From assembly GCA_964486335.1 (NCBI GenBank), contig CAZAMB010000005.1, forward strand, positions 100,008 through 164,007: a stretch of DNA of 64,000 bases. Reading direction: 5' to 3'. This document shows, piece by piece, positions 1 through 64,000 of the stretch. The stretch's first letter is position 1, and the number at the start of each line of letters is the position of its first letter. Both the position numbers and the translations under genes were made by a program. This DNA comes from an uncultured Phycisphaera sp. (GTDB lineage: Bacteria > Planctomycetota > Phycisphaerae > UBA1845). The notes below the pieces were generated by a model. It saw only the letters and a list, made by a program, of their open reading frames with translations, did no database searches and was not told where the DNA came from.

Positions 1-514
1 CCCGCAGATCAACCTCGTTGCGGTTCGCCTTCGCCCGATCGAACAGCCCCTTTGCCTTGCCATCGAACAGTATGCGGTATCCCAGCAATCCCTCCGGGGG
101 AAGCGACGCGAGTCTGCGCATGGCGAACCGCCGAGCGGATTCATAGAGACGTCCTCCGTCCCCGGCGCCGTCATGTCGCGGCACCAGCGTTCCCGCTCGG
201 TCATCGAGAACTCGTTGAAGCGAATCAATCGCCAGCTTCCAGTCGCGCCGGGCGATCGCGTCCTCCGCGCGACTCAGCAGATTGACGACCGGCGCCGAAG
301 TTTCGATCAGAATGGGTCCGTCGCCGCGCGCAAGTTCCGGCTCAAACCAGGTTCGAGCATCACCGCGAATGAGATCACCTGCCTCAACCTGGAGGACGGA
401 GGCTTCGCGCCGCTGGGCGACCGTCGAGGAATTCTGAATCGCGATGACGGCGACAATCGCCGACAAGAGCCTAACCAGCCGGAAAAAACTAAACTTTCTT
501 AAAGCGGCAATCAT
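1..514 (-). CDS. Hypothetical N-terminally anchored or secreted protein, 5' part only (gene runs off the left edge)
   Basis: Absent from the ORF track because there is no stop inside the window. Hand translation from the ATG at 514 (minus) gives MIAALRKFSFFRLVRLLSAIVAVIAIQNSS..., a hydrophobic anchor. It is followed by uninterrupted protein-like sequence (...LYESARRFAMRRLASLPPEGLLGYRILFDGKAKGLFDRAK...) down to position 1. Confidence 0.55.
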   Translation of the reverse strand, partial: MIAALRKFSFFRLVRLLSAIVAVIAIQNSSTVAQRREASVLQVEAGDLIRGDARTWFEPELARGDGPILIETSAPVVNLLSRAEDAIARRDWKLAIDSLQRVLDDRAGTLVPRHDGAGDGGRLYESARRFAMRRLASLPPEGLLGYRILFDGKAKGLFDRAKANRNEVDLR

Positions 515-850
515 CAGATGGAGATTCAACAACAGGCTCGAAACCCGGTCGACCACGATTCCCACGAACCGTCATCGCAAGGCGATTCGAACGACTCTTT
601 TACGCTCCAAACGGGTTATCGACCCGACCGAGCCGGGCAAAAACCCGACGGGCAGGCAGGAACTTTCGGCCCCGACTAGCCATCTTATCCGAACGGCCAC
701 GGCGACTCTACCAAACCGGATGGAATCCTGACGATTTGTTACCGGCGAGAGCCGAGGATCGAGCTTCGTAACAACAACGTAACGGACACTTGAATGGAAA
801 ACGCGCAGTCTGCGGAATGACTCTTGAATTGAAGAACTACGACTGCGATC

Positions 851-2275
851 TTACCGCCGACGCTTACGTTTGTCTTTCTTGTTGAGCACCCGTTTGCTCG
901 CGGTGGACCCCTTCTTGAAACTGGGCATGGCGCCGCCGGCCATCATTTTCGAGAACTGCGTGCCCATGCGAATGCGCTGAAGGAACGACTGCCCGCTCAT
1001 CATCTTCATCATCTGCCGCATCGGCTCGAACATCTTGACGAGTTGGCTGACTTCTTGCGGATCGGTACCCGAACCGCGTGCGATCCGCCGACGCCGTGAT
1101 GTGTCGATTATCTTGGGATTCTCGCGTTCTTTCGGCGTCATCGACTGAATCACCGCCTCGAATCTCACCATCTCGTCGTCGTCGATCTCCTCGTCGGGGA
1201 TCATCTCGGCCATGCCGGGGATTTTCTTGACAAGGTCCTTCATCGAACCCATCTGCCGCATCTTGCGAAGCTGGAACAGAAAGTCGTCGAGCGTGAACTT
1301 GCCCGTAGCCATCTTGGCTTCGAGCTTTTCGGCTTCGCCCTGGTCGTATTGCCGCTGAGCCTGCTCGACGAGTGTGAGAATGTCGCCCATGCCCAGAATG
1401 CGGCCCGCGACGCGGTCGGCATGGAACTCCTCGATCGCCTCCATCTTCTCGCCGACGCCGATGAACTTGATCGGTTTGCCGGTAACGCGTTTGACGGAGA
1501 GCGCCGCACCGCCGCGCGTGTCGCTGTCAAACTTGGTGAGAATCACGCCGTCGAGTTCGAGCCGCTCGTTGAACACTTTGGCCGTGTTCACCGCATCCTG
1601 ACCGGTCATCGCGTCGAGGACGAGGTAGACCTGCTGAGGACTGACGGCCTGCGCGACTTTTTGAAGCTCGCCCATCAGGTCTTCGTCGATGGCGAGACGT
1701 CCGGCCGTGTCGAGGATCACCACGTCGCGGTCAGTCTTTCGCGCTTCGGCGATTCCGTTACGGCACACCTTGACGGCGTTCTGGTGGCCGCGCTCGGTGT
1801 ACACCGGCACGCCGACCTGTCCGCCGATGACTTCGAGTTGGTCGATCGCCGCCGGGCGCTTGAGGTCGGCGGCCACGAGCAGCGGACGCTTCGCTCTCCC
1901 GAGCAGCATCTTGGCCATTTTTCCGCAGGTGGTGGTCTTGCCGGAGCCTTGCAGTCCGGCCATCAGCAATACCGTCGGACCGGGAGCGATGAAGGGAATC
2001 TTTGGATCGACCGGGCCCATGAGCCGGACGAGTTCGTCATGGACGATCTTGACCATGACCTCAGCGGGCTTGAGGGTCTTGATGACCTCGGCGCCGATCG
2101 CTTTCTGCTGGACTTCGTCGCAAAACTGCCGGGCGACTTCGAGATTGACGTCGGCTTCGAGCAGCGCGGTGCGAATCTCGCGCATCACCTCGGTGACGTT
2201 GGCTTCGGAGATCTTCCCCCGCCCGCGAAGTCCGCGAAACACGTCGTTGAGCTTGTTTGTCAGGACGTCAAACAT
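851..2275 (-). CDS. ffh: Signal recognition particle protein Ffh
   Basis: 474 aa. The N domain begins MFDVLTNKLNDVFRGLRGRGKISE. GTPase motifs GLQGSGKTTT and DTAGR are present. The methionine-rich M domain (MRQMGSMKDLVKKIPGM) and a basic C-terminal tail follow. Confidence 0.97.
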   Translation of the reverse strand: MFDVLTNKLNDVFRGLRGRGKISEANVTEVMREIRTALLEADVNLEVARQFCDEVQQKAIGAEVIKTLKPAEVMVKIVHDELVRLMGPVDPKIPFIAPGPTVLLMAGLQGSGKTTTCGKMAKMLLGRAKRPLLVAADLKRPAAIDQLEVIGGQVGVPVYTERGHQNAVKVCRNGIAEARKTDRDVVILDTAGRLAIDEDLMGELQKVAQAVSPQQVYLVLDAMTGQDAVNTAKVFNERLELDGVILTKFDSDTRGGAALSVKRVTGKPIKFIGVGEKMEAIEEFHADRVAGRILGMGDILTLVEQAQRQYDQGEAEKLEAKMATGKFTLDDFLFQLRKMRQMGSMKDLVKKIPGMAEMIPDEEIDDDEMVRFEAVIQSMTPKERENPKIIDTSRRRRIARGSGTDPQEVSQLVKMFEPMRQMMKMMSGQSFLQRIRMGTQFSKMMAGGAMPSFKKGSTASKRVLNKKDKRKRRR

Positions 2276-2329
2276 GGCGAGATGTTGTAGGTCGCGCCGA
2301 ACGCGGGGTCAAGCACGGTGACGCGGACG
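2223..2329. repeat. Direct repeat copy 1: first 53 nt of ffh plus ~55 nt upstream
   Basis: Hand alignment with 3106-3218. A 27-nt identical core (ccgcgaagtccgcgaaacacgtcgttg) is present. 49/53 positions are identical over the ffh coding start. The similarity is weaker, with indels, over the upstream part and ends at cgcggacg. Confidence 0.85.
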
Positions 2330-2411
2330 CAACGCTCACGAAATTGTCGTACAAGTTGATACGACGATCTCTGTTCCCTCGCATTCGCTCTGCTTGAGAG
2401 CAGTTGGCAAC

Positions 2412-2576
2412 CTACTTGGGAGATTTGCGCGGATGTTCCTGGCGGTTTCGAAGCTCGTCGGTCCTCTTGCGCCAGAACTCCAATTCCTGTTGCGGCGTCA
2501 TCCCGGCAATCTGGTTTCGCACATGCTCGGCTCCACGACGCTTCATTTCGACGCAATCAAATGTCTTTTTCTTCAT
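2412..2576 (-). CDS. Small charged ORF (54 aa) overlapping the PIN gene 3' end; candidate partner or antitoxin
   Basis: Below the 60-aa cut-off of the ORF track. Hand translation: MKKKTFDCVEMKRRGAEHVRNQIAGMTPQQELEFWRKRTDELRNRQEHPRKSPK, with TAG at 2412-2414. It overlaps the PIN ORF by 20 nt in another frame. Function is inferred from position only. Confidence 0.4.
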   Translation of the reverse strand: MKKKTFDCVEMKRRGAEHVRNQIAGMTPQQELEFWRKRTDELRNRQEHPRKSPK

Positions 2577-3030
2577 ACTCGATGACCTCGCGCGGCGAAT
2601 GAATCGCCAGAGCTGGAAGCCCCCGAAGCGAATTCACCGCATTATAGAGCGGAATCTTGCTGAAGTGAACAATGTGCTGAAAGTTCCAACTGACAATCGT
2701 TGGGCAACGCGAAACGGTCGCGAGTGCCACGTAGAGAGCATCATCGGCCGAGCGCCTGGTCAGAATTCCGGCGTCGAGGTACGCATCTCGCAGCGCAAGT
2801 GCTTCAGCCGTGGTCTCGACTACTCTGGCGAATGCGGCCATTTCCTCGAAAAGCCGCCGAACGTCCGGTGGCGCCGGCTCGATTTCCGCCTGCACCACGC
2901 CGGATGTGACAAGTTCAAACTTCCCGAGCCGAACCTGATCAAAGAAGAGGATGCTCGTCTCGGCGAATTCAGGATCGAATGGACCACCGAAAACCGACGT
3001 ATCCGCATAGATTCGAAGCGGCTCTTTCAA
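2557..3030 (-). CDS. PIN-domain protein (VapC-like toxin family)
   Basis: 157 aa. The N-terminus IYADTSVFGG carries the acidic residue typical of PIN strand 1. The C-terminal SWNFQHIV motif resembles PIN-like toxins I recognise. The start appears to be TTG at 3030, because an in-frame TGA lies at 3037-3039. Confidence 0.75.
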   Translation of the reverse strand: MKEPLRIYADTSVFGGPFDPEFAETSILFFDQVRLGKFELVTSGVVQAEIEPAPPDVRRLFEEMAAFARVVETTAEALALRDAYLDAGILTRRSADDALYVALATVSRCPTIVSWNFQHIVHFSKIPLYNAVNSLRGLPALAIHSPREVIEYEEKDI

Positions 3031-3158
3031 ATGGACTCATCCGGTTTTGAGGGTTCGTTTCTGACCTGCTCCCCCGGTGGGTTGGACCCTTGAGTCAATT
3101 CCCGTCCGCGAAGTCCGCGAAACACGTCGTTGTGTTTGTTTGTCAGGGCGTCGAACAT
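3027..3158 (-). pseudogene. Duplicated ffh 5' remnant forming a 43-codon leader ORF upstream of the PIN gene
   Basis: The ATG at 3158 gives MFDALTNKHNDVFRGLRGR (compare Ffh MFDVLTNKLNDVFRGLRGR). It then diverges to ELTQGSNPPGEQVRNEPSKPDESI and a stop. The stop TGA (3027-3029) overlaps the PIN TTG start (3028-3030) in the string ATTTGA. Confidence 0.6.
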
Positions 3159-3218
3159 TAAGGAATGTTGTACGGCCGCACCGAGCCAATGGTCAAGATG
3201 CTATAGGGGGCGCGGACG
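3106..3218. repeat. Direct repeat copy 2 of the ffh start and upstream region
   Basis: See 2223-2329. The offset is 883 nt and gap-free through the start codon. Confidence 0.85.
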
Positions 3219-3258
3219 AAAATCAGCAGGACACGGTCGCGGTGATTATTCCGGATGA

Positions 3259-4077
3259 TTAATGGTCCGGCGCTTTCAGTTTCGTGACCGCCGGTTCAAA
3301 GGGATTCCCACACTCGGAACACCGATGTTCGGGAAGTCCGAACAGGTCATATCCGCACTTGTTGCAGTGCCCCGGCGGGTAGATCGGGCGATAGCGGTTT
3401 CGAAAAAACACGACCACGGAAATCACGGCGAATGGTACAAGCAAAAAAGGGAACACGGAATAAGAAACGTAATAGAGGGCATCTCGCAGCGTAACGATTC
3501 CGCGAAAAAACGCCAAATGCCACCGCCATGAACTGAGGCACAATCCCAACAACGCAAATGCACTATTCCATGCGACCGATTTGATCGAACGAAGCGGCCA
3601 ACAAAGTATACCGAGTCCCAACGTATAAACTCCAAGAAAGAGACTCGTCAATAGGTACGTATGAATGTCGAGTAAGAGTTGTCCCGCCGCGCCGCTGACG
3701 ACGCGAAATCCGACACCATACAAGAACGCCGCGAGAAGGCGACGTCGCCACAGGAACATCAAGGCCGACCGGGTGAATCTCCCAAGACGCGCAAAGAGGC
3801 GCAGATAAACCGATTCGTCGAACATGCCGGGAAAGTGATTGGAGCGACTCTCGATCCCGCGTCGACGGGCTTCGGCTTGCAAAATGCCGAGTATTTCTTG
3901 CGAAAGATCAGACGGATCGGCCAACCCGCGCACCACGTCGTCGTCGGTTGCATTTCGCCATGCCTCGACGAGTTCGCTTTGACTTTGGTCGCCTATCAAA
4001 GTCTGACCCATTCGGCGTCGGCATCGGTACTTAACGAGGAAGTGCGGCACCGATTCTCTCTTCGTTTGGTACGCCAT
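3259..4077 (-). CDS. Hypothetical multi-pass membrane protein with C-terminal zinc-ribbon
   Basis: 272 aa. Several hydrophobic segments are present. The C-terminus CNKCGYDLFGLPEHRCSECGNPF is a CxxC...CxxC motif. No family recognised. Confidence 0.6.
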   Translation of the reverse strand: MAYQTKRESVPHFLVKYRCRRRMGQTLIGDQSQSELVEAWRNATDDDVVRGLADPSDLSQEILGILQAEARRRGIESRSNHFPGMFDESVYLRLFARLGRFTRSALMFLWRRRLLAAFLYGVGFRVVSGAAGQLLLDIHTYLLTSLFLGVYTLGLGILCWPLRSIKSVAWNSAFALLGLCLSSWRWHLAFFRGIVTLRDALYYVSYSVFPFLLVPFAVISVVVFFRNRYRPIYPPGHCNKCGYDLFGLPEHRCSECGNPFEPAVTKLKAPDH

Positions 4078-4180
4078 CGTTAATGAAAACGTCTATGGCC
4101 ATCTTGAGTTCTCGAAAGACCTGTTGTCGCCCTTGAAGGGAACATGGACAACGCTAGGCGCTACATGATATGATGAATAC

Positions 4181-4450
4181 GTGCGCTCAGCAAAGAAATC
4201 TTCGGACATGGAGTGGATGGTCCGTCTCAAGCTCGAAGCCCTTGATGAGGGCGGCTATCTGGCTACGAGTCCGGATATTCAGGGCCTGCTCGCGCAGGGA
4301 TCCACCATCGCCGAGACCATGGAAATCGCCCGTGACGTGGCTCGGAAGATTATCGAAAGCTGCCTCGCCCACGGCGATCCACTTCCCAAACCCAAGCGAC
4401 GCAAGACCCACTCCCTGCAAGCCGTGGTTCCCGTCACGGTGGTCGCATGA
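4181..4450 (+). CDS. hicB: HicB-family antitoxin
   Basis: 89 aa. The segment YLATSPDIQGLLAQGSTIAETMEIARDVARKIIE matches the HicB/UPF0150 N-terminal fold pattern. It overlaps hicA by 4 nt. The true start may be an internal Met (MEWMVRL). Confidence 0.75.
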   Translation: MRSAKKSSDMEWMVRLKLEALDEGGYLATSPDIQGLLAQGSTIAETMEIARDVARKIIESCLAHGDPLPKPKRRKTHSLQAVVPVTVVA

Positions 4451-4653
4451 CCTATCGCGAACTGGTTCGCAAGCTTCGTGCGGCCGGTTTCCAATTTGAC
4501 CGTTCCGCCGCCGGCAGCCACGAAATCTGGTATCACCCCGTAAAGCGACTTCGCACAACGGTTCCCAACCATCCTGGTGATCTTCCAACGGGTACGCTTC
4601 GCGCCATCATTCGACAGACCGGGCTGACGAAGAGAGAGTTTGAATCGTTGTGA
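4447..4653 (+). CDS. hicA: HicA-family mRNA interferase toxin
   Basis: 68 aa. MTYRELVRKLRAAGFQFDRSAAGSHEIWYHP...VPNHPGDLPTGTLRAIIRQTGL is a typical HicA sequence (dsRBD-like, with the GSH motif). Confidence 0.85.
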   Translation: MTYRELVRKLRAAGFQFDRSAAGSHEIWYHPVKRLRTTVPNHPGDLPTGTLRAIIRQTGLTKREFESL

Positions 4654-4843
4654 TCCTGGTCAAGCGATTGCCGTCAACGCTTACAGCATCTCTCGCAACT
4701 TGCGTTTCGCCAAACCTCGACGAACTTGTCGTGCATTTGTTCGACCATCAATGCCTGACCCAAGCGGCGTCATCATCAGCGCCTGTCGTCCATGGGGCAC
4801 GCCCGGCCAGAGTTGAAATGGCCGACCACGCGCGGAGAAGATT

Positions 4844-5923
4844 CTATTCACAGCGACCGGCTGCGGCGATTCGCTCTTTAAGATCGGCGACTTCGCGTTC
4901 CAGATCCTTGATTCGCTTGATCCACTCCGGCAGCCGAGGAAACACGGCCATGGCCCGCTTGGCTTCGTCGATCGGCATGGCCGGCGATCCGAAAACCTTG
5001 GCACCCGGTTCAATGTTCCCCGAGATGCCCGACTGCGCCGCGACCGTGGCGTCATCACCGATCGACAAGTGGCCGGCAACGCCGACCTGGCCCGCGAGCG
5101 TGACGTGTCGTCCGACGGTCACCGATCCCGCCACGCCGATCAATCCCACGAAAAGGCAATCCGGGCCGACCTTGCTCCCGTGGCCGATGACGATCACGTT
5201 GCCGAACTTGGTTCCGGCGCCGATTTCCGTTTTGCCGAGCGTCGCGCGGTCGATTGTGCAATTCGCACCGATTTCGACATCCTCGCCAATGACCGCGCGG
5301 CCGACCTGCGGAATCTTGACCCACTTCTGTCCATGAGGTGCGTACCCGAGGCCGTCTTCGCCGATAACCGAACCCGCGTGAATGGTCACGCGATGACTGA
5401 TAAGCGATCCGTCGTATACGACGACATTGGGAAACAGCGTGCATCGATGGCCGATGCTCGCGCCTTCGCCGATGTAACATCCCGGGTAGATCGTGCAATC
5501 ATCGCCGATGGACACTCCGGCCTCGATGGTCACGCCGGCGGCAATGTTCGCGTTCTTCCCAACGGTAGCGGTCGGGTCGATGGTCGCTCCCTCGGAGATT
5601 CCCCATCGGGGATGCCGCCGATGGCCGTGCAACGTGATGATGGCAACGGTAATCGCGCCGTAAGGGTCAGCGCACCTTAGCACGGGCAATCCGGGTGGAA
5701 CTTCAACTTTCTCACCCACCACCACCGCCGACGCCTTGGTTACGCCCAGCCGATCGAGGTACTTCGGATTGGCAAGGAAGCTGATTTCGCCTTCACGGGC
5801 ATCGTCGAGCGTGTTGACCGCCGTGATTGTTGTATCCGAACCATCCAACCTGGCGGAAAAACCATTTGCAATGAGCACGTGGCAGAGTTCAGATAATTGC
5901 ATCAGGTTCCCTAGTTGGCCCAA
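4844..5923 (-). CDS. lpxD: UDP-3-O-acylglucosamine N-acyltransferase
   Basis: 359 aa. An N-terminal LpxD-type domain is followed by a long run of hexapeptide repeats (left-handed beta-helix) and a C-terminal helix. Confidence 0.9.
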   Translation of the reverse strand: MGQLGNLMQLSELCHVLIANGFSARLDGSDTTITAVNTLDDAREGEISFLANPKYLDRLGVTKASAVVVGEKVEVPPGLPVLRCADPYGAITVAIITLHGHRRHPRWGISEGATIDPTATVGKNANIAAGVTIEAGVSIGDDCTIYPGCYIGEGASIGHRCTLFPNVVVYDGSLISHRVTIHAGSVIGEDGLGYAPHGQKWVKIPQVGRAVIGEDVEIGANCTIDRATLGKTEIGAGTKFGNVIVIGHGSKVGPDCLFVGLIGVAGSVTVGRHVTLAGQVGVAGHLSIGDDATVAAQSGISGNIEPGAKVFGSPAMPIDEAKRAMAVFPRLPEWIKRIKDLEREVADLKERIAAAGRCE

Positions 5924-6270
5924 ACTTCGCGTTTTATAGGTCGCAAGTCATGCGATCGGCTAATTGTACGGAGTTCGCGCAAATACTGTCAATCTCCAGA
6001 GGAATGGTCATGCGTCCGGAAATGGCGAGCCTGGACATCAGCTGGAAGTCACCGCCCGGCGAAGTTCAGGCAAACAGTGGTAAGACCGTTCCTCACATCC
6101 TATGATGGTTCGTTTGCCGCGAGCCGGGAGAGGTTCGCCGTTTCGGATCAGGGCGTCACAGTCATCGGTTTTGTTCAGTGTGTTCAATTCGACAGGTTAC
6201 GAGTGACGGTTGGGCGTCTGAATCGCTCTTTGTGGGGCGCGGCCCAACGTTTGTCTGAAGGTACATTCGC

Positions 6271-7821
6271 GTGATTTTGTTTTGGATGACTTCGATCGCT
6301 TTCGTTGTTTCCACCTTGGCGCTCGCGCTCTACGGGCTGCACCTTTATGCGCTGCTATACCTTTTTCGACGGCGCGCATCCCAGAAGAACAATGAACAGC
6401 AACGGACGATAGAGACTTACGAAAAAGATCGAAAGCCCGACGATTGGCCGGTCGTCACCACGCAGATTCCGATCTACAACGAAAAAGATGTCATTCATCG
6501 CGTATTGACGGCGGTTGCCGGCATGGACTATCCGCCGGGAAGGCACGAGATTCAGGTACTCGATGACAGCGACGACGACACGAAGTTCATCGTCGACGAT
6601 CTTGTCGCGAGCCTTCGAGCACGCGGCGCGGATATCAAGGTGATTCGCCGCCCAACCCGAATGGCGTACAAGGCCGGAGCGCTCGCGCACGGACTAACGA
6701 CCGCGCGGGGAACGTATGTCGCCGTGTTCGACGCTGATTTTGTTCCGCCCAAGGGATTCCTTCGCACGGCCATTCCGCTGATCGATTCGACGCCGAACCT
6801 TGCCTGCATACAGGGTCGGTGGGCGCACCTCAACCGAGATGAATCCTGGCTGACCGAATCCCAGGCGCTGGGCATTGACGGCCATTTCGCGATTGAGCAG
6901 GGCGCCCGCGCGTGGAACGGACTCATGATGAATTTCAACGGAACCGCCGGCGTATGGCGGAAAGCCGCCATTGACGACCCCAGCGTAGGGGGCTGGAGCG
7001 GGGACACGCTGACGGAGGACCTAGATCTCTCGTATCGCGCTCAGCTGGCCGGCTGGAAACTGGACTATTGCCTGAATCTCCCCTGCCCGGCCGAACTGCC
7101 CAACTCGGTCGGCGCGCTCAAAAGCCAACAGCGCCGCTGGGCGACAGGGTCCATCCAGGTGGCGATCAAGCTGCTGCCGAGAATCTGGCGCGCGCCCGTT
7201 TCGATGGCCGAGAAACTCGAGGCCACGCTGCATCTGACGCATTATTCGGTCGCCGTCTGGATGCTGATCCTGGCGCTGGTCGCGCGCCCGATGCTGCTGG
7301 CGATCGTCGACGCCCGATTGTTCACGCAATGGGCGTGGTTTGCCTGGGGCGCCATTTATTTCTCGGCGTTGGCGCCGTCTCTCGTTTATGTCTACGCCCG
7401 ATACAGTCTCGAAGGCCGATGGTCTGGCATCCGGACCATTCCGGGCATGATGATTCTGGGATGCGGATTCTGTGTCAACAACACGCTGGCGGTCCTTCGC
7501 GGATTGACCTTGCAGGGCGGGGAGTTCGTGCGAACGCCAAAGTCCGGTAGCGTCGGAACAACAGTAAAGCGATCCAGCTATTCAACAATGCAATCCAACA
7601 TGTGGCTCATCGAAATCGGTTTGGGGCTTTATTCGTTCGCTTCCTTTGTAATCTATCTCACGGCGGAATTACGAGCGTTCAGCGTATTCCTTTTGCTCTA
7701 CGCGATCGGACTCACTCTGACCGGATGGCTTTCTCGCCCCGAACGATTCGGAAAGGTCCTTTTGCAAACCGATATCGTCGGAAGTGCGGCGTCCATGCAA
7801 CCCGCCGTCGTGGAGCCATGA
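6271..7821 (+). CDS. Family 2 glycosyltransferase, processive (cellulose-synthase-like) type, membrane-embedded
   Basis: 516 aa. Motifs present: DDSDD, FDADF, TEDLDLS and QQRRWATGS (the D,D,D,QxxRW signature). Transmembrane segments flank the catalytic domain. Confidence 0.85.
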   Translation: MILFWMTSIAFVVSTLALALYGLHLYALLYLFRRRASQKNNEQQRTIETYEKDRKPDDWPVVTTQIPIYNEKDVIHRVLTAVAGMDYPPGRHEIQVLDDSDDDTKFIVDDLVASLRARGADIKVIRRPTRMAYKAGALAHGLTTARGTYVAVFDADFVPPKGFLRTAIPLIDSTPNLACIQGRWAHLNRDESWLTESQALGIDGHFAIEQGARAWNGLMMNFNGTAGVWRKAAIDDPSVGGWSGDTLTEDLDLSYRAQLAGWKLDYCLNLPCPAELPNSVGALKSQQRRWATGSIQVAIKLLPRIWRAPVSMAEKLEATLHLTHYSVAVWMLILALVARPMLLAIVDARLFTQWAWFAWGAIYFSALAPSLVYVYARYSLEGRWSGIRTIPGMMILGCGFCVNNTLAVLRGLTLQGGEFVRTPKSGSVGTTVKRSSYSTMQSNMWLIEIGLGLYSFASFVIYLTAELRAFSVFLLLYAIGLTLTGWLSRPERFGKVLLQTDIVGSAASMQPAVVEP

Positions 7822-7854
7822 TCGGCAGATCGTCGATTCAGTTCGGAAATATCG

Positions 7855-8964
7855 TTAGTCTTTTTCGGAAGCCTGGATTGGTACGGGGAAGTTCTTTCGC
7901 AACAATCCGGACGGCGCCTGTCCGACCGTAACATAGCCGTCTCTTTCGATCTTCCCCAGAATCGCGTTGAGACTGGCCATGGCGTCGCTGAATCGCTGGA
8001 GAGAAAGGACGGCGGCTTCGTAAAGGCGGGGATCGCGGACAAGAAGTCCCGCCGTTCCCTTTCCTTCTTCCACCTGTCGAAGCGTGCTCGCGAGGCTCCG
8101 GGTTCCATTGTCAAGATTGTCGAGCACCTGGTTGAGCTTTCCAAAGGAACGGTCGAGGTTGGCTTCCGTCGTGTCAATCCCTGTGTTGAGATTGTCGGAA
8201 AGCCTCTGGGTCTGCGATCTCCACAGTTCCATCGTTTCCTTCAATGTTTCCGCGGACGCCTTCAGGTCATGCACGACGCCCTTCACGTCGCCTTGCACAT
8301 TCACATCACCGAGCACGACATTGAGATTGGCTACAAGCTGGTCGATTCGCTCGACGACGGTCGAAAGGTTCGGCGTTGTGGTCGCCCCGGGTTGTTCCAC
8401 CTCGGCAACCGTCCGCCGTTCAAGCAGGCGATTCATGTTGCGAGCCACCGGCGTCGCCTCGCCCGCGAGGTCTCCGATGTTGTTGATCATTCGCTGGACG
8501 GAATCCACCATATCGCGCGTGATGAACTCTCCGATCATGCTGCGCATTTCGCCGTGGATCTGCGCATCTTCCTTGGGAAGCAGCTTTCGATCGCCGCCCG
8601 GTTCAACGAAGATCTCCACCCGACCGACACCGAAGCCGAGCGTCGCGCCGTACAAGCGGGCGACCGCGCCCTGCGGAATCGAATACTGCGACTTGATCCC
8701 GGCCACCACGACGACGCCGAGATCAGGCCGCTCCGGATCGCCGAATTGAAGATCCTTGACGCGTCCGATTTCAACCCCGTTGAGCTGGATTGGCGTGCCT
8801 TGCGAGATGCCCCGCAATTCGCGCGCGCCGGTGATTTCCAGTCGCCACTCGTTGCCGCCCAGCCACTCCGGCGTTTCACCGAACCACGCCATCAATGTCG
8901 CCAGCACGATGAGCGACGCCGCCACGAATGTCCCCACGGCCATGTTGCGCTTGGTTTCAGTCAT
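7855..8964 (-). CDS. mlaD: MCE/MlaD-family protein
   Basis: 369 aa. An N-terminal transmembrane segment is followed by an MCE domain (GISQGTPIQLNGVEIGRVKDL). It is last in the operon with the ABC ATPase and permease. Confidence 0.85.
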   Translation of the reverse strand: MTETKRNMAVGTFVAASLIVLATLMAWFGETPEWLGGNEWRLEITGARELRGISQGTPIQLNGVEIGRVKDLQFGDPERPDLGVVVVAGIKSQYSIPQGAVARLYGATLGFGVGRVEIFVEPGGDRKLLPKEDAQIHGEMRSMIGEFITRDMVDSVQRMINNIGDLAGEATPVARNMNRLLERRTVAEVEQPGATTTPNLSTVVERIDQLVANLNVVLGDVNVQGDVKGVVHDLKASAETLKETMELWRSQTQRLSDNLNTGIDTTEANLDRSFGKLNQVLDNLDNGTRSLASTLRQVEEGKGTAGLLVRDPRLYEAAVLSLQRFSDAMASLNAILGKIERDGYVTVGQAPSGLLRKNFPVPIQASEKD

Positions 8965-9782
8965 TTCGATTCCTCGGCCTGCAAGGTCCTGAGAACCTCG
9001 GGCGAACAGCGACCCTCCACGAACCGGCGTACGCGCGCATCCTCGCTTCGATCGATGGCATCGGGCGATCCGTCAAAAATGAACCTTCCGCGAAAGAGCA
9101 TCACGATTCGGTCAGCGACCTTGCGAGCGCTGGCCATGTCGTGCGTCACGACCACACTCGTGACCGACAGCTCCCGCTTCAACTTGATGATCAATTCGTT
9201 GATCTCATCCGATCGCGGCGGATCAAGCCCTGTCGTCGGCTCGTCATACAAGATGACCTCCGGTTGCAGCGCGATGGCCCGAGCGAGCGCCACGCGCTTT
9301 TTCTGCCCGCCCGACAACTGTGCCGGCCACTTCGATTGAAGACCGTCCAGGCCCACCATGGCGAGCCGCTCCTTCACGATGCGATCAACCTCCGAACGCC
9401 TCTTGCGCGTATGTTCGAGCACCGGAAAGGCGACGTTTTGTCCCACCGTCATCGAATCGAACAACGCGCTGAGCTGAAAAAGATACCCGAATCGCGGTCG
9501 CAACTCAGCGAGTTTTCTTTCCGAGAGCTGATCGATCCGATCCTCGTGAAAATAGACCTCGCCACGATCAGGAGTCAACAACCGAACAATGTGGTTGAGA
9601 AGGACGCTCTTGCCCGATCCTGATTCGCCGATGATGACCGTCGTTTGTCCCGGCGTAAGGGCCAGATCGACACCCTCCAGAACCACCAGATCTCCAAACC
9701 GTTTGTGAACGCCGACCAATCGCACGATCGGGGCCGCGTGGCTGGAAGAAGGCGCGGAACTTGTGCAGATTCGGTCGATCAT
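8961..9782 (-). CDS. mlaF: ABC transporter ATP-binding protein (MlaF-like)
   Basis: 273 aa. Walker A GESGSGKS, signature LSGGQKKR and Walker B ILYDEPT are present. It has 4-nt overlaps with both neighbours. Confidence 0.9.
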   Translation of the reverse strand: MIDRICTSSAPSSSHAAPIVRLVGVHKRFGDLVVLEGVDLALTPGQTTVIIGESGSGKSVLLNHIVRLLTPDRGEVYFHEDRIDQLSERKLAELRPRFGYLFQLSALFDSMTVGQNVAFPVLEHTRKRRSEVDRIVKERLAMVGLDGLQSKWPAQLSGGQKKRVALARAIALQPEVILYDEPTTGLDPPRSDEINELIIKLKRELSVTSVVVTHDMASARKVADRIVMLFRGRFIFDGSPDAIDRSEDARVRRFVEGRCSPEVLRTLQAEESK

Positions 9783-10621
9783 CGAACGAGCGATTTGAAT
9801 CCGTAGACTCCCCGATACAACCCCGAAAGGAAGTAACCGACAAAAAAATCGGCGACAAGGATCGTGATGAAACTGACCACGAACGACTCCGTGCAGGCTC
9901 GTCCCACGCCTTCAGCGCCGGTCCGGCAATGAAATCCCTTGTAGCACGCGATCAGTCCGATGGCCCCCCCGAAAATGAAGCTCTTGGTGAATCCCACCAT
10001 CAAGTCCCATTTCTCGATTGCATTTTCGATGTAATACCAATAAGGCGAGGCCGGGATATTCTTGAGGTACACGGCGATGAACCAGCCCGCCAATGACCCG
10101 CATAGGTCGCAAAACACCGTCAGCAGCGGCGTCAACAGCAGGCACGCAAGGAATCGGGGAACCACCAGATAACGTACCGGATCGGCCCCCATCACCGTAA
10201 GCGCGTTGATCTGGTCGGTGACCCGCATGGTTCCCAATTCGGCCGTCAGCGCGCCGCCCACACGCCCCGCGACCATGACCCCGGCCAAAACCGGACCGAG
10301 CTCCTGAACGAGAGACAGCGTGACCAAGACCCCCATGCGCTGCTCGAACCCGGCTGCTTTTAATTGATCGTAACTTTGAATGGCTAGAACCAGGCCGACG
10401 AATGTACCCGTGACGGCAATGACCGGGACGGTCCGATTCCCGACCTCGTAGAAAAGTGGCATGGTTCTCGTCCAGGTGCGGAGTTGGATCACGCCCGGAA
10501 GAAGCCAGCGAATCATCTGCCAGGTGAACAGGCCGAACCGACCCAAAGCGGATAGCGTGCCGATCGTCCTGGAACCGACGAGGTCAAGCATCTGAGGGAT
10601 CCGTTTGCGATCAAGAATCAC
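9779..10621 (-). CDS. mlaE: ABC transporter permease (MlaE-like)
   Basis: 280 aa polytopic membrane protein of MlaE/Ttg2B style (LVQELGPVLAGVMVAGRVGGALTAELGTMRVTDQI). Confidence 0.88.
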   Translation of the reverse strand: MILDRKRIPQMLDLVGSRTIGTLSALGRFGLFTWQMIRWLLPGVIQLRTWTRTMPLFYEVGNRTVPVIAVTGTFVGLVLAIQSYDQLKAAGFEQRMGVLVTLSLVQELGPVLAGVMVAGRVGGALTAELGTMRVTDQINALTVMGADPVRYLVVPRFLACLLLTPLLTVFCDLCGSLAGWFIAVYLKNIPASPYWYYIENAIEKWDLMVGFTKSFIFGGAIGLIACYKGFHCRTGAEGVGRACTESFVVSFITILVADFFVGYFLSGLYRGVYGFKSLVR

Positions 10622-10788
10622 GGACTCGCGCCCGGTGCATCGAGTTCCCGCAATGAACCGAACCTGCCGACCGGCGAATCGGCGCGTATGTACAGGTGTT
10701 TATTGCGACTGTCAATTCGCCGATTCGGATCATTGGCCGCCGCAACCGCGCATTGTCGATGGATTCGCCAACGCTACGATAAGGCACC

Positions 10789-11562
10789 ATGATTTCAAGC
10801 GCCTCACGCCCAGTTTCCATCATTGTCCCCGCCTATCGTGAAGCGCCAAATATCCCGATCCTCGTGGAGCGAACGTTCGCGACCATGAACGCGGCGGGTC
10901 TTGATTCCGAAATGATCATCGTCGATGACGATTCACGCGACGGAACAGCAGAGGTGGTCCAGAGCCTTGCCCGACATCACCCCGTCCGTCTCCTCGTGAG
11001 GACGGACGAACGAGGGTTGTCGAGCGCGGTACTCGCCGGGTTTCAAATGGCGAAGTTTGAGCGATTCGTTGTACTCGACGCCGATCTTCAGCACCCACCC
11101 GAGGCCATCCCCGAACTGGTTCGCAAGCTTGACGATCCGAATTGTGATTTTGTTGTTGCATCCCGATACGTCGCCGCAGGCAAAGTTGCCGACACCTGGC
11201 CCGTCCATCGCCGACTGGCGAGCAAACTCGCTACACTATTGGCTAGGCCCCTGACGTCGGTCAGCGATCCTATGTCGGGGTTCTTTGCGTTGCGGCGTTC
11301 GACTTGGGACGCCGCCGATCGGTTGAACCCCATCGGCTACAAGATCGCTCTGGAGCTTTTCGTGAAGTGTCGTTGCCGCCATCCCTCGGAGGTGCCCATT
11401 CAATTTGCTACGCGCGTCGCGGGAACGAGCAAGGCCGGATTCGCGGAGGGGATGCGATATTTGAGACATTTGGTAAGCCTCTATTGGTTTCGGAGGCGTC
11501 GGCTGGTTGTTGCTGCGGCGGCGATCATTGCGACTTGCGTTATTGGGCTCGTATTCCGCTAA
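10789..11562 (+). CDS. Polyprenol-phosphate mannosyl/glycosyl transferase (GT2, Dpm1-like)
   Basis: 257 aa. Motifs: SIIVPAYREAPNI...IIVDDDSRDGT...VLDADLQHPP...GFFALRR. A C-terminal transmembrane segment is present. Confidence 0.85.
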   Translation: MISSASRPVSIIVPAYREAPNIPILVERTFATMNAAGLDSEMIIVDDDSRDGTAEVVQSLARHHPVRLLVRTDERGLSSAVLAGFQMAKFERFVVLDADLQHPPEAIPELVRKLDDPNCDFVVASRYVAAGKVADTWPVHRRLASKLATLLARPLTSVSDPMSGFFALRRSTWDAADRLNPIGYKIALELFVKCRCRHPSEVPIQFATRVAGTSKAGFAEGMRYLRHLVSLYWFRRRRLVVAAAAIIATCVIGLVFR

Positions 11563-11620
11563 TCGGCATTCGGCGATGAAATGGACTGTGGAATACGACC
11601 GGGCAGTCGCGTAAACTCTG

Positions 11621-12511
11621 GTGACGGAAGGCGACGTTGGATTCGCGACGTTGAAATTCGGAGAAGGAATGGAAGTCCGGCTGGCGACATCCCGTGGGTT
11701 CTGCTTCGGCGTGGAAGACGCCATTGAGTTGGCCGAGGCCGCCGTTGCCGATCATGGCGCCGGACGCGTCGTGGCCCTTGGTCCGGTGATCCACAATAAG
11801 CAAGTGGTCGGTCGGTTGGAGCAGGCCGGTTTGGACCAATCAGGCGACCTCGAAACCATTGACTCGACCAAGGTCGTCCTGGTTCGCTCACACGGAGCGA
11901 CTCCCGAAACAATGCAGCGGATTCAAAACCGCGGGCTGACCGTCGTCGACGCCACATGCGTTCTCGTCAAGCGGGCGCAGAGCGTCGTCAAGCAACTGTA
12001 CGACGAGGGGTACCATGTCGTCATGATCGGTGACCCGAACCACCCCGAGGTGAAGGGGGTCATCGGCTACGCACCCGTTGTGACGGTGATTGATGATGAC
12101 TCCAATCTGGAAGAATCGCTGCCGTTCAAGGAACGGCTCGGCATCGTGGCGCAGACGACCCATTCTCCGGAGCATGTCGCCAAGGTGATCGCCAAGATTC
12201 TTGTGCGGCCCTACCGCGAAGTCAAAATCGTCAACACGCTATGCCTTGAGGTCACGCGCAGGCAGGAGGCTGCGATCGCCCTTTGCGGCGAAGTGGACGT
12301 CATGTTTGTTCTTGGCGGATTCCACTCCGCCAACACCAGGGAAATGGCCAGGCTCTGCCGCGAGGCCGGGACCGAAACCTATCACATTGAAACCTGGGAA
12401 CAATTCACCCCCGACATGGTGAACGGCAAGCGCGTCGCCGGTGTGACGGCCGGCGCTTCCACGCCGGAGTGGGTCATCGCCGAGTTTGCCCGAAACCTCG
12501 AAAGCATTTGA
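11621..12511 (+). CDS. ispH: 4-hydroxy-3-methylbut-2-enyl diphosphate reductase
   Basis: 296 aa. Motifs: RGFCFGVEDAI, GPVIHN, DATCVLV, AQTT, NTLC and SANT, typical of IspH/LytB. Confidence 0.92.
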   Translation: MTEGDVGFATLKFGEGMEVRLATSRGFCFGVEDAIELAEAAVADHGAGRVVALGPVIHNKQVVGRLEQAGLDQSGDLETIDSTKVVLVRSHGATPETMQRIQNRGLTVVDATCVLVKRAQSVVKQLYDEGYHVVMIGDPNHPEVKGVIGYAPVVTVIDDDSNLEESLPFKERLGIVAQTTHSPEHVAKVIAKILVRPYREVKIVNTLCLEVTRRQEAAIALCGEVDVMFVLGGFHSANTREMARLCREAGTETYHIETWEQFTPDMVNGKRVAGVTAGASTPEWVIAEFARNLESI

Positions 12512-12805
12512 TCGCATCGGTAAAGTATGTCGGCAAATAGAGCCGCGGAGCCTGCCCTTTAGGCGAAGCGTCAAGGGTAAGGGAGCGGTGTCTTGCCTTG
12601 AAACTACGCCAATTCCGCTGCTTGATGAGTGCGACTCGGCGCAAAGCTCCTCGATGCCCATAGGGTTCTTTCAATGGACTTGAACCGATTCCGCTTCCTC
12701 GCCGTGTCGCTCTAATTCAAGCCCCTGCGCGCTCGACAGATTCAAGCTTCGGCCTATCCTTGTGATGGTGTCCGTTCAATATCGAACCAGGAGAGAGGGT
12801 GAACC

Positions 12806-13045
12806 ATGGCTGATCCGAAACACGGTGCTCGTCCGATGGTAGTCGAGGAAACGGTGGGCAAAAAGGCATACTGCCAATGCGGATGGTCGGAAAGACTCCC
12901 CTATTGCGACGGTGCCCATAGCCGCATGGGCACGGGACTCAGCCCCATCGTCGTGGAAGTAGCGGCACCGGGTCGAAAATCCGTCTGTCAGTGTCATCAA
13001 AGCAAAAACAAACCGTGGTGCGACGGGAGCCATTCGCGCCTGTGA
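12806..13045 (+). CDS. CDGSH iron-sulfur domain protein
   Basis: 79 aa with two CDGSH-type motifs: CQCGWSERLPYCDGAHS and CQCHQSKNKPWCDGSHS. Confidence 0.88.
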   Translation: MADPKHGARPMVVEETVGKKAYCQCGWSERLPYCDGAHSRMGTGLSPIVVEVAAPGRKSVCQCHQSKNKPWCDGSHSRL

Positions 13046-13217
13046 TCCGTCAGGATGCCAAAAAATGGCCCGATGATGGGGCCTCGGCGAGGTAACGCGA
13101 AATCCATGCGCGTTCAGCAAAGAGCCTATCTCAAGTACAAGGCGAGCTGCGAACTTCAGTTCGCGCGGACTTCCAAAGGGCGATGATGCACTAGGCTCTA
13201 AAGACAAGCGGCGGCTG

Positions 13218-14687
13218 ATGATCATTTCAACTCTTTGGTGGTTGTGCTTTTGGACGGCGACGGGACTCTGCGTCGGGAGTTTTCTCAACGCCGTGATCTA
13301 CCGCATTCCTCGCGGAAAGTCGTTGCGCGCGCCGCTTTGGTCCGCTTGTCCGTTCTGCCGGTATCGCATCGCATGGTACGACAATATTCCCATTGTCAGC
13401 TTTCTGTTGCTGGGCGGTCGTTGCCGGAAATGCAACGTTCCGATTCCGACGCGATACCTGGTGATCGAGGCGGTAACTGCCGTTGTCGTCCTCATGCTGG
13501 TGGATGCCTTTCTGATCGGCCAGGTTCGCGACGGACTGAGTCGCAGCGAGTTCGGATTGACCGACCGCCTTTCATTCGACTGGCCGATTCTCGTGGCTCA
13601 TATCGTGCTCTTTGCCTGTTTGTTCGCCATGTCCGCGATCGACCTCGAGCATTACTGGGTTGATATTCGCTTCACTAACCTCGTCGTCGTCGCCGGGTTC
13701 GCGTTTCACGTGCTTTGGACGCCGCCGCACAGTCGGACATGGCTTCGGCCTTCCGACACACTTGCTGTCATGTCGTTGTGTGCACTGACCGGACTCGCCC
13801 TAGTCTGGATCGTCCTGTGCTGTCGTCCGCAAGTAGACCCCGAGGATTTCGGTGAACCCGTTGAACACGCCGATCCTTCGCCGCCCGCCGACGACCGCGC
13901 ACCCGGTTTGCCGCCTCCCTCGCTGTCGGCGCCGTCGCGCACCGGAGGATGGATCGCGTTGTTCGTTTTGGCCGCGCTCGTCGTCGTGATGTTCCTCGCG
14001 GAATCCCATGTAGCCCCGCTTCGGCATACGGGACGCGCACTGGCCCCGCTGGGTTTCCTGTTCGTATTGATTCTCTCACAGAGCATTTTGTCGCGCGATT
14101 CCGATCACGCCATCATGGAAGCGATCGACGAGGAAAGCGGAACGGCCCGTCGAATGGTCGCAGAGGAACTGCTGTTGATCGCTCCAGCCATTGTGCTCGC
14201 CCTCGTCGGATGGTGGATCATGTCCGGCGGCGAGTACGTCGCCCGCATCTCCGAGTCCCTGCACGCCTCAATGCAAATCGATGCTCTGGCGCTCTTTCGT
14301 CGATGGGCTCCGTTGGAGGGATTCTGCACGGCCGCTACCGGATACGTTGTGGCCGGTGCGCTGGGCTGGGCGGTGCGCATCGCATTCACGTTGTTGTTCG
14401 GCAAGGAAGCTTTCGGAACCGGAGATATTCATTTGATGGCCGCCGCGGGATGCGTCGCCGGCTGGCAAGTCGTCCTCCTCGGCTTTTTCCTGACGTGCGG
14501 GCTGGCCCTTGCCGGTTGGGTCATCGCTCTTCCGTTCAAACGAACGCGAGCACTACCCCTGGGGCCTTGGCTCTCTTTTTCGTTCTTGATCGTGACGATA
14601 TTCTATCAGCAAATCATGCAATGGCCGATGCTTGCGCGCGGACTCGAAACGGCAGGGTGGCTCCTTGGCTACCGAACTTCGTCTTAA
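13218..14687 (+). CDS. pilD: Prepilin peptidase (A24 family) with a long internal insertion
   Basis: 489 aa. The N-terminus has CPFCRYRI...CRKCNVPI (a zinc-binding module). The putative catalytic Asp residues lie in SAIDLEHYWV (D142) and GTGDIHLMAAAG (D403). Confidence 0.82.
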   Translation: MIISTLWWLCFWTATGLCVGSFLNAVIYRIPRGKSLRAPLWSACPFCRYRIAWYDNIPIVSFLLLGGRCRKCNVPIPTRYLVIEAVTAVVVLMLVDAFLIGQVRDGLSRSEFGLTDRLSFDWPILVAHIVLFACLFAMSAIDLEHYWVDIRFTNLVVVAGFAFHVLWTPPHSRTWLRPSDTLAVMSLCALTGLALVWIVLCCRPQVDPEDFGEPVEHADPSPPADDRAPGLPPPSLSAPSRTGGWIALFVLAALVVVMFLAESHVAPLRHTGRALAPLGFLFVLILSQSILSRDSDHAIMEAIDEESGTARRMVAEELLLIAPAIVLALVGWWIMSGGEYVARISESLHASMQIDALALFRRWAPLEGFCTAATGYVVAGALGWAVRIAFTLLFGKEAFGTGDIHLMAAAGCVAGWQVVLLGFFLTCGLALAGWVIALPFKRTRALPLGPWLSFSFLIVTIFYQQIMQWPMLARGLETAGWLLGYRTSS

Positions 14688-14716
14688 CCGCGCGCACATG
14701 GAGGAATTCGCTTGCC

Positions 14717-15076
14717 ATGAAACGCTGGGCAGTTTATCTTCGCGGCATTCTCGTCCTGCTCGTCGCGGGCGCGATCGGCCTTGTCCTGTTTCAGAACCGC
14801 TCTTACAAGGTCAACTTGTGGTTCTTTGGATTGACCGACGCGAGCAAGCAGGTAAACGTCGTTTGGGTGATGGTCTGGACGGCTGGTTTCACCCGCGCCG
14901 CTTGGTGGCTTTTTTCATTCGGACGGGGATTGATCCGCGACGTTCGTGAGCTTCGGCGAAATAACGCTTTGGTCGCGACGGAGCAGGCGTATGCGAAACG
15001 CGCTGCCGAGTTGGACGAGCGTGAACGGCTGATTGAGGAAAGAAAACGCCGGTCAGAAACGACGAATGACGAGTGA
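14717..15076 (+). CDS. Small membrane protein (LapA/DUF1049-like) with charged C-terminal helix
   Basis: These are the last 119 codons of ORF 13949..15076. MKRWAVYLRGILVLLVAGAIGLVLF is one transmembrane segment, followed by a second, then a coiled charged tail. The upstream part of the long ORF overlaps pilD in another frame and is discounted. Confidence 0.5.
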   Translation: MKRWAVYLRGILVLLVAGAIGLVLFQNRSYKVNLWFFGLTDASKQVNVVWVMVWTAGFTRAAWWLFSFGRGLIRDVRELRRNNALVATEQAYAKRAAELDERERLIEERKRRSETTNDE

Positions 15077-15126
15077 GGGGATTGGAAGGAACGATTTCGC
15101 GAAAGCGGGAAGCAAGGAGAACGCAA

Positions 15127-15798
15127 ATGAACGGTCGGGTGACGTTTCGGGTGGCGATGTTGTTGGGCGGCTTGGTTTTTGCCGGAGGGTGCGCCAACCC
15201 GAAGAACATGGCGGACCTCGAAGCGCAGAATCAAAACCTGCGCAATCAGTTGAACCGCGCCGGCAGCGATCTCGCCTCTGCCATGAAGGAACGGGATCTC
15301 ATCAACGATCGGTTAAAAGCCGCCTTGCGCGACGCCGACGCCCTGAAGGCCGAGCTTGCCGGTCGTCCCGTGATCGAACCGACTCCGCCCGGCTGGACGG
15401 CGGTTCCCGGCGGGGGCATGATCGCCATTGAGGAAAATATTCTTTTCGCTCCCGGCAAGGCGGTGCTGCGCGATGACGCACGCCGAACGCTCGACTCGAT
15501 CGTCAGCACCTTGGGCGGCGAATACGGCGACAAGGACATCATGGTCTTCGGCCACACCGATGACCGACCGATCAAGAAAAGCGGATGGCAAGACAACTGG
15601 CAGCTCAGCACCGAGCGAGGCCTCGCGGTTGTTCGATACCTCAAGGAACACGGCATAGCGCCGGAACGGCTGGTCGCGGCCGGCTGTGGTGAGTTTCGAC
15701 CCCGCACGCCGAATACTTCCGAACCGAACCGACTGTCAAATCGCCGCGTGGAAATCTTCGCCATCGACGCCCAGCCGGGAACGGGACGCGGTCGATAG
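15127..15798 (+). CDS. OmpA/MotB-domain lipoprotein
   Basis: The internal Met at 15127 gives MNGRVTFRVAMLLGGLVFAGGC, a lipobox-like signal. A coiled-coil segment follows. The C-terminal OmpA-like domain is FGHTDDRPI...LSTERGLAVVRYL...NRRVEI. Confidence 0.85.
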   Translation: MNGRVTFRVAMLLGGLVFAGGCANPKNMADLEAQNQNLRNQLNRAGSDLASAMKERDLINDRLKAALRDADALKAELAGRPVIEPTPPGWTAVPGGGMIAIEENILFAPGKAVLRDDARRTLDSIVSTLGGEYGDKDIMVFGHTDDRPIKKSGWQDNWQLSTERGLAVVRYLKEHGIAPERLVAAGCGEFRPRTPNTSEPNRLSNRRVEIFAIDAQPGTGRGR

Positions 15799-15855
15799 CC
15801 TCGACTCTATACGTTGTGGATTGAAGTTGCTCAGCGTTGGATTGGGTGGATGGCC

Positions 15856-16101
15856 TCAGGCGGAATCGCCATCGGTCCGCACTTCGAAAGGAACAACTTC
15901 GACACCGCCGTCAGTCCGCGCTTGTATCTGTTGAATTCGGTGTTCGGCTTTGGCGAGGAAGTCGCGGCACTGCTTGACCAGCGCCATTCCCTCTGCATAC
16001 CTCTCTATGGATTCTTCCAGTCCGATCTGACCACGCTCGATCTGGTCGGCAATCGTTTCTAGCTGTTTAAGCGCTTCTTCAAATGTCGGTTTCTTCGCCA
16101 T
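15856..16101 (-). CDS. xseB: Exodeoxyribonuclease VII small subunit
   Basis: 81 aa. FEEALKQLETIADQIERGQIGLEESIERYAEGMALVKQC is the typical XseB sequence. Confidence 0.9.
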   Translation of the reverse strand: MAKKPTFEEALKQLETIADQIERGQIGLEESIERYAEGMALVKQCRDFLAKAEHRIQQIQARTDGGVEVVPFEVRTDGDSA

Positions 16102-16246
16102 CGTTGATCACGCCTATATTGTCCTTGAAGCACCATCGCCGCAAGCCCCAATCTCGATTCGCGGTTCGCATCAGTCGCTTTCTCACGGGCCGGGTTGTTT
16201 GCAATTGCCGGCAGTCGTAGACTGGTCGGTTCGGAGAGCCACTTTC

Positions 16247-16828
16247 ATGGCCGAATGCAACGCAAACCTGTGGGCCCCCTGGCGAATGGAATACATTCGT
16301 TCGCTGGGCGAAGAAGTCGCCCAGAGTGGTTGTTTTCTTTGCTCCTATTGGGATAAACCAAACGAAGATCAGAAGAATCATGTCATCTGGCGAACGCCGG
16401 CGGCCTTCGTCGTCATGAATCGCTTCCCCTACACAAACGGACACCTTCTGGCCTGCATTGCTGTTCATAAGGCAGATCTGTCCGATCTGACCGACGGCGA
16501 ACTCACGGAGATGACAAGGATGACGCGGGACGCCGTTTCCGTTCTCTGCGACACGATCAAGCCTCAGGGATTCAACATCGGGTACAATCTCGGGCGCTGC
16601 GCCGGCGCGGGATTGCCCGGTCACCTGCACTCCCACATTGTCCCTCGGTGGTCGGGCGACACGAACTTCATGGCCGTGGTGGGCGGGACACGCGTGATCC
16701 CGGATTCACTGGATGCCCTTTATCGTGAATTGCGTTCCGCCGCCCAACGCAAGGGGCTTATCCATCCCGCCTCCAATTTCGCTCCACTGCCGGTATCGGA
16801 TTCGAATCGTGCACAAGATGCGGGATGA
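16247..16828 (+). CDS. HIT-family nucleotide hydrolase or transferase
   Basis: Motifs: NLWAPWRMEYI, FVVMNRFPYTNGHLL and the histidine triad GHLHSHIVPRW. The start is taken at the internal Met (16247). Confidence 0.85.
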   Translation: MAECNANLWAPWRMEYIRSLGEEVAQSGCFLCSYWDKPNEDQKNHVIWRTPAAFVVMNRFPYTNGHLLACIAVHKADLSDLTDGELTEMTRMTRDAVSVLCDTIKPQGFNIGYNLGRCAGAGLPGHLHSHIVPRWSGDTNFMAVVGGTRVIPDSLDALYRELRSAAQRKGLIHPASNFAPLPVSDSNRAQDAG

Positions 16829-16835
16829 ATGTCGG

Positions 16836-17957
16836 ATGAACTTTACCGGCTCCTTTCACGCAACCGACCGGCGTCATTCAGAACAGCCTGATCCGTATCG
16901 CGGACCCTTCGAACTCGATCGTCATCGCATCGTGGAATGCACGGCTTTTCGTAGACTCGATCAGAAGACCCAGGTCTTTGCCACCACGTTCCATGACCAC
17001 TTCCGCACGCGCCTGACCCACACGCTGGAAGTTGCCCAGATCGCAAGGTGTCTCGCCGCCAACCTCCATGCGAATGAACCGCTCTGCGAGGCCATCGCCC
17101 TTGCACACGATCTTGGGCATCCTCCGTTCGGCCATGCCGGAGAGGCGGCGCTCAACGAAGTCATGTCAAACCATGGCGGATTCAATCACAACGCCCATTC
17201 GCTTCGGGTTGTTGAGTATCTCGAGCATCCCTTTCCCGGCTTTCGAGGCCTGAACTTGACTTGGGCGACACTAGAAGGACTTCAAGCCCACGCCACCCGA
17301 TACGATCAGCCGAGCACCGATTCGACGACCTCCTCACTCTCCGCGCCGACCGAATTGGGTTTCGGTGCAGCCGGCCCGAATCGATCCCATCCCAAGGACG
17401 GCGTGTCGCTGGAGGCGCGGATCACGTCACTGGCCGATCGCCTTGCCTACAATCTCCACGACATGGAGGACGCGATCGGCGCGGGCCTATTGAAGCAGAA
17501 TGATCTGGAAAACCTTCCGATCTGGATGGATGCATTTGCGAAGGCGAACCGTGACAACCAGGTCAAAAGTATCTTCGCAGTCCGCCGCTCCGTATTGGAT
17601 GCGATGCTTGACGCCGTTTTGGCGGATGCAATCGCTGTTCCGAAACCGTTCACTGGTTTGTCACCTGAATGCGACGCGGAATTGACTGAACTCGAGGTTC
17701 TCTTGCGAGAACGCGTATACGGCAGTCCCGATGTCGCCCGCGCTGACACGGAGGCTCAGTCCTTGATTCAAAGTCTCTTTGCCGTTTACACGCAGGACCC
17801 GCTTCGGCTTCCTGATCGCTTCCAACGACGAATCGCCCAGCAAGGCCGACATCGAGTGGTCTGCGATTACATCGCCGGCATGACCGACCGTTTTTGCAAA
17901 GCCGAGGCAATAAGGATGTGCGTGACGCCGCGCACTCCAGACCGCTGCCCGGAATGA
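16836..17957 (+). CDS. dGTPase-like HD-domain triphosphohydrolase
   Basis: Motifs: FRTRLTHTLEVAQIAR...LAHDLGHPPFGH...GFNHNAHSLRVV. The C-terminus DYIAGMTDRF is typical of the Dgt family. The start is ambiguous between 16818 and 16836. Confidence 0.85.
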   Translation: MNFTGSFHATDRRHSEQPDPYRGPFELDRHRIVECTAFRRLDQKTQVFATTFHDHFRTRLTHTLEVAQIARCLAANLHANEPLCEAIALAHDLGHPPFGHAGEAALNEVMSNHGGFNHNAHSLRVVEYLEHPFPGFRGLNLTWATLEGLQAHATRYDQPSTDSTTSSLSAPTELGFGAAGPNRSHPKDGVSLEARITSLADRLAYNLHDMEDAIGAGLLKQNDLENLPIWMDAFAKANRDNQVKSIFAVRRSVLDAMLDAVLADAIAVPKPFTGLSPECDAELTELEVLLRERVYGSPDVARADTEAQSLIQSLFAVYTQDPLRLPDRFQRRIAQQGRHRVVCDYIAGMTDRFCKAEAIRMCVTPRTPDRCPE

Positions 17958-18172
17958 CCGCACGTCGATCGCCCGTGCCCATTCCCGACCCTAAACGTCT
18001 CCTGATTAGTTGCGTCCGCACAATCAAGCCAGGATCGTCTCAGGGCTGGGTGTGGGCGATGCTCGGTTTCTGCCAAACAGCAATCATCGACGCCGAGTGG
18101 CTTTCGCAATGGTTTCCGGTATAGTTTACGCTCAGTGTTCGACGCTAACTCCCGTCGCGAGGACGCGAAATC

Positions 18173-18940
18173 GTGCAATTACTGATCCCGATCAAGAAGC
18201 GCCTGGCCGAGAACCTTCAGCGCACGCACGACCGAATCCACGAGGCTTGTCACCGCGCCAACCGCGACCCTGCGGAAATCACCCTCGTCGCCGTCACCAA
18301 GTACGCGGAACTTCAGCATATCAATGCTTTGTTGGAGTTGGGCGTCGTCGATATCGGTGAAAGCCGCGTTCAGGAGCTTTCCCGCCGAGCGGCGGCGATC
18401 CAGGAATCCGCCGCGGCACGATCGTCGGGCCTTCCACTGCCGCGCTGGCACATGATCGGCCACCTTCAACGAAACAAAATTCGGCCGCTGCTTCCTTGGG
18501 CCTCGTTGATCCATTCCGTGGACAGTCTGCGACTTGCCGAGGAGATCGATACCGAATCAGCCCGCCTAGACCGCGTGCAGCCGGTACTGTTGGAGGTCAA
18601 CGCGAGCGGCGAATCCACCAAACAGGGAATCGCCGTCGCCGCCGCGACGCATTTTGTCGAGCAATGCTCAACACTGAAGAATCTTGAACTTCGCGGACTC
18701 ATGGCCATGGCCCCGCTGACCGACGATGCGGGCGTTATCCGCGGGGCCTTTGAGCGAGTGAGAGAATTGTTTGAGGAGATCATCACCGAAAGGTGCTGCG
18801 GACCGCAATTCCGTGACCTCTCCATCGGAATGAGCAACGATTTTGAACACGCCATTGAGTTCGGCGCGACGATCGTTCGCATCGGCTCCGCCTTATTCGA
18901 TGGTATCGAGCTTGCAACCCAACCAACCGCCGCCGATTGA
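18173..18940 (+). CDS. yggS: YggS-family pyridoxal-phosphate homeostasis protein
   Basis: 255 aa. Motifs: LVAVTKY (PLP lysine), GESRVQE, HMIGHLQRNK, LSIGMSNDFE.AIE.GATIVRIGSALF. Confidence 0.9.
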   Translation: MQLLIPIKKRLAENLQRTHDRIHEACHRANRDPAEITLVAVTKYAELQHINALLELGVVDIGESRVQELSRRAAAIQESAAARSSGLPLPRWHMIGHLQRNKIRPLLPWASLIHSVDSLRLAEEIDTESARLDRVQPVLLEVNASGESTKQGIAVAAATHFVEQCSTLKNLELRGLMAMAPLTDDAGVIRGAFERVRELFEEIITERCCGPQFRDLSIGMSNDFEHAIEFGATIVRIGSALFDGIELATQPTAAD

Positions 18941-19521
18941 AGACTCAATTAAGTACGAACGCAGAGAGGATTAACCATGGCGTGCCCCTGGCTTCAGCCC
19001 GCGCGGAAAAGGTGTGCAGGACAACGCTCGGATTTCATGGATGACTCGCGTCGTGTTTCGTCGAATCGTGCCGCGATAATCTCTTCACGCTTCAGCACGG
19101 CACGTCACCCTGCAGCGCTTTGTTTCGACGTGCCGGACGAAGCAAGACATTCACAACCTCGGAGCCGCCAGGTCTGAACAGGGCTTTAAGATCATCGATG
19201 ACGGGCTCTGAAAAGAGGTTGGTTTGCAGACCGGCGACAAGGTGGTCGGTGCCGACGTTACCTGCTCATGACCATTCCTCCGTGATCCAGCCCGGAAGTG
19301 TGAGCCAGCGGGTGGATCAGTTTGACGGGGAAGGGTCACGCGAACACCAAGAATCTTCGGAAACCCAAAGCGCTTCCGCCAAACATATGTCAAAACACAG
19401 TCGGCGAAAGCAATCTACTGTGGATTCTTGCGAACCAACGCGGATTTGGTCCGCCGAAGCGGAGAATGTCGAAGCGGATGTAACTCTCGATGAGTGCCAT
19501 AGTTATGGCACCAAAAAAGAC

Positions 19522-19608
<87 letters not shown>

Positions 19609-19862
19609 TAACGAAAACCGATGTACGCCGGGCCGCCACCGCAACCCAGTTGCATCCGCCCAACGTCCGCTTCATGCGGGCTGGCGTTGTACCAGTCTCG
19701 GAGGCGAATCGCAAGGCATACGTTTTGTCCGAATTCTAATCCGAGAAAACGGCGACGGCGCGGTGACTTCACGCACAATCCTTGTGACATTCGCATGAGC
19801 AACCTATCATGCTCGCGGATGCAGGTCGACACGACTGATTAAGGCCTCGAGGGTCCGTTATC

Positions 19863-20642
19863 GTGCATCGTTACAAGCTCTTCTGTCTGATCGGTGGTGT
19901 TGCCGCGATGGCTCCAATGGCCTTGGGGCAGAGCGCCGCGCGCGACGACGAAGCCCAAATCGACCGCATTCTGACCGAGCTGCAGCGGCGAAGCGACGGC
20001 CTCCGCGATATCCGCTGCGATGTGACATTCGTGGACGACGATCGCGTCAACCTCGCCAAGAACATCAAACGCGGGAGCATCCGGCTGCTGATTGCTGATC
20101 CCAACCCGTTTTTCTACGTTCACTTCGATCGAACCGAACTGGACGGGGTCGCGGGTAAACAGGAATGGTATCTGTTTGACGGACGCTGGTTCCATCAGGC
20201 CATCGAGCGACTCGAACGAGTGACGAAACAGGAAATCGCCTCGACGGCTCAGAAGATCGACTTGTTCGATATGGAGACGGCTCCGTTTCCGCTGCCTTTC
20301 GGCCAAAAGAAAGAAAACATACTTAAGAACTTCGACGTTCGCATTCTTCCCCCGACCGGCGGCGACCCGCCGAACACGGATCACTTGATCTGCAATCCCA
20401 AGCCGGAAAGTCGTCTTGCCAGGAAGTACGACCAGCTCGAGCTTTTCGTCCATCGCGAGCTGCGTTTGCCGACGCGAATCGTCGTAACAAAGAACAACGG
20501 GATGGAAGTCAGCACGGCCGACTTTCCCGATCTGTCGGAATCATCCGTGAATACCGGGCTCAAGCTCGGCGACTTCGAAAGACCTTCTGCATGGAGCAAA
20601 TACAAGGAAGTGATCGAGGAACTCGTGCCGGCTGAGGATTAA
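19863..20642 (+). CDS. Hypothetical secreted protein (possibly LolA-like fold)
   Basis: 259 aa with signal peptide MHRYKLFCLIGGVAAMAPMALGQ. There is no motif I can assign. The LolA-like suggestion is a weak impression only. Confidence 0.55.
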   Translation: MHRYKLFCLIGGVAAMAPMALGQSAARDDEAQIDRILTELQRRSDGLRDIRCDVTFVDDDRVNLAKNIKRGSIRLLIADPNPFFYVHFDRTELDGVAGKQEWYLFDGRWFHQAIERLERVTKQEIASTAQKIDLFDMETAPFPLPFGQKKENILKNFDVRILPPTGGDPPNTDHLICNPKPESRLARKYDQLELFVHRELRLPTRIVVTKNNGMEVSTADFPDLSESSVNTGLKLGDFERPSAWSKYKEVIEELVPAED

Positions 20643-20732
20643 TGCACTTACTTGCACTCCGGCAGGGACTTGCCCGCTCCATCATTTGGGCAACTGCGTT
20701 TAGAGTTTCAACGACAGCGGAAAGGATCAACC

Positions 20733-21755
20733 GTGAGAAAACCGGCGGTTCTCGTGACCGGTGCCAGCGGCGAGGTCGGCTTCGGACTCATCGAACGATT
20801 CGATCGCTCGCTTGACTTGCAGATCGTCTCGCTCGACTTGAAAGAACCGCCGCCGCCGATCCGCGCGTTTTGTTCCGCCTCCATCGTCGGCGACATTCTC
20901 GACGAGAATCTTCTGCAGCGACTCGTTACCGAATACGAAATCCACGCGATCTATCATCTGGCCGCACTGCTGAGCACGCGCGCCGAATACACTCCCGAAA
21001 CCGCCCATCGCGTCAACGTCGAGGGCACGCTCAATCTTTTGCGTTTCGCCCATGAGCAGGCCCGTTGGCACGGTAACCCGGTTAAGTTCATCTTTCCCAG
21101 TTCCATCGCCGTTTACGGACTCCCCTCGGTCGAAGCGAAAAATCGGGCCGGTCGCGTCAAGGAAACGGACTGGGTCTTCCCGACGACGATGTACGGTTGC
21201 AACAAGGCCTATTGTGAACACCTCGGTCGATATTATTCGCTTTACTATCGCCAGCTTGCCGCGGAGGCCGTCCCCAGCGGCGTTGACTTTCGATCGGTCC
21301 GCTTCCCGGGGCTCATCAGTGCGGTCACCATGCCCACGGGCGGAACAAGCGATTACGCCGTGGAGATGATCCATGCCGCCGCCCAGAAAAAGCCGTACTC
21401 TTGCTTCGTCGAACCGGAAGCGAAGATCCCTTTCATGGTCATGCCCGATGCGATCAAAGCGTTGATCCAACTGGCGCAAGCACCGGCCGATCGACTCTCA
21501 CAGCGCGTTTACAACGTCGCGTCCTTCGCCCTCACGGCGGCCGAATTGCGTGCCCGCGTGCTGCGCGACTTCCCTGGTGCGCGGATCACATTCGAGCCAG
21601 ACGCCCAGCGGGCCCGAATTGTGCAGACTTGGCCGGAAGACGTGGACGACTCGCCGGCGCGTCGCGACTGGAATTGGTCGCCCGACTTCGATCATATGCG
21701 AGCTTTCGACAACTATCTGATCCCGGAGATTAAGAGACACTATCAATCGTTGTGA
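20733..21755 (+). CDS. NAD-dependent epimerase/dehydratase (L-threonine dehydrogenase-like extended SDR)
   Basis: Motifs: VLVTGASGEVGFGL (Rossmann) and YGCNKAYCEHLGRYY (YxxxK). The likely start is GTG at 20733, preceded by aaagga. The ORF track begins at 20652. Confidence 0.82.
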   Translation: MRKPAVLVTGASGEVGFGLIERFDRSLDLQIVSLDLKEPPPPIRAFCSASIVGDILDENLLQRLVTEYEIHAIYHLAALLSTRAEYTPETAHRVNVEGTLNLLRFAHEQARWHGNPVKFIFPSSIAVYGLPSVEAKNRAGRVKETDWVFPTTMYGCNKAYCEHLGRYYSLYYRQLAAEAVPSGVDFRSVRFPGLISAVTMPTGGTSDYAVEMIHAAAQKKPYSCFVEPEAKIPFMVMPDAIKALIQLAQAPADRLSQRVYNVASFALTAAELRARVLRDFPGARITFEPDAQRARIVQTWPEDVDDSPARRDWNWSPDFDHMRAFDNYLIPEIKRHYQSL

Positions 21756-21781
21756 CGTTGCACGGATTGATGATCGTCCAA

Positions 21782-22978
21782 TCAGACTCGGCGAAATGGT
21801 CCGACGTCGGCTTGGCTCACGCAGACTTCGACATTCGGCAGGAATACCGCTAAACGTTTTGCCAGCGAACCCAGCGCCGGACGCTCGCTCGCCCAATGCC
21901 CGAGCACGATCGCAGAGGCGTCGGCCCGACGAATCGCCAGCGCATCGTGGTGCCGCATTTCGCCGGTCACGACGACGTCGCCAACGCGAAGTCCCGCGCG
22001 AAACGGCAGACTTCCCGAAGCCCCGGCCACGGCAATAACCCGCGAAATCCGATGGTTGGCGTCTCCGACAATTTGAACAGTATCCGCCTTCGTTGAAGCG
22101 TGGAGTTTTCTTGCAAGCGACGCCAGCGTCACGGGGTTGACGAGTGATCCGATGCGCCCGATGCCCCGAACCGGCGGAGCCTTGAGCGGATACACGTCAA
22201 ACGCCGGCTCCTCATAAGGGTGCGCGGCACGCATCGCCGATACGACTTCTGGCAGGCGGCGAGACGGCACAACGACTTCAAGCCGAACTTCTTCAACGGT
22301 TTCGAGCCGCCCGCTCCTGCCCACGGCCGGATTGGTCCCCTTCGTGCCGAAAAACGTGCCCGTACCCTCCGAACGGAAACTGCAACTTTCGTAGTCGCCG
22401 ATGCGACCCGCCCCGGCTGCAAACATCGCGTCGGACACGTTCTCGAGGTGCATCAGCGGAACAAAAACCACAAGCTTGCACTCCGTCGGACCGGGCCGAT
22501 CGACATACTCTAGTGGTTCGGTTTTCGATACCCCGCAAAGCGACATCAATACGTCGTTCGTACCGCCTTCGGCGGCGTCCAGCGCCGTGTGCGTCGAGTA
22601 GATGGCGATCCCATTGTGAATGCATTCGAACACGAGCGACTCCATCCCGGCGCCCGGAGCGGAGAGCGACCCGATCGGTTTGAATATCGGCGGATGGTAG
22701 GCCAGCAGCAGTTCGACGCGCAGGCGGACGGCTTCTTCCAGCACGCGATGCGTCAAGTCAATCGCCACAAGCATTCGACGCACTCGTGCTGCTTGGTCCC
22801 CGGCGAGCAGGCCGACATTGTCCCATGATTGCGCCAGCGCCGTCGGGGCTATCACCTCCATGGCCGCGCGGACGTCCTCAACCGTGCACGCACCGCGACC
22901 TCGCGCGGTTCGCCGCCGAGCGGCTCCGTTGTTTGCAGTCGATCCACTCGAAGGTTTCTTGCTCATGTTCCGCCGCAC
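21782..22978 (-). CDS. Nif3-like dinuclear metal center protein (GTP cyclohydrolase 1 type 2 homologue)
   Basis: 398 aa. Motifs: AQSWDNVGLLAGD, LLAYHPPIF, YSTHTALD, and C-terminal GHWASERP. Confidence 0.85.
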   Translation of the reverse strand: MRRNMSKKPSSGSTANNGAARRRTARGRGACTVEDVRAAMEVIAPTALAQSWDNVGLLAGDQAARVRRMLVAIDLTHRVLEEAVRLRVELLLAYHPPIFKPIGSLSAPGAGMESLVFECIHNGIAIYSTHTALDAAEGGTNDVLMSLCGVSKTEPLEYVDRPGPTECKLVVFVPLMHLENVSDAMFAAGAGRIGDYESCSFRSEGTGTFFGTKGTNPAVGRSGRLETVEEVRLEVVVPSRRLPEVVSAMRAAHPYEEPAFDVYPLKAPPVRGIGRIGSLVNPVTLASLARKLHASTKADTVQIVGDANHRISRVIAVAGASGSLPFRAGLRVGDVVVTGEMRHHDALAIRRADASAIVLGHWASERPALGSLAKRLAVFLPNVEVCVSQADVGPFRRV

Positions 22979-23829
22979 TCCGATTGGATCAGTTTCTGAA
23001 ACTCGTCCCGCATTCTTTGAGTGACAGCACCCACGCGACCGTCAGCGATATCATGTTTTTCGACACGGATCACCGGCACGATGCCCATGATGACATTGGT
23101 CACGAAGACTTCATGGGCATCCAGCAGATCGTCAATGGTCAACGGCGTCTCTTCGACGGAATATCCGCACCGCGGTGCAATCTCCAGCACGGCCTCCCGC
23201 GCGATGCCCGGTAGAACCGGCGTATCCAGCGGCGGCGTGCGAATCACTTGGTTGTGAACGACAAACGCGTTGCTGATCGAACCCTCGGCCAGTTGTCGAC
23301 CCGTTGTAAACCACAGCGACTCAAAACACTTCGCCTGTCTTGCCTCGCGCAGTCCGAGCAGTCTCGGCAAATACGCCGTCGACTTGTGACCCGCGAGCGG
23401 ATCAGTCGGCGACAGTTGAAACGAACAGACGACGACGCCCACGCCTTGTTCATATTGCCGGTCAGGACGTTCGACCATCGGCGCCGCCGAAACACATACC
23501 GTCAACCGCGGTGCGTCCGCGTTCGCGTCGTCGCGCATCGATCCCGCAGACACGGTCAGGCGAACCCTGCCCGTCAGGAGCGAGTTCCGCTTCAGCAATT
23601 GCTCAAGATCATCCGCACTGGGGAGCGACGCTGACTCCATCGGAGCGATCAGCTTCGCGGCGGACCTCTGCAAGCGATCGACGTGCCGATCAAGCCGGAA
23701 TACTCTCCCATTCACGGCCCGCATTGTCTCAAACAGCCCCGCTCCATGCAGAAACGCGCCGTCAAAAACGCTGATTCGGGCTTCGGAATCACTGACAAAC
23801 GAGCCATTGAGATAGACCACCGACGTCAT
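22963..23829 (-). CDS. pabC: Class IV aminotransferase / aminodeoxychorismate lyase
   Basis: 288 aa fold-type IV PLP enzyme (FLHGAGLFETMRA, GHKSTAYL, ITPPL..GVLPGIAR). It overlaps pabB by 4 nt, which supports the PabC assignment. Confidence 0.75.
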   Translation of the reverse strand: MTSVVYLNGSFVSDSEARISVFDGAFLHGAGLFETMRAVNGRVFRLDRHVDRLQRSAAKLIAPMESASLPSADDLEQLLKRNSLLTGRVRLTVSAGSMRDDANADAPRLTVCVSAAPMVERPDRQYEQGVGVVVCSFQLSPTDPLAGHKSTAYLPRLLGLREARQAKCFESLWFTTGRQLAEGSISNAFVVHNQVIRTPPLDTPVLPGIAREAVLEIAPRCGYSVEETPLTIDDLLDAHEVFVTNVIMGIVPVIRVEKHDIADGRVGAVTQRMRDEFQKLIQSECGGT

Positions 23830-25268
23830 GCCACGACAACTCCCGTGCGGCTTCGGCGGGCGACACGGACGGGCTCACCGACGCCCAAGGCCGCGAGCAT
23901 CCCTTCGGACTTGGCGCGAATCTCGTCCAGTTCGACGCTCGGATCGCTCTCGGCCACGATCGCGCCGCCGGCGTACGCGTGAACGAGATTGCCTCGCTGC
24001 AGCATCGTTCGAATGGCGATATTGAACGAGCATCGTCCGTCAAGACCGATCCACCCGATAGATCCGCAGTAGAGCTCACGGGGGGTCGGTTCAAGCTCGC
24101 GAATGATCTGCATTGCCCGCAACTTCGGCGCGCCTGTGATGGACCCGCCCGGAAACGACGCCTCCAGCAGGTCCACCCAACTGCAATTCTGTCGGAGCCG
24201 ACCTTCAACCGTCGCTACGCGGTGAAATACCGTCGGGTGTTCCTCGATTTCACCCGCCTCGGTCACGCGAACCGATCCGAATTCGCACACGCGGCCCAGG
24301 TCGTTGCGGAGTAGATCGACAATCATCGTCAATTCCGCGCGGTCTTTTTCACTTTCTTGCAGTTCAATTCGACGCGCAGCGTCCTTGGTCGGGTCTTCAG
24401 TCCGCGGTCGTGTTCCCTTGATCGGGCGCGTCACCACGATGCCGTCGTCAACGTCGAGAAAAAGTTCCGGCGATGAACACAATACCGCCGAATCGTCCCA
24501 ACGAAGAAACGCCGCATGCGAAGACGGATTGGTTTGTCGAAGGCGTCGGTACACGTTGAGCGGATCCGCGTTCGTTTGAAAGGAGAATCGCCGCGAAAGA
24601 TTGACCTGATACACGTCGCCCGCCTCGATGTACTCGATGGCCCGGCGCACTTTGCGCCGATACGCATCCGGCGGAAAATTGGAGACGGGGAGGCTACTCC
24701 GCAAAAGTGTAAGCTGAGGCGGCGTCAATCCAGCCGCCGCGCGAAGTCGTTTTCGGAGGAGGTCGAGACGGTGGTCCGCGCTGGGACGCCCGTCCGGCCC
24801 ACCCATGGCCCACTCCACCGCACACACAAACCATTGGCCTAGCAAATGATCGAAGACCAGCAAATGGTCGTACAGCCCGAATCGCAACAGCGGGACAGTC
24901 TCCGAATCGGATGGTCGAGGCAAGACCCGCTTGCCCACCAAACCGGCTTCATAGGAAAGATATCCAATCCATCCGCCCACGAAGGGGATCACATCGGGTT
25001 TCCACTGCGTGCCTTCCGGACATTTCGTACAAGCGGCCAGCTTCCGCAAAAACACTATTGGCGACAAGGCGCTTGCGTTTGTAACCGTCATTGTTTCCAC
25101 CGGGTCGCACGCGTAGATCGAAAACCGACCCGCGCGCCATGTCGGTTGAAGCGTTTCGAGCAGGGCGGGTTCCCGCCCCTGAGCGGTCATGACGGCCACC
25201 GCTTCCGAATCGGGTGAATCCGCAGACGGTTCAACAATGAAACGGGACACTCCATATGGCGAGTCCAT
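23826..25268 (-). CDS. pabB: Aminodeoxychorismate / anthranilate synthase component I family
   Basis: 480 aa chorismate-binding domain (GDVYQVNLSRRF, FPGGSITGAPKLRAMQII.ELE, RELYCGSIGWI, YAGGAIVAESDP). Confidence 0.85.
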   Translation of the reverse strand: MDSPYGVSRFIVEPSADSPDSEAVAVMTAQGREPALLETLQPTWRAGRFSIYACDPVETMTVTNASALSPIVFLRKLAACTKCPEGTQWKPDVIPFVGGWIGYLSYEAGLVGKRVLPRPSDSETVPLLRFGLYDHLLVFDHLLGQWFVCAVEWAMGGPDGRPSADHRLDLLRKRLRAAAGLTPPQLTLLRSSLPVSNFPPDAYRRKVRRAIEYIEAGDVYQVNLSRRFSFQTNADPLNVYRRLRQTNPSSHAAFLRWDDSAVLCSSPELFLDVDDGIVVTRPIKGTRPRTEDPTKDAARRIELQESEKDRAELTMIVDLLRNDLGRVCEFGSVRVTEAGEIEEHPTVFHRVATVEGRLRQNCSWVDLLEASFPGGSITGAPKLRAMQIIRELEPTPRELYCGSIGWIGLDGRCSFNIAIRTMLQRGNLVHAYAGGAIVAESDPSVELDEIRAKSEGMLAALGVGEPVRVARRSRTGVVVA

Positions 25269-25390
25269 GATCGCCGAAGTATACTCCGAGACCGTTTTTG
25301 CAACGAGATTGCCTACGTTGACACGCCCGCTGTTGCGGAGTAACCTCTACTTTCAACTGGCGCGGATAAAAAGAAGTTTTTCACAGCAGG

Positions 25391-26707
25391 ATGAGGGTGA
25401 CTCTCATGCGAACTCGGCATCATCGATTTGCATCGGCGATCGCCGCGGCAGGTTGTCTCGCGGCGGGGGTTCTTTTCGGACGGCAAGCGACGAAGGCGCT
25501 GGCGCAAACGGAATCGCGGACAATCATCGGTGAAGGCGAAATCAACGCCAACGACGTGTATGTTCGAAGCGGCGATAGCCTGAATCACTATACGATCTGC
25601 AAGCTTCGCGCAGGCGATCGTGTCACCGTCGTCGGAGAACGCGGTGAATGGTACGAGATTCTTCCTCCCGATGGGTCGTTTTCGCTTGTCTCCGGTGACT
25701 ATGTGGACACGGCCGACAATCAAAAGGGCCTGATCAACGGCAACAACGTTCGCGTCCGTGCCGGGTCTCTTCTCAACGAGAACAAGTACACCGTCCAGAC
25801 CCTTTTGTCGAAGGGTGCCGAAGTATCGATTCTGGGCCGAAACCCTGACGGCTTTCTGCGAATCAAGCCGCCGCAGGGCGCGACGGTCTGGATTAATCGC
25901 TCGTTCGTTCAACTTGCCGCAGACGGGCGACCGTCATCGACGATCAGCGAAACGACAGCGACACCGCTTACCGGCTCAGATTCCCCGGCAAAGCCTGACG
26001 AACCAGTTGACGCTCCTTCCCCGGATGCGATTCCTCAACCCGGCGGAGCAGCTCCCCTCGCCGCGCCTCCTACGATTGCCGCGTCGAAACCTCGAACGGC
26101 CACTTCGGGTGATTCCGACCGTTTGCGCGCGCGACTCGATGAACTCGATCGGATCGTCAAGGAGCAGCTCGCCAAACCGTTCGCTGAACGCCAGTTCGAT
26201 GCGGCATTGACCGGTTTTCGTGAAGTCGCGGCCAGCGGTGACGAGTACATCGGCCAATACGCTGAACGTCGGATTGCCGAAATTGAGACTGCTGTTGAAG
26301 CCGCGGATTCATTTCGTCAGTTCAAACGACTCGACGAGATCGCCGATGCCAAACGACGGGAGTATCGCTCGGCGCGAGCTGCAATTCCCGAAACCGTTCC
26401 GACCCTGCCTACGGGAATCGAGATCAAAGGCGAGCTTCGAGCCAGCGTGTTGTTTCCGCCCGAGTCGGCCAATCCGCGCTATCGCCTGGTCGATCCCAGC
26501 GTTGCCGGAGGTCGGACCATCGGGTATGTGGAAATCCCCGCCGATTCGCCTATCAAAGTAAACGATTTTCTGGGACGTTACGTCGGGGTACGCGCACTTG
26601 AACGGCGCGTACAAAGCGGCGGTGTCGATCCGGTTCCGTTGTTCATTGCCAGCGAGTTGATTCCGCTTGAATCGCCGTTGTCGCCTGCGCCAACCGGCGG
26701 TAATTGA
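25391..26707 (+). CDS. Secreted SH3b-domain protein
   Basis: 438 aa. A signal peptide is followed by two bacterial SH3-like segments (VYVRSGDSLNHYTICKLRAGDRVTVVGERGEWYEI; VRVRAGSLLNENKYTVQTLLSKGAEVSILG), a low-complexity linker and a helical C-terminal part. Confidence 0.7.
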   Translation: MRVTLMRTRHHRFASAIAAAGCLAAGVLFGRQATKALAQTESRTIIGEGEINANDVYVRSGDSLNHYTICKLRAGDRVTVVGERGEWYEILPPDGSFSLVSGDYVDTADNQKGLINGNNVRVRAGSLLNENKYTVQTLLSKGAEVSILGRNPDGFLRIKPPQGATVWINRSFVQLAADGRPSSTISETTATPLTGSDSPAKPDEPVDAPSPDAIPQPGGAAPLAAPPTIAASKPRTATSGDSDRLRARLDELDRIVKEQLAKPFAERQFDAALTGFREVAASGDEYIGQYAERRIAEIETAVEAADSFRQFKRLDEIADAKRREYRSARAAIPETVPTLPTGIEIKGELRASVLFPPESANPRYRLVDPSVAGGRTIGYVEIPADSPIKVNDFLGRYVGVRALERRVQSGGVDPVPLFIASELIPLESPLSPAPTGGN

Positions 26708-26777
26708 AACTCGATGGCACGAAGCCGAAAGACAAGCTTGAGAAACCTGCGGTTGCCCTGAGGAGGAAATTGAAACG

Positions 26778-26954
26778 ATGAAAAGAACGTTGACGCTGCG
26801 AAGGCAACTCACTGCCGTCGTCGGTGCTGGAATGCTGTTTCAGACCGGTGGCTGCATGATCGACACGAATGCTTTGTTCGCTCAGTTAGCAACGTCCGTG
26901 ATCCAGAACGTTCTGGCAACATTTATTTTTGGCGCGTTCAACTTGGTACCTTGA
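26778..26954 (+). CDS. Small (58 aa) putative exported peptide
   Basis: Below the ORF-track cut-off. aggagg lies 8 nt upstream of the ATG at 26778. Translation: MKRTLTLRRQLTAVVGAGMLFQTGGCMIDTNALFAQLATSVIQNVLATFIFGAFNLVP. It has a basic N-terminus, a hydrophobic core and a Gly-Gly-Cys. Confidence 0.4.
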   Translation: MKRTLTLRRQLTAVVGAGMLFQTGGCMIDTNALFAQLATSVIQNVLATFIFGAFNLVP

Positions 26955-27204
26955 TCGACGGATTGTGAGCCGTCTACGCCGATGACGTTTGGCTGGGACA
27001 ATAGAGAAGTCCCTTCAGCCGTGTTCATCCTTGGCAAGCTATGGCTGAGCGCCTGCGGACGACTCCGAAGGAGATCGGGTTGTTGGCGCTTTAAGGGAAC
27101 TGCGGGCGTTTTTGAAGTGACTGACTGACCAATGAGTGCTCACGTCTTTGGGGCGGCGTGCTAAGTAAGACCATTTCCGACGTTTTCTCTTGCTACAGGC
27201 GGCT

Positions 27205-28482
27205 CTATCCCGTGCCTAGCGAAAGGGGTTTTTGGCAGTTGGGACAGATAATGGATTGCATACGTGACCAGCGCTGGGCGAGTGCATTCTCGCGGCGCGT
27301 AATCTCGTCGATCCGCTTCTGCAATTCGACTTCGCGTTCAGCGGCTTCGCGTTTAGCAACGGCAAGCGCATCTGCTTCGGTCTGAATTCGCGCGCCATGC
27401 TCGAACAACTCGCGCTCACGCTGGGCGAGCTTGTCGTTGAACTGAGTGATATCATGGAGTTGACCTCGTAGCGCGGCGTCGCGGGCGTCGAGTTCCGCCT
27501 CGCGTGTTTTCAGTCCGGATTGTTGTTCGTCAATGTGTCCCGCGTCTCGCTGCAACTGGGCGCGCCACTGGTTCAATCGCTGCCACGCATCGGCGATATT
27601 GGTGTTGATCGGGTCCAGTTTCGGTCCAGCATTCGGTTCGACCACACTCTCTTCGTCGTTCGTCGGTTCGTTCACCGCGGGTTTAGCGCCAACTGACGTG
27701 GATGGTGTCGATTGTGCGCGGGACTGCGTGGTCGCACCGCCGCAGGGGGTCGGTCTGGATTCGTTCATCTGCACGGCCAGCCCAAACGGACCGACCGTCA
27801 GGCGGTCGCCATTGGAGAGTGGATGCATTTCGCATCGCCGGCCGTTAACCCACACGCCGGAGCGACTTCCAAGATCATACAGGGCCGACCCGTCGCCGAA
27901 GCGAAATATGACGGCATGACGCATGGAAATGTCCGTGTGGTCGAGTCGAACGCCGGCCTTTTCGTGTCGTCCGATGAGGGCGGCGGCGGATTCAATTTTC
28001 CAGCTTCGCTCCGCATGAATGAGCGACAGAGTAATGGGCTGGGGAAGGCTCGTGGGCTCGATGAACTCCATTCCGCAGCCGGAATCGTCAGTCTCGCCGG
28101 CGGGGACGCGGATGGCGACCTGAATCATGCTGTCGCCGATGGAAATCACGTCGCCATCGTTGAGCGCGACGAGTTCGATTTTCTCTTTGTTGCGGCAGGT
28201 TCCATTGGTTGTGTGCAAGTCAAAGAGCAGGACGTCCTTGCCCGTGTTCACGATCGCACAATGAGCGACGCTGATGTCTCGATCGTGAAGTACGATGTGG
28301 GCCGGTCGCTTCGAACCAACCAATGTGACTGGACGACGTAGATTCCATGTTTTTTGACCGGCCGATCCGAACCCCGCCGTAATGCGCACTTGCGGCGCCG
28401 AGGGCGGCAATTCGATGGTCGGCTCCGCGAGTACGTTGGCGGCCTGGCTCATGGTCTGTTTCCCCTGCGTGGTCTCGGGCAT
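27205..28482 (-). CDS. Double-FHA-domain protein with coiled coil and C-terminal zinc-ribbon
   Basis: Two FHA-like modules are present (VGSKRPAHIVLHDRDISVAHCAIVNTGKDVLLFDLHTTNGTCRN; IGRHEKAGVRLDHTDISMRHAVIFRFGDGSALYDLGSRSGVWVNG). A long coiled coil follows, ending in CPNCQKPL. The start is taken at 28482 or 28452. The 5' part of ORF 27205..29232 is discounted because it is antisense to surE. Confidence 0.82.
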   Translation of the reverse strand: MPETTQGKQTMSQAANVLAEPTIELPPSAPQVRITAGFGSAGQKTWNLRRPVTLVGSKRPAHIVLHDRDISVAHCAIVNTGKDVLLFDLHTTNGTCRNKEKIELVALNDGDVISIGDSMIQVAIRVPAGETDDSGCGMEFIEPTSLPQPITLSLIHAERSWKIESAAALIGRHEKAGVRLDHTDISMRHAVIFRFGDGSALYDLGSRSGVWVNGRRCEMHPLSNGDRLTVGPFGLAVQMNESRPTPCGGATTQSRAQSTPSTSVGAKPAVNEPTNDEESVVEPNAGPKLDPINTNIADAWQRLNQWRAQLQRDAGHIDEQQSGLKTREAELDARDAALRGQLHDITQFNDKLAQRERELFEHGARIQTEADALAVAKREAAEREVELQKRIDEITRRENALAQRWSRMQSIICPNCQKPLSLGTG

Positions 28483-28659
28483 CGACGCCGACGTGAGCCG
28501 AATCTCGACGGAGGCGACAGACTGCGGCACGGGCCCTGTGGTCCGGTCGACCGCACGACCTGCGCAATCTGGAGTGCCGAATCCAAATAGTAAGGTACAA
28601 TTGGCAAGAGCGGCGCGGCAAATGTCGCCGAGAACGACGTCCGGAAACGTAGGGCAGGC

Positions 28660-29400
28660 ATGAAAAACGGATTGAATATCGTCCTGACAAACGATGACGG
28701 TTACGACGCGCTGGGGCTTTTGACGGCCTATAACGCGCTGGCGGAATTGGGGACCGTTCACGTTGTGGCGCCGCGGGCGGAGCGATCGGCGTGCAGCCAT
28801 ACGATCACGTTGCGGAACCCGATCACCGTAGAGCGTCGAACGCACGAACGATTCGGAGTGAGTTTCGCAGTGGACGGCACGCCGGCGGATTGCATTCGGC
28901 TGGCCGTTGCGGGGCTTGTTGAACCACCCATCGACATGGTGGCGTCGGGCATCAACCACGGAGCCAACGCAGGCGTGGACGTGTTTTATTCCGGAACGGT
29001 GGCGGGCGCTCGAGAGGGAGCGATTCTGGGCATTCCATCGATTGCGCTGTCTCAGGCGCTTCGGCAGGATGTCGCCGTTGATTGGAGCGCAGCCGGAACT
29101 GCGACGGGTATCGTGGTCCGAAGACTGGCGACCGAAACGCTGGAGGGGCCGGGGTTTTGGAGCGTTAATTTTCCGTCGCCGATCCCGACAAGCCCCGGTG
29201 ACCACATTCAGCGCGTTCCGCTGGCAATCCATCCGATGCCGATGCGATTCAACCGATCAGAGCGAGAGAACGGACGGGTGCTTCAATTCGATTACGGGGC
29301 ATCGTACTGGCTTCGCGACGTGACGGGTCCAAGCGACTATAGCGTCATTCGGGACGGCGGCATTGCGGTGACGGCCGTGCCGCTATACGGGCGCTTTTGA
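28660..29400 (+). CDS. surE: 5'/3'-nucleotidase SurE
   Basis: 246 aa. NIVLTNDDGYDALGL...VVAPRAERSACSHTITL...SGINHGANAG..VFYSGTVAGAREG. Confidence 0.92.
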   Translation: MKNGLNIVLTNDDGYDALGLLTAYNALAELGTVHVVAPRAERSACSHTITLRNPITVERRTHERFGVSFAVDGTPADCIRLAVAGLVEPPIDMVASGINHGANAGVDVFYSGTVAGAREGAILGIPSIALSQALRQDVAVDWSAAGTATGIVVRRLATETLEGPGFWSVNFPSPIPTSPGDHIQRVPLAIHPMPMRFNRSERENGRVLQFDYGASYWLRDVTGPSDYSVIRDGGIAVTAVPLYGRF

Positions 29401-29424
29401 CGGATGCTGGCTTGCTTGGCGAAA

Positions 29425-29976
29425 TCAAACGGATTCGTTCTTGCGAACACCGAATGCGAATCGCAGCCGCGGCGGTCGGAGCCAGCCTGCCTGGGACGCC
29501 CCGGAAAGAAACAGGAATCCAACGCCGATGCCGATCAAGGACAATGGTGTGGTCCAAAGTGACGTCGGGTCATCGAACAACCAGCAACTGGGGTTCGCGG
29601 GGTCATAAAGAACCGTGGCAACGCGGTCCTCGGCAACGTTCTTCCAACGAACGAAACCCTTGCTGCGGTAGTTATGCCTTGAGAAGCGGCTTTGATGAAC
29701 GATCCTGCGGTGGCCGGCGGTGAAAATGACGGTTCGGTAGGCTCGACGACAGAATCGAACTTTTTGATGCCAAGGCTCGATGACTTCGTCGGAAGATCGG
29801 AGAATGTGGTCCATATAGGTAATTATGGCTTCGGTCCGGTATCCGAAACCACACAGTCTTGACGTGAGATACAGCCGGTACACTCCATAGGAAGCGACAA
29901 CCGCAGCCAGGACCAGATAGTAGCGTTGCAGCGGACCTGTGAGAGTCAGGTCCAGTTTCCTGCGTTTGGCTTTCAT
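29425..29976 (-). CDS. Hypothetical membrane protein (DUF3592-like architecture)
   Basis: 183 aa. An N-terminal transmembrane segment is followed by a beta-rich middle part and a C-terminal transmembrane segment. The family assignment is tentative. Confidence 0.5.
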   Translation of the reverse strand: MKAKRRKLDLTLTGPLQRYYLVLAAVVASYGVYRLYLTSRLCGFGYRTEAIITYMDHILRSSDEVIEPWHQKVRFCRRAYRTVIFTAGHRRIVHQSRFSRHNYRSKGFVRWKNVAEDRVATVLYDPANPSCWLFDDPTSLWTTPLSLIGIGVGFLFLSGASQAGWLRPPRLRFAFGVRKNESV

Positions 29977-30143
29977 GAAGTAATCCTACGATTCCTGCAC
30001 TGATCAGCGTGCGGATTCGACACCGTTCTTCTCGGACGCGGCGCTTGGCGTGCATCGATCCTCTGCTCAGGATCGACGTGAACCGTGCGGAGTGGTAGGT
30101 TTCCGGGAAGCGCTCGACGACGAAAAAGCATTAAGGAGGAACC

Positions 30144-31274
30144 ATGGCAGCGAGAACGGGAACCGGGAAGTCAACGACCAAGCGAAACGGAGCAGCCGAC
30201 GTTCGACTCGAAGCAATGGCAAGGGCCGTCGCGGACATGGCGTTTCGCAAGAAGGACCCTGAATTGTTCATTCCGGCTCGCTTGCTGAGCAATGTCGCGT
30301 TCAACGAAAAGACGCGGCACATCGAGATGGGCGACAACAAGCAGTCGCGGAGCTTCTTCAACTACGGTCAGGCGAAGCGGTTCATGCAGACGATGCTGGT
30401 GGCGAGCAAGTGCAAGGAACTGATCGAGCGCGGGAAGACGGCCAGCATTCGTCAGATCTACTACCTGTCGAAGCACACGATCAAAGGGACGAACGAGAAG
30501 ACTTTTGACGATCAGGCGGAGTCGGACCCGATCATCGAAGATGTCGAGGTCGCGATCGACACACTCCGCGAGGAATTGCACGTCTTCGCGAGCAATCGCG
30601 GCAATCTTGTCGGGCCGGTGACGCTGGTCGATGCGGGGAACACGCTGGACTGCACGGCGATGGGATCGGCGGGTTACGCGGTGCCGAGCATCTGCGAGCC
30701 GGACGTGATCCAGTTCAAGAAGTGCAATGCGAAGTTCATCCTGCACGTCGAAAAGGACACGGTGTGGCGGCGGTTCCATGAGGATCGGTTCTGGGACAAG
30801 CACCAATGCATCGTTTCGCACGGCGGCGGACAGCCCGCGCGCGGCATGCGCCGGCTGCTACGGCGGATGCACGAGGAACTCAAGTTACCGGTATTCGTGC
30901 TGCTCGATAACGATCCTTGGGGGTACTACATTTACTCGGTCATCAAGCACGGCTCGATCAATCTGGCGTATGAGTCGAGGCGGATGGCGATCCCGGACGC
31001 GAAGTTCATCGGCGTTTCGAGCTTTGACTACGACCGCTGCGAGATGAACGACGACGTGAAGATCGAGCTCGACGCGACGGACATCAAGCGTGCCAAACAG
31101 ATCGCGGCCTATCCGTGGTTCGAGAAGAAGCGGGAGTGGCAGCGGGAGTTCAAGAAGATGCTGGCCAACGGGTTCAAGATGGAGGTTGAAGCGATGATCT
31201 CCAAAGATCTTGAATACCTGACGGGCGAGTACGTGCCGATGAAGCTGAAGGACAAGAAGCAGTGGCTGGATTAG
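30144..31274 (+). CDS. top6A: Type IIB topoisomerase subunit A (Top6A/Spo11-like)
   Basis: 376 aa. The CAP/winged-helix region has SIRQIYYLSKH (catalytic Tyr context). The Toprim Glu lies in FILHVEKDTVWRRF and the acidic DxD in PVFVLLDNDPWGYYIYSVIKHGSINLAYES. GGGQPARGMRRLLRRMHEEL matches the conserved Top6A segment. Confidence 0.85.
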   Translation: MAARTGTGKSTTKRNGAADVRLEAMARAVADMAFRKKDPELFIPARLLSNVAFNEKTRHIEMGDNKQSRSFFNYGQAKRFMQTMLVASKCKELIERGKTASIRQIYYLSKHTIKGTNEKTFDDQAESDPIIEDVEVAIDTLREELHVFASNRGNLVGPVTLVDAGNTLDCTAMGSAGYAVPSICEPDVIQFKKCNAKFILHVEKDTVWRRFHEDRFWDKHQCIVSHGGGQPARGMRRLLRRMHEELKLPVFVLLDNDPWGYYIYSVIKHGSINLAYESRRMAIPDAKFIGVSSFDYDRCEMNDDVKIELDATDIKRAKQIAAYPWFEKKREWQREFKKMLANGFKMEVEAMISKDLEYLTGEYVPMKLKDKKQWLD

Positions 31275-31321
31275 CGCACTGAAAACTTTCCATCGCTCAG
31301 AATATGCGCGCCTTTTCGCAT

Positions 31322-32680
31322 TCAGCTTTCGCGCGATGGTCTCGTTGGCGAACTTGTTTCGGAGTGCGCTGTCCCTTCTCCAATCATTTTTTCCGCGATT
31401 CCGCGAGTAAGCTTGCGAAGGTCGATCCCGAGAACGGACTCGATCGTCGCCAGCGATTCGGAGAGCATTCTGGCCCGACTCAGCGCGGCCCCGGCAATCG
31501 CCCGGCCATCGCCTCCGTCGATGACGGTTACGTCACCCAGCTCCACCGTGGACACCGTCTTGCAGAGTTCGCCGACGACGCCCGGCAGCATTTCGGCAAG
31601 AAGGACGGTTAGTGCTTCCGGGTGTTCGTGAATGGCTGCGCCGATGCACTCAATCGCCGCGGCGCGGGCCTTGCCTTCTTCGAGGATCATCGCGGCCGCG
31701 CCTTCGGCCTTCGCCTTGGCCGTATCACGATCGGCGTTGGCTTGTTTAACCTGCGTGGCAATGAGTCGAGCCTCCTCCGCCTGCGCGGCGGCTTCCTGCG
31801 CTTGGGCTTCCTTCATGGCGGCTTCGCGAGCCAGTTCGGCCTGTCGCATGCGAAGGGCGTTGTTGGCTTCGGCGATGGACTTTTCGGCGCTGAGCCGCGC
31901 CGCTTCGGCCGTTTGATGTCCTTTGGCTTCAGCGGATCGCGCCTCGGCATCGCGCTCCGCGCGAGCCCTGCGCGCCTGAGCGTCGGCCTCGGCTTCCTTA
32001 ATGTCCGCTTCTGATTTGCGGGCTGCCTCAAACTGGCGCGCATTGGCACGAACTTCGGCGGACGCTTTTCGAGCAATGGACTCAAGGTATTGCTCATCGT
32101 CATGCACATTCTGAATATTCACGCTATCGATCACCATGCCGAGCTTACGGAAATCGTCGTTGACTTCGTTCATGACGGTGGCGACGAACTTGTCTCGGTC
32201 TTCGACAATTTCCTCGGGCGTCATCTTGCCGATCACCGCGCGAAGGCCTCCTTCGAGCGTTTCACGTGAAACACGCTCCAGCTCCACCTGGGGCTGACCA
32301 AGAAATCGCTCGATCGCGCTGCAGCGAATTTCCGGATCAGAGGAGACCTTGACATTGGCGACGCCGGTTACCGTGATCGGAATCATCTTGCCGCCGCCGG
32401 ATTGGGCCTTGACTTCTAGGCCGACCTGCATGTTGCGCAGGCTGAGCATCGCTACCTTCTCGATGATTGGTACGACGACGGTGCGTCCGCCGATCAACGT
32501 GCGGTAGCCGACGTTGTTCGACGCGCGTCGCCCACTGATGACCAGCAATTCACTGGGATTCCCGACGACTGTGAATTTGGCCACAAGCGTCAACAAGGCA
32601 ATGATCAAGAGAAGCACGCCCATCCCGATCAAGATGCCGGTTGCGGCGTCGCTTGTCTGTGCGAGAATCGTGGTGCTCAT
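31322..32680 (-). CDS. Flotillin / SPFH (band 7) family protein
   Basis: 452 aa. An N-terminal transmembrane segment is followed by an SPFH domain, a long Ala/Glu-rich coiled coil (EA repeats) and a flotillin-type C-terminus. Confidence 0.9.
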   Translation of the reverse strand: MSTTILAQTSDAATGILIGMGVLLLIIALLTLVAKFTVVGNPSELLVISGRRASNNVGYRTLIGGRTVVVPIIEKVAMLSLRNMQVGLEVKAQSGGGKMIPITVTGVANVKVSSDPEIRCSAIERFLGQPQVELERVSRETLEGGLRAVIGKMTPEEIVEDRDKFVATVMNEVNDDFRKLGMVIDSVNIQNVHDDEQYLESIARKASAEVRANARQFEAARKSEADIKEAEADAQARRARAERDAEARSAEAKGHQTAEAARLSAEKSIAEANNALRMRQAELAREAAMKEAQAQEAAAQAEEARLIATQVKQANADRDTAKAKAEGAAAMILEEGKARAAAIECIGAAIHEHPEALTVLLAEMLPGVVGELCKTVSTVELGDVTVIDGGDGRAIAGAALSRARMLSESLATIESVLGIDLRKLTRGIAEKMIGEGTAHSETSSPTRPSRES

Positions 32681-33345
32681 GGACGTCCTCCCGTTGCCGG
32701 TTCCGTAATGAACTCGTGCTCTTTTGTGGAAACAACTTCCGCCAGTCCCGCGGCGTACCCTGCGATCACCACCTTCTCGCCAGCTGGGAACCGCTCGTCG
32801 CCACGCCGGGCTTTGGCGGCAACATAGCGCTCACCGGGCCCGACCTTCACGGCAACTTCCCCACGACGACCCGGTTCTATAGTCATCGTGACACGGGCCG
32901 GTTGATTGACGAAATCACCGGAATGAGACTCGCTTCCAACGCCCGAACGCTTCAACCATCTCAGAAGCTGATGTACCGCTTGGCCCGCGATCAGCCCAGA
33001 AACTGCCGCGATCCAGATCACACGATTGGCCCTGCCGCGACCGACAAATGTCATTGTCGTTCCGACGAGTCCAAACACCGCCATGAAATAAACGACAAGC
33101 TGCATGGAGAACCAGTTGGTCAACGACAGCGGCGAGGAACTTTTCAATGGGGCAACGTCGTGGTGCGGGCCGTGATGCGACAGATCATGATTGAAATCTC
33201 CGGCGGACACATCGCCGGAAAAGTCCGTCGAAGTCGCCCCGTCCACATCGACCTCCCCGGTCCCACTTCCGGAAAAGAGAGTCGAAACGAGCAGCAGCCC
33301 GCCGCCGACAATCAAGCAGATGATGTAGAGACTTGTCATGACCAC
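32677..33345 (-). CDS. NfeD/YqiJ-like membrane protein
   Basis: 222 aa. Transmembrane segments are followed by a C-terminal OB-like NfeD segment (GRRGEVAVKVGPGERYVAAKA...GEKVVIAGY). It overlaps the flotillin gene by 4 nt, the classic NfeD-SPFH pairing. Confidence 0.7.
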   Translation of the reverse strand: MVMTSLYIICLIVGGGLLLVSTLFSGSGTGEVDVDGATSTDFSGDVSAGDFNHDLSHHGPHHDVAPLKSSSPLSLTNWFSMQLVVYFMAVFGLVGTTMTFVGRGRANRVIWIAAVSGLIAGQAVHQLLRWLKRSGVGSESHSGDFVNQPARVTMTIEPGRRGEVAVKVGPGERYVAAKARRGDERFPAGEKVVIAGYAAGLAEVVSTKEHEFITEPATGGRP

Positions 33346-33582
33346 TCCTTCGTCGCGCCGAAGCGTAATGATCTGAAAGAGCTATGGCAGTGTTGCCATC
33401 GACTCTTCGTTCCGCCTGTTCACCTGCAAACGATGCCAATGGTCGCACTGCGTAGGTAAAGTGTACCAACTGTTGTGCAACCGGCTACTATATTTTCTTG
33501 AGCGAATTGGAATCGGGGTGGGGGTTTCCCGGAGCTTCGCGGAGGTTCAGGTCGCAGGCTTGGCGGGAAATGAGGTAGCCCG

Positions 33583-34200
33583 TCAACCGCGGAACATAGC
33601 CCCGCCGCAGTATAACACCACAATCAGCCCTGATAGGGCCAGCGAGGTTACCGCCCAGCTTCGCCGAGTTGGGCGACGAAGGCCCAGTGCGCCCAGCACG
33701 ATGGTCGCAAGACAGGTCCCCAGCGCCGCAGTGCTGAGCAGACTCGACGCGATCATCCAACCGGGGACAGCCCCGCCGCGAGATTTCATGAACTCCATCA
33801 TGGCTTGGGTGAAGCCCGCGCCCTCTCGCCGGGCTTTTTCAATCTGCTCGACCATGTCCTGCATTTCAAGGGCGTGCCCTCCCAGGATGATCGAGGCGAT
33901 TCCGAACAGCACGATCGTGACGATGGCCAGAACCAGCGAGGCTGTTGCCGCGCCGTTGCCGAGAGACGGCTGCGGCGCTGCGGCGAATTCAAGAGAATCG
34001 CCGGATTCGAACGGACGTGGATGCACATCAGTCCGACGAATGGCCGTTGCGGTGGGAATTCCTTCGAGTTCGCCCAGCGTGGATTCGCCAGGCGCTGTGA
34101 CGGTGCGCTGACAATAGGGGCAGCGGACGACCTGCATCGCCCAGTGGTCATCGACTTCGATGGGTTCCGTGCAGGCCGCGCATTGAAACCGAATCGCCAT
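33583..34200 (-). CDS. Hypothetical membrane protein with N-terminal zinc-ribbon
   Basis: 205 aa. FQCAACTEPI...VRCPYCQRTV is followed by several transmembrane segments. Confidence 0.6.
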   Translation of the reverse strand: MAIRFQCAACTEPIEVDDHWAMQVVRCPYCQRTVTAPGESTLGELEGIPTATAIRRTDVHPRPFESGDSLEFAAAPQPSLGNGAATASLVLAIVTIVLFGIASIILGGHALEMQDMVEQIEKARREGAGFTQAMMEFMKSRGGAVPGWMIASSLLSTAALGTCLATIVLGALGLRRPTRRSWAVTSLALSGLIVVLYCGGAMFRG

Positions 34201-34571
34201 GGATCGGATCGTATCTCGCGTCGCGCATCCTCGTCAATTGGTATTTGTTTCGCTCAATGTTGAAAAAAAACACAATTGAAGTCGTTCGGGCCTTTGCCGT
34301 GGGATGAGCAACTCCTGCGCTGGTTTATCAGTATTGATTCTGGGTTCTGCTATCATGAAACCAGGTGCTTTCCAATGTTGCGCAAAAGCCGCCGAACGGA
34401 AGCGCCGATTCCGCGCAATTCGGTCCTCGGCGAAGCGCTTACGCCATCGGGCGAGCCTTCAAGCATTTGATTCGCTAACGCCGATAGACCGTTCGCAAGG
34501 ATTGCAGGAATGAATGCCGCGCGGAGCGCTGAAATCATCGGTTGTTTCAAATTGATAACGGAGCGGCTTCC

Positions 34572-34784
34572 ATGATAACCAAGAGCGAAACCATCGCGGA
34601 GATTATGTTCCTCAATCCGACTGCCGGGGCGGCCTTTCTCTCCGAGTTCAACAACGACGACCTCGTTCGCTATCTCGGACGACTTCGTGATCTGGGCACA
34701 TCGGCACGCGGCTCGGACGCGCGACGCGCGAGCGAGCCGGCAAAGCCCTTATCACCGTTTGCGGTAACCCTGATCCCCGCCTAG
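34572..34784 (+). CDS. Hypothetical small protein
   Basis: ORF 34542..34784, with a likely start at Met 34572 (MITKSETIAEIMFLNPTAGAAFLSEFNNDDLVRYLGRLRDLG). No family recognised. Confidence 0.35.
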   Translation: MITKSETIAEIMFLNPTAGAAFLSEFNNDDLVRYLGRLRDLGTSARGSDARRASEPAKPLSPFAVTLIPA

Positions 34785-34798
34785 GTCTACAGACGCCT

Positions 34799-35077
34799 TC
34801 ACGATGACCTCTTTCGGGCTTCGTCGAGCCAGACTCGAAGATTCCTGGCCAGCAGTTCGGGCGTTCCGTCAGCCATGATTCGTTCGATCGCCTTTGGTTC
34901 CAGCTTGAGCGATTTCATGGCTGTTGCCGCGCGAGTCCACAGTCGCTTCCGCTTCGCTTCGGTATCGGCAAGGTACAATTCCGTCACGATCTCCTGCAAT
35001 CGCGCAAGCATGATCTCGTCGCGGTGATCGTAATAACGGCTGATGATCTTCTTCTGGTGCGGCGTAAACTCACCCAT
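34799..35077 (-). CDS. Hypothetical small helical protein
   Basis: These are the last 92 codons of ORF 34799..35218, starting at the ATG at 35077: MGEFTPHQKKIISRYYDHRDEIMLARLQEIVTELYLADTEAKRKRLW... The upstream part of the ORF looks non-coding. Confidence 0.5.
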   Translation of the reverse strand: MGEFTPHQKKIISRYYDHRDEIMLARLQEIVTELYLADTEAKRKRLWTRAATAMKSLKLEPKAIERIMADGTPELLARNLRVWLDEARKRSS

Positions 35078-35273
35078 GGCCGCGTGATATCGATACCGAC
35101 AACGGCCGTCAAGTCGCGCCCCAGAAAGCCACGCCCCAAAAGGGCGATTTCCGGTTCCGGCCGAACCGCCATTTCTCGCTTGACGACGGTTGATTGGCGT
35201 AGTTAAGATGCAGGTCAACAGTCAGGTCGAGCTGCGGGTCCGAGAGGGGTGTCGTATTTTCGGAGGACCGACC

Positions 35274-37277
35274 ATGTGCCGTGCAATTCAGACTGAATTC
35301 AACCGAACCGTTGCCATTACGTTGATGGCGTTCATGTGCTTGTGGGTAGGCGCTGAACAGGCCCTCGGCCAATCGGACCCAACGAACGCCCGCACGATCT
35401 ATCGCTTGAACTCGGTGAGCACTTTTCAGCAAGGGTGCTTTGACCCTTGCATGTGTCCGTTGCTTGAGCAGCGTCCCATGCGCGGGACATTCGCTCTTCG
35501 TCATGTCAGCACCCAGAACGGTTTCCAATCATTCGCGGTGGAAGACGTGAATTGGACGGTAGCCTACGACGATCCTGAGTTGCGCGTTACCGGGACGGGT
35601 AGTTACACGATCGGCACGCCGGGCGTCATCACCGTGTTGCACCATCGGCTCGAACTGGATCTGAAGGTGGGCAACAACGCCGTGGAGTATTTTGACAGTG
35701 GTTGGATCATCGGCCCAAACCTGCCGCACATCGGCATCACGATTTCAAAGAACAACATGTTCTGCTTTGATACCGTGTTCGTCATTTCGGCCGACCCGGT
35801 GCCTGCCGCAGAGTTTTCGCGGTATGCGCTTGTACAGGGCAGCACGTTTGAACGCGGCTGCTATGACCCTTGCGACTGTCTGCCACCGGGTTCGCCGCAG
35901 CCCGTGGTCGGGACGTTTCGACTCGTGCCGCTGTACGACAACAGCCTGTTCGCCGAGTTCGCGATGGTGGACATTCAATGGAATGTATTGAGCACGATTC
36001 CCACGGTACCGCCGAATCTTCCGATTGCCGGGACAGGCACTTACATGGTCGGCGGCGAATTTGCCGCTCAACAGCGAATGCGCGCCGACCTGCGCGTCGG
36101 AGGCGAGGAATCCCAGCATTTTGATAGCCGCATGGTGGTCGGCGGATCAGCGTTTCCCACACGAATCGACGCTACTATTTCCGTCAGCGGAATGGTCTGT
36201 TTTGACTCTGTCATACACGTCGTGGCCGAGCGACTAAACTCCGGGGTCGTGTGCGGTGGAATTGCCGGCATCGGATGCGCCAACGGAGAGTTCTGCAAAT
36301 ACGCCGTCGGCGAATGCTGTTGCGATTTCCAGGGCATTTGTCAGCCGATTCCCGAGGCCTGCATCACGGTTTGGGATCCCGTGTGCGGCTGCGACGGCCA
36401 GACCTACGGCAACGAGTGCGAGGCCGACCGCGCGGGAGTTGCGATCGACCACTTCGGCGAGTGTGCCGGACCGTGCGACACGGCGACCGGCAAAGGCTGC
36501 GTCAAGGTCATCATCGACATGGACCCAAGCACGCCGGGATTCCAGTCGAGCATCACCGTGCCTCCCGGCAGCCCTACGATCCGCGGCATCGGCGTTTACG
36601 TTTACGACCCGAATGGTCAGAATTCGATCTGGGATATCGGGTATCTGGGCGGTCTCGATCGTGGCATCGCATTCGGGCACACGCCGTCGAACACGAATCC
36701 GCAGGGCCGCGTCGCCGGGCTGATTGCCTATCCGGGTACGCCGGTGAACCCCGGCAATACACCGATGATGATCCAACCGGCCATGGACAAAGGCTTCGGC
36801 GGCGCTGAAGTCCAATATGTGGAATACGGCGCGACGCAATCGGCGATAATGGCCTCTGAGCCATTGCAGCCGATCTTCACGGTTGACGTCATCCTCCAAA
36901 ACGCAGGCATCGGCGACACGTTTGGTTTTCAGATCATGGATTTTGTTCGCGTCTGGTCGGGCGGCTCCGGTGGTGCGTTCTCGACTCAGGGGCCGATGAG
37001 CCTTGACACTGGCGGTGACGTCGTGCCGGACGGCACCGTAAGCATTTACGGCATCGATGCCGACGCGGCGATTCCCGTTCCTCCGGCGGCGTTTTACGTT
37101 GATTTCATGGACCGCGGATTGGGACAAGCGAGTTCAGGGCAGATCGGCGCTACGATCACTGTTGCGGCAGGCGTCGAACCAATTCCGGCAGTAACGACCT
37201 GGGGAGCGGTCGTCATGGTACTTCTTGTGCTTTCCGCGGGAACCGTGGTGCTTCAACGATCGCGGCAAAGTGCTTGA
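35274..37277 (+). CDS. Large secreted protein: tandem CxDPCxC domains, Kazal-like domain, IPTL-CTERM-type sorting signal
   Basis: Signal peptide from the Met at 35274. Two ~150-aa repeats are present (QQGCFDPCMCP... / ERGCYDPCDCLP...). The Kazal signature is DPVCGCDGQTYGNECEADRAG. The C-terminus is IPAVTTWGAVVMVLLVLSAGTVVLQRSRQ. Confidence 0.8.
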   Translation: MCRAIQTEFNRTVAITLMAFMCLWVGAEQALGQSDPTNARTIYRLNSVSTFQQGCFDPCMCPLLEQRPMRGTFALRHVSTQNGFQSFAVEDVNWTVAYDDPELRVTGTGSYTIGTPGVITVLHHRLELDLKVGNNAVEYFDSGWIIGPNLPHIGITISKNNMFCFDTVFVISADPVPAAEFSRYALVQGSTFERGCYDPCDCLPPGSPQPVVGTFRLVPLYDNSLFAEFAMVDIQWNVLSTIPTVPPNLPIAGTGTYMVGGEFAAQQRMRADLRVGGEESQHFDSRMVVGGSAFPTRIDATISVSGMVCFDSVIHVVAERLNSGVVCGGIAGIGCANGEFCKYAVGECCCDFQGICQPIPEACITVWDPVCGCDGQTYGNECEADRAGVAIDHFGECAGPCDTATGKGCVKVIIDMDPSTPGFQSSITVPPGSPTIRGIGVYVYDPNGQNSIWDIGYLGGLDRGIAFGHTPSNTNPQGRVAGLIAYPGTPVNPGNTPMMIQPAMDKGFGGAEVQYVEYGATQSAIMASEPLQPIFTVDVILQNAGIGDTFGFQIMDFVRVWSGGSGGAFSTQGPMSLDTGGDVVPDGTVSIYGIDADAAIPVPPAAFYVDFMDRGLGQASSGQIGATITVAAGVEPIPAVTTWGAVVMVLLVLSAGTVVLQRSRQSA

Positions 37278-37305
37278 ATACGATCGTCCGGTCTCGCCGG
37301 GTTGG

Positions 37306-38175
37306 TTACGATCCAAACAGAACGTACCGCTGGTTCGGCTGGGCAAACCCGGCGAACTCACGGCTCACAAAGTTAAACGAAGGATCATCCCATTCGTCCG
37401 AGTAGTGATAAAGGTATGTCCGCTTGCGCACCGCTTCAGGCAGCGTTCGCAAGTCCTTCAAGGATGCGTGGATGGGTTCGAGCGAATCTTCAAGCTGGAC
37501 ATCGTGGAAAATGATGCAAGCGCGGTCCATCCGTCCGCCGAACCCGGCTCGGTCGAACCGCGTGTCTCCTGAGTAGATGGCCAGAGAGCCGGTCGATGCG
37601 TCGCGCATCGACACGCCAAAACTGGGCCAATCGAACTGACGCTCCACGCGAATGTGATCGGTGGGGAATAGACCCAGCTCAAAACGCTCCATCATCGTCA
37701 ACGGACGTTCTTTGTCGTTGACGTCAAGCGGCTTCGGCGCAAAGTAATCTTCCAGTGAAGCCTGCCGGCCGTTGAGCGAACCGAGACCGCCCCGAAGCGA
37801 ATGCTCCCAAAGCGACCGAATCAGCTCAGCCGATCCGAACAACTCAGGGCGACGCGTTTCAGCGCAGCGAGCGAAGCGGATGATGGATGCCCATTCCTCG
37901 AGTCCGCCAATATGGTCGGCGTGCAAGTGGGTAATGATGACGCCGCGAAGTGCAGAATAACAGATGTTTCCGCCGCTACCGAGATAGGAAAACTCCGGCA
38001 TGTCCTTTAACCTATGCAGAGCGAGCGGCCCGGTTGCGCCGAAGTCGATGAGCAGGGCGTCGTCAGGTCGATCCTGCTTGTCGGGACCGGATGCCCATGC
38101 TTCAATCAGCGCGCTGGATTGCAGATTGCGTTTCGCGAAGGCGGAACCAACGCCGAGAAACGTGAGCGTAAGCAC
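37306..38175 (-). CDS. MBL-fold metallo-hydrolase
   Basis: 289 aa. LTFLGVGSAF is followed by the metal motif ITHLHADHIGG. Confidence 0.82.
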   Translation of the reverse strand: MLTLTFLGVGSAFAKRNLQSSALIEAWASGPDKQDRPDDALLIDFGATGPLALHRLKDMPEFSYLGSGGNICYSALRGVIITHLHADHIGGLEEWASIIRFARCAETRRPELFGSAELIRSLWEHSLRGGLGSLNGRQASLEDYFAPKPLDVNDKERPLTMMERFELGLFPTDHIRVERQFDWPSFGVSMRDASTGSLAIYSGDTRFDRAGFGGRMDRACIIFHDVQLEDSLEPIHASLKDLRTLPEAVRKRTYLYHYSDEWDDPSFNFVSREFAGFAQPNQRYVLFGS

Positions 38176-38270
38176 GGTGAATGTCCCTTTTCGTTACGCG
38201 GTCGCGCCGACGCCCGGAGTATACAGGGAATGCGACCACAGGGAAGTTGGCGCTCGCCCCAGGCATCGAC

Positions 38271-39071
38271 ATGCGATATGTACTGAAAGACAAAGTCGTT
38301 CTTATTACTGGTGCGTCTGAAGGCATCGGCCGGGCCTGCGCCGTCGAGTTCCATCAGGCCGGCAGTTGCGTCGTGGCGGCCGCCCGGTCGTTGGAGAAAC
38401 TCGAGGCGCTGGCCTGCGAACTGGGCGATCGGGTGACGGCTTTTCGGCTCGACGTTACCGACAAGGTACAGCGGCAGGCCGCGGTCGCAGCAACTCTTGA
38501 GAAACATGGACGCATTGACGTGCTCATCAACAACGCCGGATGGGCGAGCTTCGGCACCGTGCTCAAGACGCCGCAAGAACATCTTAACCGGATGATCGAC
38601 TTGAACTTCCTTGGTCCGATCGCGTTGATCCAGGCGGTATTGCCGCAGATGATCGGACGAGGCAGCGGGCAAATCATCAACATCTCCTCCGTCGTGGGCA
38701 CACAGGCGATTCCACGCATGACGGTTTACAGCGCCACCAAGTCGGCGTTGAACGCGCTCTCCACCGGACTTCGCATGGAATTGCGCGGCACGGGCGTGGA
38801 CGTGCTTTCCGTTTCGCCCAGCTCCACCAACACGGCTTTCTTTCGATCGGCTGCAACGGTGGACGCCCGTGCAACACGCATTGCCGAGACTCAATACACG
38901 CCCGAGCGCGTCGCCCGCGCGATCGTCCGCTCGTCGCGGCGCCGTCGCGCCGAAGTCACGCTATCCTTAGAGGGAAAGACCATTACCACGATTCGGCGAA
39001 TTTCGCATCGACTAGCCGATGGTATCATGTTTCACGTAGCCAAGCGTGCGATGCCGGAAACGCGAGAATGA
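38271..39071 (+). CDS. Short-chain dehydrogenase/reductase
   Basis: Motifs: [18 protein letters not shown] and YSATKSAL (YxxxK). The start is at the internal Met 38271. Confidence 0.88.
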
Positions 39072-39096
39072 TCTGATCCTCTTGAGGACGGCTGGT

Positions 39097-40200
39097 ATGT
39101 CGGAATCGCATGGTTCGCCCCGTCGTTTGAACGCGTTGGATCGATTTCTTACGCTCTGGATTTTCCTGGCCATGGGAGCGGGCGTACTCCTTGGATACGG
39201 AATTCCCGGCGTGGAGGCGTTCGTCCATCGATTTCAGGTCGGCACGACCAACATTCCCATCGCGCTCGGTTTGATCCTGATGATGTACCCACCGCTGGCG
39301 AAGGTGCGCTACGAGAAGCTTGGCGACGTCTTTCGCAACACGCGGATTCTCGGCCTGTCGCTGTTGCAGAACTGGGTGATCGGGCCGATTCTCATGTTCG
39401 TGCTCGCCGTCCTTTTTCTGGGTGACCACCCGCAATACATGACCGGACTCATCATGATCGGGCTTGCCCGGTGCATTGCGATGGTGATTGTCTGGAACGA
39501 ACTGGCGTGCGGCGACGCCGAATACGCGGCGGGGCTGGTCGCATTCAATGCGGTGTTTCAGGTGTTGTTCTATTCGATCTATGCATGGTTGTTCATCACC
39601 ATCCTCCCGCCGATGCTCGGATTGGCCGGCGCCGTCGTGGAGGTCACGATATCGCAGATCGCATGGAGCGTGTTCATCTACCTGGGCATCCCCTTTCTGG
39701 CCGGTTTGCTCACGCGAATCGCGCTGGTTCGCATGCGCGGGCAGACGTGGTATGAGCAGCAATTCATCCCGCGCATTTCGCCGATCACACTGATGTCGCT
39801 GTTGTTCACCATCATCGTGATGTTCTCGCTGAAGGGCGAGATGATCGTCCGGCTTCCCATGGACGTGGTTCGCATCGCCATTCCTCTTTGCATCTACTTC
39901 GTGGCCATGTTCTTCGTTTCATATGCCATGGGGCGAGCGATTGGGGCCGATGATGCGAGGACCACGACGATCGCCTTCACCGCTGCTAGCAACAACTTCG
40001 AACTGGCGATCGCGGTGGCCGTCGCGATATTCGGAATCAACTCCGGAGCGGCTTTCGCTGCGGTGATCGGTCCCTTGGTCGAGGTTCCGGTGATGATCGC
40101 CCTGGTGAATGTGTCGCTGCGTTTTCGTCGGCGGCACCTCGACCCCGACCAATCTGCTCGGGCGACAGCAACTGGCGGAACATCGGAAAAGACCATATGA
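39097..40200 (+). CDS. acr3: ACR3-family arsenite efflux permease
   Basis: [23 protein letters not shown]...[22 protein letters not shown]...[11 protein letters not shown] is typical of the ACR3/ArsB(Acr3) family. No arsR or arsC is adjacent. Confidence 0.88.
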
Positions 40201-40256
40201 TTCGTTCCGCGACGGCCAACGAACAAACACGCTGATTAAGGGTCGATTCAACCTGG

Positions 40257-41768
40257 ATGGAACGAAAGAGCGTTTACCTTGAGACAATGGGCTGCCAGAT
40301 GAACGTGCTCGACAGCGAGCTCGTCATGGGACAGCTTCGCGCATTGGGTTATTCGCCTACGAGCGCCATGACCGAAGCCGATGTCGTGCTGCTCAATACT
40401 TGTTCGGTGCGAGACCACGCCGAGCAGAAAGTTCTTTCCCGGCTTGGCGCGCTTAAGAAAACAAAATCTAGCCGACCCGACATGGTGGTGGGTGTGATCG
40501 GCTGCATGGCCGAGCGCGACCCCGACGGCATCTTCAGCAAAATGCCGCACGTGGATTTGGTTTGCGGGCCGGGTGAACTGAACAAGGTGCCGGCTCTGAT
40601 CGAGGACGTTCGGGCGACGCGATCGCGCGCAATTGCCCTTGCCCAATCGCTTTCACGTAAGAGCACGCCGCTGGATCGCGGTTTGGAGTACGATTCCGTC
40701 GAAGCGCTCGATCTCTCGCGCGACCCCGCGCCCGGTGAATCCGTGCTCCAGTCTTACGTTCGCGTGCAGAGGGGCTGCGACAAGTTTTGCACGTTTTGCG
40801 TCGTTCCGTTCACTCGCGGACCGGAACGGAGTCGGCCGCCGTCGCAGATCGTCGATGAGGCTCGAATGCTCGCTGATCGCGGCGCTAAGGAGATCACGCT
40901 TCTTGGACAGACGGTCAACAGCTATGTGCAATCGGAAGACGGAAAAGAGGTTCGATTTGCGGATCTGCTCGAGCGCGTCAGTGCGGTTCCCGGTGTCGAA
41001 CGAGTTCGTTTTGTCACGAGCTACCCCGGCGATTTTACTGATGACATTTTGCAGGCCATGCGCGATTTGCCCCAAGTGTGCGAATACTTACACCTTCCGG
41101 TGCAGAGCGGAAGCGACACCGTCTTGCAGCGCATGCGTCGCCAGTACAGCGTTTCGCAATACACTGAACTGATCGACCGCGCCCGACAGTATGTCCCAGA
41201 CATCGCCATCGCAAGCGACTTTATCGTCGGATTCTCGGGTGAGACTCAAGAGGATCACGAAGCCACGAAGCGACTAATCGAGCGATGTATGTTCAAGAAC
41301 ATCTTCGTCTTCAAGTACTCGACGAGGCCCGGAACGGTGGCGGACAAGCGCATGGACGATGACGTTTCGGAATCCGTCAAGCGTGGACGCAACGTTGAAT
41401 TGCTGCGTCTGCAAGAGGGCATTTCGATGGAAGCCAATCAGCGAATGATCGGGCGCGAAGTCGAAGTGCTCGTGGAAGGTTTCAGTAAGGCCGCACTGAA
41501 GGCGCAGGAATCGGAGCAGGATCGCGGCCAGGAAGTCGGGTGGCGGCGCGGCGACCAATTGGTTGGCCGAACGCGACAAGATCAGATTGTTGTCTTTTCA
41601 GGTGATCGACGTTTGATCGGCAATTTCATTTCGGTCCGCGTCGTTGCGGCAACCGCGCTGACGTTGCACGCCGAATTCAAGAGGGGTGACAACGGCCGTG
41701 TGACGAGCGACCCTCTCGCGGATCGGCTTCCGGTCGCTACCCTCCCGATTGTTTGTGGTTCCGGTTGA
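40257..41768 (+). CDS. miaB: tRNA-i6A37 methylthiotransferase MiaB
   Basis: 503 aa. An N-terminal UPF0004 Cys triad is followed by the radical-SAM motif CDKFCTFC and a TRAM domain. Confidence 0.92.
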   Translation: MERKSVYLETMGCQMNVLDSELVMGQLRALGYSPTSAMTEADVVLLNTCSVRDHAEQKVLSRLGALKKTKSSRPDMVVGVIGCMAERDPDGIFSKMPHVDLVCGPGELNKVPALIEDVRATRSRAIALAQSLSRKSTPLDRGLEYDSVEALDLSRDPAPGESVLQSYVRVQRGCDKFCTFCVVPFTRGPERSRPPSQIVDEARMLADRGAKEITLLGQTVNSYVQSEDGKEVRFADLLERVSAVPGVERVRFVTSYPGDFTDDILQAMRDLPQVCEYLHLPVQSGSDTVLQRMRRQYSVSQYTELIDRARQYVPDIAIASDFIVGFSGETQEDHEATKRLIERCMFKNIFVFKYSTRPGTVADKRMDDDVSESVKRGRNVELLRLQEGISMEANQRMIGREVEVLVEGFSKAALKAQESEQDRGQEVGWRRGDQLVGRTRQDQIVVFSGDRRLIGNFISVRVVAATALTLHAEFKRGDNGRVTSDPLADRLPVATLPIVCGSG

Positions 41769-41785
41769 CGCCTTGCGAAAACTGC

Positions 41786-42169
41786 ATGGCCCAGCTATAC
41801 TTCCCAGTCATGACTTCGAGCCATTCCACGGTTGCACCGCCGCGAACGCTGCCGGCTCCCGAGACGCTGGAGGACACGCGCGCTCACCATCAGCTTCTGC
41901 CGATGTATCATGTTGTCCTGCTTGATGACAATGACCATACGTATGACTACGTGATTTCCATGCTTCGAAAGCTCTTTGGCATGACGACCGAACAGGCCTT
42001 CGTTCACGCCAACGAAGTGGACACGCAAAAACGAGTGATCCTCGATACGACCACGCTCGAAAGGGCTGAGTTAAAGCGGGATCAGATTCACACGTTTGGG
42101 CGCGATTGGCGCATTCCTCGTTGTGCCGGCAGCATGTCCGCGGTCATTGAGCCGGCCGGCGACCGATAA
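41786..42169 (+). CDS. clpS: ATP-dependent Clp protease adaptor ClpS
   Basis: YHVVLLDDNDHTYDYVISMLRKLFGMTTEQAFVHANEVDTQKRVIL is the typical ClpS core. The start is ambiguous between 41786 and 41810. Confidence 0.88.
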   Translation: MAQLYFPVMTSSHSTVAPPRTLPAPETLEDTRAHHQLLPMYHVVLLDDNDHTYDYVISMLRKLFGMTTEQAFVHANEVDTQKRVILDTTTLERAELKRDQIHTFGRDWRIPRCAGSMSAVIEPAGDR

Positions 42170-42309
42170 GCCCACAGAGATAGACACTTTTCTCAAGCCC
42201 ACTGAATTCGCGGGCCTGCGGTGCTTCGCTTGCGAATCGGCAGAATGTGTTTTTTTCGAGTCGTTGACAGCCCGAAACGACCCGGCTAACGTTTGGAAGC
42301 GATGTCTTT

Positions 42310-42381
42310 GCGGGTGTAGCTCAGTGGTAGAGCGTCACGTTGCCAACGTGAATGTCGAGGGTTCGAGCCCCTTCACCCGCT
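42310..42381 (+). tRNA. tRNA-Gly (anticodon GCC)
   Basis: GCGGGTG-TA-GCTC-AGTGGTA-GAGC-G-TCACG-TTGCCAA-CGTGA-ATGTC-GAGGG-TTCGAGC-CCCTT-CACCCGC-T. The cloverleaf was folded by hand. The T-stem has one G-T pair. Confidence 0.92.
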
Positions 42382-42489
42382 GTTCCTGACGCGCCGTACC
42401 ACGAAGCGACACAGGCGTGCAACCTTTGACTCCAACGCTAGTTACAGCGACCGATTCTCGGCTTTCCTAGATTCTCATTGCCTGGTCGC
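42336..42489 (+). repeat. Island direct repeat, left copy (tRNA-Gly anticodon arm to 3' end plus 108 nt downstream)
   Basis: Gap-free hand alignment with 53567-53720. The tRNA part is 41/46 identical and the downstream part is about 79/108 identical. Confidence 0.85.
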
Positions 42490-42557
42490 TTTTGCCAGAA
42501 AGTGACCGGAATGGACCGCAGTGGACGCCCATTCGTGCAAGGTCTAGTGCGAATTGA
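42396..42557 (+). pseudogene. Decayed copy of the 5' part of the island HTH gene
   Basis: In the frame equivalent to 53627, the translation is VPRSDTGVQPLTPTLVTATDSRLS*ILIAWSLLPESDRNG... The intact copy reads MPASDIAVQLLTPARVTTTDSCLSQVYISWSRFELSKRAG... An in-frame TAG lies at 42468-42470. Confidence 0.45.
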
Positions 42558-42653
42558 ACTCGATGAAAATGCTACGAGGGTTGTGAATTGGCGGGCTTCG
42601 ATTGGTGGTGGGTCGACGCTCGGAGATTCGTCGACCAGTGCGCTCAAAGTAGA

Positions 42654-43166
42654 ATGGAAATGGTCATGGGAATTCGCAACGTCATGGCAGCATTTGAGGC
42701 AATCGATCGTTGCGTCACGAGATGGATGGCTCGTTATGGGCAGCTGCTCCTTCGATTAAGCTTGGCCTTTGTTTTCCTCTGGTTTGGCGCCTTGAAATTC
42801 TTTCCCGAAATGAGCCCCGCCCAGGAACTCGCCACGCGTACCATTGGTTATTTGACCGGCGGTTGGGTCGGCCCAGGTCTGTCCGTTCCTGCACTCGCGG
42901 CGTGGGAGTGCCTGATTGGGCTTGGACTCCTCATCGGAAAGGGACTGCGCGCCGTCCTGTTCCTTCTATACTTGCAGATGATGGGTACGTTGACGCCCGT
43001 GGTCCTCTTTCCCGAAGTAGTGTTTTCCCGCATTCCTTTCGTTCCGACCTTGGAAGGACAGTACATCATTAAGAACCTCGTATTGATCAGTGCAGGCATT
43101 GTGATCGGCGCGACTGTTCGCGGTGGCAAGCTGGTCGCCGAGCCGCACGCCGTTGTGGACGAATGA
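42654..43166 (+). CDS. Integral membrane protein (DoxX/DUF417-like)
   Basis: Four hydrophobic segments are present. LLLRLSLAFVFLWFGALKF is typical of DoxX/YkgB-like proteins. The start is chosen at Met 42654. The family is tentative. Confidence 0.6.
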   Translation: MEMVMGIRNVMAAFEAIDRCVTRWMARYGQLLLRLSLAFVFLWFGALKFFPEMSPAQELATRTIGYLTGGWVGPGLSVPALAAWECLIGLGLLIGKGLRAVLFLLYLQMMGTLTPVVLFPEVVFSRIPFVPTLEGQYIIKNLVLISAGIVIGATVRGGKLVAEPHAVVDE

Positions 43167-43168
43167 AC

Positions 43169-43627
43169 TTACAGAGTACGCCGGACGGTTTCACGCTCCC
43201 ATTCCAGGCATTCGGCAATCCATAAGGAAAGCTCGGCGGCCAGGTCCGCTCGCAGGAGGATGTACGAGCCCCGACCGTATTTTTCGTCGACTGGATGCAA
43301 CACGGCATGGGCGGCGGGTGTGGTCAATTCCAATTAGCCTACCGTCATCGACGCCCGTTCGCTCTTCAGCGGTCCGGTCAGTGCGAGCATTTGATAGATC
43401 AATTCCCATTCTCGTCTTGCGCGTTCGAGATGAGCAATCAGTTCTAGGTTATACGACTGTATATTGTGCGCTCGCTCCATGGCGGCATGCAAATCATTCA
43501 ACGTCAGAGCCGCTCGCTTCCACGTGGCCCGACTTTCGCGAGTTCGCCACTCCTCGCTTGAAAGCACGACTTCGCGTCTGTACTCCGCAAGAGGCCGCGA
43601 CTGGGCGACGAGCAAAAACCGTTTCAA
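43169..43627 (-). pseudogene. Hypothetical gene interrupted by an in-frame TAA
   Basis: The 97-aa ORF 43334..43627 ends ...ASMTVG-TAA. The same frame continues LELTTPAAHAVLHPVDEKYGRGSYILLRADLAAELSLWIAECLEWERETVRRTL to the TAA at 43169-43171. Confidence 0.45.
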
Positions 43628-44055
43628 TTCAGATTCAGTCGAGGCGCTTCGCGGGAGACACTGATCTTTGGTTCAGACGGGAGCGCAAAAAGTTGCCAAA
43701 TGCGTCCGGGGCGTTTGCTTGAGAATGAAGTATGAGACAGAATCCCGATACTCTTCAGCTTGAGGCACACTAATGCGACCCAGTTTTAATACAATTTGGC
43801 AAAACGGGCGCTTTACAGGATCTTTGACGCAACATCTCAAAAAGATTGCTCAATTGAGTAGATCGACTTTCAATTGCGAACGCTACTTGAAAGCGCTTCT
43901 TAATATTATCATACTATCAACTGATGCTCGTCTCATTAGAACGAAAGGACTCTCGGAGTTTTTGCGGCAGCGTGTTCCGCATTCGGGCCTCATATCAAAT
44001 TCGGCCTGAGCGGGGCTGACAAGGACGTTGAGCTGTCCTACCCAATCATGACGCT

Positions 44056-45465
44056 GTGCCATCGAAAAGTGTTTGGCTGAGGTTTTTCTGTGAAGGCCGT
44101 TGCCTTTCGAGGGCCGCGCTGGCGCGGTCGCTTGCGGACCAAGGCGTATCGGTCGTGGATCCTTTGTCAGAGCGCGAGTCCGGCCCCGGAATTGTCGTAT
44201 TCCAAATTGTTAATTCCGAGCTCTGTGAGCTGATGTCCAAAGTCTCATGTTGTGGTTCGGAACGAGTGCTCGCTTTGGCCGATACTCCATCTGTACTTAA
44301 AAAAGGAGACGTTTGGCGCCTTTTGCACGCCGGCGCGGCGGATGTATTTGATTGGGTGGAATCGGCCAATCCGGCACGGGAGATCGCGATCCGGTTGACA
44401 CGTTGGACCGAGGTCGACGAAATTGTCAAATCATCTCTGGTTCGGGAAAACCTGATTGGACATAGTCGAATTTGGAACGACCTCCTTCGACAAATCGTCG
44501 AAGTAGCGCGATTTTCCGAAGCCTCGATTCTGATAACAGGAGAGAGTGGAACCGGTAAGGAATTGATTGCCCGTTTGATCCATACACTCGATGCCCGGCC
44601 AGACAAAGGTGAACTCGTCGTGCTCGACTGCACAACGATTGTACCGGAACTCGCTGGAAGCGAATTCTTTGGTCACGAGCGTGGGGCCTTTACCGGAGCG
44701 ATTGTCGCACGTGATGGCGCCTTCGCGCTGGCGAACGGCGGCACGCTTTTCCTCGACGAAGTCGGAGACCTACCACGGACGTTGCAGGCGCAGTTGCTTC
44801 GCGTGATACAGGAACACACCTATAAACGTGTAGGAGGCAACCAATGGTGCCAGTCGCATTTTCGATTGTTGTGTGCCACGAACAAGGACTTGACGGTTGA
44901 GGTGAAGGAAGGGCGATTTCGCGCCGACTTGTACTACCGAATTGCAGATTGGACGATTCGATTGCCCCCACTTCGTGACCGTACCGAGGACATTCCCCTG
45001 TTGGCTCGACACTTCATCCAAGCCCATGGCCACCATCGGAGCGATTTCAATTCCGAAGTGACCGAGTATCTGTTGTCTCGGGACTACCCGGGAAACGTTC
45101 GCGATCTGAAACAAGTGGTGGCGCGAATGAGCCATCGACACGTTGGCCAGGGCGAAATCACCGTCGGAGCGATCCCGCCCACGGACCGGCCTCAGGCGGA
45201 GAGTCCGTTGGATAGATGGAGCGACAGAGTGTTCGAACTACCGGTTCGACACTCTCTGGCAGTTGGCGTGGGACTGAAGGAAATCGGCCGAATTGCCGAG
45301 GAGACCGCCGTTCAGATCGCTCTCGCGGAAGAAGGCGGAAATCTGCAGCGAGCCGCTCGACGATTGAAAGTGTCGGATCGCGCCTTGCAGCTCCGACAAG
45401 CCAACGGACGAGGACCCAAGGAAGCGCCCAGCGACCCCGTCATCGAGGGACGGACGCCTGCGTAG
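44056..45465 (+). CDS. Sigma-54-dependent transcriptional activator (bacterial enhancer-binding protein)
   Basis: 469 aa with a GTG start. The AAA+ core has GESGTGKE (Walker A), GGTLFLDEVG (Walker B) and an intact GAFTGA loop (ERGAFTGA). The C-terminal Fis-type HTH is GNLQRAARRLKVSDRALQLR. The N-terminal ~140 aa sensor domain is not assignable by eye. Confidence 0.9.
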   Translation: MPSKSVWLRFFCEGRCLSRAALARSLADQGVSVVDPLSERESGPGIVVFQIVNSELCELMSKVSCCGSERVLALADTPSVLKKGDVWRLLHAGAADVFDWVESANPAREIAIRLTRWTEVDEIVKSSLVRENLIGHSRIWNDLLRQIVEVARFSEASILITGESGTGKELIARLIHTLDARPDKGELVVLDCTTIVPELAGSEFFGHERGAFTGAIVARDGAFALANGGTLFLDEVGDLPRTLQAQLLRVIQEHTYKRVGGNQWCQSHFRLLCATNKDLTVEVKEGRFRADLYYRIADWTIRLPPLRDRTEDIPLLARHFIQAHGHHRSDFNSEVTEYLLSRDYPGNVRDLKQVVARMSHRHVGQGEITVGAIPPTDRPQAESPLDRWSDRVFELPVRHSLAVGVGLKEIGRIAEETAVQIALAEEGGNLQRAARRLKVSDRALQLRQANGRGPKEAPSDPVIEGRTPA

Positions 45466-46282
45466 CCGGCGAAGGTTGGAGCCATGGCTCATTTGGCTCG
45501 ACCATCGGTCTGGAGGGCTTGGCGCCAAAGTGAACGGAACCGACGGGGTTTCGCGAGACTTGGGAAATGAGCCTCAGGATATTCCCGCCGAGAACAAGTC
45601 GCGCGTACTGGGGCGACATGCCAAGCGCTCGAACCTTGGCCAACTCGACGCCAGGATGCAACCAAGGACCGTCGGAACCAAACAGAATTTTTCTTGCGCC
45701 GGCACGATGAAGCGCTTCTTCGAGCAGATCGAACCTTCTTACACCGGACGTATCGGTATGGACATTGGGGTAACGAGTCAGTATGTCCAGGAACGCTCGC
45801 TGGGCGCGCCAGTCGTCTGCGAAGCTGCCCAGATGCGGGATAATGAAATTGACGCCGGCGTATTCCGAAGCGATCAACTCTACCTGCGAGACCTCGCCCA
45901 TCACATCGTAGAGGATGGGCAATGACCAGCGTTTCGCGGCTGCGCAAACCTCTCTTGTGATGGAAGCGTTGTACCGATGGACCTTGATTCCGCGAAATCC
46001 ATGCACGTGCACCGCCTCGTCGATCATCGCCTGCATTCGACCCCGGTCGGCATGTGGGTGGACGAAGGCAAAGCCGATAAAACGACCATTGGATTGAGCG
46101 ACAATTCTCGCCACTTCGCGGTTGGCGGTTCGGTAGTCGGAATGAAACGCAGGGAAGAGTACAGTTCGGCGAATCCCGGCCGCGTCGGCCCGAGCAATGT
46201 ACTTCCCAAGCGGCGCAGCGGTGTCCCAGGGACCCGTCAATCCGTCTCCGCGACCGGCATGGCAATGGCAGTCAATGATCAT
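45440..46282 (-). CDS. Amidohydrolase_2-type (TIM-barrel metal-dependent) hydrolase
   Basis: 280 aa. MIIDCHCH starts the protein, with IPHLG and ILFGSDGPW further on. It is the last gene of the island operon. Its 3' end overlaps the EBP gene 3' end by 26 nt (convergent). Confidence 0.82.
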   Translation of the reverse strand: MIIDCHCHAGRGDGLTGPWDTAAPLGKYIARADAAGIRRTVLFPAFHSDYRTANREVARIVAQSNGRFIGFAFVHPHADRGRMQAMIDEAVHVHGFRGIKVHRYNASITREVCAAAKRWSLPILYDVMGEVSQVELIASEYAGVNFIIPHLGSFADDWRAQRAFLDILTRYPNVHTDTSGVRRFDLLEEALHRAGARKILFGSDGPWLHPGVELAKVRALGMSPQYARLVLGGNILRLISQVSRNPVGSVHFGAKPSRPMVEPNEPWLQPSPATQASVPR

Positions 46283-46442
46283 GGAATCAACCTGAAAATC
46301 GTGATGGACCGCCTGCGGTAGTTGAAGTTCATTGCCGATGCGTCATGGATTCGTCGCCTCTGGGACTTCAGTAACATCTCCGACAAGACCAATTGAATAC
46401 CGGGCCGTCTGTTCACAATTGCCGAAGCGATTTGATTTTAGT

Positions 46443-47447
46443 TTATAGAATCGCACCCGATCGAGATTTGAACCAGGGGGTCAACCGTCTGGCGCCGTCC
46501 AGATTCAGTTCGGTGTGAATGTGATTCGTATGCGGACTAGGGCCAGCATAGTTTCCGTCCTTTCGGCCACTCCGTGAACCATTCCATTTGATACGATTCC
46601 AAATAACGAACTGAATTCCGATGGCCGAAGCATTTTGTACAAGCCAGTTCGCTATCGGATCTCCGACGGCGGAGTTTGCTTGGTGATCTATTTCGCGAAT
46701 CATGATGTCGAGAGCGCGCCCCACCCCGTGAACGGAGGTTTCTGACGGAGTTGCTGAATTAAATCGACATGCATAACCACCGACGGAATCAACGCCTGGA
46801 AACGTCCTTCGTATATAGGTTCCCAGTTCGGCCGCGCCAGGTGTAAACGTGCCGCTGCAATTGCGTCCATTGGCCCACGGTGGAGGACTATCATAGCGAA
46901 CAAACTGTGCTTCGCCGGCAGCGCGAACGTCGGCGGGTAGCACCCATTTCTCGCTCGAAATCGACGGGCTCGGAGAATCCGGCATACTTCCCGTGAGTCG
47001 CTCCCAGGTCCGTCTGCCGACAATGCCGTCAACCGTCAAGCCGTTCGCTCGCTGAAATGTCAGTACCGCCGCTCTCGTAAGGGGACCGAAGGCCCCATCC
47101 TCAGAAAGGCGGCTTTGTCCGGGCGCGGCGTTAGTCGCAATCCAAGCATTAAGTCGTCTTTGCAATTCGATGACAGCCGCTCCGCGCGAACCGGTTCGCA
47201 GCGTTGGCCAAGTTGGTGACTCGTTGAGAATCTCGTCGAACGATAACTCGTCAAGACCAAGTTCATGACCAGGGGACTGCTCAATTTGAAGTACACCGGG
47301 CAAGATCTCATCCAGCTCGGTTGAAAATGGCGATTGATGATCCAGCGGCAGGATGATGTTGCGGCCATGTCGAAACCAGCGGCCGCCTCGTTTTGCACGC
47401 AGGCCACTTGTTTTTCTTACAGAAGATGATGCGCGCAGTCTGTTCAT
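46443..47447 (-). CDS. Peptidoglycan-binding-domain protein with C-terminal LAS-like metallopeptidase-type motifs
   Basis: Start at the ATG at 47447, which makes an ATGA overlap with the upstream stop. The PG_binding_1 repeat is GSRGAAVIELQRRLN...DGAFGPLTRAAVLTFQRANGLTVDGIVGRRTWERL. The C-terminal part has SVHGVGRALDI and HTNHIHTE. The catalytic assignment is inference. Confidence 0.75.
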   Translation of the reverse strand: MNRLRASSSVRKTSGLRAKRGGRWFRHGRNIILPLDHQSPFSTELDEILPGVLQIEQSPGHELGLDELSFDEILNESPTWPTLRTGSRGAAVIELQRRLNAWIATNAAPGQSRLSEDGAFGPLTRAAVLTFQRANGLTVDGIVGRRTWERLTGSMPDSPSPSISSEKWVLPADVRAAGEAQFVRYDSPPPWANGRNCSGTFTPGAAELGTYIRRTFPGVDSVGGYACRFNSATPSETSVHGVGRALDIMIREIDHQANSAVGDPIANWLVQNASAIGIQFVIWNRIKWNGSRSGRKDGNYAGPSPHTNHIHTELNLDGARRLTPWFKSRSGAIL

Positions 47448-48604
47448 GACCTGACTCCTTGGTTTAGGGACAAAGTGGAACCGTAAGATTCCCCGGCGGC
47501 TGAATTCTCGAGTTTCAATTGGCGTGCGCGCGCCAGCGCTTGGCACGCTGAACTGATGTCAATTGGGTTGTGATCGGCGTTGATCAGAAAGGCGATGTTT
47601 GCCCGTGCAGGTCTTTGAACCGAAAGCAGTACCGTTTGGACCCCCATACCCCTAAGCCGACCGGTCATTCTCCTTGCTTCGCCTGACGACCGAAACGACA
47701 ATATCTGCACAGGGAAGAGTCCCGGAGATGGCGTGAATCCTGCCGATCGTGTTCCGGCACGAAATCGTCGTACATTGGAGAGGAGCTGCGATCGTCGTGA
47801 GTTGCCGATGCGCTCGTTGGCCGTCAGCGCGTTCGTGGCAGCCCTGATGGACGCCTGGGAAGGCGGACTGCAATGAACTCGAGTCTCGCTGCGCGTTGCA
47901 AACTGCTCGACAATGTCACCGCGACTCGACAGAGCGGCCACCGGCGCTCCGAATCCCTTGGCCAGGGAACTGATCAAGACCAATTCCTTCGCGCGAACGC
48001 CCCACCACTGGGAGCTTCCGCCTCCGCCTAGCCCATACGGCATTGTTCGCGTCGGTCGCGCGCCAAGAACGCCAAGCGCTTGAGTGTCATCTACGACAAC
48101 AAGACCCTTCACGGCTCGCATCTGACGAAGATAGCTTGTAAGAGGTGCAACCCGTCCGCATCGCATACAGGAACCATCAACGACAACCACCGGACGTGAT
48201 GCAGGCCCGCCAGCATCCTGAAGTGATCGACGCAATGACGAAGGGCAATAGTGCCGAAACGTCTGGACAGACGCGCCGCGCGCCGCCGCCCGTTCCAGTC
48301 CCCAGCGTCCGATGGGATAAAGTCCGCTATCCATGAAAAACCGTGCCCCTTCGTCGGCGAGCATGCCGAGGAAGTCCCAAAACAAGTGTAACGTCGAAGT
48401 TCCAAGCAAAGCCGCTTCACAGCCTTGCAGGTCGGCCAACAATTGGGCGACCCGCTTCGCCTCAGCTGACTCATCAAGTGCCGCAGGTCGGCCGGTCGTC
48501 AACTGCTCCCACGATCCCAGCGCCGAACTCGGGTGCCGCATGCCCAGATACTGGGCCGAGGTAAAGTCAAGCACTGGATGATTTCCGTCAACGACCTCTG
48601 CCAC
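47444..48604 (-). CDS. PLP-dependent class I/II aminotransferase-fold enzyme, alpha-oxoamine-synthase-like
   Basis: 386 aa. LDFTSAQYLGM, VVDDTQALGVLG and SLAKGFGAPVA (putative PLP Lys) parallel the AONS/serine-palmitoyltransferase motifs. Confidence 0.7.
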   Translation of the reverse strand: MAEVVDGNHPVLDFTSAQYLGMRHPSSALGSWEQLTTGRPAALDESAEAKRVAQLLADLQGCEAALLGTSTLHLFWDFLGMLADEGARFFMDSGLYPIGRWGLERAAARGASVQTFRHYCPSSLRRSLQDAGGPASRPVVVVDGSCMRCGRVAPLTSYLRQMRAVKGLVVVDDTQALGVLGARPTRTMPYGLGGGGSSQWWGVRAKELVLISSLAKGFGAPVAALSSRGDIVEQFATRSETRVHCSPPSQASIRAATNALTANERIGNSRRSQLLSNVRRFRAGTRSAGFTPSPGLFPVQILSFRSSGEARRMTGRLRGMGVQTVLLSVQRPARANIAFLINADHNPIDISSACQALARARQLKLENSAAGESYGSTLSLNQGVRS

Positions 48605-50261
48605 CCGTCAATTGCGATTGCAGCCGTTGGCTTAATAGCACTGAAGGCATGGTCGCATTCACCATTCCACTCACCGGCTGAGCTGTCAGATCAACACCCG
48701 TAGCCGCGCGGTAAGCATGGAGGTAACCCTGAATTTCCGGCTTCCAATATCGAGCCCATGTTCGAGCGTGTTCCTGGTCTGTTAGGACATTCCAGTTTCC
48801 ATACCGGATCGAGAGCAGAATCCGTTCTCCGAGGACGCCCAAATCGCGAAAATGGGTGACCGTTACGTCGCTCCAACCCTGAACTCGTTTCATCGCGTCC
48901 ACGCGGCCCATCCACGGTTCCGCATAGGGCACCATGATCCGAGTGCCGAGGAATTCGCGCATTTCGGGTCGGGACAACAACCACTGCTGCATCATCATCT
49001 CGACTCGCGCTGTCCACGGCAGATCCCCGAATTGATTGTGCGCCCCTTGGGCAAGCAGCAAATGGACTTCCTTTAGCGCGTTGAGAAGAGGGAACCCGTC
49101 GGAAATCACGGTCGTGTCCGAGTCTTCCTGAAAAAACACGGAGCTGCGATACAAAAGATCGTGAAATGCTTCGAGAAACTTTGAACGGTTGTCGGCCGGA
49201 CGCATGGTCGAAACGGCCTTGCCCGCGAGCGCCAGTCCGTAGTGGTGGCTATACTCATAGGCTCGGCGAGGAACCGTGAGGCGATGGACTTCGTCCTGGA
49301 TGTACCCCCAAAGAAAGTTGTTGAGTGGCCTCAGCGGATCGATTTCCAACTCGGCCAATGGGTCGCGACCTGCGCCGCGCCGTTTGTTCTGGAATCGAAG
49401 GCTGATGGCGTTCAATGTTTGCGCCAACATCCCTTCTTCGTGCCAATACGACCAGATCAGTTCCAGCAGGCATGGACAAGAAGATTTCGCGCAGAGGATT
49501 TTCCCGTCACAGAAGGCCGAGGTAGCCGTCTGTTCTCGCCAATTCTCACCGAAGGCAGCGGTTAGAATCGTGTTCAAGTAATTGATATCCTTCGTTCGCA
49601 AGTAACTCGCCAGCTTGTCGCTAATGTCCTTCAGGGTGCCGCCCGGCAATGGGAAGTCATCCTCCAGACGTTTGACTTCAGATCCGGGGTCATCCTTTTC
49701 ACCCCATCCTTCGGTCTCGGCGCATGCGCATGGATCGCAATTACTCTTTTCACCTGCTTCTTGTTGTTTCTGAGCAGATGCGCCTTCGCGTGTTGTCGAT
49801 TCCGGATCGTCGGGTTTACGATAACAGGGATCAGGCTTTTTCTTTTCGGGGTCCAGAAACTCATCAGGATGCATTCCCTTTTGAAACGGCCCGCATGTGC
49901 AGCCGCAGCGGATGAGCAAAAACGTCTCCGTGGCCGTCTTCAAAAGGTCGTAGGCGTCCATGCCGTGGATGCAGGGTTCCTTGCTCAAACTTTCTCGCAG
50001 CCTTCGTTCCGGGCAGCAGTCGGGATCTTTGGTGTCTTTGTCGCAGAGCACTCGATCAATAAACTTCGCGTATTCCGAGAACGATGTCCGTTCCGAAGCA
50101 GTCCGAATCCACATCCATAACGGATACGTGTCGTCCCGTTTGAGCGGGGATCTCGAAAGCGAAAAGGTGCCGGACGCCGGCTTGGCAAAATCGCCAGAAA
50201 CACTTACCTTGACTCCCTTCGCCAGCTCTTTACCTTCAACAATAATCTTTCCTTCAGCCAT
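48588..50261 (-). CDS. Hypothetical 557-aa protein, Cys-rich N-terminal half, no recognisable family
   Basis: This long ORF is in operon context. About 15 Cys residues lie in clusters (DCCPE, CGCTCG, CDPCAC, CAKSSCPC), all in the N-terminal half. The C-terminal ~285 aa contain no Cys. Confidence 0.8.
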   Translation of the reverse strand: MAEGKIIVEGKELAKGVKVSVSGDFAKPASGTFSLSRSPLKRDDTYPLWMWIRTASERTSFSEYAKFIDRVLCDKDTKDPDCCPERRLRESLSKEPCIHGMDAYDLLKTATETFLLIRCGCTCGPFQKGMHPDEFLDPEKKKPDPCYRKPDDPESTTREGASAQKQQEAGEKSNCDPCACAETEGWGEKDDPGSEVKRLEDDFPLPGGTLKDISDKLASYLRTKDINYLNTILTAAFGENWREQTATSAFCDGKILCAKSSCPCLLELIWSYWHEEGMLAQTLNAISLRFQNKRRGAGRDPLAELEIDPLRPLNNFLWGYIQDEVHRLTVPRRAYEYSHHYGLALAGKAVSTMRPADNRSKFLEAFHDLLYRSSVFFQEDSDTTVISDGFPLLNALKEVHLLLAQGAHNQFGDLPWTARVEMMMQQWLLSRPEMREFLGTRIMVPYAEPWMGRVDAMKRVQGWSDVTVTHFRDLGVLGERILLSIRYGNWNVLTDQEHARTWARYWKPEIQGYLHAYRAATGVDLTAQPVSGMVNATMPSVLLSQRLQSQLTGGRGR

Positions 50262-50285
50262 GATTTTCTCCTTCGTTCGACGGGA

Positions 50286-51614
50286 CTATGAGGCCCGTGC
50301 GATTGTTTTCTGTGTTCGACCGACGAAAACCCTGCTCCGCGAACAACGGACACAAGCGCCAAACGTGCTTCGAAGCGCCCAATGACTGAGCAATCCACTC
50401 ACGAGGCGACTCTCTTCAACCGGATTGAGGACGCCGTACGCTTTTGCTTGTCCCAATACGGCGAACACAAGCGACTCCGGAGCGGCCCGCAACTGTTCTG
50501 GAAATCGTCGCCAGGTCTGAAAGAGTCTCATTAGGCGATGTGGTTGCCGCTCCTCGACACCGAGGACTTCCCCCAGAGACAATCCCCTGAGAGACTTCGG
50601 TCGATGATGTGTCAACAACGCCACAAAACCAGGAATGCTTGCCTGTAACGCGTTGAATAGCGCGAAACGTCTTGGGTCAAGCTGCGTTGGCGGATAAAAC
50701 GCGTCCCACATCCTCGCGAAATGTTCCCATTGCGGATGTGGATAGAGCGCTTGTCCGACCGCACAACTGAGCTTGACCCTGATCCACGGGCTTGGGTGCG
50801 GATCGTCAAGGTTGATTCGAAAAACGAATCCACGCGGCAGACTGACTACACTCATCAATCCCATGGTGGACGTGATGCCCAACTTCGCCACGGACCAGAA
50901 GTCGGCAACAACCTCGGAAATCCACCGCTCCCAGGCCAGCCACGCAAACGCTTCTGCGCTCCCTTTCTTCCGCATTCCCAGAAGAATTGGCCGGAAGGAC
51001 GGAACCAGTTTCAGCAGTTCCGCTGCCTGATGACCGACCTCGTGGACCAAAGACGATGCGATTCCGCTGCCTACCATTCTCTCCCGCGGCACGCGGATAA
51101 TGGCAACGGGATTGCGCCCGCCCGTGGGCATCCGCGTTCGCGCCCGCCGTATCGCCGCGCCGGGTCCGCGGTCCAGGTAACAAATCACCGGCGGTTCCGA
51201 GTAGTAGCCGCCACCAAGGTGCAATGCATCGGCGGCAAACGCATCCAGTCCGGATAGCCAGATTCCCGTTTCATGTTCGCTGCGTTGAGTGATTGCATCC
51301 GCAAACAGATCAAGATCCGAAAGGACGGCGTTGAACCGCAATCGGAGGAGTACGAATCGCCGCTGCGCTTCCTCGGCGGAGGACAACCGCCCATTCGAAC
51401 CCTCAAGCCACGCCAGAAATGCAACGACTTGTTCCCGCAAATTGCGTCGCCCTTGAAGCAAGTACCCGTCGATGGCTCTTTGCGCGGTTGAGGAAATCGC
51501 CGCGGCGGTTACCGAAGTGATTTGCAGCGCGAATGGCTTCACGATAGCCAGTCGTGTCAGCAGGGCACGGGCTTCCTGCGCAAGAAAACAAGTTGTGTTG
51601 GAACGCATGGACAC
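50286..51614 (-). CDS. Hypothetical 442-aa protein with HExxH motif (putative zinc metallopeptidase)
   Basis: The only motif recognised is SSLVHEVGHQAAELL. The rest is helical-looking sequence without a family I can name. Confidence 0.75.
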   Translation of the reverse strand: MSMRSNTTCFLAQEARALLTRLAIVKPFALQITSVTAAAISSTAQRAIDGYLLQGRRNLREQVVAFLAWLEGSNGRLSSAEEAQRRFVLLRLRFNAVLSDLDLFADAITQRSEHETGIWLSGLDAFAADALHLGGGYYSEPPVICYLDRGPGAAIRRARTRMPTGGRNPVAIIRVPRERMVGSGIASSLVHEVGHQAAELLKLVPSFRPILLGMRKKGSAEAFAWLAWERWISEVVADFWSVAKLGITSTMGLMSVVSLPRGFVFRINLDDPHPSPWIRVKLSCAVGQALYPHPQWEHFARMWDAFYPPTQLDPRRFALFNALQASIPGFVALLTHHRPKSLRGLSLGEVLGVEERQPHRLMRLFQTWRRFPEQLRAAPESLVFAVLGQAKAYGVLNPVEESRLVSGLLSHWALRSTFGACVRCSRSRVFVGRTQKTIARAS

Positions 51615-51620
51615 GACTTG

Positions 51621-52289
51621 TCAAACTCCCAACAGAATGATGCGCCGACCGCGGCGAATCCAGCGACCGCTCTGCCCCGCACTCGAAGTGCTCGCCAGCC
51701 CAGTGTTCATGAGGCCTGGCGCATGACGTTGAGCCGCGGCGGCCAGGGCCGACTTTGCGACGATTCGGGGATCAGTGGTATGTGGGGATGCGGCGGCGTG
51801 CTGAGCAGCGGCGCCGGCCAAGCGAACGAATCGTCGGGCGATTTCAAATTCCTGATCTTCGCCGCTGAGGCCCTCAAATTCCAAGCCAAACAGCTTGCCG
51901 GCCGCGGATCCGGCGGCACTTCCAAGCGCCGTTCCGACACCGGGGATCGGGATGAGTGACCCCAGGGCGCCTCCGGCAATCGGCAGAACCTTCTTGGCGA
52001 TGCCTTTGAGGATTCCGCCAAGCGGACGGAAAACGCGAGGAGCGATGCGCTTAATCCCCTTCCAGGCGCGCTTGAACAATTTGCCGAGGAATTCATCGAT
52101 TTCCTGGTCGCTCGACAATGTGAGCAGTTCGGAGGCGAAATCAACTTCTTCGTCCTGCGTAAATGGTCCCTCGCCGGTCCCGAAATCTCCAAATTCTTCG
52201 AAGACTTCAAAATCGCTCGTTTCACCGCCGAAACCATCGGTTTCCCCGGTGTCTTCGAAATACGTCTGAGTCTGGTCTATGTCGTGCAT
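51621..52289 (-). CDS. Hypothetical 222-aa protein: acidic N-terminus, cationic Gly-rich segment, C-terminal GRWIRRGRRIILLGV tail
   Basis: Residues 1-69 have no Lys or Arg and about 22 Asp/Glu. Residues 70-107 have 11 Lys/Arg and no acidic residues (KLFKRAWKGIKRIAPRVFRPLGGILKGIAKKVLPIAGG). A GxxxG-rich stretch follows. It is a paralogue of 52302..53126. Confidence 0.8.
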   Translation of the reverse strand: MHDIDQTQTYFEDTGETDGFGGETSDFEVFEEFGDFGTGEGPFTQDEEVDFASELLTLSSDQEIDEFLGKLFKRAWKGIKRIAPRVFRPLGGILKGIAKKVLPIAGGALGSLIPIPGVGTALGSAAGSAAGKLFGLEFEGLSGEDQEFEIARRFVRLAGAAAQHAAASPHTTDPRIVAKSALAAAAQRHAPGLMNTGLASTSSAGQSGRWIRRGRRIILLGV

Positions 52290-52301
52290 GTGTTTCTCCT
52301 C

Positions 52302-53126
52302 TTAAATGCCAAGTGCTACGATGGTGTGTCCCGTACGCATCCACCTGCCGTTACCGGGCCGATGAATGGCATAACTGATCCTTGATTCATCCTCGGTTTG
52401 GTCTTCCTCAGGTGCGACAGGAGGCTTGTTGCTTATGCCGAAACCTTGGTCGATCGAATCCTGAATGACGCTTCCACAATGTTGGGCACATGCCGCACAA
52501 TCGCACTCGATTGGCTCCACGGGTTCCGGCGCGACACCGGCGGCCGAACGTGCCCCACCATTGCTCGATGACGACGGAAAAGAAGATGGCATGGACGTTT
52601 GCGCAGGCCGTGTTCCGCTGTCGGTCGGAGGAAATTCCGGCCCATGGGATGGCTTTCCTGTGCGATGCCGCCATCTCCGTTTGCGTCGAAGCTGCTCGCG
52701 AAGAACGCGGAGTGCTGTTCTAATGGCAGGCAAAGCAGCATTTCTCGCGTGTTGTGTACGAGACAGCCGTCTCGCCAACCGACCTGCCAATCGTCCAAAC
52801 CGAACAGCTCGACGTGCTCTCTCAAGGTCCTCTTCATCCGTTTCGAACCCCTCAAGACTGCCATCAATGAACTCCCGAAATTGAGCGTTCAAAGACTCTG
52901 ACGGATCGCCCATGGGCGACGACGCGATGAAGGGTACCCGGCGAATGCCATCAATTGCGCTCTGTACTTGCGGCGTGATGAACTTGGCCAGACTATTCGT
53001 CGTTGAAGTGAGTGACTCCCCGCATTTGCCTAATGTCGCGAGCACAGCTCTGGCAATCTCGTTGCCACTGACCGCTCCTAGCAGGTCAATTGCCAGTTCT
53101 TCTTCGTTTTTTTGGCGATCGTACAT
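52302..53126 (-). CDS. Hypothetical 274-aa paralogue of 51621..52289 (tail NGRWMRTGHTIVALGI)
   Basis: It shares three segments with the downstream gene. Start region: EEELAIDLLGAVSGNE vs EVDFASELLTLSSDQE. Middle: EEDLERARRAVRFGRLAG vs DQEFEIARRFVRLAGAAA. C-terminal tail as in the call. The start is moved to Met 53126 because a sigma-54 promoter lies inside the 5' extension of ORF 52302..53291. Confidence 0.7.
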   Translation of the reverse strand: MYDRQKNEEELAIDLLGAVSGNEIARAVLATLGKCGESLTSTTNSLAKFITPQVQSAIDGIRRVPFIASSPMGDPSESLNAQFREFIDGSLEGFETDEEDLERARRAVRFGRLAGRLARRLSRTQHARNAALPAIRTALRVLREQLRRKRRWRHRTGKPSHGPEFPPTDSGTRPAQTSMPSSFPSSSSNGGARSAAGVAPEPVEPIECDCAACAQHCGSVIQDSIDQGFGISNKPPVAPEEDQTEDESRISYAIHRPGNGRWMRTGHTIVALGI

Positions 53127-53182
53127 AGCACAATTCAATTGGATTGGACTCGCGCATGGGTCCGAACTCAGCTGTGAAAGAA

Positions 53183-53198
53183 AGCAAGTTCCATGCCA
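53183..53198 (-). promoter_or_regulatory. Sigma-54 (-24/-12) promoter
   Basis: The minus strand reads TGGCATGGAACTTGCT, against the consensus TGGCAC-N5-TTGCW. The GG and GC dinucleotides are at canonical spacing. The motif lies 56 nt upstream of the ATG at 53126. An EBP with GAFTGA is encoded in the same island. Confidence 0.6.
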
Positions 53199-53227
53199 GA
53201 AAAACTGGGCCAATAATGGGCATTCTG

Positions 53228-53243
53228 GCGAAGTGTACTTCGC
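53228..53243. promoter_or_regulatory. Dyad GCGAA-N6-TTCGC (candidate enhancer/UAS 1)
   Basis: GCGAAGTGTACTTCGC has 7-bp perfect arms around a 2-nt centre. It lies about 30 nt upstream of the -24 element. Confidence 0.35.
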
Positions 53244-53268
53244 AACGACTGATGAACGGTGCAATTCA

Positions 53269-53284
53269 GCGAATCGCGCTTCGC
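53269..53284. promoter_or_regulatory. Dyad GCGAA-N6-TTCGC (candidate enhancer/UAS 2)
   Basis: GCGAATCGCGCTTCGC has the same 16-nt architecture. It is 41 bp (about four helical turns) from the first dyad. Confidence 0.35.
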
Positions 53285-53566
53285 CGATCATTCTGTTCGC
53301 TGTTGTCCAGTGAACGAAACAGGCCGAGGTGTTATGGGATTCCGTGGCCTGTGGTCAATGGTATTGGATAAGGCAACGAATCACTCGTTTCGAGGTGAAT
53401 CGGACGTTTAAAGTGACGAATCCTGACTTGATCCTACTCGATTGCTCCAATGCTGGGATGAATACTCATTTAACAGATCGCAAATGGCTCTTGGAAAGAA
53501 ACGTGGAAGGGGTTTCCGCATTCTCCGTAACTCTTTGGTTTTGCGCGGTTTAGAACTCGCTGCGTT

Positions 53567-53612
53567 CATGTTGCCTACGTAAATGTCGAGGGTTCGAGTT
53601 CCTTCACCCGCT
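53567..53612 (+). pseudogene. tRNA-Gly 3' fragment (anticodon arm to 3' end), non-functional
   Basis: 41/46 identical to 42336-42381. The anticodon-stem and loop changes are not compensatory. The region 5' of it cannot form acceptor or D arms. Confidence 0.75.
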
Positions 53613-53720
53613 TTGTTTGACGCGCCGTGCCAGCGAGTGACATCGCGGTCCAACTCTTGACCCCAGCGCGAGTTACGACGACCGATTCTTGCCTTTCCCA
53701 GGTTTACATTTCATGGTCGC
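53567..53720 (+). repeat. Island direct repeat, right copy
   Basis: See 42336-42489. The offset is 11231 nt with no gaps over 154 nt. Confidence 0.85.
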
Positions 53721-53863
53721 GTTTCGAGCTGTCTAAGCGGGCGGGCGTCCCGTACAGCGGAATCCACCGCTTTATCAGCTACGACCGCGACCTGACCCTG
53801 ACAACGGCGTCACGGCTGGCCGACGTGCTGGGGCTGGAATTGCGCCCTGCAAAAGGAAAGTAG
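53627..53863 (+). CDS. Small helix-turn-helix protein (Xre/excisionase-like position)
   Basis: 78 aa from the GTG at 53627. FELSKRAGVPYSGIHRFISYDRDLTLTTASRLADVLGLEL is a typical HTH. It ends 8 nt before the integrase start. Confidence 0.55.
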   Translation: MPASDIAVQLLTPARVTTTDSCLSQVYISWSRFELSKRAGVPYSGIHRFISYDRDLTLTTASRLADVLGLELRPAKGK

Positions 53864-53870
53864 GTGCATC

Positions 53871-55340
53871 ATGCCGAGAGTATTCCGGCAAAAATACACG
53901 CAACCGACGGCAGACGGAAAACGAAAAACGCGACAAAGCGCTAAGTGGTACGTCGAGTACCGCGACGCCCAAGGCATTCGGCGTCGGGTTCCGGGGTACA
54001 CCGACAAGGGCGCGACCCAACAGCTCGCGGCGGAGTTGGAACGAAACGCGGAGCGACAGCTCGCGGGTCTGGTCGATGCCTTTGCCGATCATCGAAAGCG
54101 CCCTTTGCGGGAACACCTGAATGATTGGCACGGCGCCTTGATCGCACGCGGCGCGTCGCGCGATTATGCCGACTTGGTCAAGAGCCGAGCGACCAAGGCG
54201 CTGACAGGTTGCGGATTCGTTTTCCTTGCCGACGTATCGGCATCCGACCTGCAAGCCTATCTGAGCAGGTTGCGAAGCGACGGACTGAGCATTCAAACGG
54301 TCAATTTCTACCTGCAAGCGGTCAAGCAGTTTTTCCGCTGGATGGTTGCTGACCGACGAATGCCCGACAACCCGGTCGCGTACCTGCGCGGGGGGAATGT
54401 CCGAACGGATCGTCGCCACGATCGACGCGCACTCGACACTGATGAACTGCGATCGCTACTCGACGCTACGAAGAATGGACCGGAACGGTTTGGCATGAAG
54501 CCTGATGCGCGGGCAATGCTTTATCAGCTTGCGGTTGAAACTGGTCTGCGGGCCACCGAACTGCGAACGCTGACTTGGGATTGTCTGGACTTGGAAGGCG
54601 ACCTGCCGACGGTGACGGTCAAGGCCGGTTATAGCAAACACCGGCGAACCGATACCCTTCCTTTAAAGCCGTCTACGACGCAAACGCTGGCCCGCTGGAG
54701 CAACGAACTCGGCAACGTGGACCCAACGGCACGCCTTTTCAACATGCCGCCCAAGGCCGCGAAAATGCTCCGAGCTGATCTGGCCGACGCTGGCTTACCG
54801 TATGCCGATGCTGATGGGCGCGTGGCCGATTTTCATTCCTTGCGGCACACTTACATTTCCAATCTGGCCCGTGGCGGTGTTCATCCAAAGATCGCCCAAC
54901 AGCTTGCCCGGCATTCGACCATTACGCTGACGATGGATCGCTATTCGCACACGGTTTTGGGCGAGCTATCAGACGCACTGTCGGCCCTGCCGGAGCTGGA
55001 CGCCACGCCATTCGAGCAAGAATCGGTGAGAGCGACCGGCACCTGCGGCAACCCCCAAAAATGCTTACCGATTTCCTTACCGAAATCCTTACCGAAACGC
55101 GGTGCGCGGCGAGAGTTGTCCCATTCATCGGCGTGCAATGATCCAACGCAAACCGCGAAATTCGACCGGCAAGAAAATCCTATGAATATAGGTATTTCCT
55201 GCGCTTCCACGCGTGACGACGCGGGTGTGTTCGTGGAACAATCCCGACTGCGCCCGGCGGGATTCGAACCTGCGACCCCCGGTTTAGGAAACCGGTGCTC
55301 TATCCAACTGAGCTACGAGCGCAACAATCGGCTAGTATAA
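53871..55340 (+). CDS. Tyrosine recombinase / phage-type integrase
   Basis: 489 aa. It has an N-terminal SAM-like domain. The catalytic region has LAVETGLRATEL (Arg), HSLRHTYISNL (HxxR) and HSTITLTMDRYSH (His/Tyr). The last ~30 codons read antisense through tRNA-Arg. Confidence 0.9.
   Translation: MPRVFRQKYTQPTADGKRKTRQSAKWYVEYRDAQGIRRRVPGYTDKGATQQLAAELERNAERQLAGLVDAFADHRKRPLREHLNDWHGALIARGASRDYADLVKSRATKALTGCGFVFLADVSASDLQAYLSRLRSDGLSIQTVNFYLQAVKQFFRWMVADRRMPDNPVAYLRGGNVRTDRRHDRRALDTDELRSLLDATKNGPERFGMKPDARAMLYQLAVETGLRATELRTLTWDCLDLEGDLPTVTVKAGYSKHRRTDTLPLKPSTTQTLARWSNELGNVDPTARLFNMPPKAAKMLRADLADAGLPYADADGRVADFHSLRHTYISNLARGGVHPKIAQQLARHSTITLTMDRYSHTVLGELSDALSALPELDATPFEQESVRATGTCGNPQKCLPISLPKSLPKRGARRELSHSSACNDPTQTAKFDRQENPMNIGISCASTRDDAGVFVEQSRLRPAGFEPATPGLGNRCSIQLSYERNNRLV
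55249..55322 (-). tRNA. tRNA-Arg (anticodon CCT)
   Basis: The minus strand reads GCGCTCG-TA-GCTC-AGTTGGATA-GAGC-A-CCGGT-TTCCTAA-ACCGG-GGGTC-GCAGG-TTCGAAT-CCCGC-CGGGCGC-A. There is one A-C mismatch in the T-stem and one G-T pair in the acceptor stem. Confidence 0.85.
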
Positions 55341-55588
55341 CGGTCCACTGGCCGAAAGCCCGTTACCTAGACCCCTTCCCATCGAGCCTCGTTTACAAAC
55401 GAGGGTTTACTAGTTATCGGACCTTATCGGCTGAAACCAGTCCGGTTTTCTCAATTGAGTCACTGGCGGAATCCGAAATGGTCGAATACGATCATGCCCC
55501 CTCCGTGATCGTGGTATTCGATCGCTTGAGGGTTATGTTGCGTGATGGCGTTGTTTTCCGGTGGCAGTTTGCGTAGATAGGAGCTTTC

Positions 55589-55786
55589 GTGATCAAAGTC
55601 CGACCCCGAGGGAATGAATCAGTCCAGCAATTGCTCAAGCGGTTTAAGCGCCTTTGTCAACGAGAAGGACTGATTCGCGACATGAAGCGGCACAGCTACT
55701 ACGAGAAACCCTCGGATCGAAAGAGACGTCAGTCCCGCAAAGTTGTGCGCAAGGTTGACGTGGTTGAAACTCCGCGGGCGCGCTGA
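55589..55786 (+). CDS. rpsU: 30S ribosomal protein S21
   Basis: 65 aa. IKVRPRGNESVQQLLKRFKRLCQREGLIRDMKRHSYYEKPSDRKRR. GTG start. Confidence 0.92.
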   Translation: MIKVRPRGNESVQQLLKRFKRLCQREGLIRDMKRHSYYEKPSDRKRRQSRKVVRKVDVVETPRAR

Positions 55787-55817
55787 TCGGCTAGCATGGA
55801 TTTGAGGAAGTTCTTCA

Positions 55818-55845
55818 GGCGGGGCATTTTGCTCCGCCTTTTTTA
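55818..55845 (+). terminator. Rho-independent terminator after rpsU
   Basis: GGCGGGGC-ATTTT-GCTCCGCC forms an 8-bp stem with one G-T pair and is followed by TTTTTTA. Confidence 0.7.
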
Positions 55846-55929
55846 TTGACGCGGCCGTCATCGCCCACCACCCGCTCACCGGGTCATCCGATAGTATCCG
55901 TGGAGCGCTGCGAACGAACGCGAAGGGGC

Positions 55930-56721
55930 ATGGACATGGACAAGAACAAACCGGTGGCCTTGGTGACCGGTGGTTCACGGGGAATCGGTCGTGCGATCTG
56001 CGTCGAGGTCGCCCGCGCAGGTTTCGACGTGGTCATCAACTTCAATGAGAATCTGGGCGCGGCCGAGGAGACTCGGGTGCTCGTCGAAAAGGCGGGCGGC
56101 ACTGGAGAAACCTGTCAAGCCGATATCACATCATCATCCGATCGGGATCTGCTCGTCGAATACGCGATGGAACGCTTCGGCCGCATCGATCTGCTCGTCA
56201 ACAATGCCGGCATCGCGCCCAAGGTCCGCAAGGACATACTCGAAACAGACGAACAGACTTTCGATCATATTCTCAACGGCAATCTCCGCTCTCCCTACTT
56301 CGTCACGCAGCGCGTCGCGAGGGAAATGATTCAACTCATTCAGTCGAAGCGCATCAGTCGCGCGTCGATCGTCAACATCTCTTCGCTTCGCTCCTACACG
56401 GCGGCCCGAAATTACGGAGAATACTGCGTCAGCAAGGCCGGAGTCGGTATGATCACCAAGCTTTTCGCCGTCCGTCTGGCCGAATACGGTATCGGTGTTT
56501 ACGAAGTCTGCCCCGGTATCATCGAAACCGACATGACTTCGTCGCAAGCCACGCGCGACTATTACAACCGCGAAATCGCCAAGGGCATGGCTCCGATCAA
56601 CCGGTGGGGCAGGCCCGAGGAAGTCGCCTTGGCCGTCGGCGCCGTCGCTCGAGGGTACTTTCCGTTTAGCACCGGCATGGTGCTTCATGTCGACGGCGGG
56701 TGGCACCTTCGACACCTGTGA
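55930..56721 (+). CDS. Short-chain dehydrogenase/reductase (3-oxoacyl-ACP reductase-like)
   Basis: Motifs: VALVTGGSRGIGRAI, NNAG and YCVSKAGV (YxxxK). Start at Met 55930. Confidence 0.88.
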   Translation: MDMDKNKPVALVTGGSRGIGRAICVEVARAGFDVVINFNENLGAAEETRVLVEKAGGTGETCQADITSSSDRDLLVEYAMERFGRIDLLVNNAGIAPKVRKDILETDEQTFDHILNGNLRSPYFVTQRVAREMIQLIQSKRISRASIVNISSLRSYTAARNYGEYCVSKAGVGMITKLFAVRLAEYGIGVYEVCPGIIETDMTSSQATRDYYNREIAKGMAPINRWGRPEEVALAVGAVARGYFPFSTGMVLHVDGGWHLRHL

Positions 56722-56931
56722 CCTGTGAATCCGCGCTGTGCTGGCAGGGACGGCGCTTCGGCTTCACTTATGGGTCCTACGATGCGTCGAGTAGCCGGCA
56801 CATTTACGGAAACCTAGAATGGATCAGCGGGAAGCCCATTTCGGAGGTCCGGTTGCGAACTTCCCGAGTGGTCCACGAGGGTTAGATTGGCGCGAATTCT
56901 AAGATTGATATCACCGCAGGGAGAGCGAGCG

Positions 56932-57906
56932 ATGCGACTGGGGACGATGGGTCTGATTGGTCTGTTCACGATCCTCGCGGGAAAAGCCGACGGCGGACTC
57001 ATCATCACGCTCGACGCGCGGGATTCCGCGGGGATGCCATTTGCGTCGCCCGCGACGGCGGGCACAACCGCGCGAGTAGGCATCCTGCTTTCAACCGATG
57101 GTGCGGATGATCCGCTTCCCGACCTGCGCGGCCTCCAGTTCGATTTCTCGGGCACAAGTTCGAGCATTTTGGTGAATTCGTTCGCATGGTCGGTCAATGA
57201 GGATGTCTATGCATTTCGCACGACGGCGCCGCCGAATGTTTCGGCGATTACGCTGCTCTTGGCGAGTTCATCAACGCTGCTGACGTTGACGGGAACCCCG
57301 GTGCAGGTCGCGTCGGTGGACATCACGGTGAATGGAACCGGCACACTTGATGTGCGTAACACGGCCGCGCCTGACACCAACACTTCGGCCTGGTTTCGCG
57401 CCGGATTCGCGACGTCGATGGAATTCTCACTGATTCACGGAAACCTCACGGGCGGCACGCTGGACATCGCGGTTCCCGGGACGGTTGATCCCGGTCCCGT
57501 TGGTGGTGGCGGAGGCGGCGGTTCGGGAGGCGGTGATCCGGCGACAACCGATTCCGACTCCGACGGCGTGGTCGACGCCGACGATGCGTTTCCCGACGAT
57601 CCAACCGAAACGATGGACACCGACAACAACGGCGTCGGCAACAATAACGATCCCGACGACGACGGCGACGGTGTGGACGACGCAGACGATGCGTTTCCGA
57701 TCGATCCTGCGGAAACGACCGACACCGACGGCGACGGCATCGGCGACAACGCCGATCCGGATACAGGCGGAGGCATCATCAACAATCCGCCCCCCAACTC
57801 GGCGCCGCGCATGTGCGGTTTCGGCATGGTCGGCCCGACCTTGCTTTTATTTGTCAGTCTCGCCGCGGTCCGATCGCAACGGTACCGGCCGAACAGACAC
57901 GGCTGA
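56932..57906 (+). CDS. Secreted protein with thrombospondin type-3-like Ca-binding repeats and C-terminal hydrophobic anchor
   Basis: A signal peptide is present. The repeats are DSDSDGVVDADDAFPDDPTETMDTDNNGVGNNNDPDDDGDGVDDADDAFPIDPAETTDTDGDGIGDNADPD. The tail is MCGFGMVGPTLLLFVSLAAVRSQRYR. Confidence 0.75.
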   Translation: MRLGTMGLIGLFTILAGKADGGLIITLDARDSAGMPFASPATAGTTARVGILLSTDGADDPLPDLRGLQFDFSGTSSSILVNSFAWSVNEDVYAFRTTAPPNVSAITLLLASSSTLLTLTGTPVQVASVDITVNGTGTLDVRNTAAPDTNTSAWFRAGFATSMEFSLIHGNLTGGTLDIAVPGTVDPGPVGGGGGGGSGGGDPATTDSDSDGVVDADDAFPDDPTETMDTDNNGVGNNNDPDDDGDGVDDADDAFPIDPAETTDTDGDGIGDNADPDTGGGIINNPPPNSAPRMCGFGMVGPTLLLFVSLAAVRSQRYRPNRHG

Positions 57907-57936
57907 TCTTTTTCAATCGTAATGAACAAACCGGCG

Positions 57937-60288
57937 CTATAGTCCGCCCTGCCGCACGCGGAAATGTGCCACAGATGACCAGGTGTTGGGCGATCCGCCG
58001 GCCAAAAAGCACCACGGACCAACCGCGGAACTGCTTCCGAACGCCGGTGCGCCAATGGCGAGACAATCGTTAGGGGCCGAAAACGGAACTTGAAACCGGA
58101 TTGAATGTCCGCCCGACTCCACGACCACCCCGGCGCCGTTGCCGCGTGCCTGCGGTCTCGGCGGATCATAGGAATAAAGAAACGGCAGGCCCGCCCCACC
58201 ATCGGACGGTGAACCGTCGACTTCAAGCGTTCCGGCGGCGACATAATCACAATAAACCGTCGCGGAACCGCAACCGACGTTTACCGTCACCGTGACGAAG
58301 TCTCCGGCCGTTACTTCCGCCGGAGAGACGCTTATGCTCCCGCAGCCCGACTGGTAGGGAGCTACATCGAGTTCGTCGCATACGGGGTCAAGCTGGGCGA
58401 TCACCTCCACCGGTTCTTCCAGTTCACCCACGAGTGTTCGACTCCCATTCGCGTCTTCCAAATAAACGCTCACCGTGATCGTGTCGCGATCGCCGGCGCG
58501 AGCATTGGGATCGGATGAATAGACGATGGTCGTCAAGTGGCTTTCGACTTCGTCGCCTTCGGTGATGCCGTCGCCGAGGTGGCCGTGATCACCCGACGTG
58601 GACCAAACGTATAGTAAGGTGCCGCTTGGCGGGGATGACAGCGTCGCCGTGAAGTTCCGCGTCTCGCCGACTTCGACGCGCGTCGATTCGGGCGTGACGT
58701 GGACCGTGCGCGGCGCGGCCACGATTTCCCAACTGTCAGCCCAGCTCGACGACTGATTGTCCTTAACCACCGCGCCCAGATCGAGCGCCGCCATAGCCAA
58801 TTGAATGGCTCTCAGGAAAGTCGCACTCCTTGCGACGGCGGCAGCATTGGATTGCAGCGTTGCCAATGTGGATTGCGTGCTCAACGCCGACGGCCAGAAC
58901 TTTTGCAGCTGAATGACGATGTTGGAGGTAAAGATCTCATCGTCGGCCATGTTCCTGATGGCGACCGTGACAAAGTCAGCCGCCTGTTTGTTGGTGCGCG
59001 GTACGGCCACGCCGATTTCGAGAAGCACCGGATTGAGCGTTTCGACAAAGGCGGCCAGCGCGCCCGCCGAGGCCGATTCCATCGCGCTCAGCGGACCGCC
59101 AATGGCAACGGTCTCAAGAATCGGAACAAAGAAATCGAGCAGCACGAGCTTCCATTGCAGCGAATCGGCCTCCGCGCTCCACGCCGGCACAAAATTGGCG
59201 AACTGAGGATCCGTTGTAATGCCCGGCGTGCCGACAAAGTCGAACGAAGAACCGATCACGATCGCCTTGTAATAGGTCTTCGCATTTCCGGTTTCGTGCG
59301 TGAGTTCGATTGGCGGCAGCGTAATCGGCGCCCAGGAAGCTGAGCCGCTGAGCACTGCGCTGATGGAACTGATCAGGCTCAGCCGATAGGTCGTCGGGAC
59401 CTCCATTTCGTCCACCCGCTCGGGAGGCGTGATGTCGCGACGTGTGCCCGCGTCGTTTTCGGTGGCCGTTCGATAGACATACAGCTTGCCGCGGCGGCGA
59501 AAGTTATTGATCGCCACGATGCCTTCGCCGTCGGGGTTGTGCGCGATCTGAACGCCGCTTTGTCGAGTGCTTCCGTCGGGCGTGATCAGCAAGAGTGGGC
59601 TTACACCCGTCGATTGCATGTGCGGTCCGAGTTTGAGTTGGGCTGAGTCGTCCGCCACGGTCGTGCTGTCGCGCGGCGGTTCGGGGAACTTCGTTGCTTC
59701 ATGCGCTGCGTCGAGAGCTGCCAGCACCGTCTCGTCGCCATCTTGAAGAGCCCCCGCGTCGGCGCCCAGCGCCGCCTCGATGGCGTCCGTCAGGTCCGCC
59801 ACTGCCTGTGTCTGATCAAGCAGGTCGAGCACGTTCGATAGCGAATCGGGAAAGATCGTCCAGCCCCCATTGGCGAAGTAAAGCAGCGCCAGCGCCGTTG
59901 TTCTTGAGTTAATGACGTTGGGCACCGCGTGATCGGGATTGGCAAACCCCATCAGGATCAACCGTCCGGTTCCATCCACGACCTGCACGAACGAGGGCGT
60001 ACGTAACCGGACACTCAGCGAAAATGCCCCATCCGCCGACGGCGTCGCCGTCGAATCCGATGACCGTACGCGCAGCGTCGTCGGATCGATGGTCATGCCA
60101 ACCGGCAGCGAGACCGTGCCAACCAGCATCTTCGGCTCGTCCAAGACGATCGAGGGAGGCCGCTCGATGGTCGGCTCGTCGCCACCGCCGTTGCCATTGC
60201 CGCCTCCGCCGCCCGGCGCTGCCGGGCAACCGGGAATCAACGCCAACATCATCAGCACCAACCACCCGCAGCGGCAAGACGCATTCAT
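57937..60288 (-). CDS. Large (783 aa) putative lipoprotein, no recognisable family
   Basis: The N-terminus MNASCRCGWLVLMMLALIPGC is lipobox-like and is followed by a Gly-rich linker. Long uninterrupted ORF. Confidence 0.75.
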   Translation of the reverse strand: MNASCRCGWLVLMMLALIPGCPAAPGGGGGNGNGGGDEPTIERPPSIVLDEPKMLVGTVSLPVGMTIDPTTLRVRSSDSTATPSADGAFSLSVRLRTPSFVQVVDGTGRLILMGFANPDHAVPNVINSRTTALALLYFANGGWTIFPDSLSNVLDLLDQTQAVADLTDAIEAALGADAGALQDGDETVLAALDAAHEATKFPEPPRDSTTVADDSAQLKLGPHMQSTGVSPLLLITPDGSTRQSGVQIAHNPDGEGIVAINNFRRRGKLYVYRTATENDAGTRRDITPPERVDEMEVPTTYRLSLISSISAVLSGSASWAPITLPPIELTHETGNAKTYYKAIVIGSSFDFVGTPGITTDPQFANFVPAWSAEADSLQWKLVLLDFFVPILETVAIGGPLSAMESASAGALAAFVETLNPVLLEIGVAVPRTNKQAADFVTVAIRNMADDEIFTSNIVIQLQKFWPSALSTQSTLATLQSNAAAVARSATFLRAIQLAMAALDLGAVVKDNQSSSWADSWEIVAAPRTVHVTPESTRVEVGETRNFTATLSSPPSGTLLYVWSTSGDHGHLGDGITEGDEVESHLTTIVYSSDPNARAGDRDTITVSVYLEDANGSRTLVGELEEPVEVIAQLDPVCDELDVAPYQSGCGSISVSPAEVTAGDFVTVTVNVGCGSATVYCDYVAAGTLEVDGSPSDGGAGLPFLYSYDPPRPQARGNGAGVVVESGGHSIRFQVPFSAPNDCLAIGAPAFGSSSAVGPWCFLAGGSPNTWSSVAHFRVRQGGL

Positions 60289-60519
60289 GCTCGGTCCTCA
60301 TCCTCGTTCTGTTCAAATGTCAGTAACAATACGCTTACACAGAAACTGGTTCCTTTGGTTCCCGCAGAAGTGGCAATTTCTTACTCGGAATGCCCCGATT
60401 TCGCAACGAACAGGAAAAAGCGTCGGCGCATCGTGCCATCCCCAACTCGGATGCCTTGGTCCGCAGCCAAAGTTCATTGGTTTTTTCACGATTCTGCCGC
60501 TTTGCGTTACCATGAAGGC

Positions 60520-61257
60520 ATGGACCGAACACGACAAATGCCGCCGGCCAACCACGACGACACCTGGCGGCTCTTTCGCATTATGGCCGAATTCGTTGAT
60601 GGGTTTGACACGATGGCCCGCGTTCCGCCCGCCGTTTCGGTGTTCGGTTCAGCCCGGACGCCCGCCGACGATCCTTATTATGCCCAGGCTGAGCAGCTGG
60701 GCGGAGAACTCGCGCGGAGCGGGTTTGCGGTGATGACGGGCGGCGGTCCGGGAATCATGGAAGCTGCCAACAAGGGTGCACAGGAGGCCGGTGGAGTAAG
60801 CATTGGACTGAATATCTTCCTGCCGAAGGAGCAGAAGGCCAACTCCTTCCAAACGGTTTCGCTCGATTTTCGTCACTTTTTCTGCCGCAAGGTGATGTTC
60901 GTCAAGTACGCCGTGGCCTTTGTCTGCTTTCCCGGCGGGTACGGAACGCTCGACGAGTTTTTTGAATCGATGACGCTGATCCAGACGGGTAAGACACAGC
61001 GATTCCCCGTGATCCTCATCGGATCGGAGTACTGGACGCCGCTGCTGAGTTGGATGCGATCAAGCCTGGTCGATCGACATTCCTACGTCGATCGGTCGGA
61101 TCTCGATCTGTGCGTCGTGACCGACGACGTGGCCGAGGCCGCCAAGATCATTGCAAGGTCTCATCAACGTCGGCCTGCGGAATCAGCAACACCGCGTCGT
61201 CCGGAGGAAACCACCACGCCGGAAGGAACATTTCAGGGCCGACAACCCTTGCGATGA
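60520..61257 (+). CDS. LOG-family (TIGR00730-type) nucleotide phosphoribohydrolase
   Basis: Motifs: VSVFGSAR, VMTGGGPGIMEAANKGA and PGGYGTLDEFFE. Start at the internal Met 60520. Confidence 0.88.
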   Translation: MDRTRQMPPANHDDTWRLFRIMAEFVDGFDTMARVPPAVSVFGSARTPADDPYYAQAEQLGGELARSGFAVMTGGGPGIMEAANKGAQEAGGVSIGLNIFLPKEQKANSFQTVSLDFRHFFCRKVMFVKYAVAFVCFPGGYGTLDEFFESMTLIQTGKTQRFPVILIGSEYWTPLLSWMRSSLVDRHSYVDRSDLDLCVVTDDVAEAAKIIARSHQRRPAESATPRRPEETTTPEGTFQGRQPLR

Positions 61258-61307
61258 ACAGGATACTGGTTTCCCGGCATTTCTCGTCAGATTTGGTCTT
61301 TCTATCG

Positions 61308-62228
61308 TCAATCGAAATTGCAGATCGTGCGTATGGTCGTCACGAAGTCGCGGCAGGCGGCGGCGACGCACGATTTCCAGTCGGCGGAGGAGCTACGGTA
61401 TTTCGGTTCGTTGTGTGCGAAAATGACGCTCCGCGAAGCCGCAACGACGGCACCGGTTCCGTCGGGCTTGAAGCATTTGGCGACTTCATCAGCTGTCCGG
61501 CCTTGGGCGCCGAATCCGGGCACAAGGAAGATGCAATTGGGCATGATATCTCGCAAGCGGACGGTGGAGGGCAAGTCACGCGGCGAGACGACAGCTCCGA
61601 TGCAACTGTAGCCGCTCAGGCCGACGAGTCCGTCGGCACCGGCCCACTCCTGGACCATTTGTGCCACGCTGTGACATACCATGGAGCCATCCGCGAGTGT
61701 CAGCCCTTGAACGCGGGACGCGGATTCATTGCTGGTCTGAACGAGCACGAACAGGCCGCGACCGGTCGCCTGCGCCGTCTCGACGAACGGACCGACGCCG
61801 TCCCAGCCAAAATAGGGATTCACCGTGACGGCATCAGCGACCGCGGGATCGTCCGCCGCACCTCCCAATGTCGCCTTGGCGTATTGGGCCGACGTGTGGC
61901 CGATGTCAGCGCGTTTGACGTCGCCGATGACAAGGAGCCCGGCGCAATGCGAAACGGCGATCAATTCGTGATAAGCGGTGATGCCGCCCGGTCCGTAGGG
62001 TTCAAAAAAGGCGATGTTGATTTTTATGGCAGGGACCAATGGCGCAACGGCCTCGATGACGCCTCGTCCGAACGCAGTGATTGCGTCGGTCGCGCTGTTG
62101 AGCGAGCGAAGCGATTCAGGCAGCCGCTCGACGAGCGGATCGAGTCCGACACAAACGGGAGCATGCTTGTCCCGAACAGCGTTCGCCAGCCTGTCGCCAA
62201 AACTCATCAGCATTCCATCCTTCCCCAT
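61308..62228 (-). CDS. pyrF: Orotidine 5'-phosphate decarboxylase (type 2)
   Basis: Motifs: VCVGLDP, KINIAFFE, GDVKRADIGHT and PGFGAQG. The start is ambiguous among three N-terminal Met codons. Confidence 0.88.
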   Translation of the reverse strand: MGKDGMLMSFGDRLANAVRDKHAPVCVGLDPLVERLPESLRSLNSATDAITAFGRGVIEAVAPLVPAIKINIAFFEPYGPGGITAYHELIAVSHCAGLLVIGDVKRADIGHTSAQYAKATLGGAADDPAVADAVTVNPYFGWDGVGPFVETAQATGRGLFVLVQTSNESASRVQGLTLADGSMVCHSVAQMVQEWAGADGLVGLSGYSCIGAVVSPRDLPSTVRLRDIMPNCIFLVPGFGAQGRTADEVAKCFKPDGTGAVVAASRSVIFAHNEPKYRSSSADWKSCVAAACRDFVTTIRTICNFD

Positions 62229-62421
62229 GCCGTGGGCTCCAAGAAGCCGCCGCCATTACTTTGCACAATGCCGCCGGCATGCGACCGTCGGATCGCGCCG
62301 GGAGGTCGCGTGACTAACCCGCGAAGCGCGCGGCTCGCAGCCTCATCTGGATCATAAGCCTGACGAGTTCCGCTCACAACGATGATCGGTAACTTGACAT
62401 GACCCAAGCCGACAACGAACA

Positions 62422-63558
62422 ATGATCACCATGAGTCCCCCTCGCGGTCGGAAGAACAAGGGAGAAAAGGTACGGGTTCCGTTTCGACGGAACCGGTCGC
62501 CGCGCCAGCGGAACAATGACTGGACCGACAAGGATCGCGAGGGCGATGCGAAGGAACTTGACGCGATTCGCGGCGAACGGGTCGTCCCCAAAGGCGATAT
62601 TTCGCGGCAAAGGACGATCATCGTCGGCGGTGATGCGCGGAGCGATTTGATTCGTGGGGTCGTGGTGGCGGTCCGAGGGCTTTATGCGGACGTGGATGAC
62701 GGATCGCGCGTCGTCGGCTGCACCGTTCGACGAATTCTTCGTACGCGGATCATTCATGAGCGAAACCCGGTCACCGTGGGAGACCGCGTTGGGTTTGTCG
62801 TGGACGGTCCGGGCTCTGGACAAACTCCGGAAGGCGTCATTGAGTCGATCGAGCCGAGGCGCGGCGTGCTTCAGCGCCTTGCAGGCCGGCGTGTGCAAAC
62901 AATCGTTGTCAACGTAGATCAGGCCATCATCGTCTCGTCCGCCGGACAGCCCGATCCCAAACCGCACCTGATCGATCGATACATGGTGTCGGCCCACGCG
63001 GGCGAAATCGCGCCGGTCATTTGCATGAACAAGATCGACCTCGACGTGGACGGGTTCGCGGTCGGATTGCTCGATCGATATGAGCGATTGGGCTACCGGA
63101 CAGTTCGGACCAGCGCCGCAACCGGCGAGGGGATCGAAGCGTTGCGCGAAATGCTCCGTGATCGCATAAGCGTGATCGCCGGGCAAAGCGGCGTCGGCAA
63201 GAGTTCTCTGCTCAACGCGCTCCAGCCGGGGCTGGAACTTCGAGTCGGCGCCGTGCATGCTCAAACGGAAAAGGGGAAGCACACAACGACGACGGCCTGC
63301 ATGCACCGCCTTGCCTTTGGCGGCTACGTCGTCGATACACCGGGCATTCGATCGTTTGATTTGTCGGTCATACCGGCTGGTGAGCTGGAAGCCTACTTCG
63401 CGGAATTCGTTCCGTTGGTTCCGAAGTGCAAATTCCCCGACTGCACGCACACGCACGAGACGGAATGCGCCGTCGTGTCAGCCGTAGAGTCGGGAGAGAT
63501 TCATCCCGACCGCTACGCGACGTACCTTGGCTTGTTCCAAGAAGCTTCGCGCCGTTGA
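62422..63558 (+). CDS. rsgA: Ribosome small-subunit-dependent GTPase A
   Basis: A basic N-terminal extension is followed by an OB domain. The circularly permuted GTPase has NKIDL and GQSGVGKSSLLNAL. The zinc knuckle is CKFPDCTHTHETECAV. Confidence 0.92.
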   Translation: MITMSPPRGRKNKGEKVRVPFRRNRSPRQRNNDWTDKDREGDAKELDAIRGERVVPKGDISRQRTIIVGGDARSDLIRGVVVAVRGLYADVDDGSRVVGCTVRRILRTRIIHERNPVTVGDRVGFVVDGPGSGQTPEGVIESIEPRRGVLQRLAGRRVQTIVVNVDQAIIVSSAGQPDPKPHLIDRYMVSAHAGEIAPVICMNKIDLDVDGFAVGLLDRYERLGYRTVRTSAATGEGIEALREMLRDRISVIAGQSGVGKSSLLNALQPGLELRVGAVHAQTEKGKHTTTTACMHRLAFGGYVVDTPGIRSFDLSVIPAGELEAYFAEFVPLVPKCKFPDCTHTHETECAVVSAVESGEIHPDRYATYLGLFQEASRR

Positions 63559-63611
63559 GCACGACCCGACCCCTTGACGGCGTGAGCCCCTGAAGCGTAT
63601 GCCGATGGGCG

Positions 63612-64000
63612 CTAAACGGCCAAGGCCTCTTGCGGCGAATTGCCCGCCGCGGCCGCTTCAACGGACTCACCCGCTAAACCTCCCGCCATGGCTTCATCGG
63701 CGCGACCTTTCAGCCATTCCAATCGCTGGGCTAAGGATTGTAACGCTTGTTGAGCCCCGCCATCATTGGATTCCAAGCCTGTTGTCACGTCGCTGATCGC
63801 AGCGCGGATCTGCGACAATTCTCGTTCTTTCTGAACACGAAGCGACTGAATAGCCTGATCCAGCGCTTCATACAAATCCTTGAACTCATCACGACGACGG
63901 AGCGGTCGCAGAGTGGGTAGTCGCCCGTCGGCGATCTGGAGAAGGTATCGCTTCATCACGAACAGCGGGCCGCAGATTCGATGGGTCATCAGAATTGACC
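63612..64000 (-). CDS. Hypothetical protein, 3' part (frame stays open to the right window edge)
   Basis: ORF 63612..63989, with no stop upstream of the listed Met before position 64000. The sequence is helical and coiled-coil-like (LYEALDQAIQSLRVQKERELSQIRAAISD). No family assigned. Confidence 0.4.
   Translation of the reverse strand, partial: SILMTHRICGPLFVMKRYLLQIADGRLPTLRPLRRRDEFKDLYEALDQAIQSLRVQKERELSQIRAAISDVTTGLESNDGGAQQALQSLAQRLEWLKGRADEAMAGGLAGESVEAAAAGNSPQEALAV

Follow-up and report, generated by a model that had tools for sequence, protein, structure and literature searches.

A conserved sigma-54-associated gene cassette with two unassigned protein families in an uncultured Phycisphaera sp. 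and a probable role at the cell envelope

In holin-endolysin cassettes and in holin-PG-hydrolase ('type 10') secretion, leaderless enzymes with PG_binding_1 and hydrolase domains are encoded beside small membrane-active proteins and their expression is under tight control; release that depends on a holin but does not lyse the cell is known as well (PMC9527704, PMC6200909). The cassette described here resembles these systems in layout. However, its small proteins have no canonical transmembrane (TM) domain, a spanin and a phage context are missing, control would be exerted by sigma-54 and an enhancer-binding protein (EBP), and five further conserved genes (g3, g4, g5, g7 and the EBP gene) are without counterpart there. 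Bacterial gasdermins with their proteases and protease-effector defence modules (PMC12642450) likewise combine a latent membrane-directed effector with a dedicated protease-like gene, and removal of an inhibitory segment is expected. They have no sequence relationship to the cassette, in which a polyanionic N-terminal stretch would be the inhibitory part and the putative protease is an unclassified HExxH protein, not a caspase-, CHAT- or subtilisin-type enzyme. Polymorphic toxins such as Rhs proteins and CdiA with its VENN motif share with the cassette a conserved module, a short invariant motif and interchangeable enzymatic domains, and peptidoglycan amidases or peptidases and phospholipase D are typical of their antibacterial effectors (PMC3482391). 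This likeness includes g6 as a stand-alone effector that keeps the motif only. In contrast to these toxins, the cassette has no known trafficking domain, secretion system or found immunity gene, and its effector domains occur on either side of the module.

Zincins paired with FxSxx-COOH precursors (PMC7159879, citing Haft and Basu 2011) are comparable in that a zincin-like gene accompanies small proteins with a conserved C-terminal peptide, but the cassette has no NCBIfam FxSxx match and no radical-SAM partner, and its small proteins are larger and carry a glycine zipper. A dedicated EBP beside a single sigma-54 operon is also found in PspF-pspABCDE and RtcR-rtcBA, whereas the cassette lacks a CARF domain, PspA and RtcB and its EBP scores far below the respective cut-offs. 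Moreover, Caulobacter CdzC/CdzD and the T6SS effectors Tse4 and Ssp6 are glycine-zipper membrane toxins. As in these, conservation in the small protein is highest in a hydrophobic segment rich in Gly-x3-Gly; nevertheless, the match to the Pfam family Gly-zipper_Omp is only sub-threshold (E 0.016), the cassette contains no T1SS or T6SS genes, and its small proteins exceed these toxins in length and have large charged flanks as well as a GRW motif at the C-terminus. The initial annotation had recognised the gene combination as no described defence, secretion, bacteriocin or biosynthetic locus. None was found in PADLOC, PHROGs, Pfam, NCBIfam, the PDB or the full-text literature; PADLOC returned no match for the cassette, and no description of it was found in full text. 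We conclude that the cassette probably represents an inducible system that has not been described before and that acts on the cell envelope. It is self-contained, with its own sigma-54 switch, a tie to cell-wall-cutting enzymes and two very conserved families that match nothing known.

The features are listed in the table; the window is the whole stretch of 64,000 nucleotides that was analysed. The seven co-directional minus-strand genes between 45440 and 53126 and the plus-strand EBP gene were all found as ORFs where they had been annotated, together with intergenic gaps of 12, 6 and 24 nt, the ATGA stop/start overlap at 47444-47447, the larger gap of 160 nt at 46283-46442 and the 26-nt convergent overlap of the 3' ends of the EBP gene and g7 (45440-45465). 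The 17-nt overlap proposed for g4 and g5 applies to a g5 start at 48604; an independent gene call on an identical contig starts g5 at 48574, which leaves a 13-nt gap. For g1 the start at 53126 was chosen because the promoter and the palindromes fall inside the longer ORF. Gene spacing in the operon is tight, and no terminator-like site was found inside it on the coding strand. Signal peptides and classical TM segments are absent from all of the cassette products.

Table. Positions of the cassette genes, regulatory elements and island boundaries in the window
Feature	Position	Strand	Description
tRNA-Gly(GCC) (42310-42381) and left direct-repeat copy (42335-42493)	42310..42493	+	island left boundary; ARAGORN, Rfam, repeat family D1, alignment
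EBP gene	44056..45465	+	469 aa; sigma-54 enhancer-binding protein, convergent with operon
g7	45440..46282	-	280 aa; Amidohydro_2 metal-dependent hydrolase; last operon gene
g6	46443..47447	-	334 aa; PG-binding domain and LAS/M15-like peptidase domain
g5	47444..48604	-	386 aa; divergent PLP enzyme, alpha-oxoamine synthase-like (BioF, Kbl, SPT)
g4	48588..50261	-	557 aa; all-helical; unannotated family
g3	50286..51614	-	440-442 aa; HExxH; unannotated family
g2	51621..52289	-	222 aa; small protein
g1	52302..53126	-	274 aa; degenerate g2 paralogue; first operon gene
sigma-54 -24/-12 promoter element TGGCATGGAACTTGCT	53183..53198	-	sole match in window with at most one mismatch
proximal palindrome GCGAA-N6-TTCGC	53228..53243	.	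candidate EBP binding site
distal palindrome GCGAA-N6-TTCGC	53269..53284	.	41 nt from proximal palindrome
right direct-repeat copy: partial tRNA-Gly 3' half (53585-53611, 2 mismatches) and flank	53566..53724	+	island right boundary
tyrosine recombinase (integrase)	53871..55340	+	Phage_integrase 2.1e-18; just outside right repeat

The regulatory elements proposed in the initial annotation were recovered. The -24/-12 element ahead of the first gene is the sole match with at most one mismatch in the window, and of 76 related loci 69 have such an element ahead of their small-protein genes, at an expectation of 0.32 per region. The EBP, described before as convergently encoded and with an intact GAFTGA, has about 125 aa of unclassified N-terminal domain, followed by the AAA+ domain, which holds this motif, and a C-terminal HTH (Pfam Sigma54_activat, E 1.1e-56, with AAA_lid_14 and HTH_8). 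Across 46 homologues GAFTGA is kept and the N-terminal domain is conserved only weakly. The best model matches were RtcR, NorR, NifA and PspF, all with scores far below the family cut-offs and none including the N-terminal sensor domain. Besides, the palindrome GCGAA-N6-TTCGC, of which the window has two copies, is about 100-fold enriched just upstream of the -24/-12 element and specific to the cassette. Within the 300 nt ahead of the -24 element (55 loci) its core CGAA-N6-TTCG reaches 5.9 copies per kb, compared with 0.06 per kb elsewhere, with at least one copy in 51 and at least two copies in 46 of the 55 loci. Promoter, GAFTGA-type EBP and palindromes are conserved across phyla, and this supports the view that the block would be controlled as one sigma-54/EBP-dependent unit.

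Two paralogous small proteins with acidic N-termini, Gly-rich segments and a shared GRW tail had been proposed to head the operon. This description fits g2 and the shared tail; g1 is degenerate, has an N-terminus that is only mildly acidic and is not glycine-rich. In g2 an anionic N-terminus is followed by a cationic amphipathic helix, a glycine zipper (LPxxGGALG...PGVGT), an acidic helix and the C-terminal GRWIRRGRRIILLGV. There are 1958 homologues. The glycine zipper and the C-terminal GRWxRxG are invariant; the 30-aa zipper is the most conserved part of the protein, the acidic leader is variable and the C-terminal peptide GRWxRRGxxIxLxG invariant. Segments of g2 carry -22 and +11 charges in the window, and the medians for 40 homologues are -22 and +10. 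The hydrophobic moment of g2 is 0.91, with the 95th percentile of shuffles at 0.65, and no segment reaches the standard hydropathy threshold for a TM helix (maximum 1.54). An alignment with g2 showed that g1 keeps the acidic-helix block and the C-terminal GRWMRTGHTIVALGI and lacks the glycine zipper. In a six-frame translation of the window GRWxRxG is found exactly three times, at the C-termini of g1 and g2 and at the N-terminus of g6.

This third copy, GRWFRHGRNIIL, stands near the N-terminus of an enzyme that is leaderless (no signal peptide, no TM segment) and occupies the variable 'effector' slot of the cassette. The assignment of g6 as a PG_binding_1 protein with LAS-like His/Asp motifs was borne out (PG_binding_1 9.4e-17; SVHGVGRALD and HTNHIH), and Extensin-like_C was matched at 0.0028, below the Pfam cut-off. 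PHROG matches were to endolysin and tape-measure lysin domains, and the matching PDB entries were 1lbu for the binding domain and 9flh for the C-terminal domain. Elsewhere the slot holds VanY, Amidase_2, Peptidase_M74, DUF2272, PLDc_2 (phospholipase D) and OmpA-like domains. The slot enzymes are often fused to the small-protein module; fusions of the g2 module with PG_binding_1 and with Amidase_2 domains were seen. The presence of VanY, Amidase_2, Peptidase_M74, phospholipase D and OmpA-like domains in this position strengthens the earlier idea that the module may be envelope-directed. Peptidoglycan amidases and peptidases as well as phospholipase D are typical of T6SS and polymorphic-toxin antibacterial effectors.

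The alpha-oxoamine-synthase-like PLP enzyme suggested for g5 is divergent, with a weak Aminotran_1_2 match (7e-5), a bioF model match of 2.7e-18 at 65.9 bits, below the cut-off of 426, and a match to BioF in the PDB (4.8e-14). Across 46 homologues, conservation of its SLAK lysine and of a DDTQ motif is 95% or higher. Similarly, g7 is indeed an Amidohydro_2 protein (Pfam PF04909, 5e-19), with HxH, H150 and D203 conserved in 40 homologues; of 55 loci, 53 have the gene, with a median identity of 65%.

The view that g3 and g4 are unrecognisable persisted after profile checks, which assigned neither to a family; both proteins had no match in Pfam, NCBIfam, PADLOC, PHROGs or the PDB. For g3 we obtained 5768 matches at E<=1e-3, with about 60-68% identity across phyla. 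H189, E190, H193, E232 and D236 are invariant, so that the motif HEVGHQ with the downstream Glu232 and Asp236 forms a signature that appears gluzincin-like. In the AF2 model (pLDDT 83.7, pTM 0.85) two strands precede the HExxH helix, and comparison with the PDB and BFVD gave no significant match to a zincin or to another fold. Since the model is without a significant structural match, it is the motif that points to a putative peptidase activity. For g4 there were 4886 matches at E<=1e-3, with 50-67% identity across phyla, and 1303 clusters at 50% identity; residues from about 255 to 557 are extremely conserved. All 15 Cys of g4 lie at or before position 264, in line with the N-terminal confinement described before. 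Cys richness is not a trait of the family, however, as the Cys-rich insert is lineage-specific and C73 alone is invariant, C251 nearly so. Some homologues carry N-terminal CarboxypepD_reg or Ig-like domains, and the AF2 model of g4 is poor (pLDDT 55). An identity of about 60-67% across phyla is unusual for toxin or defence components, which suggests a constrained enzymatic or structural role of g3 and g4.

Hundreds of bacterial species, spread over at least seven phyla, have the cassette in this gene order, and no fewer than 587 species genomes encode a relative of g3. Of the related loci 55 were covered in full, and we found the small protein, g3 and g4 in all of these, g5 in 50, g7 in 53 and the EBP in 49, convergent in 45 of those 49; a check of gene neighbourhoods thus confirmed a strongly conserved order in other genomes. 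An M20 peptidase is present in 17 homologous loci and absent from the window. The distribution is sporadic, island- or megaplasmid-borne, and the cassette is clearly horizontally transferred. Its neighbours in other genomes are heterogeneous and not consistently defence islands, and no phage or viral connection was found.

We favour, at a probability of roughly 0.4, a reading in which the cassette serves to breach the envelope, with lysis or the release of effectors as the means, after licensing by sigma-54 and with a protease as the gate; we infer the mechanism as follows. The cassette would be silent until its own EBP is activated, and a signal sensed by the unclassified N-terminal domain would switch the operon on. 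g3 with its HExxH...E signature would cut the anionic pro-region off the small proteins, and the freed cationic helix and glycine zipper could permeabilise the cytoplasmic membrane from inside. The leaderless cell-wall enzymes would then get to the sacculus, as in holin-endolysin lysis or with protease-activated pore formers. The result would be programmed lysis or the release of envelope-degrading effectors, and the purpose could be altruistic defence or lysis-dependent antagonism. For g4, g5, g7 and, in homologous cassettes, M20, possible targets are wall precursors and a small-molecule cofactor or signal; alternatively, they may take part in assembling the small proteins through the GRW motif. 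The conserved charge pattern of g2, its hydrophobic moment and its invariant glycine zipper are membrane-active features in line with such a breach, as are the regulatory unit, the conserved cassette, the envelope-targeting domains and fusions, the leaderless products, the peptidase signature of g3 and the operon structure. Nevertheless, g2 stays below the TM hydropathy threshold, unlike canonical holins, and the breach model does not explain the conservation level of g3 and g4 and has no place for the conserved g4, g5, g7 and M20. The motif-based peptidase call for g3, the absence of a spanin or outer-membrane component from the cassette, the lack of a PADLOC match and the inconsistent association with defence islands also count against it.

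Alternatively, the cassette could be an interbacterial weapon with polymorphic effectors directed at neighbouring cells, in which the g2-like module is a constant delivery or translocation domain, GRWxRxG marks where exchangeable toxin domains such as amidase, VanY or PLD are joined on, and g3 and g4 form or serve a new export route. Module, motif and variable enzymatic domain do recur in many loci, g6 with the motif alone at its N-terminus looks like an orphan effector cassette, and the slot enzymes are of typical antibacterial types. We still regard this as rather unlikely, given that the conserved set includes no recognisable secretion component, ATPase, membrane channel or signal peptide, that no conserved immunity gene was found and the 160-nt gap beside g6 in the window has no ORF, and that Pfam found no toxin-trafficking domain (PAAR, Rhs, LXG). 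A non-lethal envelope remodelling or stress response, with a sigma-54 programme that reshapes or salvages peptidoglycan (dormancy, shape change, stem-peptide turnover), small proteins as membrane-associated scaffolds, and the AONS-like, Amidohydro_2 and, in homologous cassettes, M20 enzymes processing released amino acids or precursors, would account for several conserved small-molecule enzymes with intact catalytic residues, for M20 in 17 loci and for a conservation of g3, g4 and g7 that resembles housekeeping enzymes. Sigma-54 is often tied to the cell exterior (PMC3162934), and the EBP is similar to PspF-type activators, below family cut-offs. On the other hand, all wall enzymes lack export signals, a phospholipase D sits in the variable slot, no PspA/IM30 partner or transporter is present, and a sporadic, mobile, horizontally transferred cassette fits an accessory trait better than core physiology, which makes this explanation unlikely.

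Peptide processing of a RiPP-like kind appears quite improbable. Here the small proteins would be precursors from which g3 frees a conserved peptide, either the cationic C-terminal GRWxRRGxxIxLxG or a glycine-zipper core, and the PLP enzyme, the amidohydrolase and, in homologous cassettes, M20 would convert this peptide by modification into a signal or an antimicrobial. A zincin-like gene indeed adjoins small proteins with a variable acidic leader and an invariant C-terminal peptide, similar to the zincin and FxSxx-COOH precursor pairing (PMC7159879). Yet a maturase or exporter of a RiPP class is missing, none of the RiPP models in NCBIfam or Pfam matches, the precursors would be about 220 aa long with top conservation in the 30-aa glycine zipper and not in a short core peptide, and the module is fused to large peptidoglycan enzymes. 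Finally, GRWxRxG could dock small proteins and wall enzymes onto a structure of g4 and/or g3 (particle, compartment or filament), as terminal tags load cargo. An invariant motif at the very C-terminus, or in g6 at the N-terminus, is reminiscent of cargo-loading peptides, the conservation level of g3 and g4 is typical of multi-interface structural proteins, and the CarboxypepD_reg or Ig-like domains of some g4 homologues would agree with it. We consider such an assembly very improbable, as no similarity to a known shell, capsid or tube protein and no phage or viral link was seen and the g4 model is poor.

The location on a tRNA-flanked island, as first annotated, is a property of this genome and not of the cassette, since tRNA flanking was found in only 0-1 of 50 other loci. 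In the window an island of about 11.2 kb is present and bracketed by a 159-nt direct repeat of the tRNA-Gly 3' half, not by tRNA-Gly and tRNA-Arg as such. The 3' end of the tyrosine recombinase gene abuts tRNA-Arg(CCT) at 55248-55323 on the minus strand.

The seven minus-strand genes (g1 to g7) and the convergent gene for a sigma-54 enhancer-binding protein (EBP) form a real and well-delimited unit that is far more general than could be known from the window. Our ORF scan reproduced the spacing described in the initial annotation, with gaps of 12, 6 and 24 nt, an ATGA overlap at 47444-47447, a single 160-nt gap at 46283-46442 and an overlap of exactly 26 nt between the EBP gene and the operon end. 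No terminator-like site or Rfam element was found on the coding strand of the operon interior, and the 160-nt gap held neither an Rfam family nor an evident promoter. The start of g5 is possibly at 48574.

Features of the cassette and its surroundings in the window
Feature	Position	Strand	Basis or remark
g1, small protein	52302-53126	minus	ORF scan, ATG at 53126
g2, small protein	51621-52289	minus	ORF scan
g3, HExxH protein	50286-51614	minus	ORF scan
g4, 557-aa protein	48588-50261	minus	ORF scan
g5, AONS-like PLP enzyme	47444-48604	minus	ORF scan
g6, PG_binding_1 protein	46443-47447	minus	ORF scan
g7, Amidohydro_2 hydrolase	45440-46282	minus	ORF scan
EBP gene, 469 aa	44056-45465	plus	ORF scan; Sigma54_activat 1.1e-56, AAA_lid_14, HTH_8
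-24/-12 element TGGCATGGAACTTGCT	53183-53198		sole window match with at most one mismatch
Palindrome GCGAA-N6-TTCGC, perfect copies	53228-53243 and 53269-53284		just upstream of -24; 41 nt apart
Left repeat copy	42335-42493		tRNA-Gly 3' half and flank
Right repeat copy	53566-53724		78% identical to left; tRNA part 53585-53611, two mismatches
Integrase	53871-55340		just outside right repeat; runs into tRNA-Arg(CCT) 55248-55323 on opposite strand

The operon had been proposed as an undescribed system, and its gene order indeed recurs in other genomes. In the neighbourhoods and a tblastn survey of 85 loci we found the same order everywhere, namely one or two small proteins, g3, g4, g5, a variable slot, g7 and the EBP. 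Among the 55 loci with full coverage a g2-like small protein and g4 were always present (55/55 each), g7 was found in 53, g5 in 50 and the EBP in 49, of which 45 were convergent. When all ORFs of the loci were clustered against each other, only two further conserved families emerged, an M20 peptidase and a PG_binding_1 protein (17 loci each). Since no other family was conserved, the cassette is bounded by the small-protein genes and the EBP, which is the same block as in the window.

Relatives of g4 numbered 4886 proteins at E<=1e-3 among 8000 candidates scored, with 50-67% identity in Bradyrhizobium, Competibacteraceae, Brocadiia, Thermoanaerobaculia and Planctomycetia; every one is annotated as hypothetical, and Pfam assigns no domain to their conserved part. 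Searched against 1.84 billion representatives, the g4 family profile recovered 1303 clusters (50% identity), and the best 150 matches listed were all close family members that gave no bridge to a known family. For g3 we obtained 5768 relatives (about 60-68% identity in Chloroflexi, Nitrospira, Methylomirabilis, Blastocatellia, Methylococcus and Planctomycetia) and for g2 1958. When one genome per species was scanned, at least 587 g3 relatives were confirmed which, according to the record titles, belong to Planctomycetota (anammox), Chloroflexota, Nitrospirota, Acidobacteriota, Verrucomicrobiota, Methylomirabilis and the Alpha-, Beta- and Gammaproteobacteria. Cultured carriers of g3 include Nitrosomonas ureae, Nitrosospira, Variovorax, Janthinobacterium lividum, Cupriavidus respiraculi, Thauera and Roseateles, and the cassette is also located on megaplasmids or chromids of Rhizobium, Ensifer adhaerens and Paraburkholderia phymatum STM815. 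A phage origin was rejected because no g3 relative was present in 50,697 phage records or in IMG/VR. Besides, a distantly related cassette was observed on a plasmid of Paraburkholderia sp. PGU19 (NZ_AP023181.1, 7558-15127). Its first product is a 347-aa protein with acidic (GEWE)n repeats; a g3-like HExxH protein (LHEVSHN, 25% identity), unmatched proteins of 176, 652 and 388 aa and an M20 peptidase follow in this order, and a WD40 protein lies upstream. The find points to a wider superfamily of such cassettes; hhalign comparison of the g4 and g2 families with the proteins of the plasmid cassette revealed no relationship.

Expression of the operon is probably governed by sigma-54. With the test pattern GG-N10-GC, TGGCAC-N5-TTGCW upstream of the first gene, the near-consensus -24/-12 element noted earlier was recovered as TGGCATGGAACTTGCT at 53183-53198. 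As it sits 57 nt upstream of ATG 53126, this start of g1 was favoured over a longer ORF reaching to 53291. Of 76 loci, 69 likewise carry a strong -24/-12 element ahead of the small-protein genes, against a chance expectation of 0.32 per region. The relaxed form of the palindrome, CGAA-N6-TTCG, occurred in 97 copies within 300 nt upstream of -24 in the 55 loci. Its density there was 5.9 per kb compared to 0.06 per kb in the remaining locus sequence (about 100-fold enrichment), with at least one copy in 51 loci and at least two in 46. The EBP combines the AAA+ sigma-54 interaction domain PF00158 (1.1e-56) with a conserved DNA-binding HTH_8, and the intact GAFTGA of this convergently encoded protein, as described before, lies within an ERGAFTGA that is at least 95% conserved in 46 homologues. 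GCGAA-N6-TTCGC is most simply read as the candidate binding site of the co-inherited EBP, and promoter, GAFTGA with HTH and upstream sites together define, at the level of sequence, a sigma-54 operon with its predicted cognate EBP. The N-terminal domain of the EBP (about 125 residues) is weakly conserved and matched no family. Against models of RtcR, NorR, NifA and PspF only the AAA+ core was aligned, with scores far below the cut-offs; CARF-type sensing was rejected as the RtcR-like match is confined to the AAA+ region. A third perfect palindrome, GCGAACTTCAGTTCGC, lies in the intergenic region at 13149-13164 upstream of ORF 13218-14687, which by eye resembles a prepilin peptidase. No strong -24/-12 element was evident beside this copy, which could be a chance occurrence or a second EBP target.

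Domain searches mostly confirmed the labels assigned from sequence, that is the EBP, Amidohydro_2 in g7, PG_binding_1 in g6 and a BioF-like g5. The four proteins regarded as unrecognisable (g1 to g4) remained so in profile searches. In Pfam, NCBIfam, PADLOC and PHROGs, g1, g3 and g4 had no match and g2 only sub-threshold ones, among them Gly-zipper_Omp (E 0.016). Scanning all 30 members of each family alignment against profiles at E<=10 revealed no consistent weak family, and PDB sequence and profile searches gave nothing for g3 even at E<=10 and a single insignificant match for g4 at 0.056. Neither a signal peptide nor a segment above the standard transmembrane hydropathy threshold was detected in any of the eight proteins.

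The initial annotation described g1 and g2 as paralogues with Gly-rich segments; the paralogy holds, whereas g1 turned out to be degenerate and without a glycine zipper. The g2 family consensus starts with MHDIDRTQ and a variable acidic stretch, followed by ESPFxExEEMELAAELLxxxxExELDQFLGKLFK, a basic stretch, KKALPxVGGALGSFIPIPGVGTAxGxAxG, ELEGxSxEDQEFExARRFVRLAG, an Ala-rich helix and a C-terminal GRWxRRGxxIxLxG. From N to C terminus the median segment charges in 40 homologues were -22, +10, 0, -6, +5, +2 and +4, and the helical hydrophobic moment of the basic segment was 0.91 compared to 0.65 for the 95th percentile of shuffles. The invariant residues of the family cluster in the glycine zipper and the GRW motif (GRWxRxG). 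The 19-residue Kyte-Doolittle maximum reached 1.54 in g2 and 1.22 in g1 at a threshold of 1.6; the zipper is amphipathic and borderline.

In g3 the residues H189, E190, H193, E232 and D236 were invariant in 30 sequences. Its AF2 model (pLDDT 83.7, pTM 0.85) consists of an N-terminal helical bundle, two strands and then the HExxH helix (181-198), with E232 on the next long helix (220-243). The modelled protein thus displays the gluzincin signature of HExxH plus a putative third-ligand Glu on a downstream helix. The about 15 Cys residues attributed to the N-terminal half of g4 were counted as 15, all within residues 1-264. This protein is all-helical, and invariant Trp, His, Glu, Asp, Arg and Tyr are numerous in its last 300 residues; its structure model was poor (pLDDT 55). 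Many g4 homologues (P0014, P0017, P0036, P0102 and others, as well as the N-terminus of P0076) possess an extra N-terminal beta-sandwich of 100-250 residues, a CarboxypepD_reg or Ig-like domain that is absent from the g4 of the window and unusual in proteins without a signal peptide.

Among the enzymes, g5 matched Aminotran_1_2 (7e-5), the bioF model (2.7e-18) and BioF in the PDB (4.8e-14), with a best curated score of 65.9 bits against a cut-off of 426. Its SLAK Schiff-base lysine is at least 95% conserved, and a conserved DDTQ occupies the position of DDAH, the canonical motif of BioF. With its predicted fold-type I PLP domain, g5 is thus distantly related to BioF, Kbl and SPT. The hydrolase g7 (Amidohydro_2, 5e-19) has kept the HxH, His and Asp metal ligands. 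In g6 PG_binding_1 (9.4e-17) is followed by a C-terminal domain with SVHGVGRALD and HTNHIH (LAS/M15-like), and a signal peptide is missing. The profile matches of this C-terminal domain were Extensin-like_C (18.3 bits, cut-off 25.4), a PHROG tape-measure lysin (1.9e-9) and PDB 9flh (3.4e-5).

At other loci the slot between g5 and g7 is occupied by PG_binding_1 with VanY, Amidase_2, DUF2272, PLDc_2 or OmpA-like domains, as well as by PG_binding_1-Amidase_2, M20 or Peptidase_M74. Many of these slot proteins are fused to a g2-like module (about residues 40-193 of g2) followed by GRWxRRGxxIVL. A six-frame translation of the window contains just three copies of the GRW motif: g1 and g2 each carry one at the C-terminus, and the third lies close to the N-terminus of g6. 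Judged by this distribution, g6 resembles an effector part in which nothing but the junction motif has been retained. A constant module, an invariant motif and exchangeable domains that would degrade the envelope are the strongest functional clue the sequences offer. Some g2-module proteins (L035 14480-16186, L062 7707-10259 and L081 13484-14674) bear long low-complexity N-terminal extensions built of acidic (GEYE)n or (GEFE)n repeats and of repeats rich in Arg/Gly or Ser/Arg/Gln, in which the acidic/basic split is exaggerated. In two others (L027 14650-16584, residues ~224-260, and L015 14666-17050) a GIY-YIG-like GVYLLIF...IGYVGQTGNLYVRMRVHH lies between PG_binding_1 and the g2 module. This assignment was made by eye and was dropped since Pfam gave no GIY-YIG match at E<=0.01.

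We consider sigma-54-gated, g3-processed membrane permeabilisation that gives wall enzymes access to their substrate the most likely function, with a probability of about 40%. In this reading, a signal would activate the EBP, g3 would strip the anionic region from the small proteins, their cationic helix and glycine zipper would permeabilise the inner membrane, and the wall enzymes could then reach the peptidoglycan. The cell might thereby kill itself in defence, lyse to release antibacterial enzymes, or carry out export without lysis. This model builds on the sigma-54/EBP switch, the leaderless wall hydrolases, the polyanionic/cationic/glycine-zipper small proteins and the adjacent HExxH...E protein, all of which were observed. 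Its logic resembles that of holin-endolysin cassettes and protease-activated pore formers, although none of the cassette parts is homologous to theirs. As in holin-endolysin and type 10 secretion systems, the g6 hydrolase is leaderless and has a wall-binding domain, and Amidase_2, VanY and M74 take the same slot elsewhere. However, the small proteins of the cassette have no transmembrane domain above 1.6, and neither a phage link nor a further conserved gene that could serve as a spanin was found. The permeabilisation model is weakened in that g4, g5, g7 and the M20 peptidase have no assigned part in it, g3 and g4 are conserved beyond usual toxin or defence parts, and a canonical transmembrane domain is absent.

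An interbacterial weapon with polymorphic effectors is a rival suggested by the succession of g2 module, GRWxRRGxxIVL and variable PG_binding_1, Amidase_2, VanY or PLD domains, which is reminiscent of polymorphic toxin systems. In contrast to these, the cassette has no trafficking or secretion domain recognised by Pfam, and its conserved set includes no extra gene that could serve for secretion or immunity. Peptide processing is a further rival. The nearest published analogy to the pairing of g3 with small proteins is a zincin and a small protein with a conserved C-terminal peptide (PMC7159879). From RiPP and FxSxx-COOH systems the cassette differs, as g1, g2 and g3 lack a qualifying NCBIfam or Pfam match and the conserved set includes no radical-SAM, YcaO or Lan enzyme. 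The other alternatives are wall remodelling or salvage that does not kill the cell and a protein assembly loaded through a tag. The most far-reaching reading, which we regard as rather unlikely, would make g3 and g4 the core of a new machine that reads the invariant GRWxRxGxxIxLxG tag and assembles or delivers glycine-zipper proteins, along with the peptidoglycan hydrolases and phospholipases fused to or encoded beside them, across the envelope. If true, two families without characterised relatives would constitute a new sigma-54-licensed system of protein delivery or programmed lysis, and its carriers would range from nitrifiers, anammox bacteria, methanotrophs and rhizobia to many bacteria of soil and water.

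The unit had been thought to fall outside the described defence systems, and PADLOC-DB v2 gave no system-specific match: only the generic AAA+/HTH part of the EBP was hit (RtcR/PspF-type), while the other seven proteins gave no match or E >=0.03. The cassette belongs to neither the Psp nor the Rtc regulon. What it shares with described systems is generic, namely a sigma-54/EBP unit, a PLP fold, an amidohydrolase, a peptidoglycan-binding domain and HExxH+E. A full-text literature search returned no description of the cassette, though work outside the searched literature could exist, and the sigma-54 transcriptome papers on Paraburkholderia phymatum do not mention it. We rate the cassette as categorically new in components and architecture, whereas its function may prove analogous to known lysis or effector-release systems.

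With thousands of sequences each, g3 and g4 are among the better conserved unannotated families found. They invariably occur together, accompanied by a dedicated switch for which a DNA site can now be specified. The carriers include organisms responsible for nitrification, anammox, methane oxidation and legume symbiosis; if the cassette triggers lysis or frees wall-degrading enzymes, it could affect biofilm or granule stability, phage resistance and competition there. Moreover, the sigma-54/EBP/palindrome unit offers a regulatory part that is compact and tightly off, and the combination of pro-region, cationic helix and glycine zipper could represent a new class of membrane-active protein. The system is now delimited well enough to be tested in culturable hosts, from its components and boundaries to the promoter, the operator and the conserved residues.

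In this genome the cassette lies, as proposed, in an island, but its borders are the copies of a 159-nt direct repeat containing tRNA-Gly sequence, which bracket about 11.2 kb with a DoxX-like gene, the EBP gene and the operon. The position of the integrase outside the tRNA-Gly repeats suggests tandem accretion of two elements or mobilisation of the cassette in trans. As a general trait the association with tRNA genes or islands was rejected because other genomes show no tRNA flanking; the island is thus the route by which this genome acquired the cassette and not a feature of the cassette itself. Neighbours of the defence or mobile-element type at other loci included DruA (L004 and L005), TIR-nSTAND-WD40 and patatin (L002) and a serine recombinase (L001). 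Other neighbourhoods comprise ordinary, unrelated metabolism, so a consistent defence-island signal did not emerge. Farther along the window, and unrelated to the cassette, ORF 56887-57906 encodes a 339-aa protein whose Asp-rich DxDxDGxxDxxD-type repeats by eye resemble thrombospondin type 3. At its C-terminus a hydrophobic segment precedes basic residues, and it may be a sorting-signal protein.

Follow-up and report, generated by a model that had tools for sequence, protein, structure and literature searches.

A mobile sigma-54-controlled operon around a probable gluzincin-like metallopeptidase, a 557-aa helical protein and small glycine-zipper proteins

Phage holin-endolysin cassettes and type 10 release systems place signal-less modular hydrolases with a PG_binding_1 domain beside small membrane-active proteins, and their expression is tightly gated. 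In bacterial gasdermin systems an adjacent caspase-, trypsin- or subtilisin-like protease removes the inhibitory segment of a membrane permeabiliser. Glycine-zipper bacteriocins and toxins (Caulobacter CdzC/D, T6SS Tse4) carry a glycine zipper after a cationic amphipathic helix and have a type I or type VI secretion partner. At the level of regulation, PspF-psp and RtcR-rtcBA combine an AAA+ activator gene with a nearby -24/-12 promoter and paired upstream palindromes. The hallmark of minimal gluzincins (MEROPS clan MA) is an HExxH followed further along by a helix with ExxA[DN].

Here we describe an unnamed cassette that resembles each of these in part. It lies within a window of 64,000 nucleotides (the whole stretch of DNA that was analysed) and comprises the following features:

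42335-42493, plus strand: direct repeat, left copy (159 nt), covering the 3' half of tRNA-Gly(GCC) and sequence downstream of it
44056-45465, plus strand: sigma-54 enhancer-binding protein, convergent, with an unassigned N-terminal domain of ~125 aa, AAA+ and HTH_8
45440-46282, minus strand: Amidohydro_2 metal-dependent hydrolase with HxH motif
46443-47546, minus strand: PG_binding_1 protein with a C-terminal H-x6-D / HxH (LAS/M15-like) peptidase region
47444-48604, minus strand: BioF/Kbl-like PLP enzyme, a divergent alpha-oxoamine-synthase
48588-50261, minus strand: 557-aa protein, ATG start
50286-51614, minus strand: HExxH protein of 442 aa, GTG start
51621-52289, minus strand: small paralogue 1 (222 aa), a glycine-zipper protein directly upstream of the HExxH gene
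52302-53126, minus strand: small paralogue 2 (274 aa), a divergent family member, ATG at 53126
53183-53198, minus strand: sigma-54 (-24/-12) promoter TGGCATGGAACTTGCT, 57 nt upstream of ATG 53126
53229-53283, minus strand: upstream palindrome pair, CGAAGTGTACTTCG (53229-53242) and CGAATCGCGCTTCG (53270-53283), 41 nt apart
53566-53724, plus strand: direct repeat, right copy, 78% identical, a degenerate partial tRNA-Gly

Comparison with 51 related loci with complete flanks shows that none of them lacks a small, an HExxH or a 557-type gene, the small and HExxH genes always being adjacent, with one to three small glycine-zipper genes per cassette. The gene order is fixed: small, HExxH, 557-type, PLP enzyme, PG-binding hydrolase, (M20), Amidohydro_2 and finally the activator, which, with few exceptions, closes the operon from the opposite strand. 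The activator gene is found in 45 of these loci, the very strongly conserved Amidohydro_2 enzyme in 43 and the accessory PLP gene in 40; 38 have the PG-binding hydrolase and 14 have M20. The cassette family occurs patchily in many phyla (~550 of 185,579 species genomes, ~0.3%), and its proteins are annotated as "hypothetical" in every case. One 90%-identity cluster is common to Chloroflexi and Brocadiia, and the sequences flanking the cassette are unrelated between loci. In the window the entire cassette is bracketed by tRNA-Gly and its degenerate partial copy. It was found neither in 50,697 phage records nor in PADLOC. Overall, it is well supported that the 557-aa protein, the HExxH protein and one to three small proteins are the obligate core components of an operon that is self-contained and horizontally mobile.

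Equally well supported is that this operon stays off until it is activated by the sigma-54 enhancer-binding protein that it encodes itself. Equivalent sigma-54 sites (at least 9 of 11 consensus positions, with GG and GC) precede the first small gene in 65 of 80 related loci. Of 60 related upstream regions, 55 contain one or more copies of the palindrome CGAA[AG]-N4-[CT]TTCG and 38 contain two or more; the spacing is 41-42 nt across loci, and the motif's background rate is 0.005 per 250 nt. The promoter together with paired CGAAG-N4-CTTCG palindromes is conserved across phyla. The pair probably provides the binding sites of the cassette's own activator, for which the best profile matches are of the RtcR/PspF type. 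The arrangement agrees with that of psp and rtcBA, whereas the activator's N-terminal sensor domain shows no detected CARF or receiver domain and the regulated genes are unrelated to either system. The position of the promoter also bears on the start of small paralogue 2, which is likely ATG 53126 because a longer ORF of 329 aa would include it.

The 557-aa and 442-aa ORFs, whose coordinates agree with the initial annotation, can be regarded as real genes rather than chance ORFs since they have thousands of database matches (4886 and 5768, respectively, at E<=0.001; best matches 50-68% identical over nearly the full length). Searches of Pfam, NCBIfam, PADLOC and PHROGs returned zero matches for both, in line with the initial impression that they belong to no recognisable family, and no structure or profile placed either in a housekeeping family, whereas such a placement would have counted against the initial reading. 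The reported lack of signal peptides was also borne out: neither protein has a 19-residue Kyte-Doolittle window reaching 1.6, and transmembrane segments are likewise absent.

The 442-aa protein contains, as noted before, a single HExxH (HEVGH, residues 191-195), against 0.014 occurrences expected from its composition alone. H191, E192, H195, E234, D238 and H273 are invariant in all 224 HExxH-protein sequences and are, judging from the sequence, candidate metal or catalytic residues. A search for a third zinc ligand, suggested earlier, points to E234, which lies within SEIVADFW, 39 residues downstream of the HExxH. In the predicted structure (pLDDT 83, pTM 0.85) two strands precede the HExxH helix, and E234 is located on the next long helix. 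The density of invariant residues is ~3 times higher at 141-280 than outside, and an Arg-rich loop (residues 156-179) is invariant. An invariant HExxH on a helix preceded by beta-strands is shared with M48 HtpX/Ste24, M56 BlaR1 and M78 ImmA/IrrE, as is an invariant Glu, that of SEIVAD, on the next long helix. Nonetheless the protein matches none of these families by profile or structure, carries helical domains of no known type at its N-terminus (~130 aa) and C-terminus (~150 aa) and, in contrast to M48 and M56, has no transmembrane helices. The claim of a zincin-like peptidase is supported by sequence but not by fold, as the confident model matched no solved fold. HExxH...SEIVAD fits a gluzincin-like metallopeptidase, which is the probable identity of the protein, and cleavage of the neighbouring small paralogues is plausible. 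A metzincin identity was rejected, since HEVGHQAAEL has no G at +3 and no H at +6.

For the 557-aa protein a composition of about 15 cysteines confined to the N-terminal part had been described, and we count exactly 15, every one before residue 265 (73, 82, 83, 97, 119, 121, 123, 146, 175, 178, 180, 251, 257, 262 and 264). No Cys occurs in the last 293 residues, where we count 10 Trp, 10 His and 11 Tyr, and the charged linker is found at residues 125-207 (21 D+E, 12 K+R, 11 Pro), both as described. The architecture is that of a conserved all-helical module (~35-120 and ~210-557) split by a Cys- and charge-rich, lineage-specific insert (~124-207), which lies opposite gaps in more than 90% of 201 aligned homologues. 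The family is very strongly conserved, with invariant His, Glu, Asp, Arg and Trp throughout, and its members frequently carry variable Ig-like N-terminal domains. The PDB gave no match, and the predicted structure reached a pLDDT of only 52.6, so that any role given to this protein is a guess.

The small proteins are ~220 aa in length and conserved from end to end. In small paralogue 1 residues 1-70 hold 22 D/E and a single K/R while the remainder is net basic; the acidic N-terminus is followed by an ELL..EIDEFLG helix, a cationic amphipathic helix and the glycine zipper, and a LEFEGLSGEDQEFE helix and the C-terminal tail SGRWIRRGRRIILLGV are also present. The hydrophobic moment of the amphipathic helix (0.91) was matched by 0 of 500 shuffles, and the glycine zipper gave a weak database match. 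Small paralogue 2 has a CxC-rich insert and ends in GNGRWMRTGHTIVALGI. The conserved last 16 residues read SGRWxRRGxxIxLxGV, and the tail is kept in 107 of 125 small proteins. Tandem two-module fusions occur, as do fused ORFs of the small-HExxH and HExxH-557-type kinds. The order of helix and zipper recalls CdzC/D and Tse4, but the small proteins have no homology to these, are longer and built of several segments that include an acidic pro-region and a conserved tail, and have no partner here from a type I or type VI secretion system.

Among the other enzymes, the PLP protein retains the PLP lysine motif SLAKGFG and DDTQ. The PG_binding_1 protein probably starts at ATG 47447, overlapping the upstream stop codon, and its N-terminus bears the small-protein tail motif (GGRWFRHGRNIIL, 47349-47411). 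The hydrolase slot is polymorphic among related loci (PG_binding_1 with VanY, M74, M23, Amidase_2 or PLD domains). Signal peptides and transmembrane segments are absent from every cassette protein.

We tentatively propose that the cassette is a tightly gated module for envelope breaching or lysis, in which the protease activates small pro-proteins. Its switch is the conserved -24/-12 promoter with two palindromes before the first small gene, the activator gene ending the cassette. The small proteins would be auto-inhibited pro-forms, with the acidic N-terminus masking the amphipathic helix and glycine zipper. The 442-aa protein, as a zinc gluzincin (ligands H191, H195 and E234, base E192), would hold the acidic segments in its invariant Arg-rich loop and cut the small proteins. 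The freed membrane-active segments might then breach the cytoplasmic membrane, so that the signal-less polymorphic hydrolases (a PG-binding domain with an M15/VanY/M74/M23 peptidase, amidase or phospholipase D) would reach their substrate and the envelope would open. The 557-aa protein may be an enzyme or cargo partnering the protease, possibly let out by the breach, and the PLP and amidohydrolase enzymes may provide or alter a small molecule serving as co-factor or product. The outcome could be altruistic lysis or abortive infection, or release of an antagonistic factor. This proposal is consistent with the conserved cassette, its sigma-54 control and mobility, the peptidase residues, the charge and helix of the small proteins, the signal-less hydrolases and the lack of a candidate immunity gene beside the hydrolase in the window. 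Gated expression and signal-less hydrolases beside small, putatively membrane-active proteins are shared with holin-endolysin and type 10 systems. The cassette differs from holin-endolysin in having no holin with transmembrane helices, no phage context, three additional obligate or near-obligate conserved proteins plus metabolic enzymes, and sigma-54 control with an enhancer-binding protein. The proposed activation follows gasdermin logic, though the cassette shows neither the fold of a gasdermin nor homology to one, the cutting would fall to a metalloprotease and activation is inferred here. Against the proposal count the lack of a true transmembrane segment in the small proteins (maximum KD19 = 1.54), the absence of a PG hydrolase from 13 of 51 complete loci, the guesswork on the 557-aa protein (pLDDT 52.6) and the absence from phage records and PADLOC; moreover, a pure lysis module has no need for the very conserved 557-aa protein, the PLP enzyme and the amidohydrolase.

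These three proteins would find a place in a RiPP-like pathway, where they and M20 would tailor a peptide, the small paralogues would be precursors yielding the C-terminal 16 residues or another segment, and the HExxH protein would be a leader peptidase or metal-dependent modifying enzyme. One to three paralogous "precursor" genes immediately 5' of enzymes with retained catalytic residues (PLP Lys, HxH), together with the tail kept in 107/125, speak for it. We consider it doubtful all the same: proteins of ~220 aa conserved end to end are unlike leader/core precursors, transporter, YcaO, radical-SAM, Lan-type and RRE families are missing from the cassette, the PLP enzyme is dispensable (missing from 11/51) and the polymorphic cell-wall hydrolases are left without account. 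The latter would be effectors against competitors, along with phospholipases, if the trio formed or gated an export route with the GRWxRxGxxIxL tail as docking signal. Slot diversity (amidase, endopeptidases, PLD) resembling T6SS/T4SS effector repertoires, the variable Ig-like domains of the 557-aa family and the tail motif at the N-terminus of the hydrolase in the window and in three other loci agree with such a device; however, the motif is limited to 4 of ~84 hydrolases, membrane-spanning component, ATPase and outer-membrane channel are lacking, and the variable hydrolases come without an immunity gene (no candidate beside the hydrolase in the window, with 160 nt to the next gene), which makes this reading unlikely.

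The PspF/RtcR-type activator and several hydrolases potentially active on muropeptides might also suggest a Psp-like envelope-stress or peptidoglycan-recycling operon, with the hydrolases, M20, the amidohydrolase and the PLP enzyme processing cell-wall peptides and the unassigned proteins as accessories. Given the patchy distribution (~0.3% of species), the island location with flanks differing from locus to locus, near-identical proteins in different phyla, PG hydrolases without export signals and an obligate set of three unknowns rather than metabolic enzymes, this is very unlikely. Finally, it is highly improbable that the 557-aa protein is, as initially suggested from its Cys clusters, a metal- or Fe-S-binding or disulfide-rich extracytoplasmic protein. 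The clusters are unsupported as a family property, as most Cys are not kept: 9 of the 15 occur in at most 1% of the 201 homologues, DCCPE, GCTCG and NCDPCAC fall in the lineage-specific insert, the Cys count of homologues has a median of 5 and a minimum of 1, and the protein has no signal peptide and no match to Fe-S or zinc-finger profiles. On the other side, the N-terminal half holds all 15 Cys, the CxC-rich insert of small paralogue 2 belongs to the same genome, and C73 (90%), C119 (83%), C251 (91%) and C264 (65%), kept more often than C262 (42%) and C82 (23%), could make one structural site.

The 557-aa and 442-aa ORFs, judged by sequence comparison, are real genes, because both have thousands of nearly full-length database matches at 50-68% identity. 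All matches found carry the source name "hypothetical protein". It is well supported that the two proteins make up two-thirds of an obligate trio (one or more small glycine-zipper proteins, the 442-aa HExxH protein and the large 557-aa protein) in a mobile, sigma-54-gated cassette.

Features of the cassette and the surrounding segment (window positions)
42335-42493 and 53566-53724: direct repeat of 159 nt (copies 78% identical) that brackets the whole cassette and is composed of the 3' half of tRNA-Gly(GCC) and the sequence following it
53126 down to 45440: cassette, lying with its activator between tRNA-Gly and the partial copy of this tRNA
44056-45465, plus strand: sigma-54 activator
45440-46282: Amidohydro_2 amidohydrolase
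46443-47546, minus strand: hydrolase with PG_binding_1 domain
47444-48604: BioF-like PLP enzyme
48588-50261, minus strand: 557-aa protein, by ORF reading
50286-51614, minus strand: 442-aa HExxH protein, by ORF reading
51621-52289, minus strand: small paralogue 1, 222 aa
52302-53126, minus strand: small paralogue 2, 274 aa
53198-53183: near-consensus sigma-54 promoter TGGCATGGAACTTGCT, 57 nt upstream of the ATG at 53126
53229-53242 and 53270-53283: two CGAAG-N4-CTTCG-type palindromes with 41-nt spacing, a short way upstream of the sigma-54 promoter

The same gene order was observed around homologues in Bradyrhizobium, a Planctomycetia MAG and a Competibacteraceae MAG. When one genome per species was scanned, 550 of 185,579 species proved to carry the 557-type gene; the best 80 loci belong to Acidobacteriota, Planctomycetota, Chloroflexota, Nitrospirota, Verrucomicrobiota, Alpha-, Beta-, Gamma- and Deltaproteobacteria, a Clostridia MAG and Actinomadura. 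All 51 loci with complete flanks contain the small, HExxH and 557-type genes. Of these loci, 45 also have a sigma-54 activator, 43 Amidohydro_2, 40 a BioF-like PLP enzyme, 38 PG-binding hydrolases and 14 an M20 peptidase. The order is fixed: small gene, HExxH, 557-type, PLP enzyme, PG-binding hydrolase, M20 peptidase where present and amidohydrolase, with the activator convergent at the end. Since the flanking genes have nothing in common between loci, the cassette itself is the unit of inheritance. One protein cluster at 90% identity holds both Chloroflexi and Brocadiia sequences. The phage collection yielded no cassette matches and the plasmid collection four only, on megaplasmids or chromids. 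We claim no enrichment in defence islands, because 121 flanking proteins from 61 loci gave no shared family and scattered defence genes only. Single defence-type genes do occur near some copies, namely TIR-domain proteins, DruA and, in locus L005, also a patatin (L055 9399-12152, L005 1-620, L003 18393-18764). In Actinomadura sp. KC216 (L055) the trio is accompanied by an M74 endopeptidase, and a sigma-54 activator was not detected there.

Given the position of the promoter, the first small gene should start at 53126, which is where the initial annotation had placed it. Comparable sigma-54 sites precede the first small gene in 65 of 80 loci. Upstream of the promoter, the palindrome CGAA[AG]-N4-[CT]TTCG is present at least once in 55 of 60 loci and at least twice in 38; the two copies are almost always 41-42 nt apart, a spacing conserved across phyla, and elsewhere in the same loci the palindrome occurs at 0.005 per 250 nt. 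Because promoter and palindromes recur with it, the cassette brings along its own promoter, binding sites and activator in different phyla. The hallmarks of a sigma-54-dependent operon are all there: the promoter has -24 GG and -12 GC, an enhancer-binding protein is encoded adjacent to the operon, and activator sites lie upstream.

The 442-aa protein contains one HExxH motif (HEVGH, residues 191-195), the single copy already noted in the initial annotation, against 0.014 expected from composition. Residues H191, E192, H195, E234, D238 and H273 are invariant in all 224 sequences, the most divergent representatives included, and the share of invariant positions is 47% within residues 141-280 versus approximately 15% elsewhere. 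The motif is flanked by an invariant Arg-rich loop (R156, R157, R159, R161, R174, R177, R179). In the confident structural model (pLDDT 83, pTM 0.85) strands are predicted at 143-148 and 171-176, the HExxH helix at 183-200 and a long helix with SEIVADFW at 222-245; E234, the candidate third metal ligand, would sit on this latter helix, downstream of the HExxH helix. In minimal gluzincins (M48, M56, M78) the signature is HExxH and, on a helix further along, ExxA[DN]. The conserved His, Glu and His that define HExxH in clan MA are present in the 442-aa protein. Of the earlier suggestion that it is zincin-like, the invariant triad stands; the fold does not, as structure comparison recognised no zincin fold, and neither the protein nor 34 homologues matched a curated peptidase family in Pfam or NCBIfam. 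A PDB profile search and a core-only search were empty as well. A metzincin was rejected, since HEVGHQAAEL, read against the extended motif HExxHxxGxxH, lacks the Gly at +3 and the His at +6 counted from the second His. Taken on its conserved residues, the protein probably works like a gluzincin, and we do not place it as a family member. Searching a representative library with the family profile gave 1125 hits, the top 150 of which are, without exception, members of the family or fragments; among these, the longer proteins are fusions with neighbouring small or 557-type genes and bring in no new domains.

All 15 Cys of the 557-aa protein lie at residues 73-264, in agreement with the N-terminal clustering described before. 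The remaining 293 residues have no Cys and contain 10 Trp, 10 His and 11 Tyr, and of the 83 residues in the linker 21 are acidic, 12 basic and 11 Pro. In an alignment of 201 sequences C73 is conserved in 90%, C119 in 83%, C251 in 91%, C264 in 65%, C262 in 42% and C82 in 23%, and the nine other Cys in at most 1%. Residues ~124-207, comprising the charged linker and the NCDPCAC cluster, are gaps in more than 90% of the sequences, and the median homologue has five Cys. The Cys clusters, as the alignment indicates, are lineage-specific. The proposal that they form a metal or Fe-S site therefore gains no support at the level of the family: the ligand pattern is not kept, nine of the 15 Cys are practically unconserved and the clusters fall within the mostly gapped insert. 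CxC-rich inserts absent from homologues are present both in small paralogue 2 (ECDCAACAQHCG; 52302-53126) and in the 557-aa protein (48588-50261), and represent a trait of this lineage seen in two distinct cassette proteins.

The conserved part of the 557-aa family is a module of helices that covers residues ~35-120 and ~210-557; ELIWSYWHEEGML and GAHNQFGDLPWTAR are examples of its motifs, and its invariant His, Glu, Asp, Arg, Trp and Tyr residues number in the dozens. In many homologues variable Ig-like or CarboxypepD_reg domains are added at the N-terminus. An AlphaFold2 model based on 47 sequences reached a pLDDT of 52.6 and is unusable. A PT-TG pre-toxin domain was considered and dismissed, as the matches near the C-terminus span 24 residues and stay below threshold (best E=0.0021; 18.4 bits, where the cutoff is 23.5). 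A polymorphic-toxin reading was likewise dropped, the C-terminal domain being constant instead of variable. As anticipated in the initial annotation, neither the 557-aa nor the 442-aa protein has a signal peptide: a hydrophobic segment fit for one, or for a membrane helix, is absent from both.

From N- to C-terminus, the small proteins consist of an acidic part (22 D/E versus 1 K/R in residues 1-70), a conserved helix with ELLEVxxExELDQFLG, an amphipathic cationic helix whose hydrophobic moment of 0.91 was reached by 0 of 500 shuffles, a glycine zipper, an LELEGLSxEDQEFE helix and a C-terminal tail. The tail, SGRWxRRGxxIxLxGV, is found in 107 of 125 small proteins, some of which are tandem fusions of two modules. 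Its motif GRWxRxGxxIxL also appears near the N-terminus of the PG-binding peptidase in the window (47349-47411, residues 46-66 of the minus-strand ORF 46443-47546; hmmsearch domain E=1.3e-4), as well as in the hydrolases of three related loci (L041, L022, L035). A motif common to small proteins and hydrolases may be a docking or recognition element. The hydrolase slot is polymorphic, with PG_binding_1 joined to M15-like, VanY, M74, M23, Amidase_2 or phospholipase-D domains. The cassette hydrolases have no export signals, and the window holds no candidate immunity gene next to the hydrolase.

The PLP enzyme (386 aa) has the conserved Lys of SLAKGFG and matches fold-type I BioF/Kbl profiles at E=1e-14 to 1e-18, although these hits fall far short of the equivalog cutoffs. 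It has both the PLP Lys and the fold-type I profile of alpha-oxoamine synthases. The usual His of the DxxH motif is replaced by Gln (DDTQ), which is kept among its relatives. The amidohydrolase has kept its HxH motif. The PG-binding peptidase probably starts at ATG 47447, in an ATGA-type overlap with the PLP stop codon (47444-47447), which points to coupled translation of the two genes. At 48588-48604 the PLP ORF also adjoins or overlaps that of the 557-aa protein.

Our best mechanistic guess, held tentatively and well short of an even chance, is a zinc protease-triggered breach of the envelope by the cassette proteins. The HExxH protein would be a zinc peptidase that cleaves auto-inhibited small pro-proteins, whose cationic and glycine-zipper segments would breach the membrane. 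The signal-less hydrolases could then attack the envelope, and the 557-aa protein might be a conserved enzyme or released cargo. This guess is a poor fit for the PLP enzyme, the amidohydrolase and the 13 loci that have no hydrolase. A holin-endolysin lysis cassette likewise includes an endolysin-like protein, but its holin with transmembrane helices has no counterpart here, no cassette protein having a segment with KD19 >= 1.6. A RiPP-like pathway is a rival in which the small proteins would be the precursors; these, however, are ~220 aa long and conserved throughout instead of divided into short leader and core, and the cassette contains no known maturase family. Other rivals are a device for delivering effectors, an operon for envelope stress or recycling, and the metal-cluster idea, against which the Cys alignment speaks.

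The three unnamed families have thousands of members, are 50-68% identical across more than 10 phyla and are always encoded together. With its own sigma-54 activator, promoter and binding sites the cassette is a portable regulatory unit, tightly off by default, and its carriers include nitrifiers, methanotrophs, anammox relatives, rhizobia and Acidobacteria; Nitrosospira briensis, Cupriavidus respiraculi and Bradyrhizobium sp. Ai1a-2 are examples that have been cultured. If the protease-triggered breach is true, environmental bacteria would have a new class of system for programmed lysis or for antagonism, and a new metallopeptidase family as well.

Neither of the two large proteins matched Pfam (2025), NCBIfam (2026), PADLOC (2023) or PHROGs, and these libraries were also empty across the homologue sets (34 or 47 homologues). 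PDB sequence searches with profiles and single domains gave nothing significant for both. Among the anti-phage systems of PADLOC-DB 2.0 the core proteins have no match, and the AAA+ domain of the activator alone matches RtcR models. No description of the cassette or its families was found in curated libraries, solved structures or the freely accessible full-text literature; the mentions of glycine-zipper and sigma-54 in the CoCoNuT paper are unrelated to it. Apart from generic sigma-54 control, the cassette appears to share no defining feature with the known systems tested. It may be an undescribed kind of horizontally mobile envelope-attack or suicide module with its own sigma-54 activator, promoter and activator-binding sites, in which three obligate proteins (glycine-zipper pro-protein, 442-aa HExxH protein and 557-aa helical protein) would form new families with at least one new fold; we give this nearly an even chance.

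In the window, the repeat-bracketed arrangement looks like an 11-kb integrated island. The GC content dips to 0.54 at both ends of the bracketed segment. Just outside the right repeat lies an ORF (53871-55340, plus strand) with, as judged by eye, tyrosine-recombinase-like motifs (HSLRHTY...RYSH), the 3' end of which runs through tRNA-Arg(CCT) (55249-55322, minus strand). This tRNA was discarded as attachment site, as the window has no tRNA-Arg direct repeat. Between tRNA-Gly and the activator, a 192-aa ORF (42588-43166, plus strand) with a maximum KD19 of 2.01 and 15 windows of at least 1.6 encodes the sole membrane-type protein in the bracketed segment.

Follow-up and report, generated by a model that had tools for sequence, protein, structure and literature searches.

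A sigma-54-linked cassette of charge-segregated tail proteins and signal-less wall hydrolases, with a possible role in breaching the cell envelope

The window, meaning here the whole 64,000-nucleotide stretch of DNA from an uncultured Phycisphaera sp. that was analysed, carries genes A to G together with a promoter, two palindromes and a gene for an activator:

53269..53284 (-): upstream palindrome 1, GCGAAGCGCGATTCGC, putative activator-binding site
53228..53243 (-): upstream palindrome 2, GCGAAGTACACTTCGC, putative activator-binding site
53183..53198 (-): predicted sigma-54 (-24/-12) promoter, TGGCATGGAACTTGCT, its 3' end 56 nt upstream of the ATG of A
52302..53126 (-): A (274 aa), a divergent tail protein lacking the glycine zipper, with an Arg-rich helix and a CDCxxCxxxC motif
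52305..52352 (-): codons of the tail of A, NGRWMRTGHTIVALGI
51621..52289 (-): B (222 aa), a canonical member of the family
51624..51671 (-): codons of the tail of B, SGRWIRRGRRIILLGV
50286..51608 (-): C (440 aa), predicted to be zinc metalloprotease-like, with HEVGHQ and Glu233 invariant
48588..50261 (-): D (557 aa), a protein matching no family; N-terminal part variable, then a Cys-rich linker and a conserved C-terminal part of about 300 aa
47444..48604 (-): E, a divergent PLP enzyme resembling alpha-oxoamine synthases of the BioF/Kbl type
46443..47447 (-): F (334 aa), a cell-wall hydrolase without signal peptide, with PG_binding_1 and Extensin-like_C/endolysin-type domains
47384..47349 (-): tail motif near the N-terminus of F, GGRWFRHGRNIILPL
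45440..46282 (-): G, an Amidohydro_2 metal-dependent hydrolase with HxH and FGSDGPW invariant
44056..45465 (+): sigma-54-dependent activator (bEBP), convergent with G (Sigma54_activat, 1.1e-56)

The coordinates that a first-pass annotation had given for A and B were both correct. The start of A is best placed at the ATG at 53126 rather than at that of a 329-aa open reading frame, because the sigma-54 promoter and both palindromes fall inside the extension of the latter. B is preceded by a strong ribosome-binding site (GAGGAG), and its layout runs from an MHDID N-terminus through an acidic region, ELDxFLG, a cationic amphipathic helix and a glycine zipper to EDQEFExARRFVRLAG, HAPGL and the C-terminal tail. 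A recount reproduced exactly the charges first reported for B, with no Lys or Arg and 22 Asp/Glu in residues 1-69, and 11 Lys/Arg and no acidic residue in residues 70-107. The other features named in that annotation were also recovered: the glycine-rich stretch GGALGSLIPIPGVGTALGSAAGSAAG in B and, in A, the Arg-rich stretch (17 Lys/Arg in residues 95-150) and the ECDCAACAQHC cluster (Cys 208, 210, 213 and 217).

A and B had been proposed to be paralogues. Their pairwise BLASTP comparison was not significant (best E = 0.035), so that profiles were required; the profile of the B family matched A with 47.1 bits (E = 1.3e-10), and when the alignment of that family was compared with A in hhalign, the probability was 83% (E = 9e-6). 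In addition, a sequence intermediate between A and B (P0363) retains the glycine zipper. The paralogy is thus borne out by profiles and not by pairwise BLAST, and these matches indicate, at the level of sequence, that A and B are real, divergent members of one family.

The family of B comprises at least 1,959 clusters at 90% identity and was matched in 318 species-level genomes out of 185,579, spread over at least eight phyla. This agrees with the first-pass statement that similar-looking hypothetical proteins occur in other phyla, and no characterised member was found. The subfamily of A is rare, with 5 matches among 1.84e9 representatives, in which the CDCxxC motif and the tail are kept. The shared motifs, whose conservation beyond the A/B pair had been left as a question, extend through the family as two blocks (EEMELAAELLSVSSEEELDQFLGK and EDQEFEVARRFVRLAG) and the tail. 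The tail is a fixed module of 16 residues: the expression GRWxRxGxxIxLxG gave 116 matches in the window and 82 related loci, and 107 of them lie at the very C-terminus, as the first reading had it. The motif recurs in F, the peptidoglycan-binding hydrolase of the window, this time close to the N-terminus. Other interpretations of the tail were considered. A beta-hairpin may be the less favoured form, since a simple moment calculation gave 0.71 for an amphipathic helix and 0.14 for a strand. Two further ideas were discarded: an encapsulin-like cargo tag does not fit a tail found almost only on B-type proteins and not on diverse cargo, and a sortase- or exosortase-type signal would require a transmembrane helix after the motif, where none is present.

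The segregation of charges described for B is likewise a trait of the family. The median net charge of the tail proteins is -18 in the N-terminal part, +8 in the next 38 aa and +5 in the tail, and the first two values are negatively correlated (r = -0.41, 82 proteins). The cationic segment of B forms a predicted helix of strong amphipathicity (muH 0.85-0.91), equalled by about 1 in 1,000 of 2,000 shuffles. The hydrophobicity of the glycine zipper of B is borderline: the maximum 19-residue Kyte-Doolittle mean is 1.54 in B and 1.22 in A, both under the usual transmembrane level of about 1.6. Similarly, the Pfam model Gly-zipper_Omp (PF13488) matched residues 105-135 of B with 15.6 bits (E = 0.016), short of its gathering threshold of 25 bits, and did not match A. 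Charge segregation, the amphipathic helix and the neighbouring protein with an HExxH...ExxAD signature together fit a precursor of a membrane-active protein, as suggested in the first pass; that suggestion is supported on these points and weakened by the lack of any segment of B at transmembrane hydrophobicity. The label DUF697, carried by some homologues at JGI, was rejected, since the Pfam DUF697 model matched neither A nor B at E <= 0.1.

Searches of A, B, C and D against Pfam, NCBIfam, PADLOC and PHROG returned nothing above threshold, and single-sequence and profile searches of B, C and D against PDB gave no useful match. A and B were also unmatched in NCBIfam at E <= 0.1, including the bacteriocin, Nif11 and NHLP leader models. 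A full-text literature search that included the motif strings found no description of the cassette, which answers the earlier query whether the family is already annotated with a function: no assignment or description was found. The tail proteins, C and D thus appear to represent unnamed families belonging to one conserved, self-contained cassette.

The family of C numbers at least 5,748 clusters, every one of which bears the name hypothetical. In C, H190, E191, H194, E233 and D237 are invariant, both in a set of 32 and in a set of 45 sequences, and Glu233 lies within SEVVADFW (family consensus SEIxADFW). Gluzincins of the M48/M56 type, such as HtpX, Ste24 and BlaR1, are marked by HExxH and a downstream Glu in ExxAD; C shares the invariant HExxH and has an invariant Glu of the ExxAD type about 39 residues later, and differs from them in being soluble and in matching neither the Pfam M48/M56 models nor the structures of solved proteases. 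Although the AlphaFold2 model is confident (pLDDT 83.8, pTM 0.86), no Pfam, PDB or fold match was obtained, and searches with the model recovered no protease fold. C is therefore described here as predicted metalloprotease-like, an assignment made by motifs only. Against PADLOC it gave only marginal PtuA matches (E = 0.03-0.055). It was absent from a collection of 50,697 phage records, and a phage origin of the cassette was dropped on this basis.

D has at least 5,068 clusters in its family and a highly conserved, all-alpha C-terminal part of about 300 aa, and some homologues carry a CarboxypepD_reg domain in the N-terminal part; its structure model is poor (pLDDT 59), and it matched no family, the best PDB sequence match being an uninformative 'Gp54' (E = 0.034). 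E retains the invariant Lys of SLAKGFG and has DDxQ in place of DDxH, which replaces the stacking His by Gln. It matched BioF structures with E = 2.6e-12 and reached 65.9 bits against TIGR00858, whose curated cut-off is 426. G is 54-75% identical across phyla, mostly 60-70%.

A comparison of the gene families beside homologues, proposed as a check in the first pass, revealed a conserved cassette. C occurs in 74 of the 82 loci, in most loci as the next gene after B and otherwise elsewhere within the cassette, D in 72 and G in 63. The core consists of the tail proteins (usually two or three per cassette), C, D, G and the activator, and it is conserved across phyla, with core proteins 50-70% identical. 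The BioF-like PLP enzyme E is a frequent member (56/82) and the set of hydrolases is variable. Some minimal loci (L032, L037) harbor B, C, D, G and the activator and no hydrolase, suggesting that the tail protein is the core effector. Most carriers are environmental bacteria with a diderm envelope; among them are nitrifiers, methanotrophs, anammox and other Planctomycetota, Acidobacteriota, Chloroflexota, Verrucomicrobiota, Bacteroidota and Oxalobacteraceae, and the cassette is also found on rhizobial megaplasmids. It is distributed patchily, in a transfer-like pattern, and the flanking contexts are varied, consisting of heterogeneous housekeeping genes; a defence-island context and a dedicated exporter were dropped for this reason. 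No recurrent flanking family or transporter was found outside the cassette, defence genes were not enriched in the flanks, and the 25 most frequent Pfam families of 101 flanking ORFs included no ABC or C39 family. In PADLOC, A, B and D to G had no matches, and the only significant defence-model match of the cassette was that of the activator.

The control of this operon was not part of the first-pass annotation, which did not describe a sigma-54/activator-gated cassette with signal-less wall hydrolases. A strict promoter pattern, for which about 0.08 matches per locus are expected by chance, had a single match in 29 of the 82 loci; 27 of the 29 lie on the operon strand and, in the cases checked, immediately precede the first gene for a tail protein. 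GCGAA-N6-TTCGC is present in 14 of these 27 upstream regions, and the palindrome core CGAA[AG]N4[CT]TTCG in 25, which together contain 40 sites; the background frequency is 0.026 per 260 nt. The activator gene was found in 52 of the 82 loci, on the opposite strand and just downstream of G except in L004 and L074. Its product starts with a domain of about 125 aa that is pseudo-receiver-like, and also has AAA+ and HTH_8 domains; it lacks a conserved phospho-acceptor and matches models of the RtcR/PspF type, with the AAA+/HTH part reaching 3.9e-83 against RtcR_PspF2 of PADLOC, and its N-terminal sensor domain was unmatched by CARF or Psp models. With a -24 GG/-12 GC promoter, upstream sites and a bEBP, the operon has the features expected of sigma-54 dependence and is predicted to be so controlled.

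This arrangement is reminiscent of the PspF/PspA and RtcR circuits, in which a bEBP without conserved phospho-acceptor likewise governs one adjacent -24/-12 operon through upstream palindromes; the effector genes differ, being unrelated to PspA or RtcAB. The likeness raises the possibility of a Psp-like function in envelope maintenance, in which the tail proteins would bind and stabilise stressed membranes under the PspF-like activator, with the hydrolases and the other enzymes serving to reshape or recycle the wall. The amphipathic helices of B and the presence of M20 peptidases and OmpA-like domains among the genes of the variable slot would suit such a role. However, no similarity to PspA/Vipp1 was found, the cassette hydrolases lack export signals, unlike the usual housekeeping wall enzymes, and the patchy distribution with varied flanks is not that of a maintenance system. 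Envelope maintenance is accordingly considered very unlikely.

In most loci the variable slot encodes wall hydrolases without export signals. Its 113 ORFs include PG_binding_1 (39), PG_binding_3 (24), Trypsin (11), Amidase_2 (7) and M74 (5) domains, as well as M23, VanY, CHAP, Muramidase and others. The arrays are polymorphic, each locus encoding between one and five different hydrolases. In the window the ATG of F overlaps the stop codon of E, and the domains of F match phage endolysin PHROGs. The hydrolases share an N-terminal FExEPF leader, and 31 of the 113 slot ORFs have [EA]PF among their first 35 aa, compared with 11 of 519 controls; their N-termini consist of an acidic stretch followed by an Arg/Pro-rich cationic one. 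Such N-termini resemble lysostaphin-type bacteriolysins, with their acidic propeptides, and engineered polycation-endolysin fusions, although the cassette hydrolases lack signal peptides and have the specific FExEPF motif. No signal peptide and no clear transmembrane segment was predicted in any protein of the window. As export signals and a recurrent transporter are both missing, the hydrolases would get to the wall only through a lesion.

The two class-specific terminal motifs, the C-terminal tail and the N-terminal [EA]PF, also allow A and B to be seen as carriers or adaptors that escort or translocate cargo, in vesicles or across a membrane, without being toxins themselves; in this view the acidic FExEPF leader is the partner of the basic tail, or C or D offers a docking site for both. 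In locus L031 one polypeptide unites the leader of a hydrolase with a B unit and the tail, the tail directly precedes an acidic SPF stretch in both the window's F and a beta-lactamase-like protein of L001, and B itself has an ESPF motif, all of which speak for such a role. On the other hand, the minimal loci have tail proteins without cargo, and the only candidate membrane component is the marginal glycine zipper. We regard a pure carrier function as decidedly unlikely. A broader proposal, possible if on the doubtful side, is that the cassette is a phylum-spanning system for activating or trafficking proteins that has so far gone unrecognised. Its addressing code would consist of the FExEPF leader, marking the polymorphic wall-hydrolase cargo, and the GRWxRRGxxIxLxG tail, marking glycine-zipper proteins that act as carriers or pores; in response to a sigma-54 signal, cytoplasmic enzymes would be delivered across the envelope or released through it. 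The mechanism, which would be built from mostly unannotated families (tail proteins, C and D), would then be unrelated to the numbered secretion systems and to phage lysis modules; this too is put forward as a possibility of the same doubtful order.

The cassette might instead encode an exported antibacterial weapon attacking neighbours from outside, with A and B as long precursors, the cationic GxxxG-rich peptides and hydrolases released, and C, D, E and G responsible for maturation. Double-glycine leaders follow the consensus LSxxELxxIxGG and precede a cationic core. In the family, ELDQFLG(K/G/N/S) is conserved and followed by the cationic segment, and we take it, by eye, to resemble the leader junction ELxxIxGG; variants with ELDQFIGG and ELDQFLGG occur. 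Class II and two-peptide bacteriocins have in common with A and B the anionic leader, the cationic GxxxG-rich core and adjacent paralogues, and the polymorphic hydrolase arrays with their charged N-termini are also what a weapon might show. However, the likeness to a double-glycine leader is one of visual comparison, A and B are four to five times longer than class II bacteriocins and have an extra conserved helical domain and the tail, and the carriers are mostly diderm. Moreover, neither a C39/ABC exporter nor another recurrent transporter lies in or near the cassette, the NCBIfam leader and bacteriocin models were unmatched, no immunity-gene pattern is apparent, and B is strongly conserved and not diversifying. 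Export as a weapon is thus rather unlikely.

The most likely explanation, in our view, is that the cassette is a tightly gated module for breaching the cell envelope. More specifically, and as a tentative proposal short of an even chance, A and B may be acid-masked, protease-licensed pro-proteins that permeabilise membranes, so that wall hydrolases of the cytoplasm can break through the envelope. A cue would activate the bEBP, switching on transcription of an operon that is silent at other times. The acidic N-terminal part of A and B (about -18) would mask the cationic helix and glycine zipper, keeping the proteins soluble and harmless in the cytoplasm, until the mask is taken off or loosened by C, perhaps helped by D and G; the invariant tail may be a handle recognised by a partner or by other copies. 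The unmasked cationic, glycine-zipper part would then damage the inner membrane from inside, and the hydrolases would gain access to peptidoglycan. The producer would lyse as a result, either dying altruistically or setting its contents free, and at loci without hydrolases killing would proceed through membrane damage alone. No immunity genes were seen beside the hydrolases among the cassette loci, which fits action on self.

Breaching of the envelope is supported by the opposed charges, the predicted amphipathic helix, the weak PF13488 match and the adjacent HExxH protein, as well as by the fusion of hydrolase and B and the tail motif in the window's F, while the predicted sigma-54 promoter and conserved palindromes support tight gating. 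Several observations argue against it. B has no segment at transmembrane hydrophobicity; D, E and G have no necessary role in the scheme, though G and D are core; the core proteins are more conserved than is usual in a conflict system; the Arg/Pro-rich stretch and FExEPF of the hydrolases look like addressing signals, which would be superfluous in simple self-lysis; and the flanks show no enrichment of defence genes.

Compared with known systems, the cassette combines familiar logic with unrelated parts. Like holin/endolysin cassettes, including those of holin-dependent 'type 10' secretion, it places signal-less hydrolases beside a small possible membrane opener. However, A and B have no clear transmembrane domains and no similarity to holins, and are built with a fixed tail and an acidic region of pro-region type; unlike phage lysis cassettes, the cassette is chromosomal, absent from the phage records and predicted to be sigma-54-driven, and it adds a protease-like protein, the approximately 550-aa protein D and two enzymes. 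Bacterial gasdermins with their proteases follow the same proposed logic of inhibition by a terminal peptide and licensing by a co-encoded protease. The parts are again different: gasdermin models of PADLOC and Pfam matched neither A nor B, B is predicted to be helical and of low complexity rather than of the gasdermin fold, the putative protease is zincin-like and not of the caspase, trypsin or subtilisin type, and a defence-island context is lacking.

Should programmed lysis or toxin release apply, the cassette would represent a new route to cell death, to the release of extracellular DNA or vesicles, or to antagonism in environmentally dominant bacteria, and a source of new membrane-active peptides together with a natural set of wall hydrolases; should the terminal motifs be addressing signals, it would represent a new protein-handling pathway. 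In the window, an integrase gene and a tRNA-Arg adjoin the cassette. An integrative island was rejected: no repeat of the tRNA region of at least 13 nt was found in the window and only 1 of the 82 loci had an integrase match, and the adjacency is thus treated as incidental. The carriers include cultured and transformable strains such as Massilia, Janthinobacterium and Paraburkholderia phymatum STM815, where the cassette lies on pBPHY01 at about 1.55 Mb, which makes the cassette testable, with the activator as a simple genetic switch.

Two adjacent genes, A and B, encode proteins that end in a GRWxRxGxxIxLxG module (the tail), present as NGRWMRTGHTIVALGI in A and SGRWIRRGRRIILLGV in B:

52302..53126, reverse strand, A, 274 aa, adjoining B
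51621..52289, reverse strand, B, 222 aa, adjoining A

A recount reproduced exactly all of the counts in the first-pass annotation: residues 1-69 of B contain 22 Asp/Glu and no Lys/Arg, residues 70-107 contain 11 Lys/Arg and no acidic residues, and a glycine-rich GxxxG stretch lies C-terminal to these; A carries ECDCAACAQHC and an Arg-rich stretch with 17 Lys/Arg in residues 95-150. Automatic annotation called a 143-aa ORF in a different frame instead of A (3669..4100 of L085, a copy of the contig; ~52433..52867 in the window). However, protein-level homologues were found in the frame of A, which establishes A as the real gene. A longer reading of A, at 329 aa, is improbable, as a sigma-54 promoter and two palindromes fall within the extension. 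The atypical GC content by codon position in the A region (0.61/0.54/0.52) reflects its Arg-, Pro- and Ser-rich sequence. Given this composition and the miscalled frame, A-type genes may be overlooked by public annotations.

A and B had been proposed to be paralogues. The pairwise BLASTP comparison did not bear this out (E = 0.035, no significance), but hhalign of the B-family alignment against A (83% probability, E = 9e-6) and a family profile (E = 1.3e-10) both did; A is thus a member of the B family. At E <= 0.01, and among the 8,000 candidates scored, the family comprises at least 1,959 clusters, in which no Pfam domain was found; it occurs in 318 species-level genomes from Chloroflexota, Planctomycetota, Verrucomicrobiota, Acidobacteriota, Nitrospirota, Bacteroidota, Beta- and Gammaproteobacteria and others. 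Its alignment begins with MHDIDRTQ and a variable acidic stretch, followed by EEMELAAELLSVSSEEELDQFLGKLFKK, a cationic stretch, GGALGSFIPIPGVGTAVG, LEGMSxEDQEFEVARRFVRLAG, HAPGL, a variable linker and the C-terminal block SGRWIRRGRxIxLLGV. The A branch is rare, with five matches among 1.84 billion representatives; two of the five keep both CDCxxC and the tail, and one intermediate retains the glycine zipper.

The conserved tail is not confined to the A/B pair: the tail pattern occurs 116 times in the window and 82 related loci, strictly at the C-terminus in 107 of the 116. The charge-segregated layout noted in the first-pass annotation likewise holds across 82 family proteins, with a median net charge of -18 in the N-terminal part, +8 in the next 38 aa and +5 in the tail, and the charges of the first two parts are negatively correlated. 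The cationic segment is predicted to be a strongly amphipathic helix (muH 0.85-0.91, equalled by ~1 in 1,000 of 2,000 shuffles). Two or three tail proteins per locus are usual, and they fall into recognisable subtypes, namely those starting with MHDID, those starting with MHxxxCxCxxCR, those with a Cys cluster ahead of the tail, and those with doubled units. Two tandem B units in one protein were seen at 10733..11923 of L002 and in P0098.

Examination of the genes next to the homologues revealed a shared cassette around B, whose components were counted by tblastn of the window's neighbour proteins against the 82 loci.

Cassette components among the 82 loci
B: 82/82
C, the 440-aa HExxH protein: 74/82
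D, the 557-aa protein: 72/82
G, the Amidohydro_2 enzyme: 63/82
E, the BioF/Kbl-like PLP enzyme: 56/82
Sigma-54 activator: 52/82

The activator lies immediately downstream of G and convergent with it in all but two loci, the called genes of metagenomes show the same cassette order, and C and G keep ~60-70% identity across phyla. As some loci (e.g., L032 and L037) lack any hydrolase, the core consists of the tail protein, C, D, G and the activator. The cassette was absent from phage genomes, and is carried on megaplasmids in Rhizobium, Ensifer and Paraburkholderia phymatum STM815. The B-like protein of the latter ends in KGTWVRRGRHIIVYNAY, and its acidic region contains a (GEYQ)n repeat; directly upstream of that cassette (pBPHY01, 7756..9840 of L084), a 694-aa ORF has a P-loop ATPase N-terminal half (GPNGSGKSS) and resembles an OLD/ABC-type defence ATPase.

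C shows the HExxH...ExxAD motif, which is the M48/M56 gluzincin signature: HEVGHQ is invariant, as is Glu233 of the ExxAD-type part (SEVVADFW in the window). All of the at least 5,748 clusters of the C family are named 'hypothetical', and the confident AlphaFold2 model (pLDDT 83.8, pTM 0.86) had no specific fold match among solved or viral structures. A remote relative, 27% identical across ~135 aa (E = 3e-5), is encoded on Bradyrhizobium quebecense plasmid pBq66S1MBa (33529..34950 of L083), in a conflict-system-like neighbourhood with a patatin-like phospholipase, DUF2252, a PLD-like protein, an S8/S53 peptidase and two proteins with CHAT domains. D yielded a poor structure model and matched no described family; its homologues form at least 5,068 clusters, some members having an N-terminal CarboxypepD_reg domain, and positions 41-206 of the D-family profile weakly matched a 299-aa 'Gp54' chain in the PDB (E = 0.034; 40 chains in 9lc0_K and three other entries). 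E, a distant BioF/Kbl relative, keeps the PLP lysine but carries Gln where the stacking His would be, and G keeps HxH and the FGSDGPW Asp.

The operon is preceded by a sigma-54 promoter, TGGCATGGAACTTGCT (53198..53183), whose 3' end lies 56 nt upstream of the ATG of A, and by two palindromes:

53284..53269, reverse strand, palindrome copy 1, upstream of the A promoter
53243..53228, reverse strand, palindrome copy 2, upstream of the A promoter

The strict sigma-54 pattern gave a single match in 29/82 loci (chance expectation, ~0.08 per locus), on the operon strand in 27 of the 29 and, in the cases inspected, a short way ahead of the first gene for a tail protein. GCGAA-N6-TTCGC recurs upstream of these promoters, usually twice with ~40 bp spacing, and its core, CGAA[AG]N4[CT]TTCG, was found in 25 of 27 upstream regions (40 sites; background, 0.026 per 260 nt). 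The operon strand showed no sigma-70-like promoter. The activator contains Sigma54_activat (1.1e-56), AAA lid and HTH_8 domains; its N-terminal ~125 aa are receiver-domain-like, with an unconserved acceptor position (Gln in the window), and are not matched by the CARF portion of the top PADLOC model. The sigma-54 circuit is a clear member of its class. A Psp-like envelope response is a very unlikely reading of the cassette. In two of the 82 loci, one of the closest flanking genes is that for sigma-54 itself (Sigma54_CBD/DBD).

Gene content varies in the slot between E/D and G.

Pfam assignment of 113 slot ORFs
PG_binding_1: 39
PG_binding_3: 24
Trypsin: 11
Amidase_2: 7
M20: 5-6
M74: 5
OmpA: 5
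M23, Extensin-like_C, VanY, CHAP, Muramidase, DUF2272, GH46: 1-2 each

Many slot proteins begin with an F-[ED]-x-[EA]-P-F motif, an acidic stretch and an Arg/Pro-rich cationic stretch; [EA]PF occurs in the first 35 aa of 31/113 slot ORFs versus 11/519 control ORFs. F, the 334-aa cell-wall hydrolase of the window, carries GGRWFRHGRNIILPL at residues 22-36, immediately ahead of an acidic SPF stretch, and a beta-lactamase-like protein of L001 likewise has a tail motif directly ahead of such a stretch. Moreover, 15337..17280 of L031 and 9041..11014 of L036 encode single fusion polypeptides of 647-657 aa, which run from an FExIPF leader through PG_binding and a GIY-YIG-like segment to a complete B unit, including its tail, and then an acidic extension of 150 aa. 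Such fusions speak for joint action of tail proteins and hydrolases. A carrier or addressing system, with tail and leader as trafficking signals, seems distinctly unlikely.

No signal peptide was found in the slot proteins, no transmembrane segment or signal peptide in the window's cassette proteins, and no recurrent transporter or defence neighbour by clustering of all flanking ORFs or by Pfam and PADLOC censuses of 101 flanking ORFs. An exported bacteriocin or bacteriolysin cluster appears unlikely. We tentatively propose, at somewhat less than even confidence, that the cassette is an envelope-breaching self-lysis module with A and B as masked pro-forms. The activator would switch on the otherwise silent operon, yielding soluble pro-forms in which the acidic N-terminal part keeps the glycine zipper and the cationic amphipathic helix masked. 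Removal or release of the mask would fall to C, perhaps aided by D and G, with the tail as a handle for recognition or assembly; acting from within the cytoplasm, the cationic part could then damage the inner membrane, giving the signal-less hydrolases access to the wall and lysing the cell. Self-lysis fits the tight gating and four absences (exporter, immunity genes, signal peptides and membrane proteins), and leaves unexplained D, E and G, the high conservation, and the leader and cationic stretch that the cargo itself carries.

Holin/endolysin cassettes, gasdermin/protease systems and double-glycine bacteriocin precursors follow a similar logic. Among the features of known systems looked for, only the sigma-54 circuit and the C motif were clearly present, the others being absent or ambiguous. 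No name, family model or published description was found for the tail proteins, of which the first-pass annotation knew no characterised member, nor for C or D; we thus rate the cassette as fitting no known kind of system, judged by absent matches rather than biochemistry.

Beside the cassette promoter region, a tyrosine integrase gene (53871..~55250, forward strand) abuts tRNA-Arg(CCT) (55248..55323, reverse strand); no stretch of 13 nt or more from the tRNA region is repeated elsewhere in the window, and an integrase adjoins the cassette in 1/82 other loci, i.e., there is no association. Two small ORFs intervene (53408..53653, reverse strand; 53627..53863, forward strand), the latter HTH-like by eye. 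Farther along, a 339-aa ORF (56887..57906, forward strand) has Asp-rich DxDxDGxxDxxD-like repeats, thrombospondin-type-3-like by eye, and ends in a hydrophobic stretch and basic residues, a candidate sorting signal; the next ORF (57937..60288, reverse strand) encodes 783 aa with a lipoprotein-like N-terminus.
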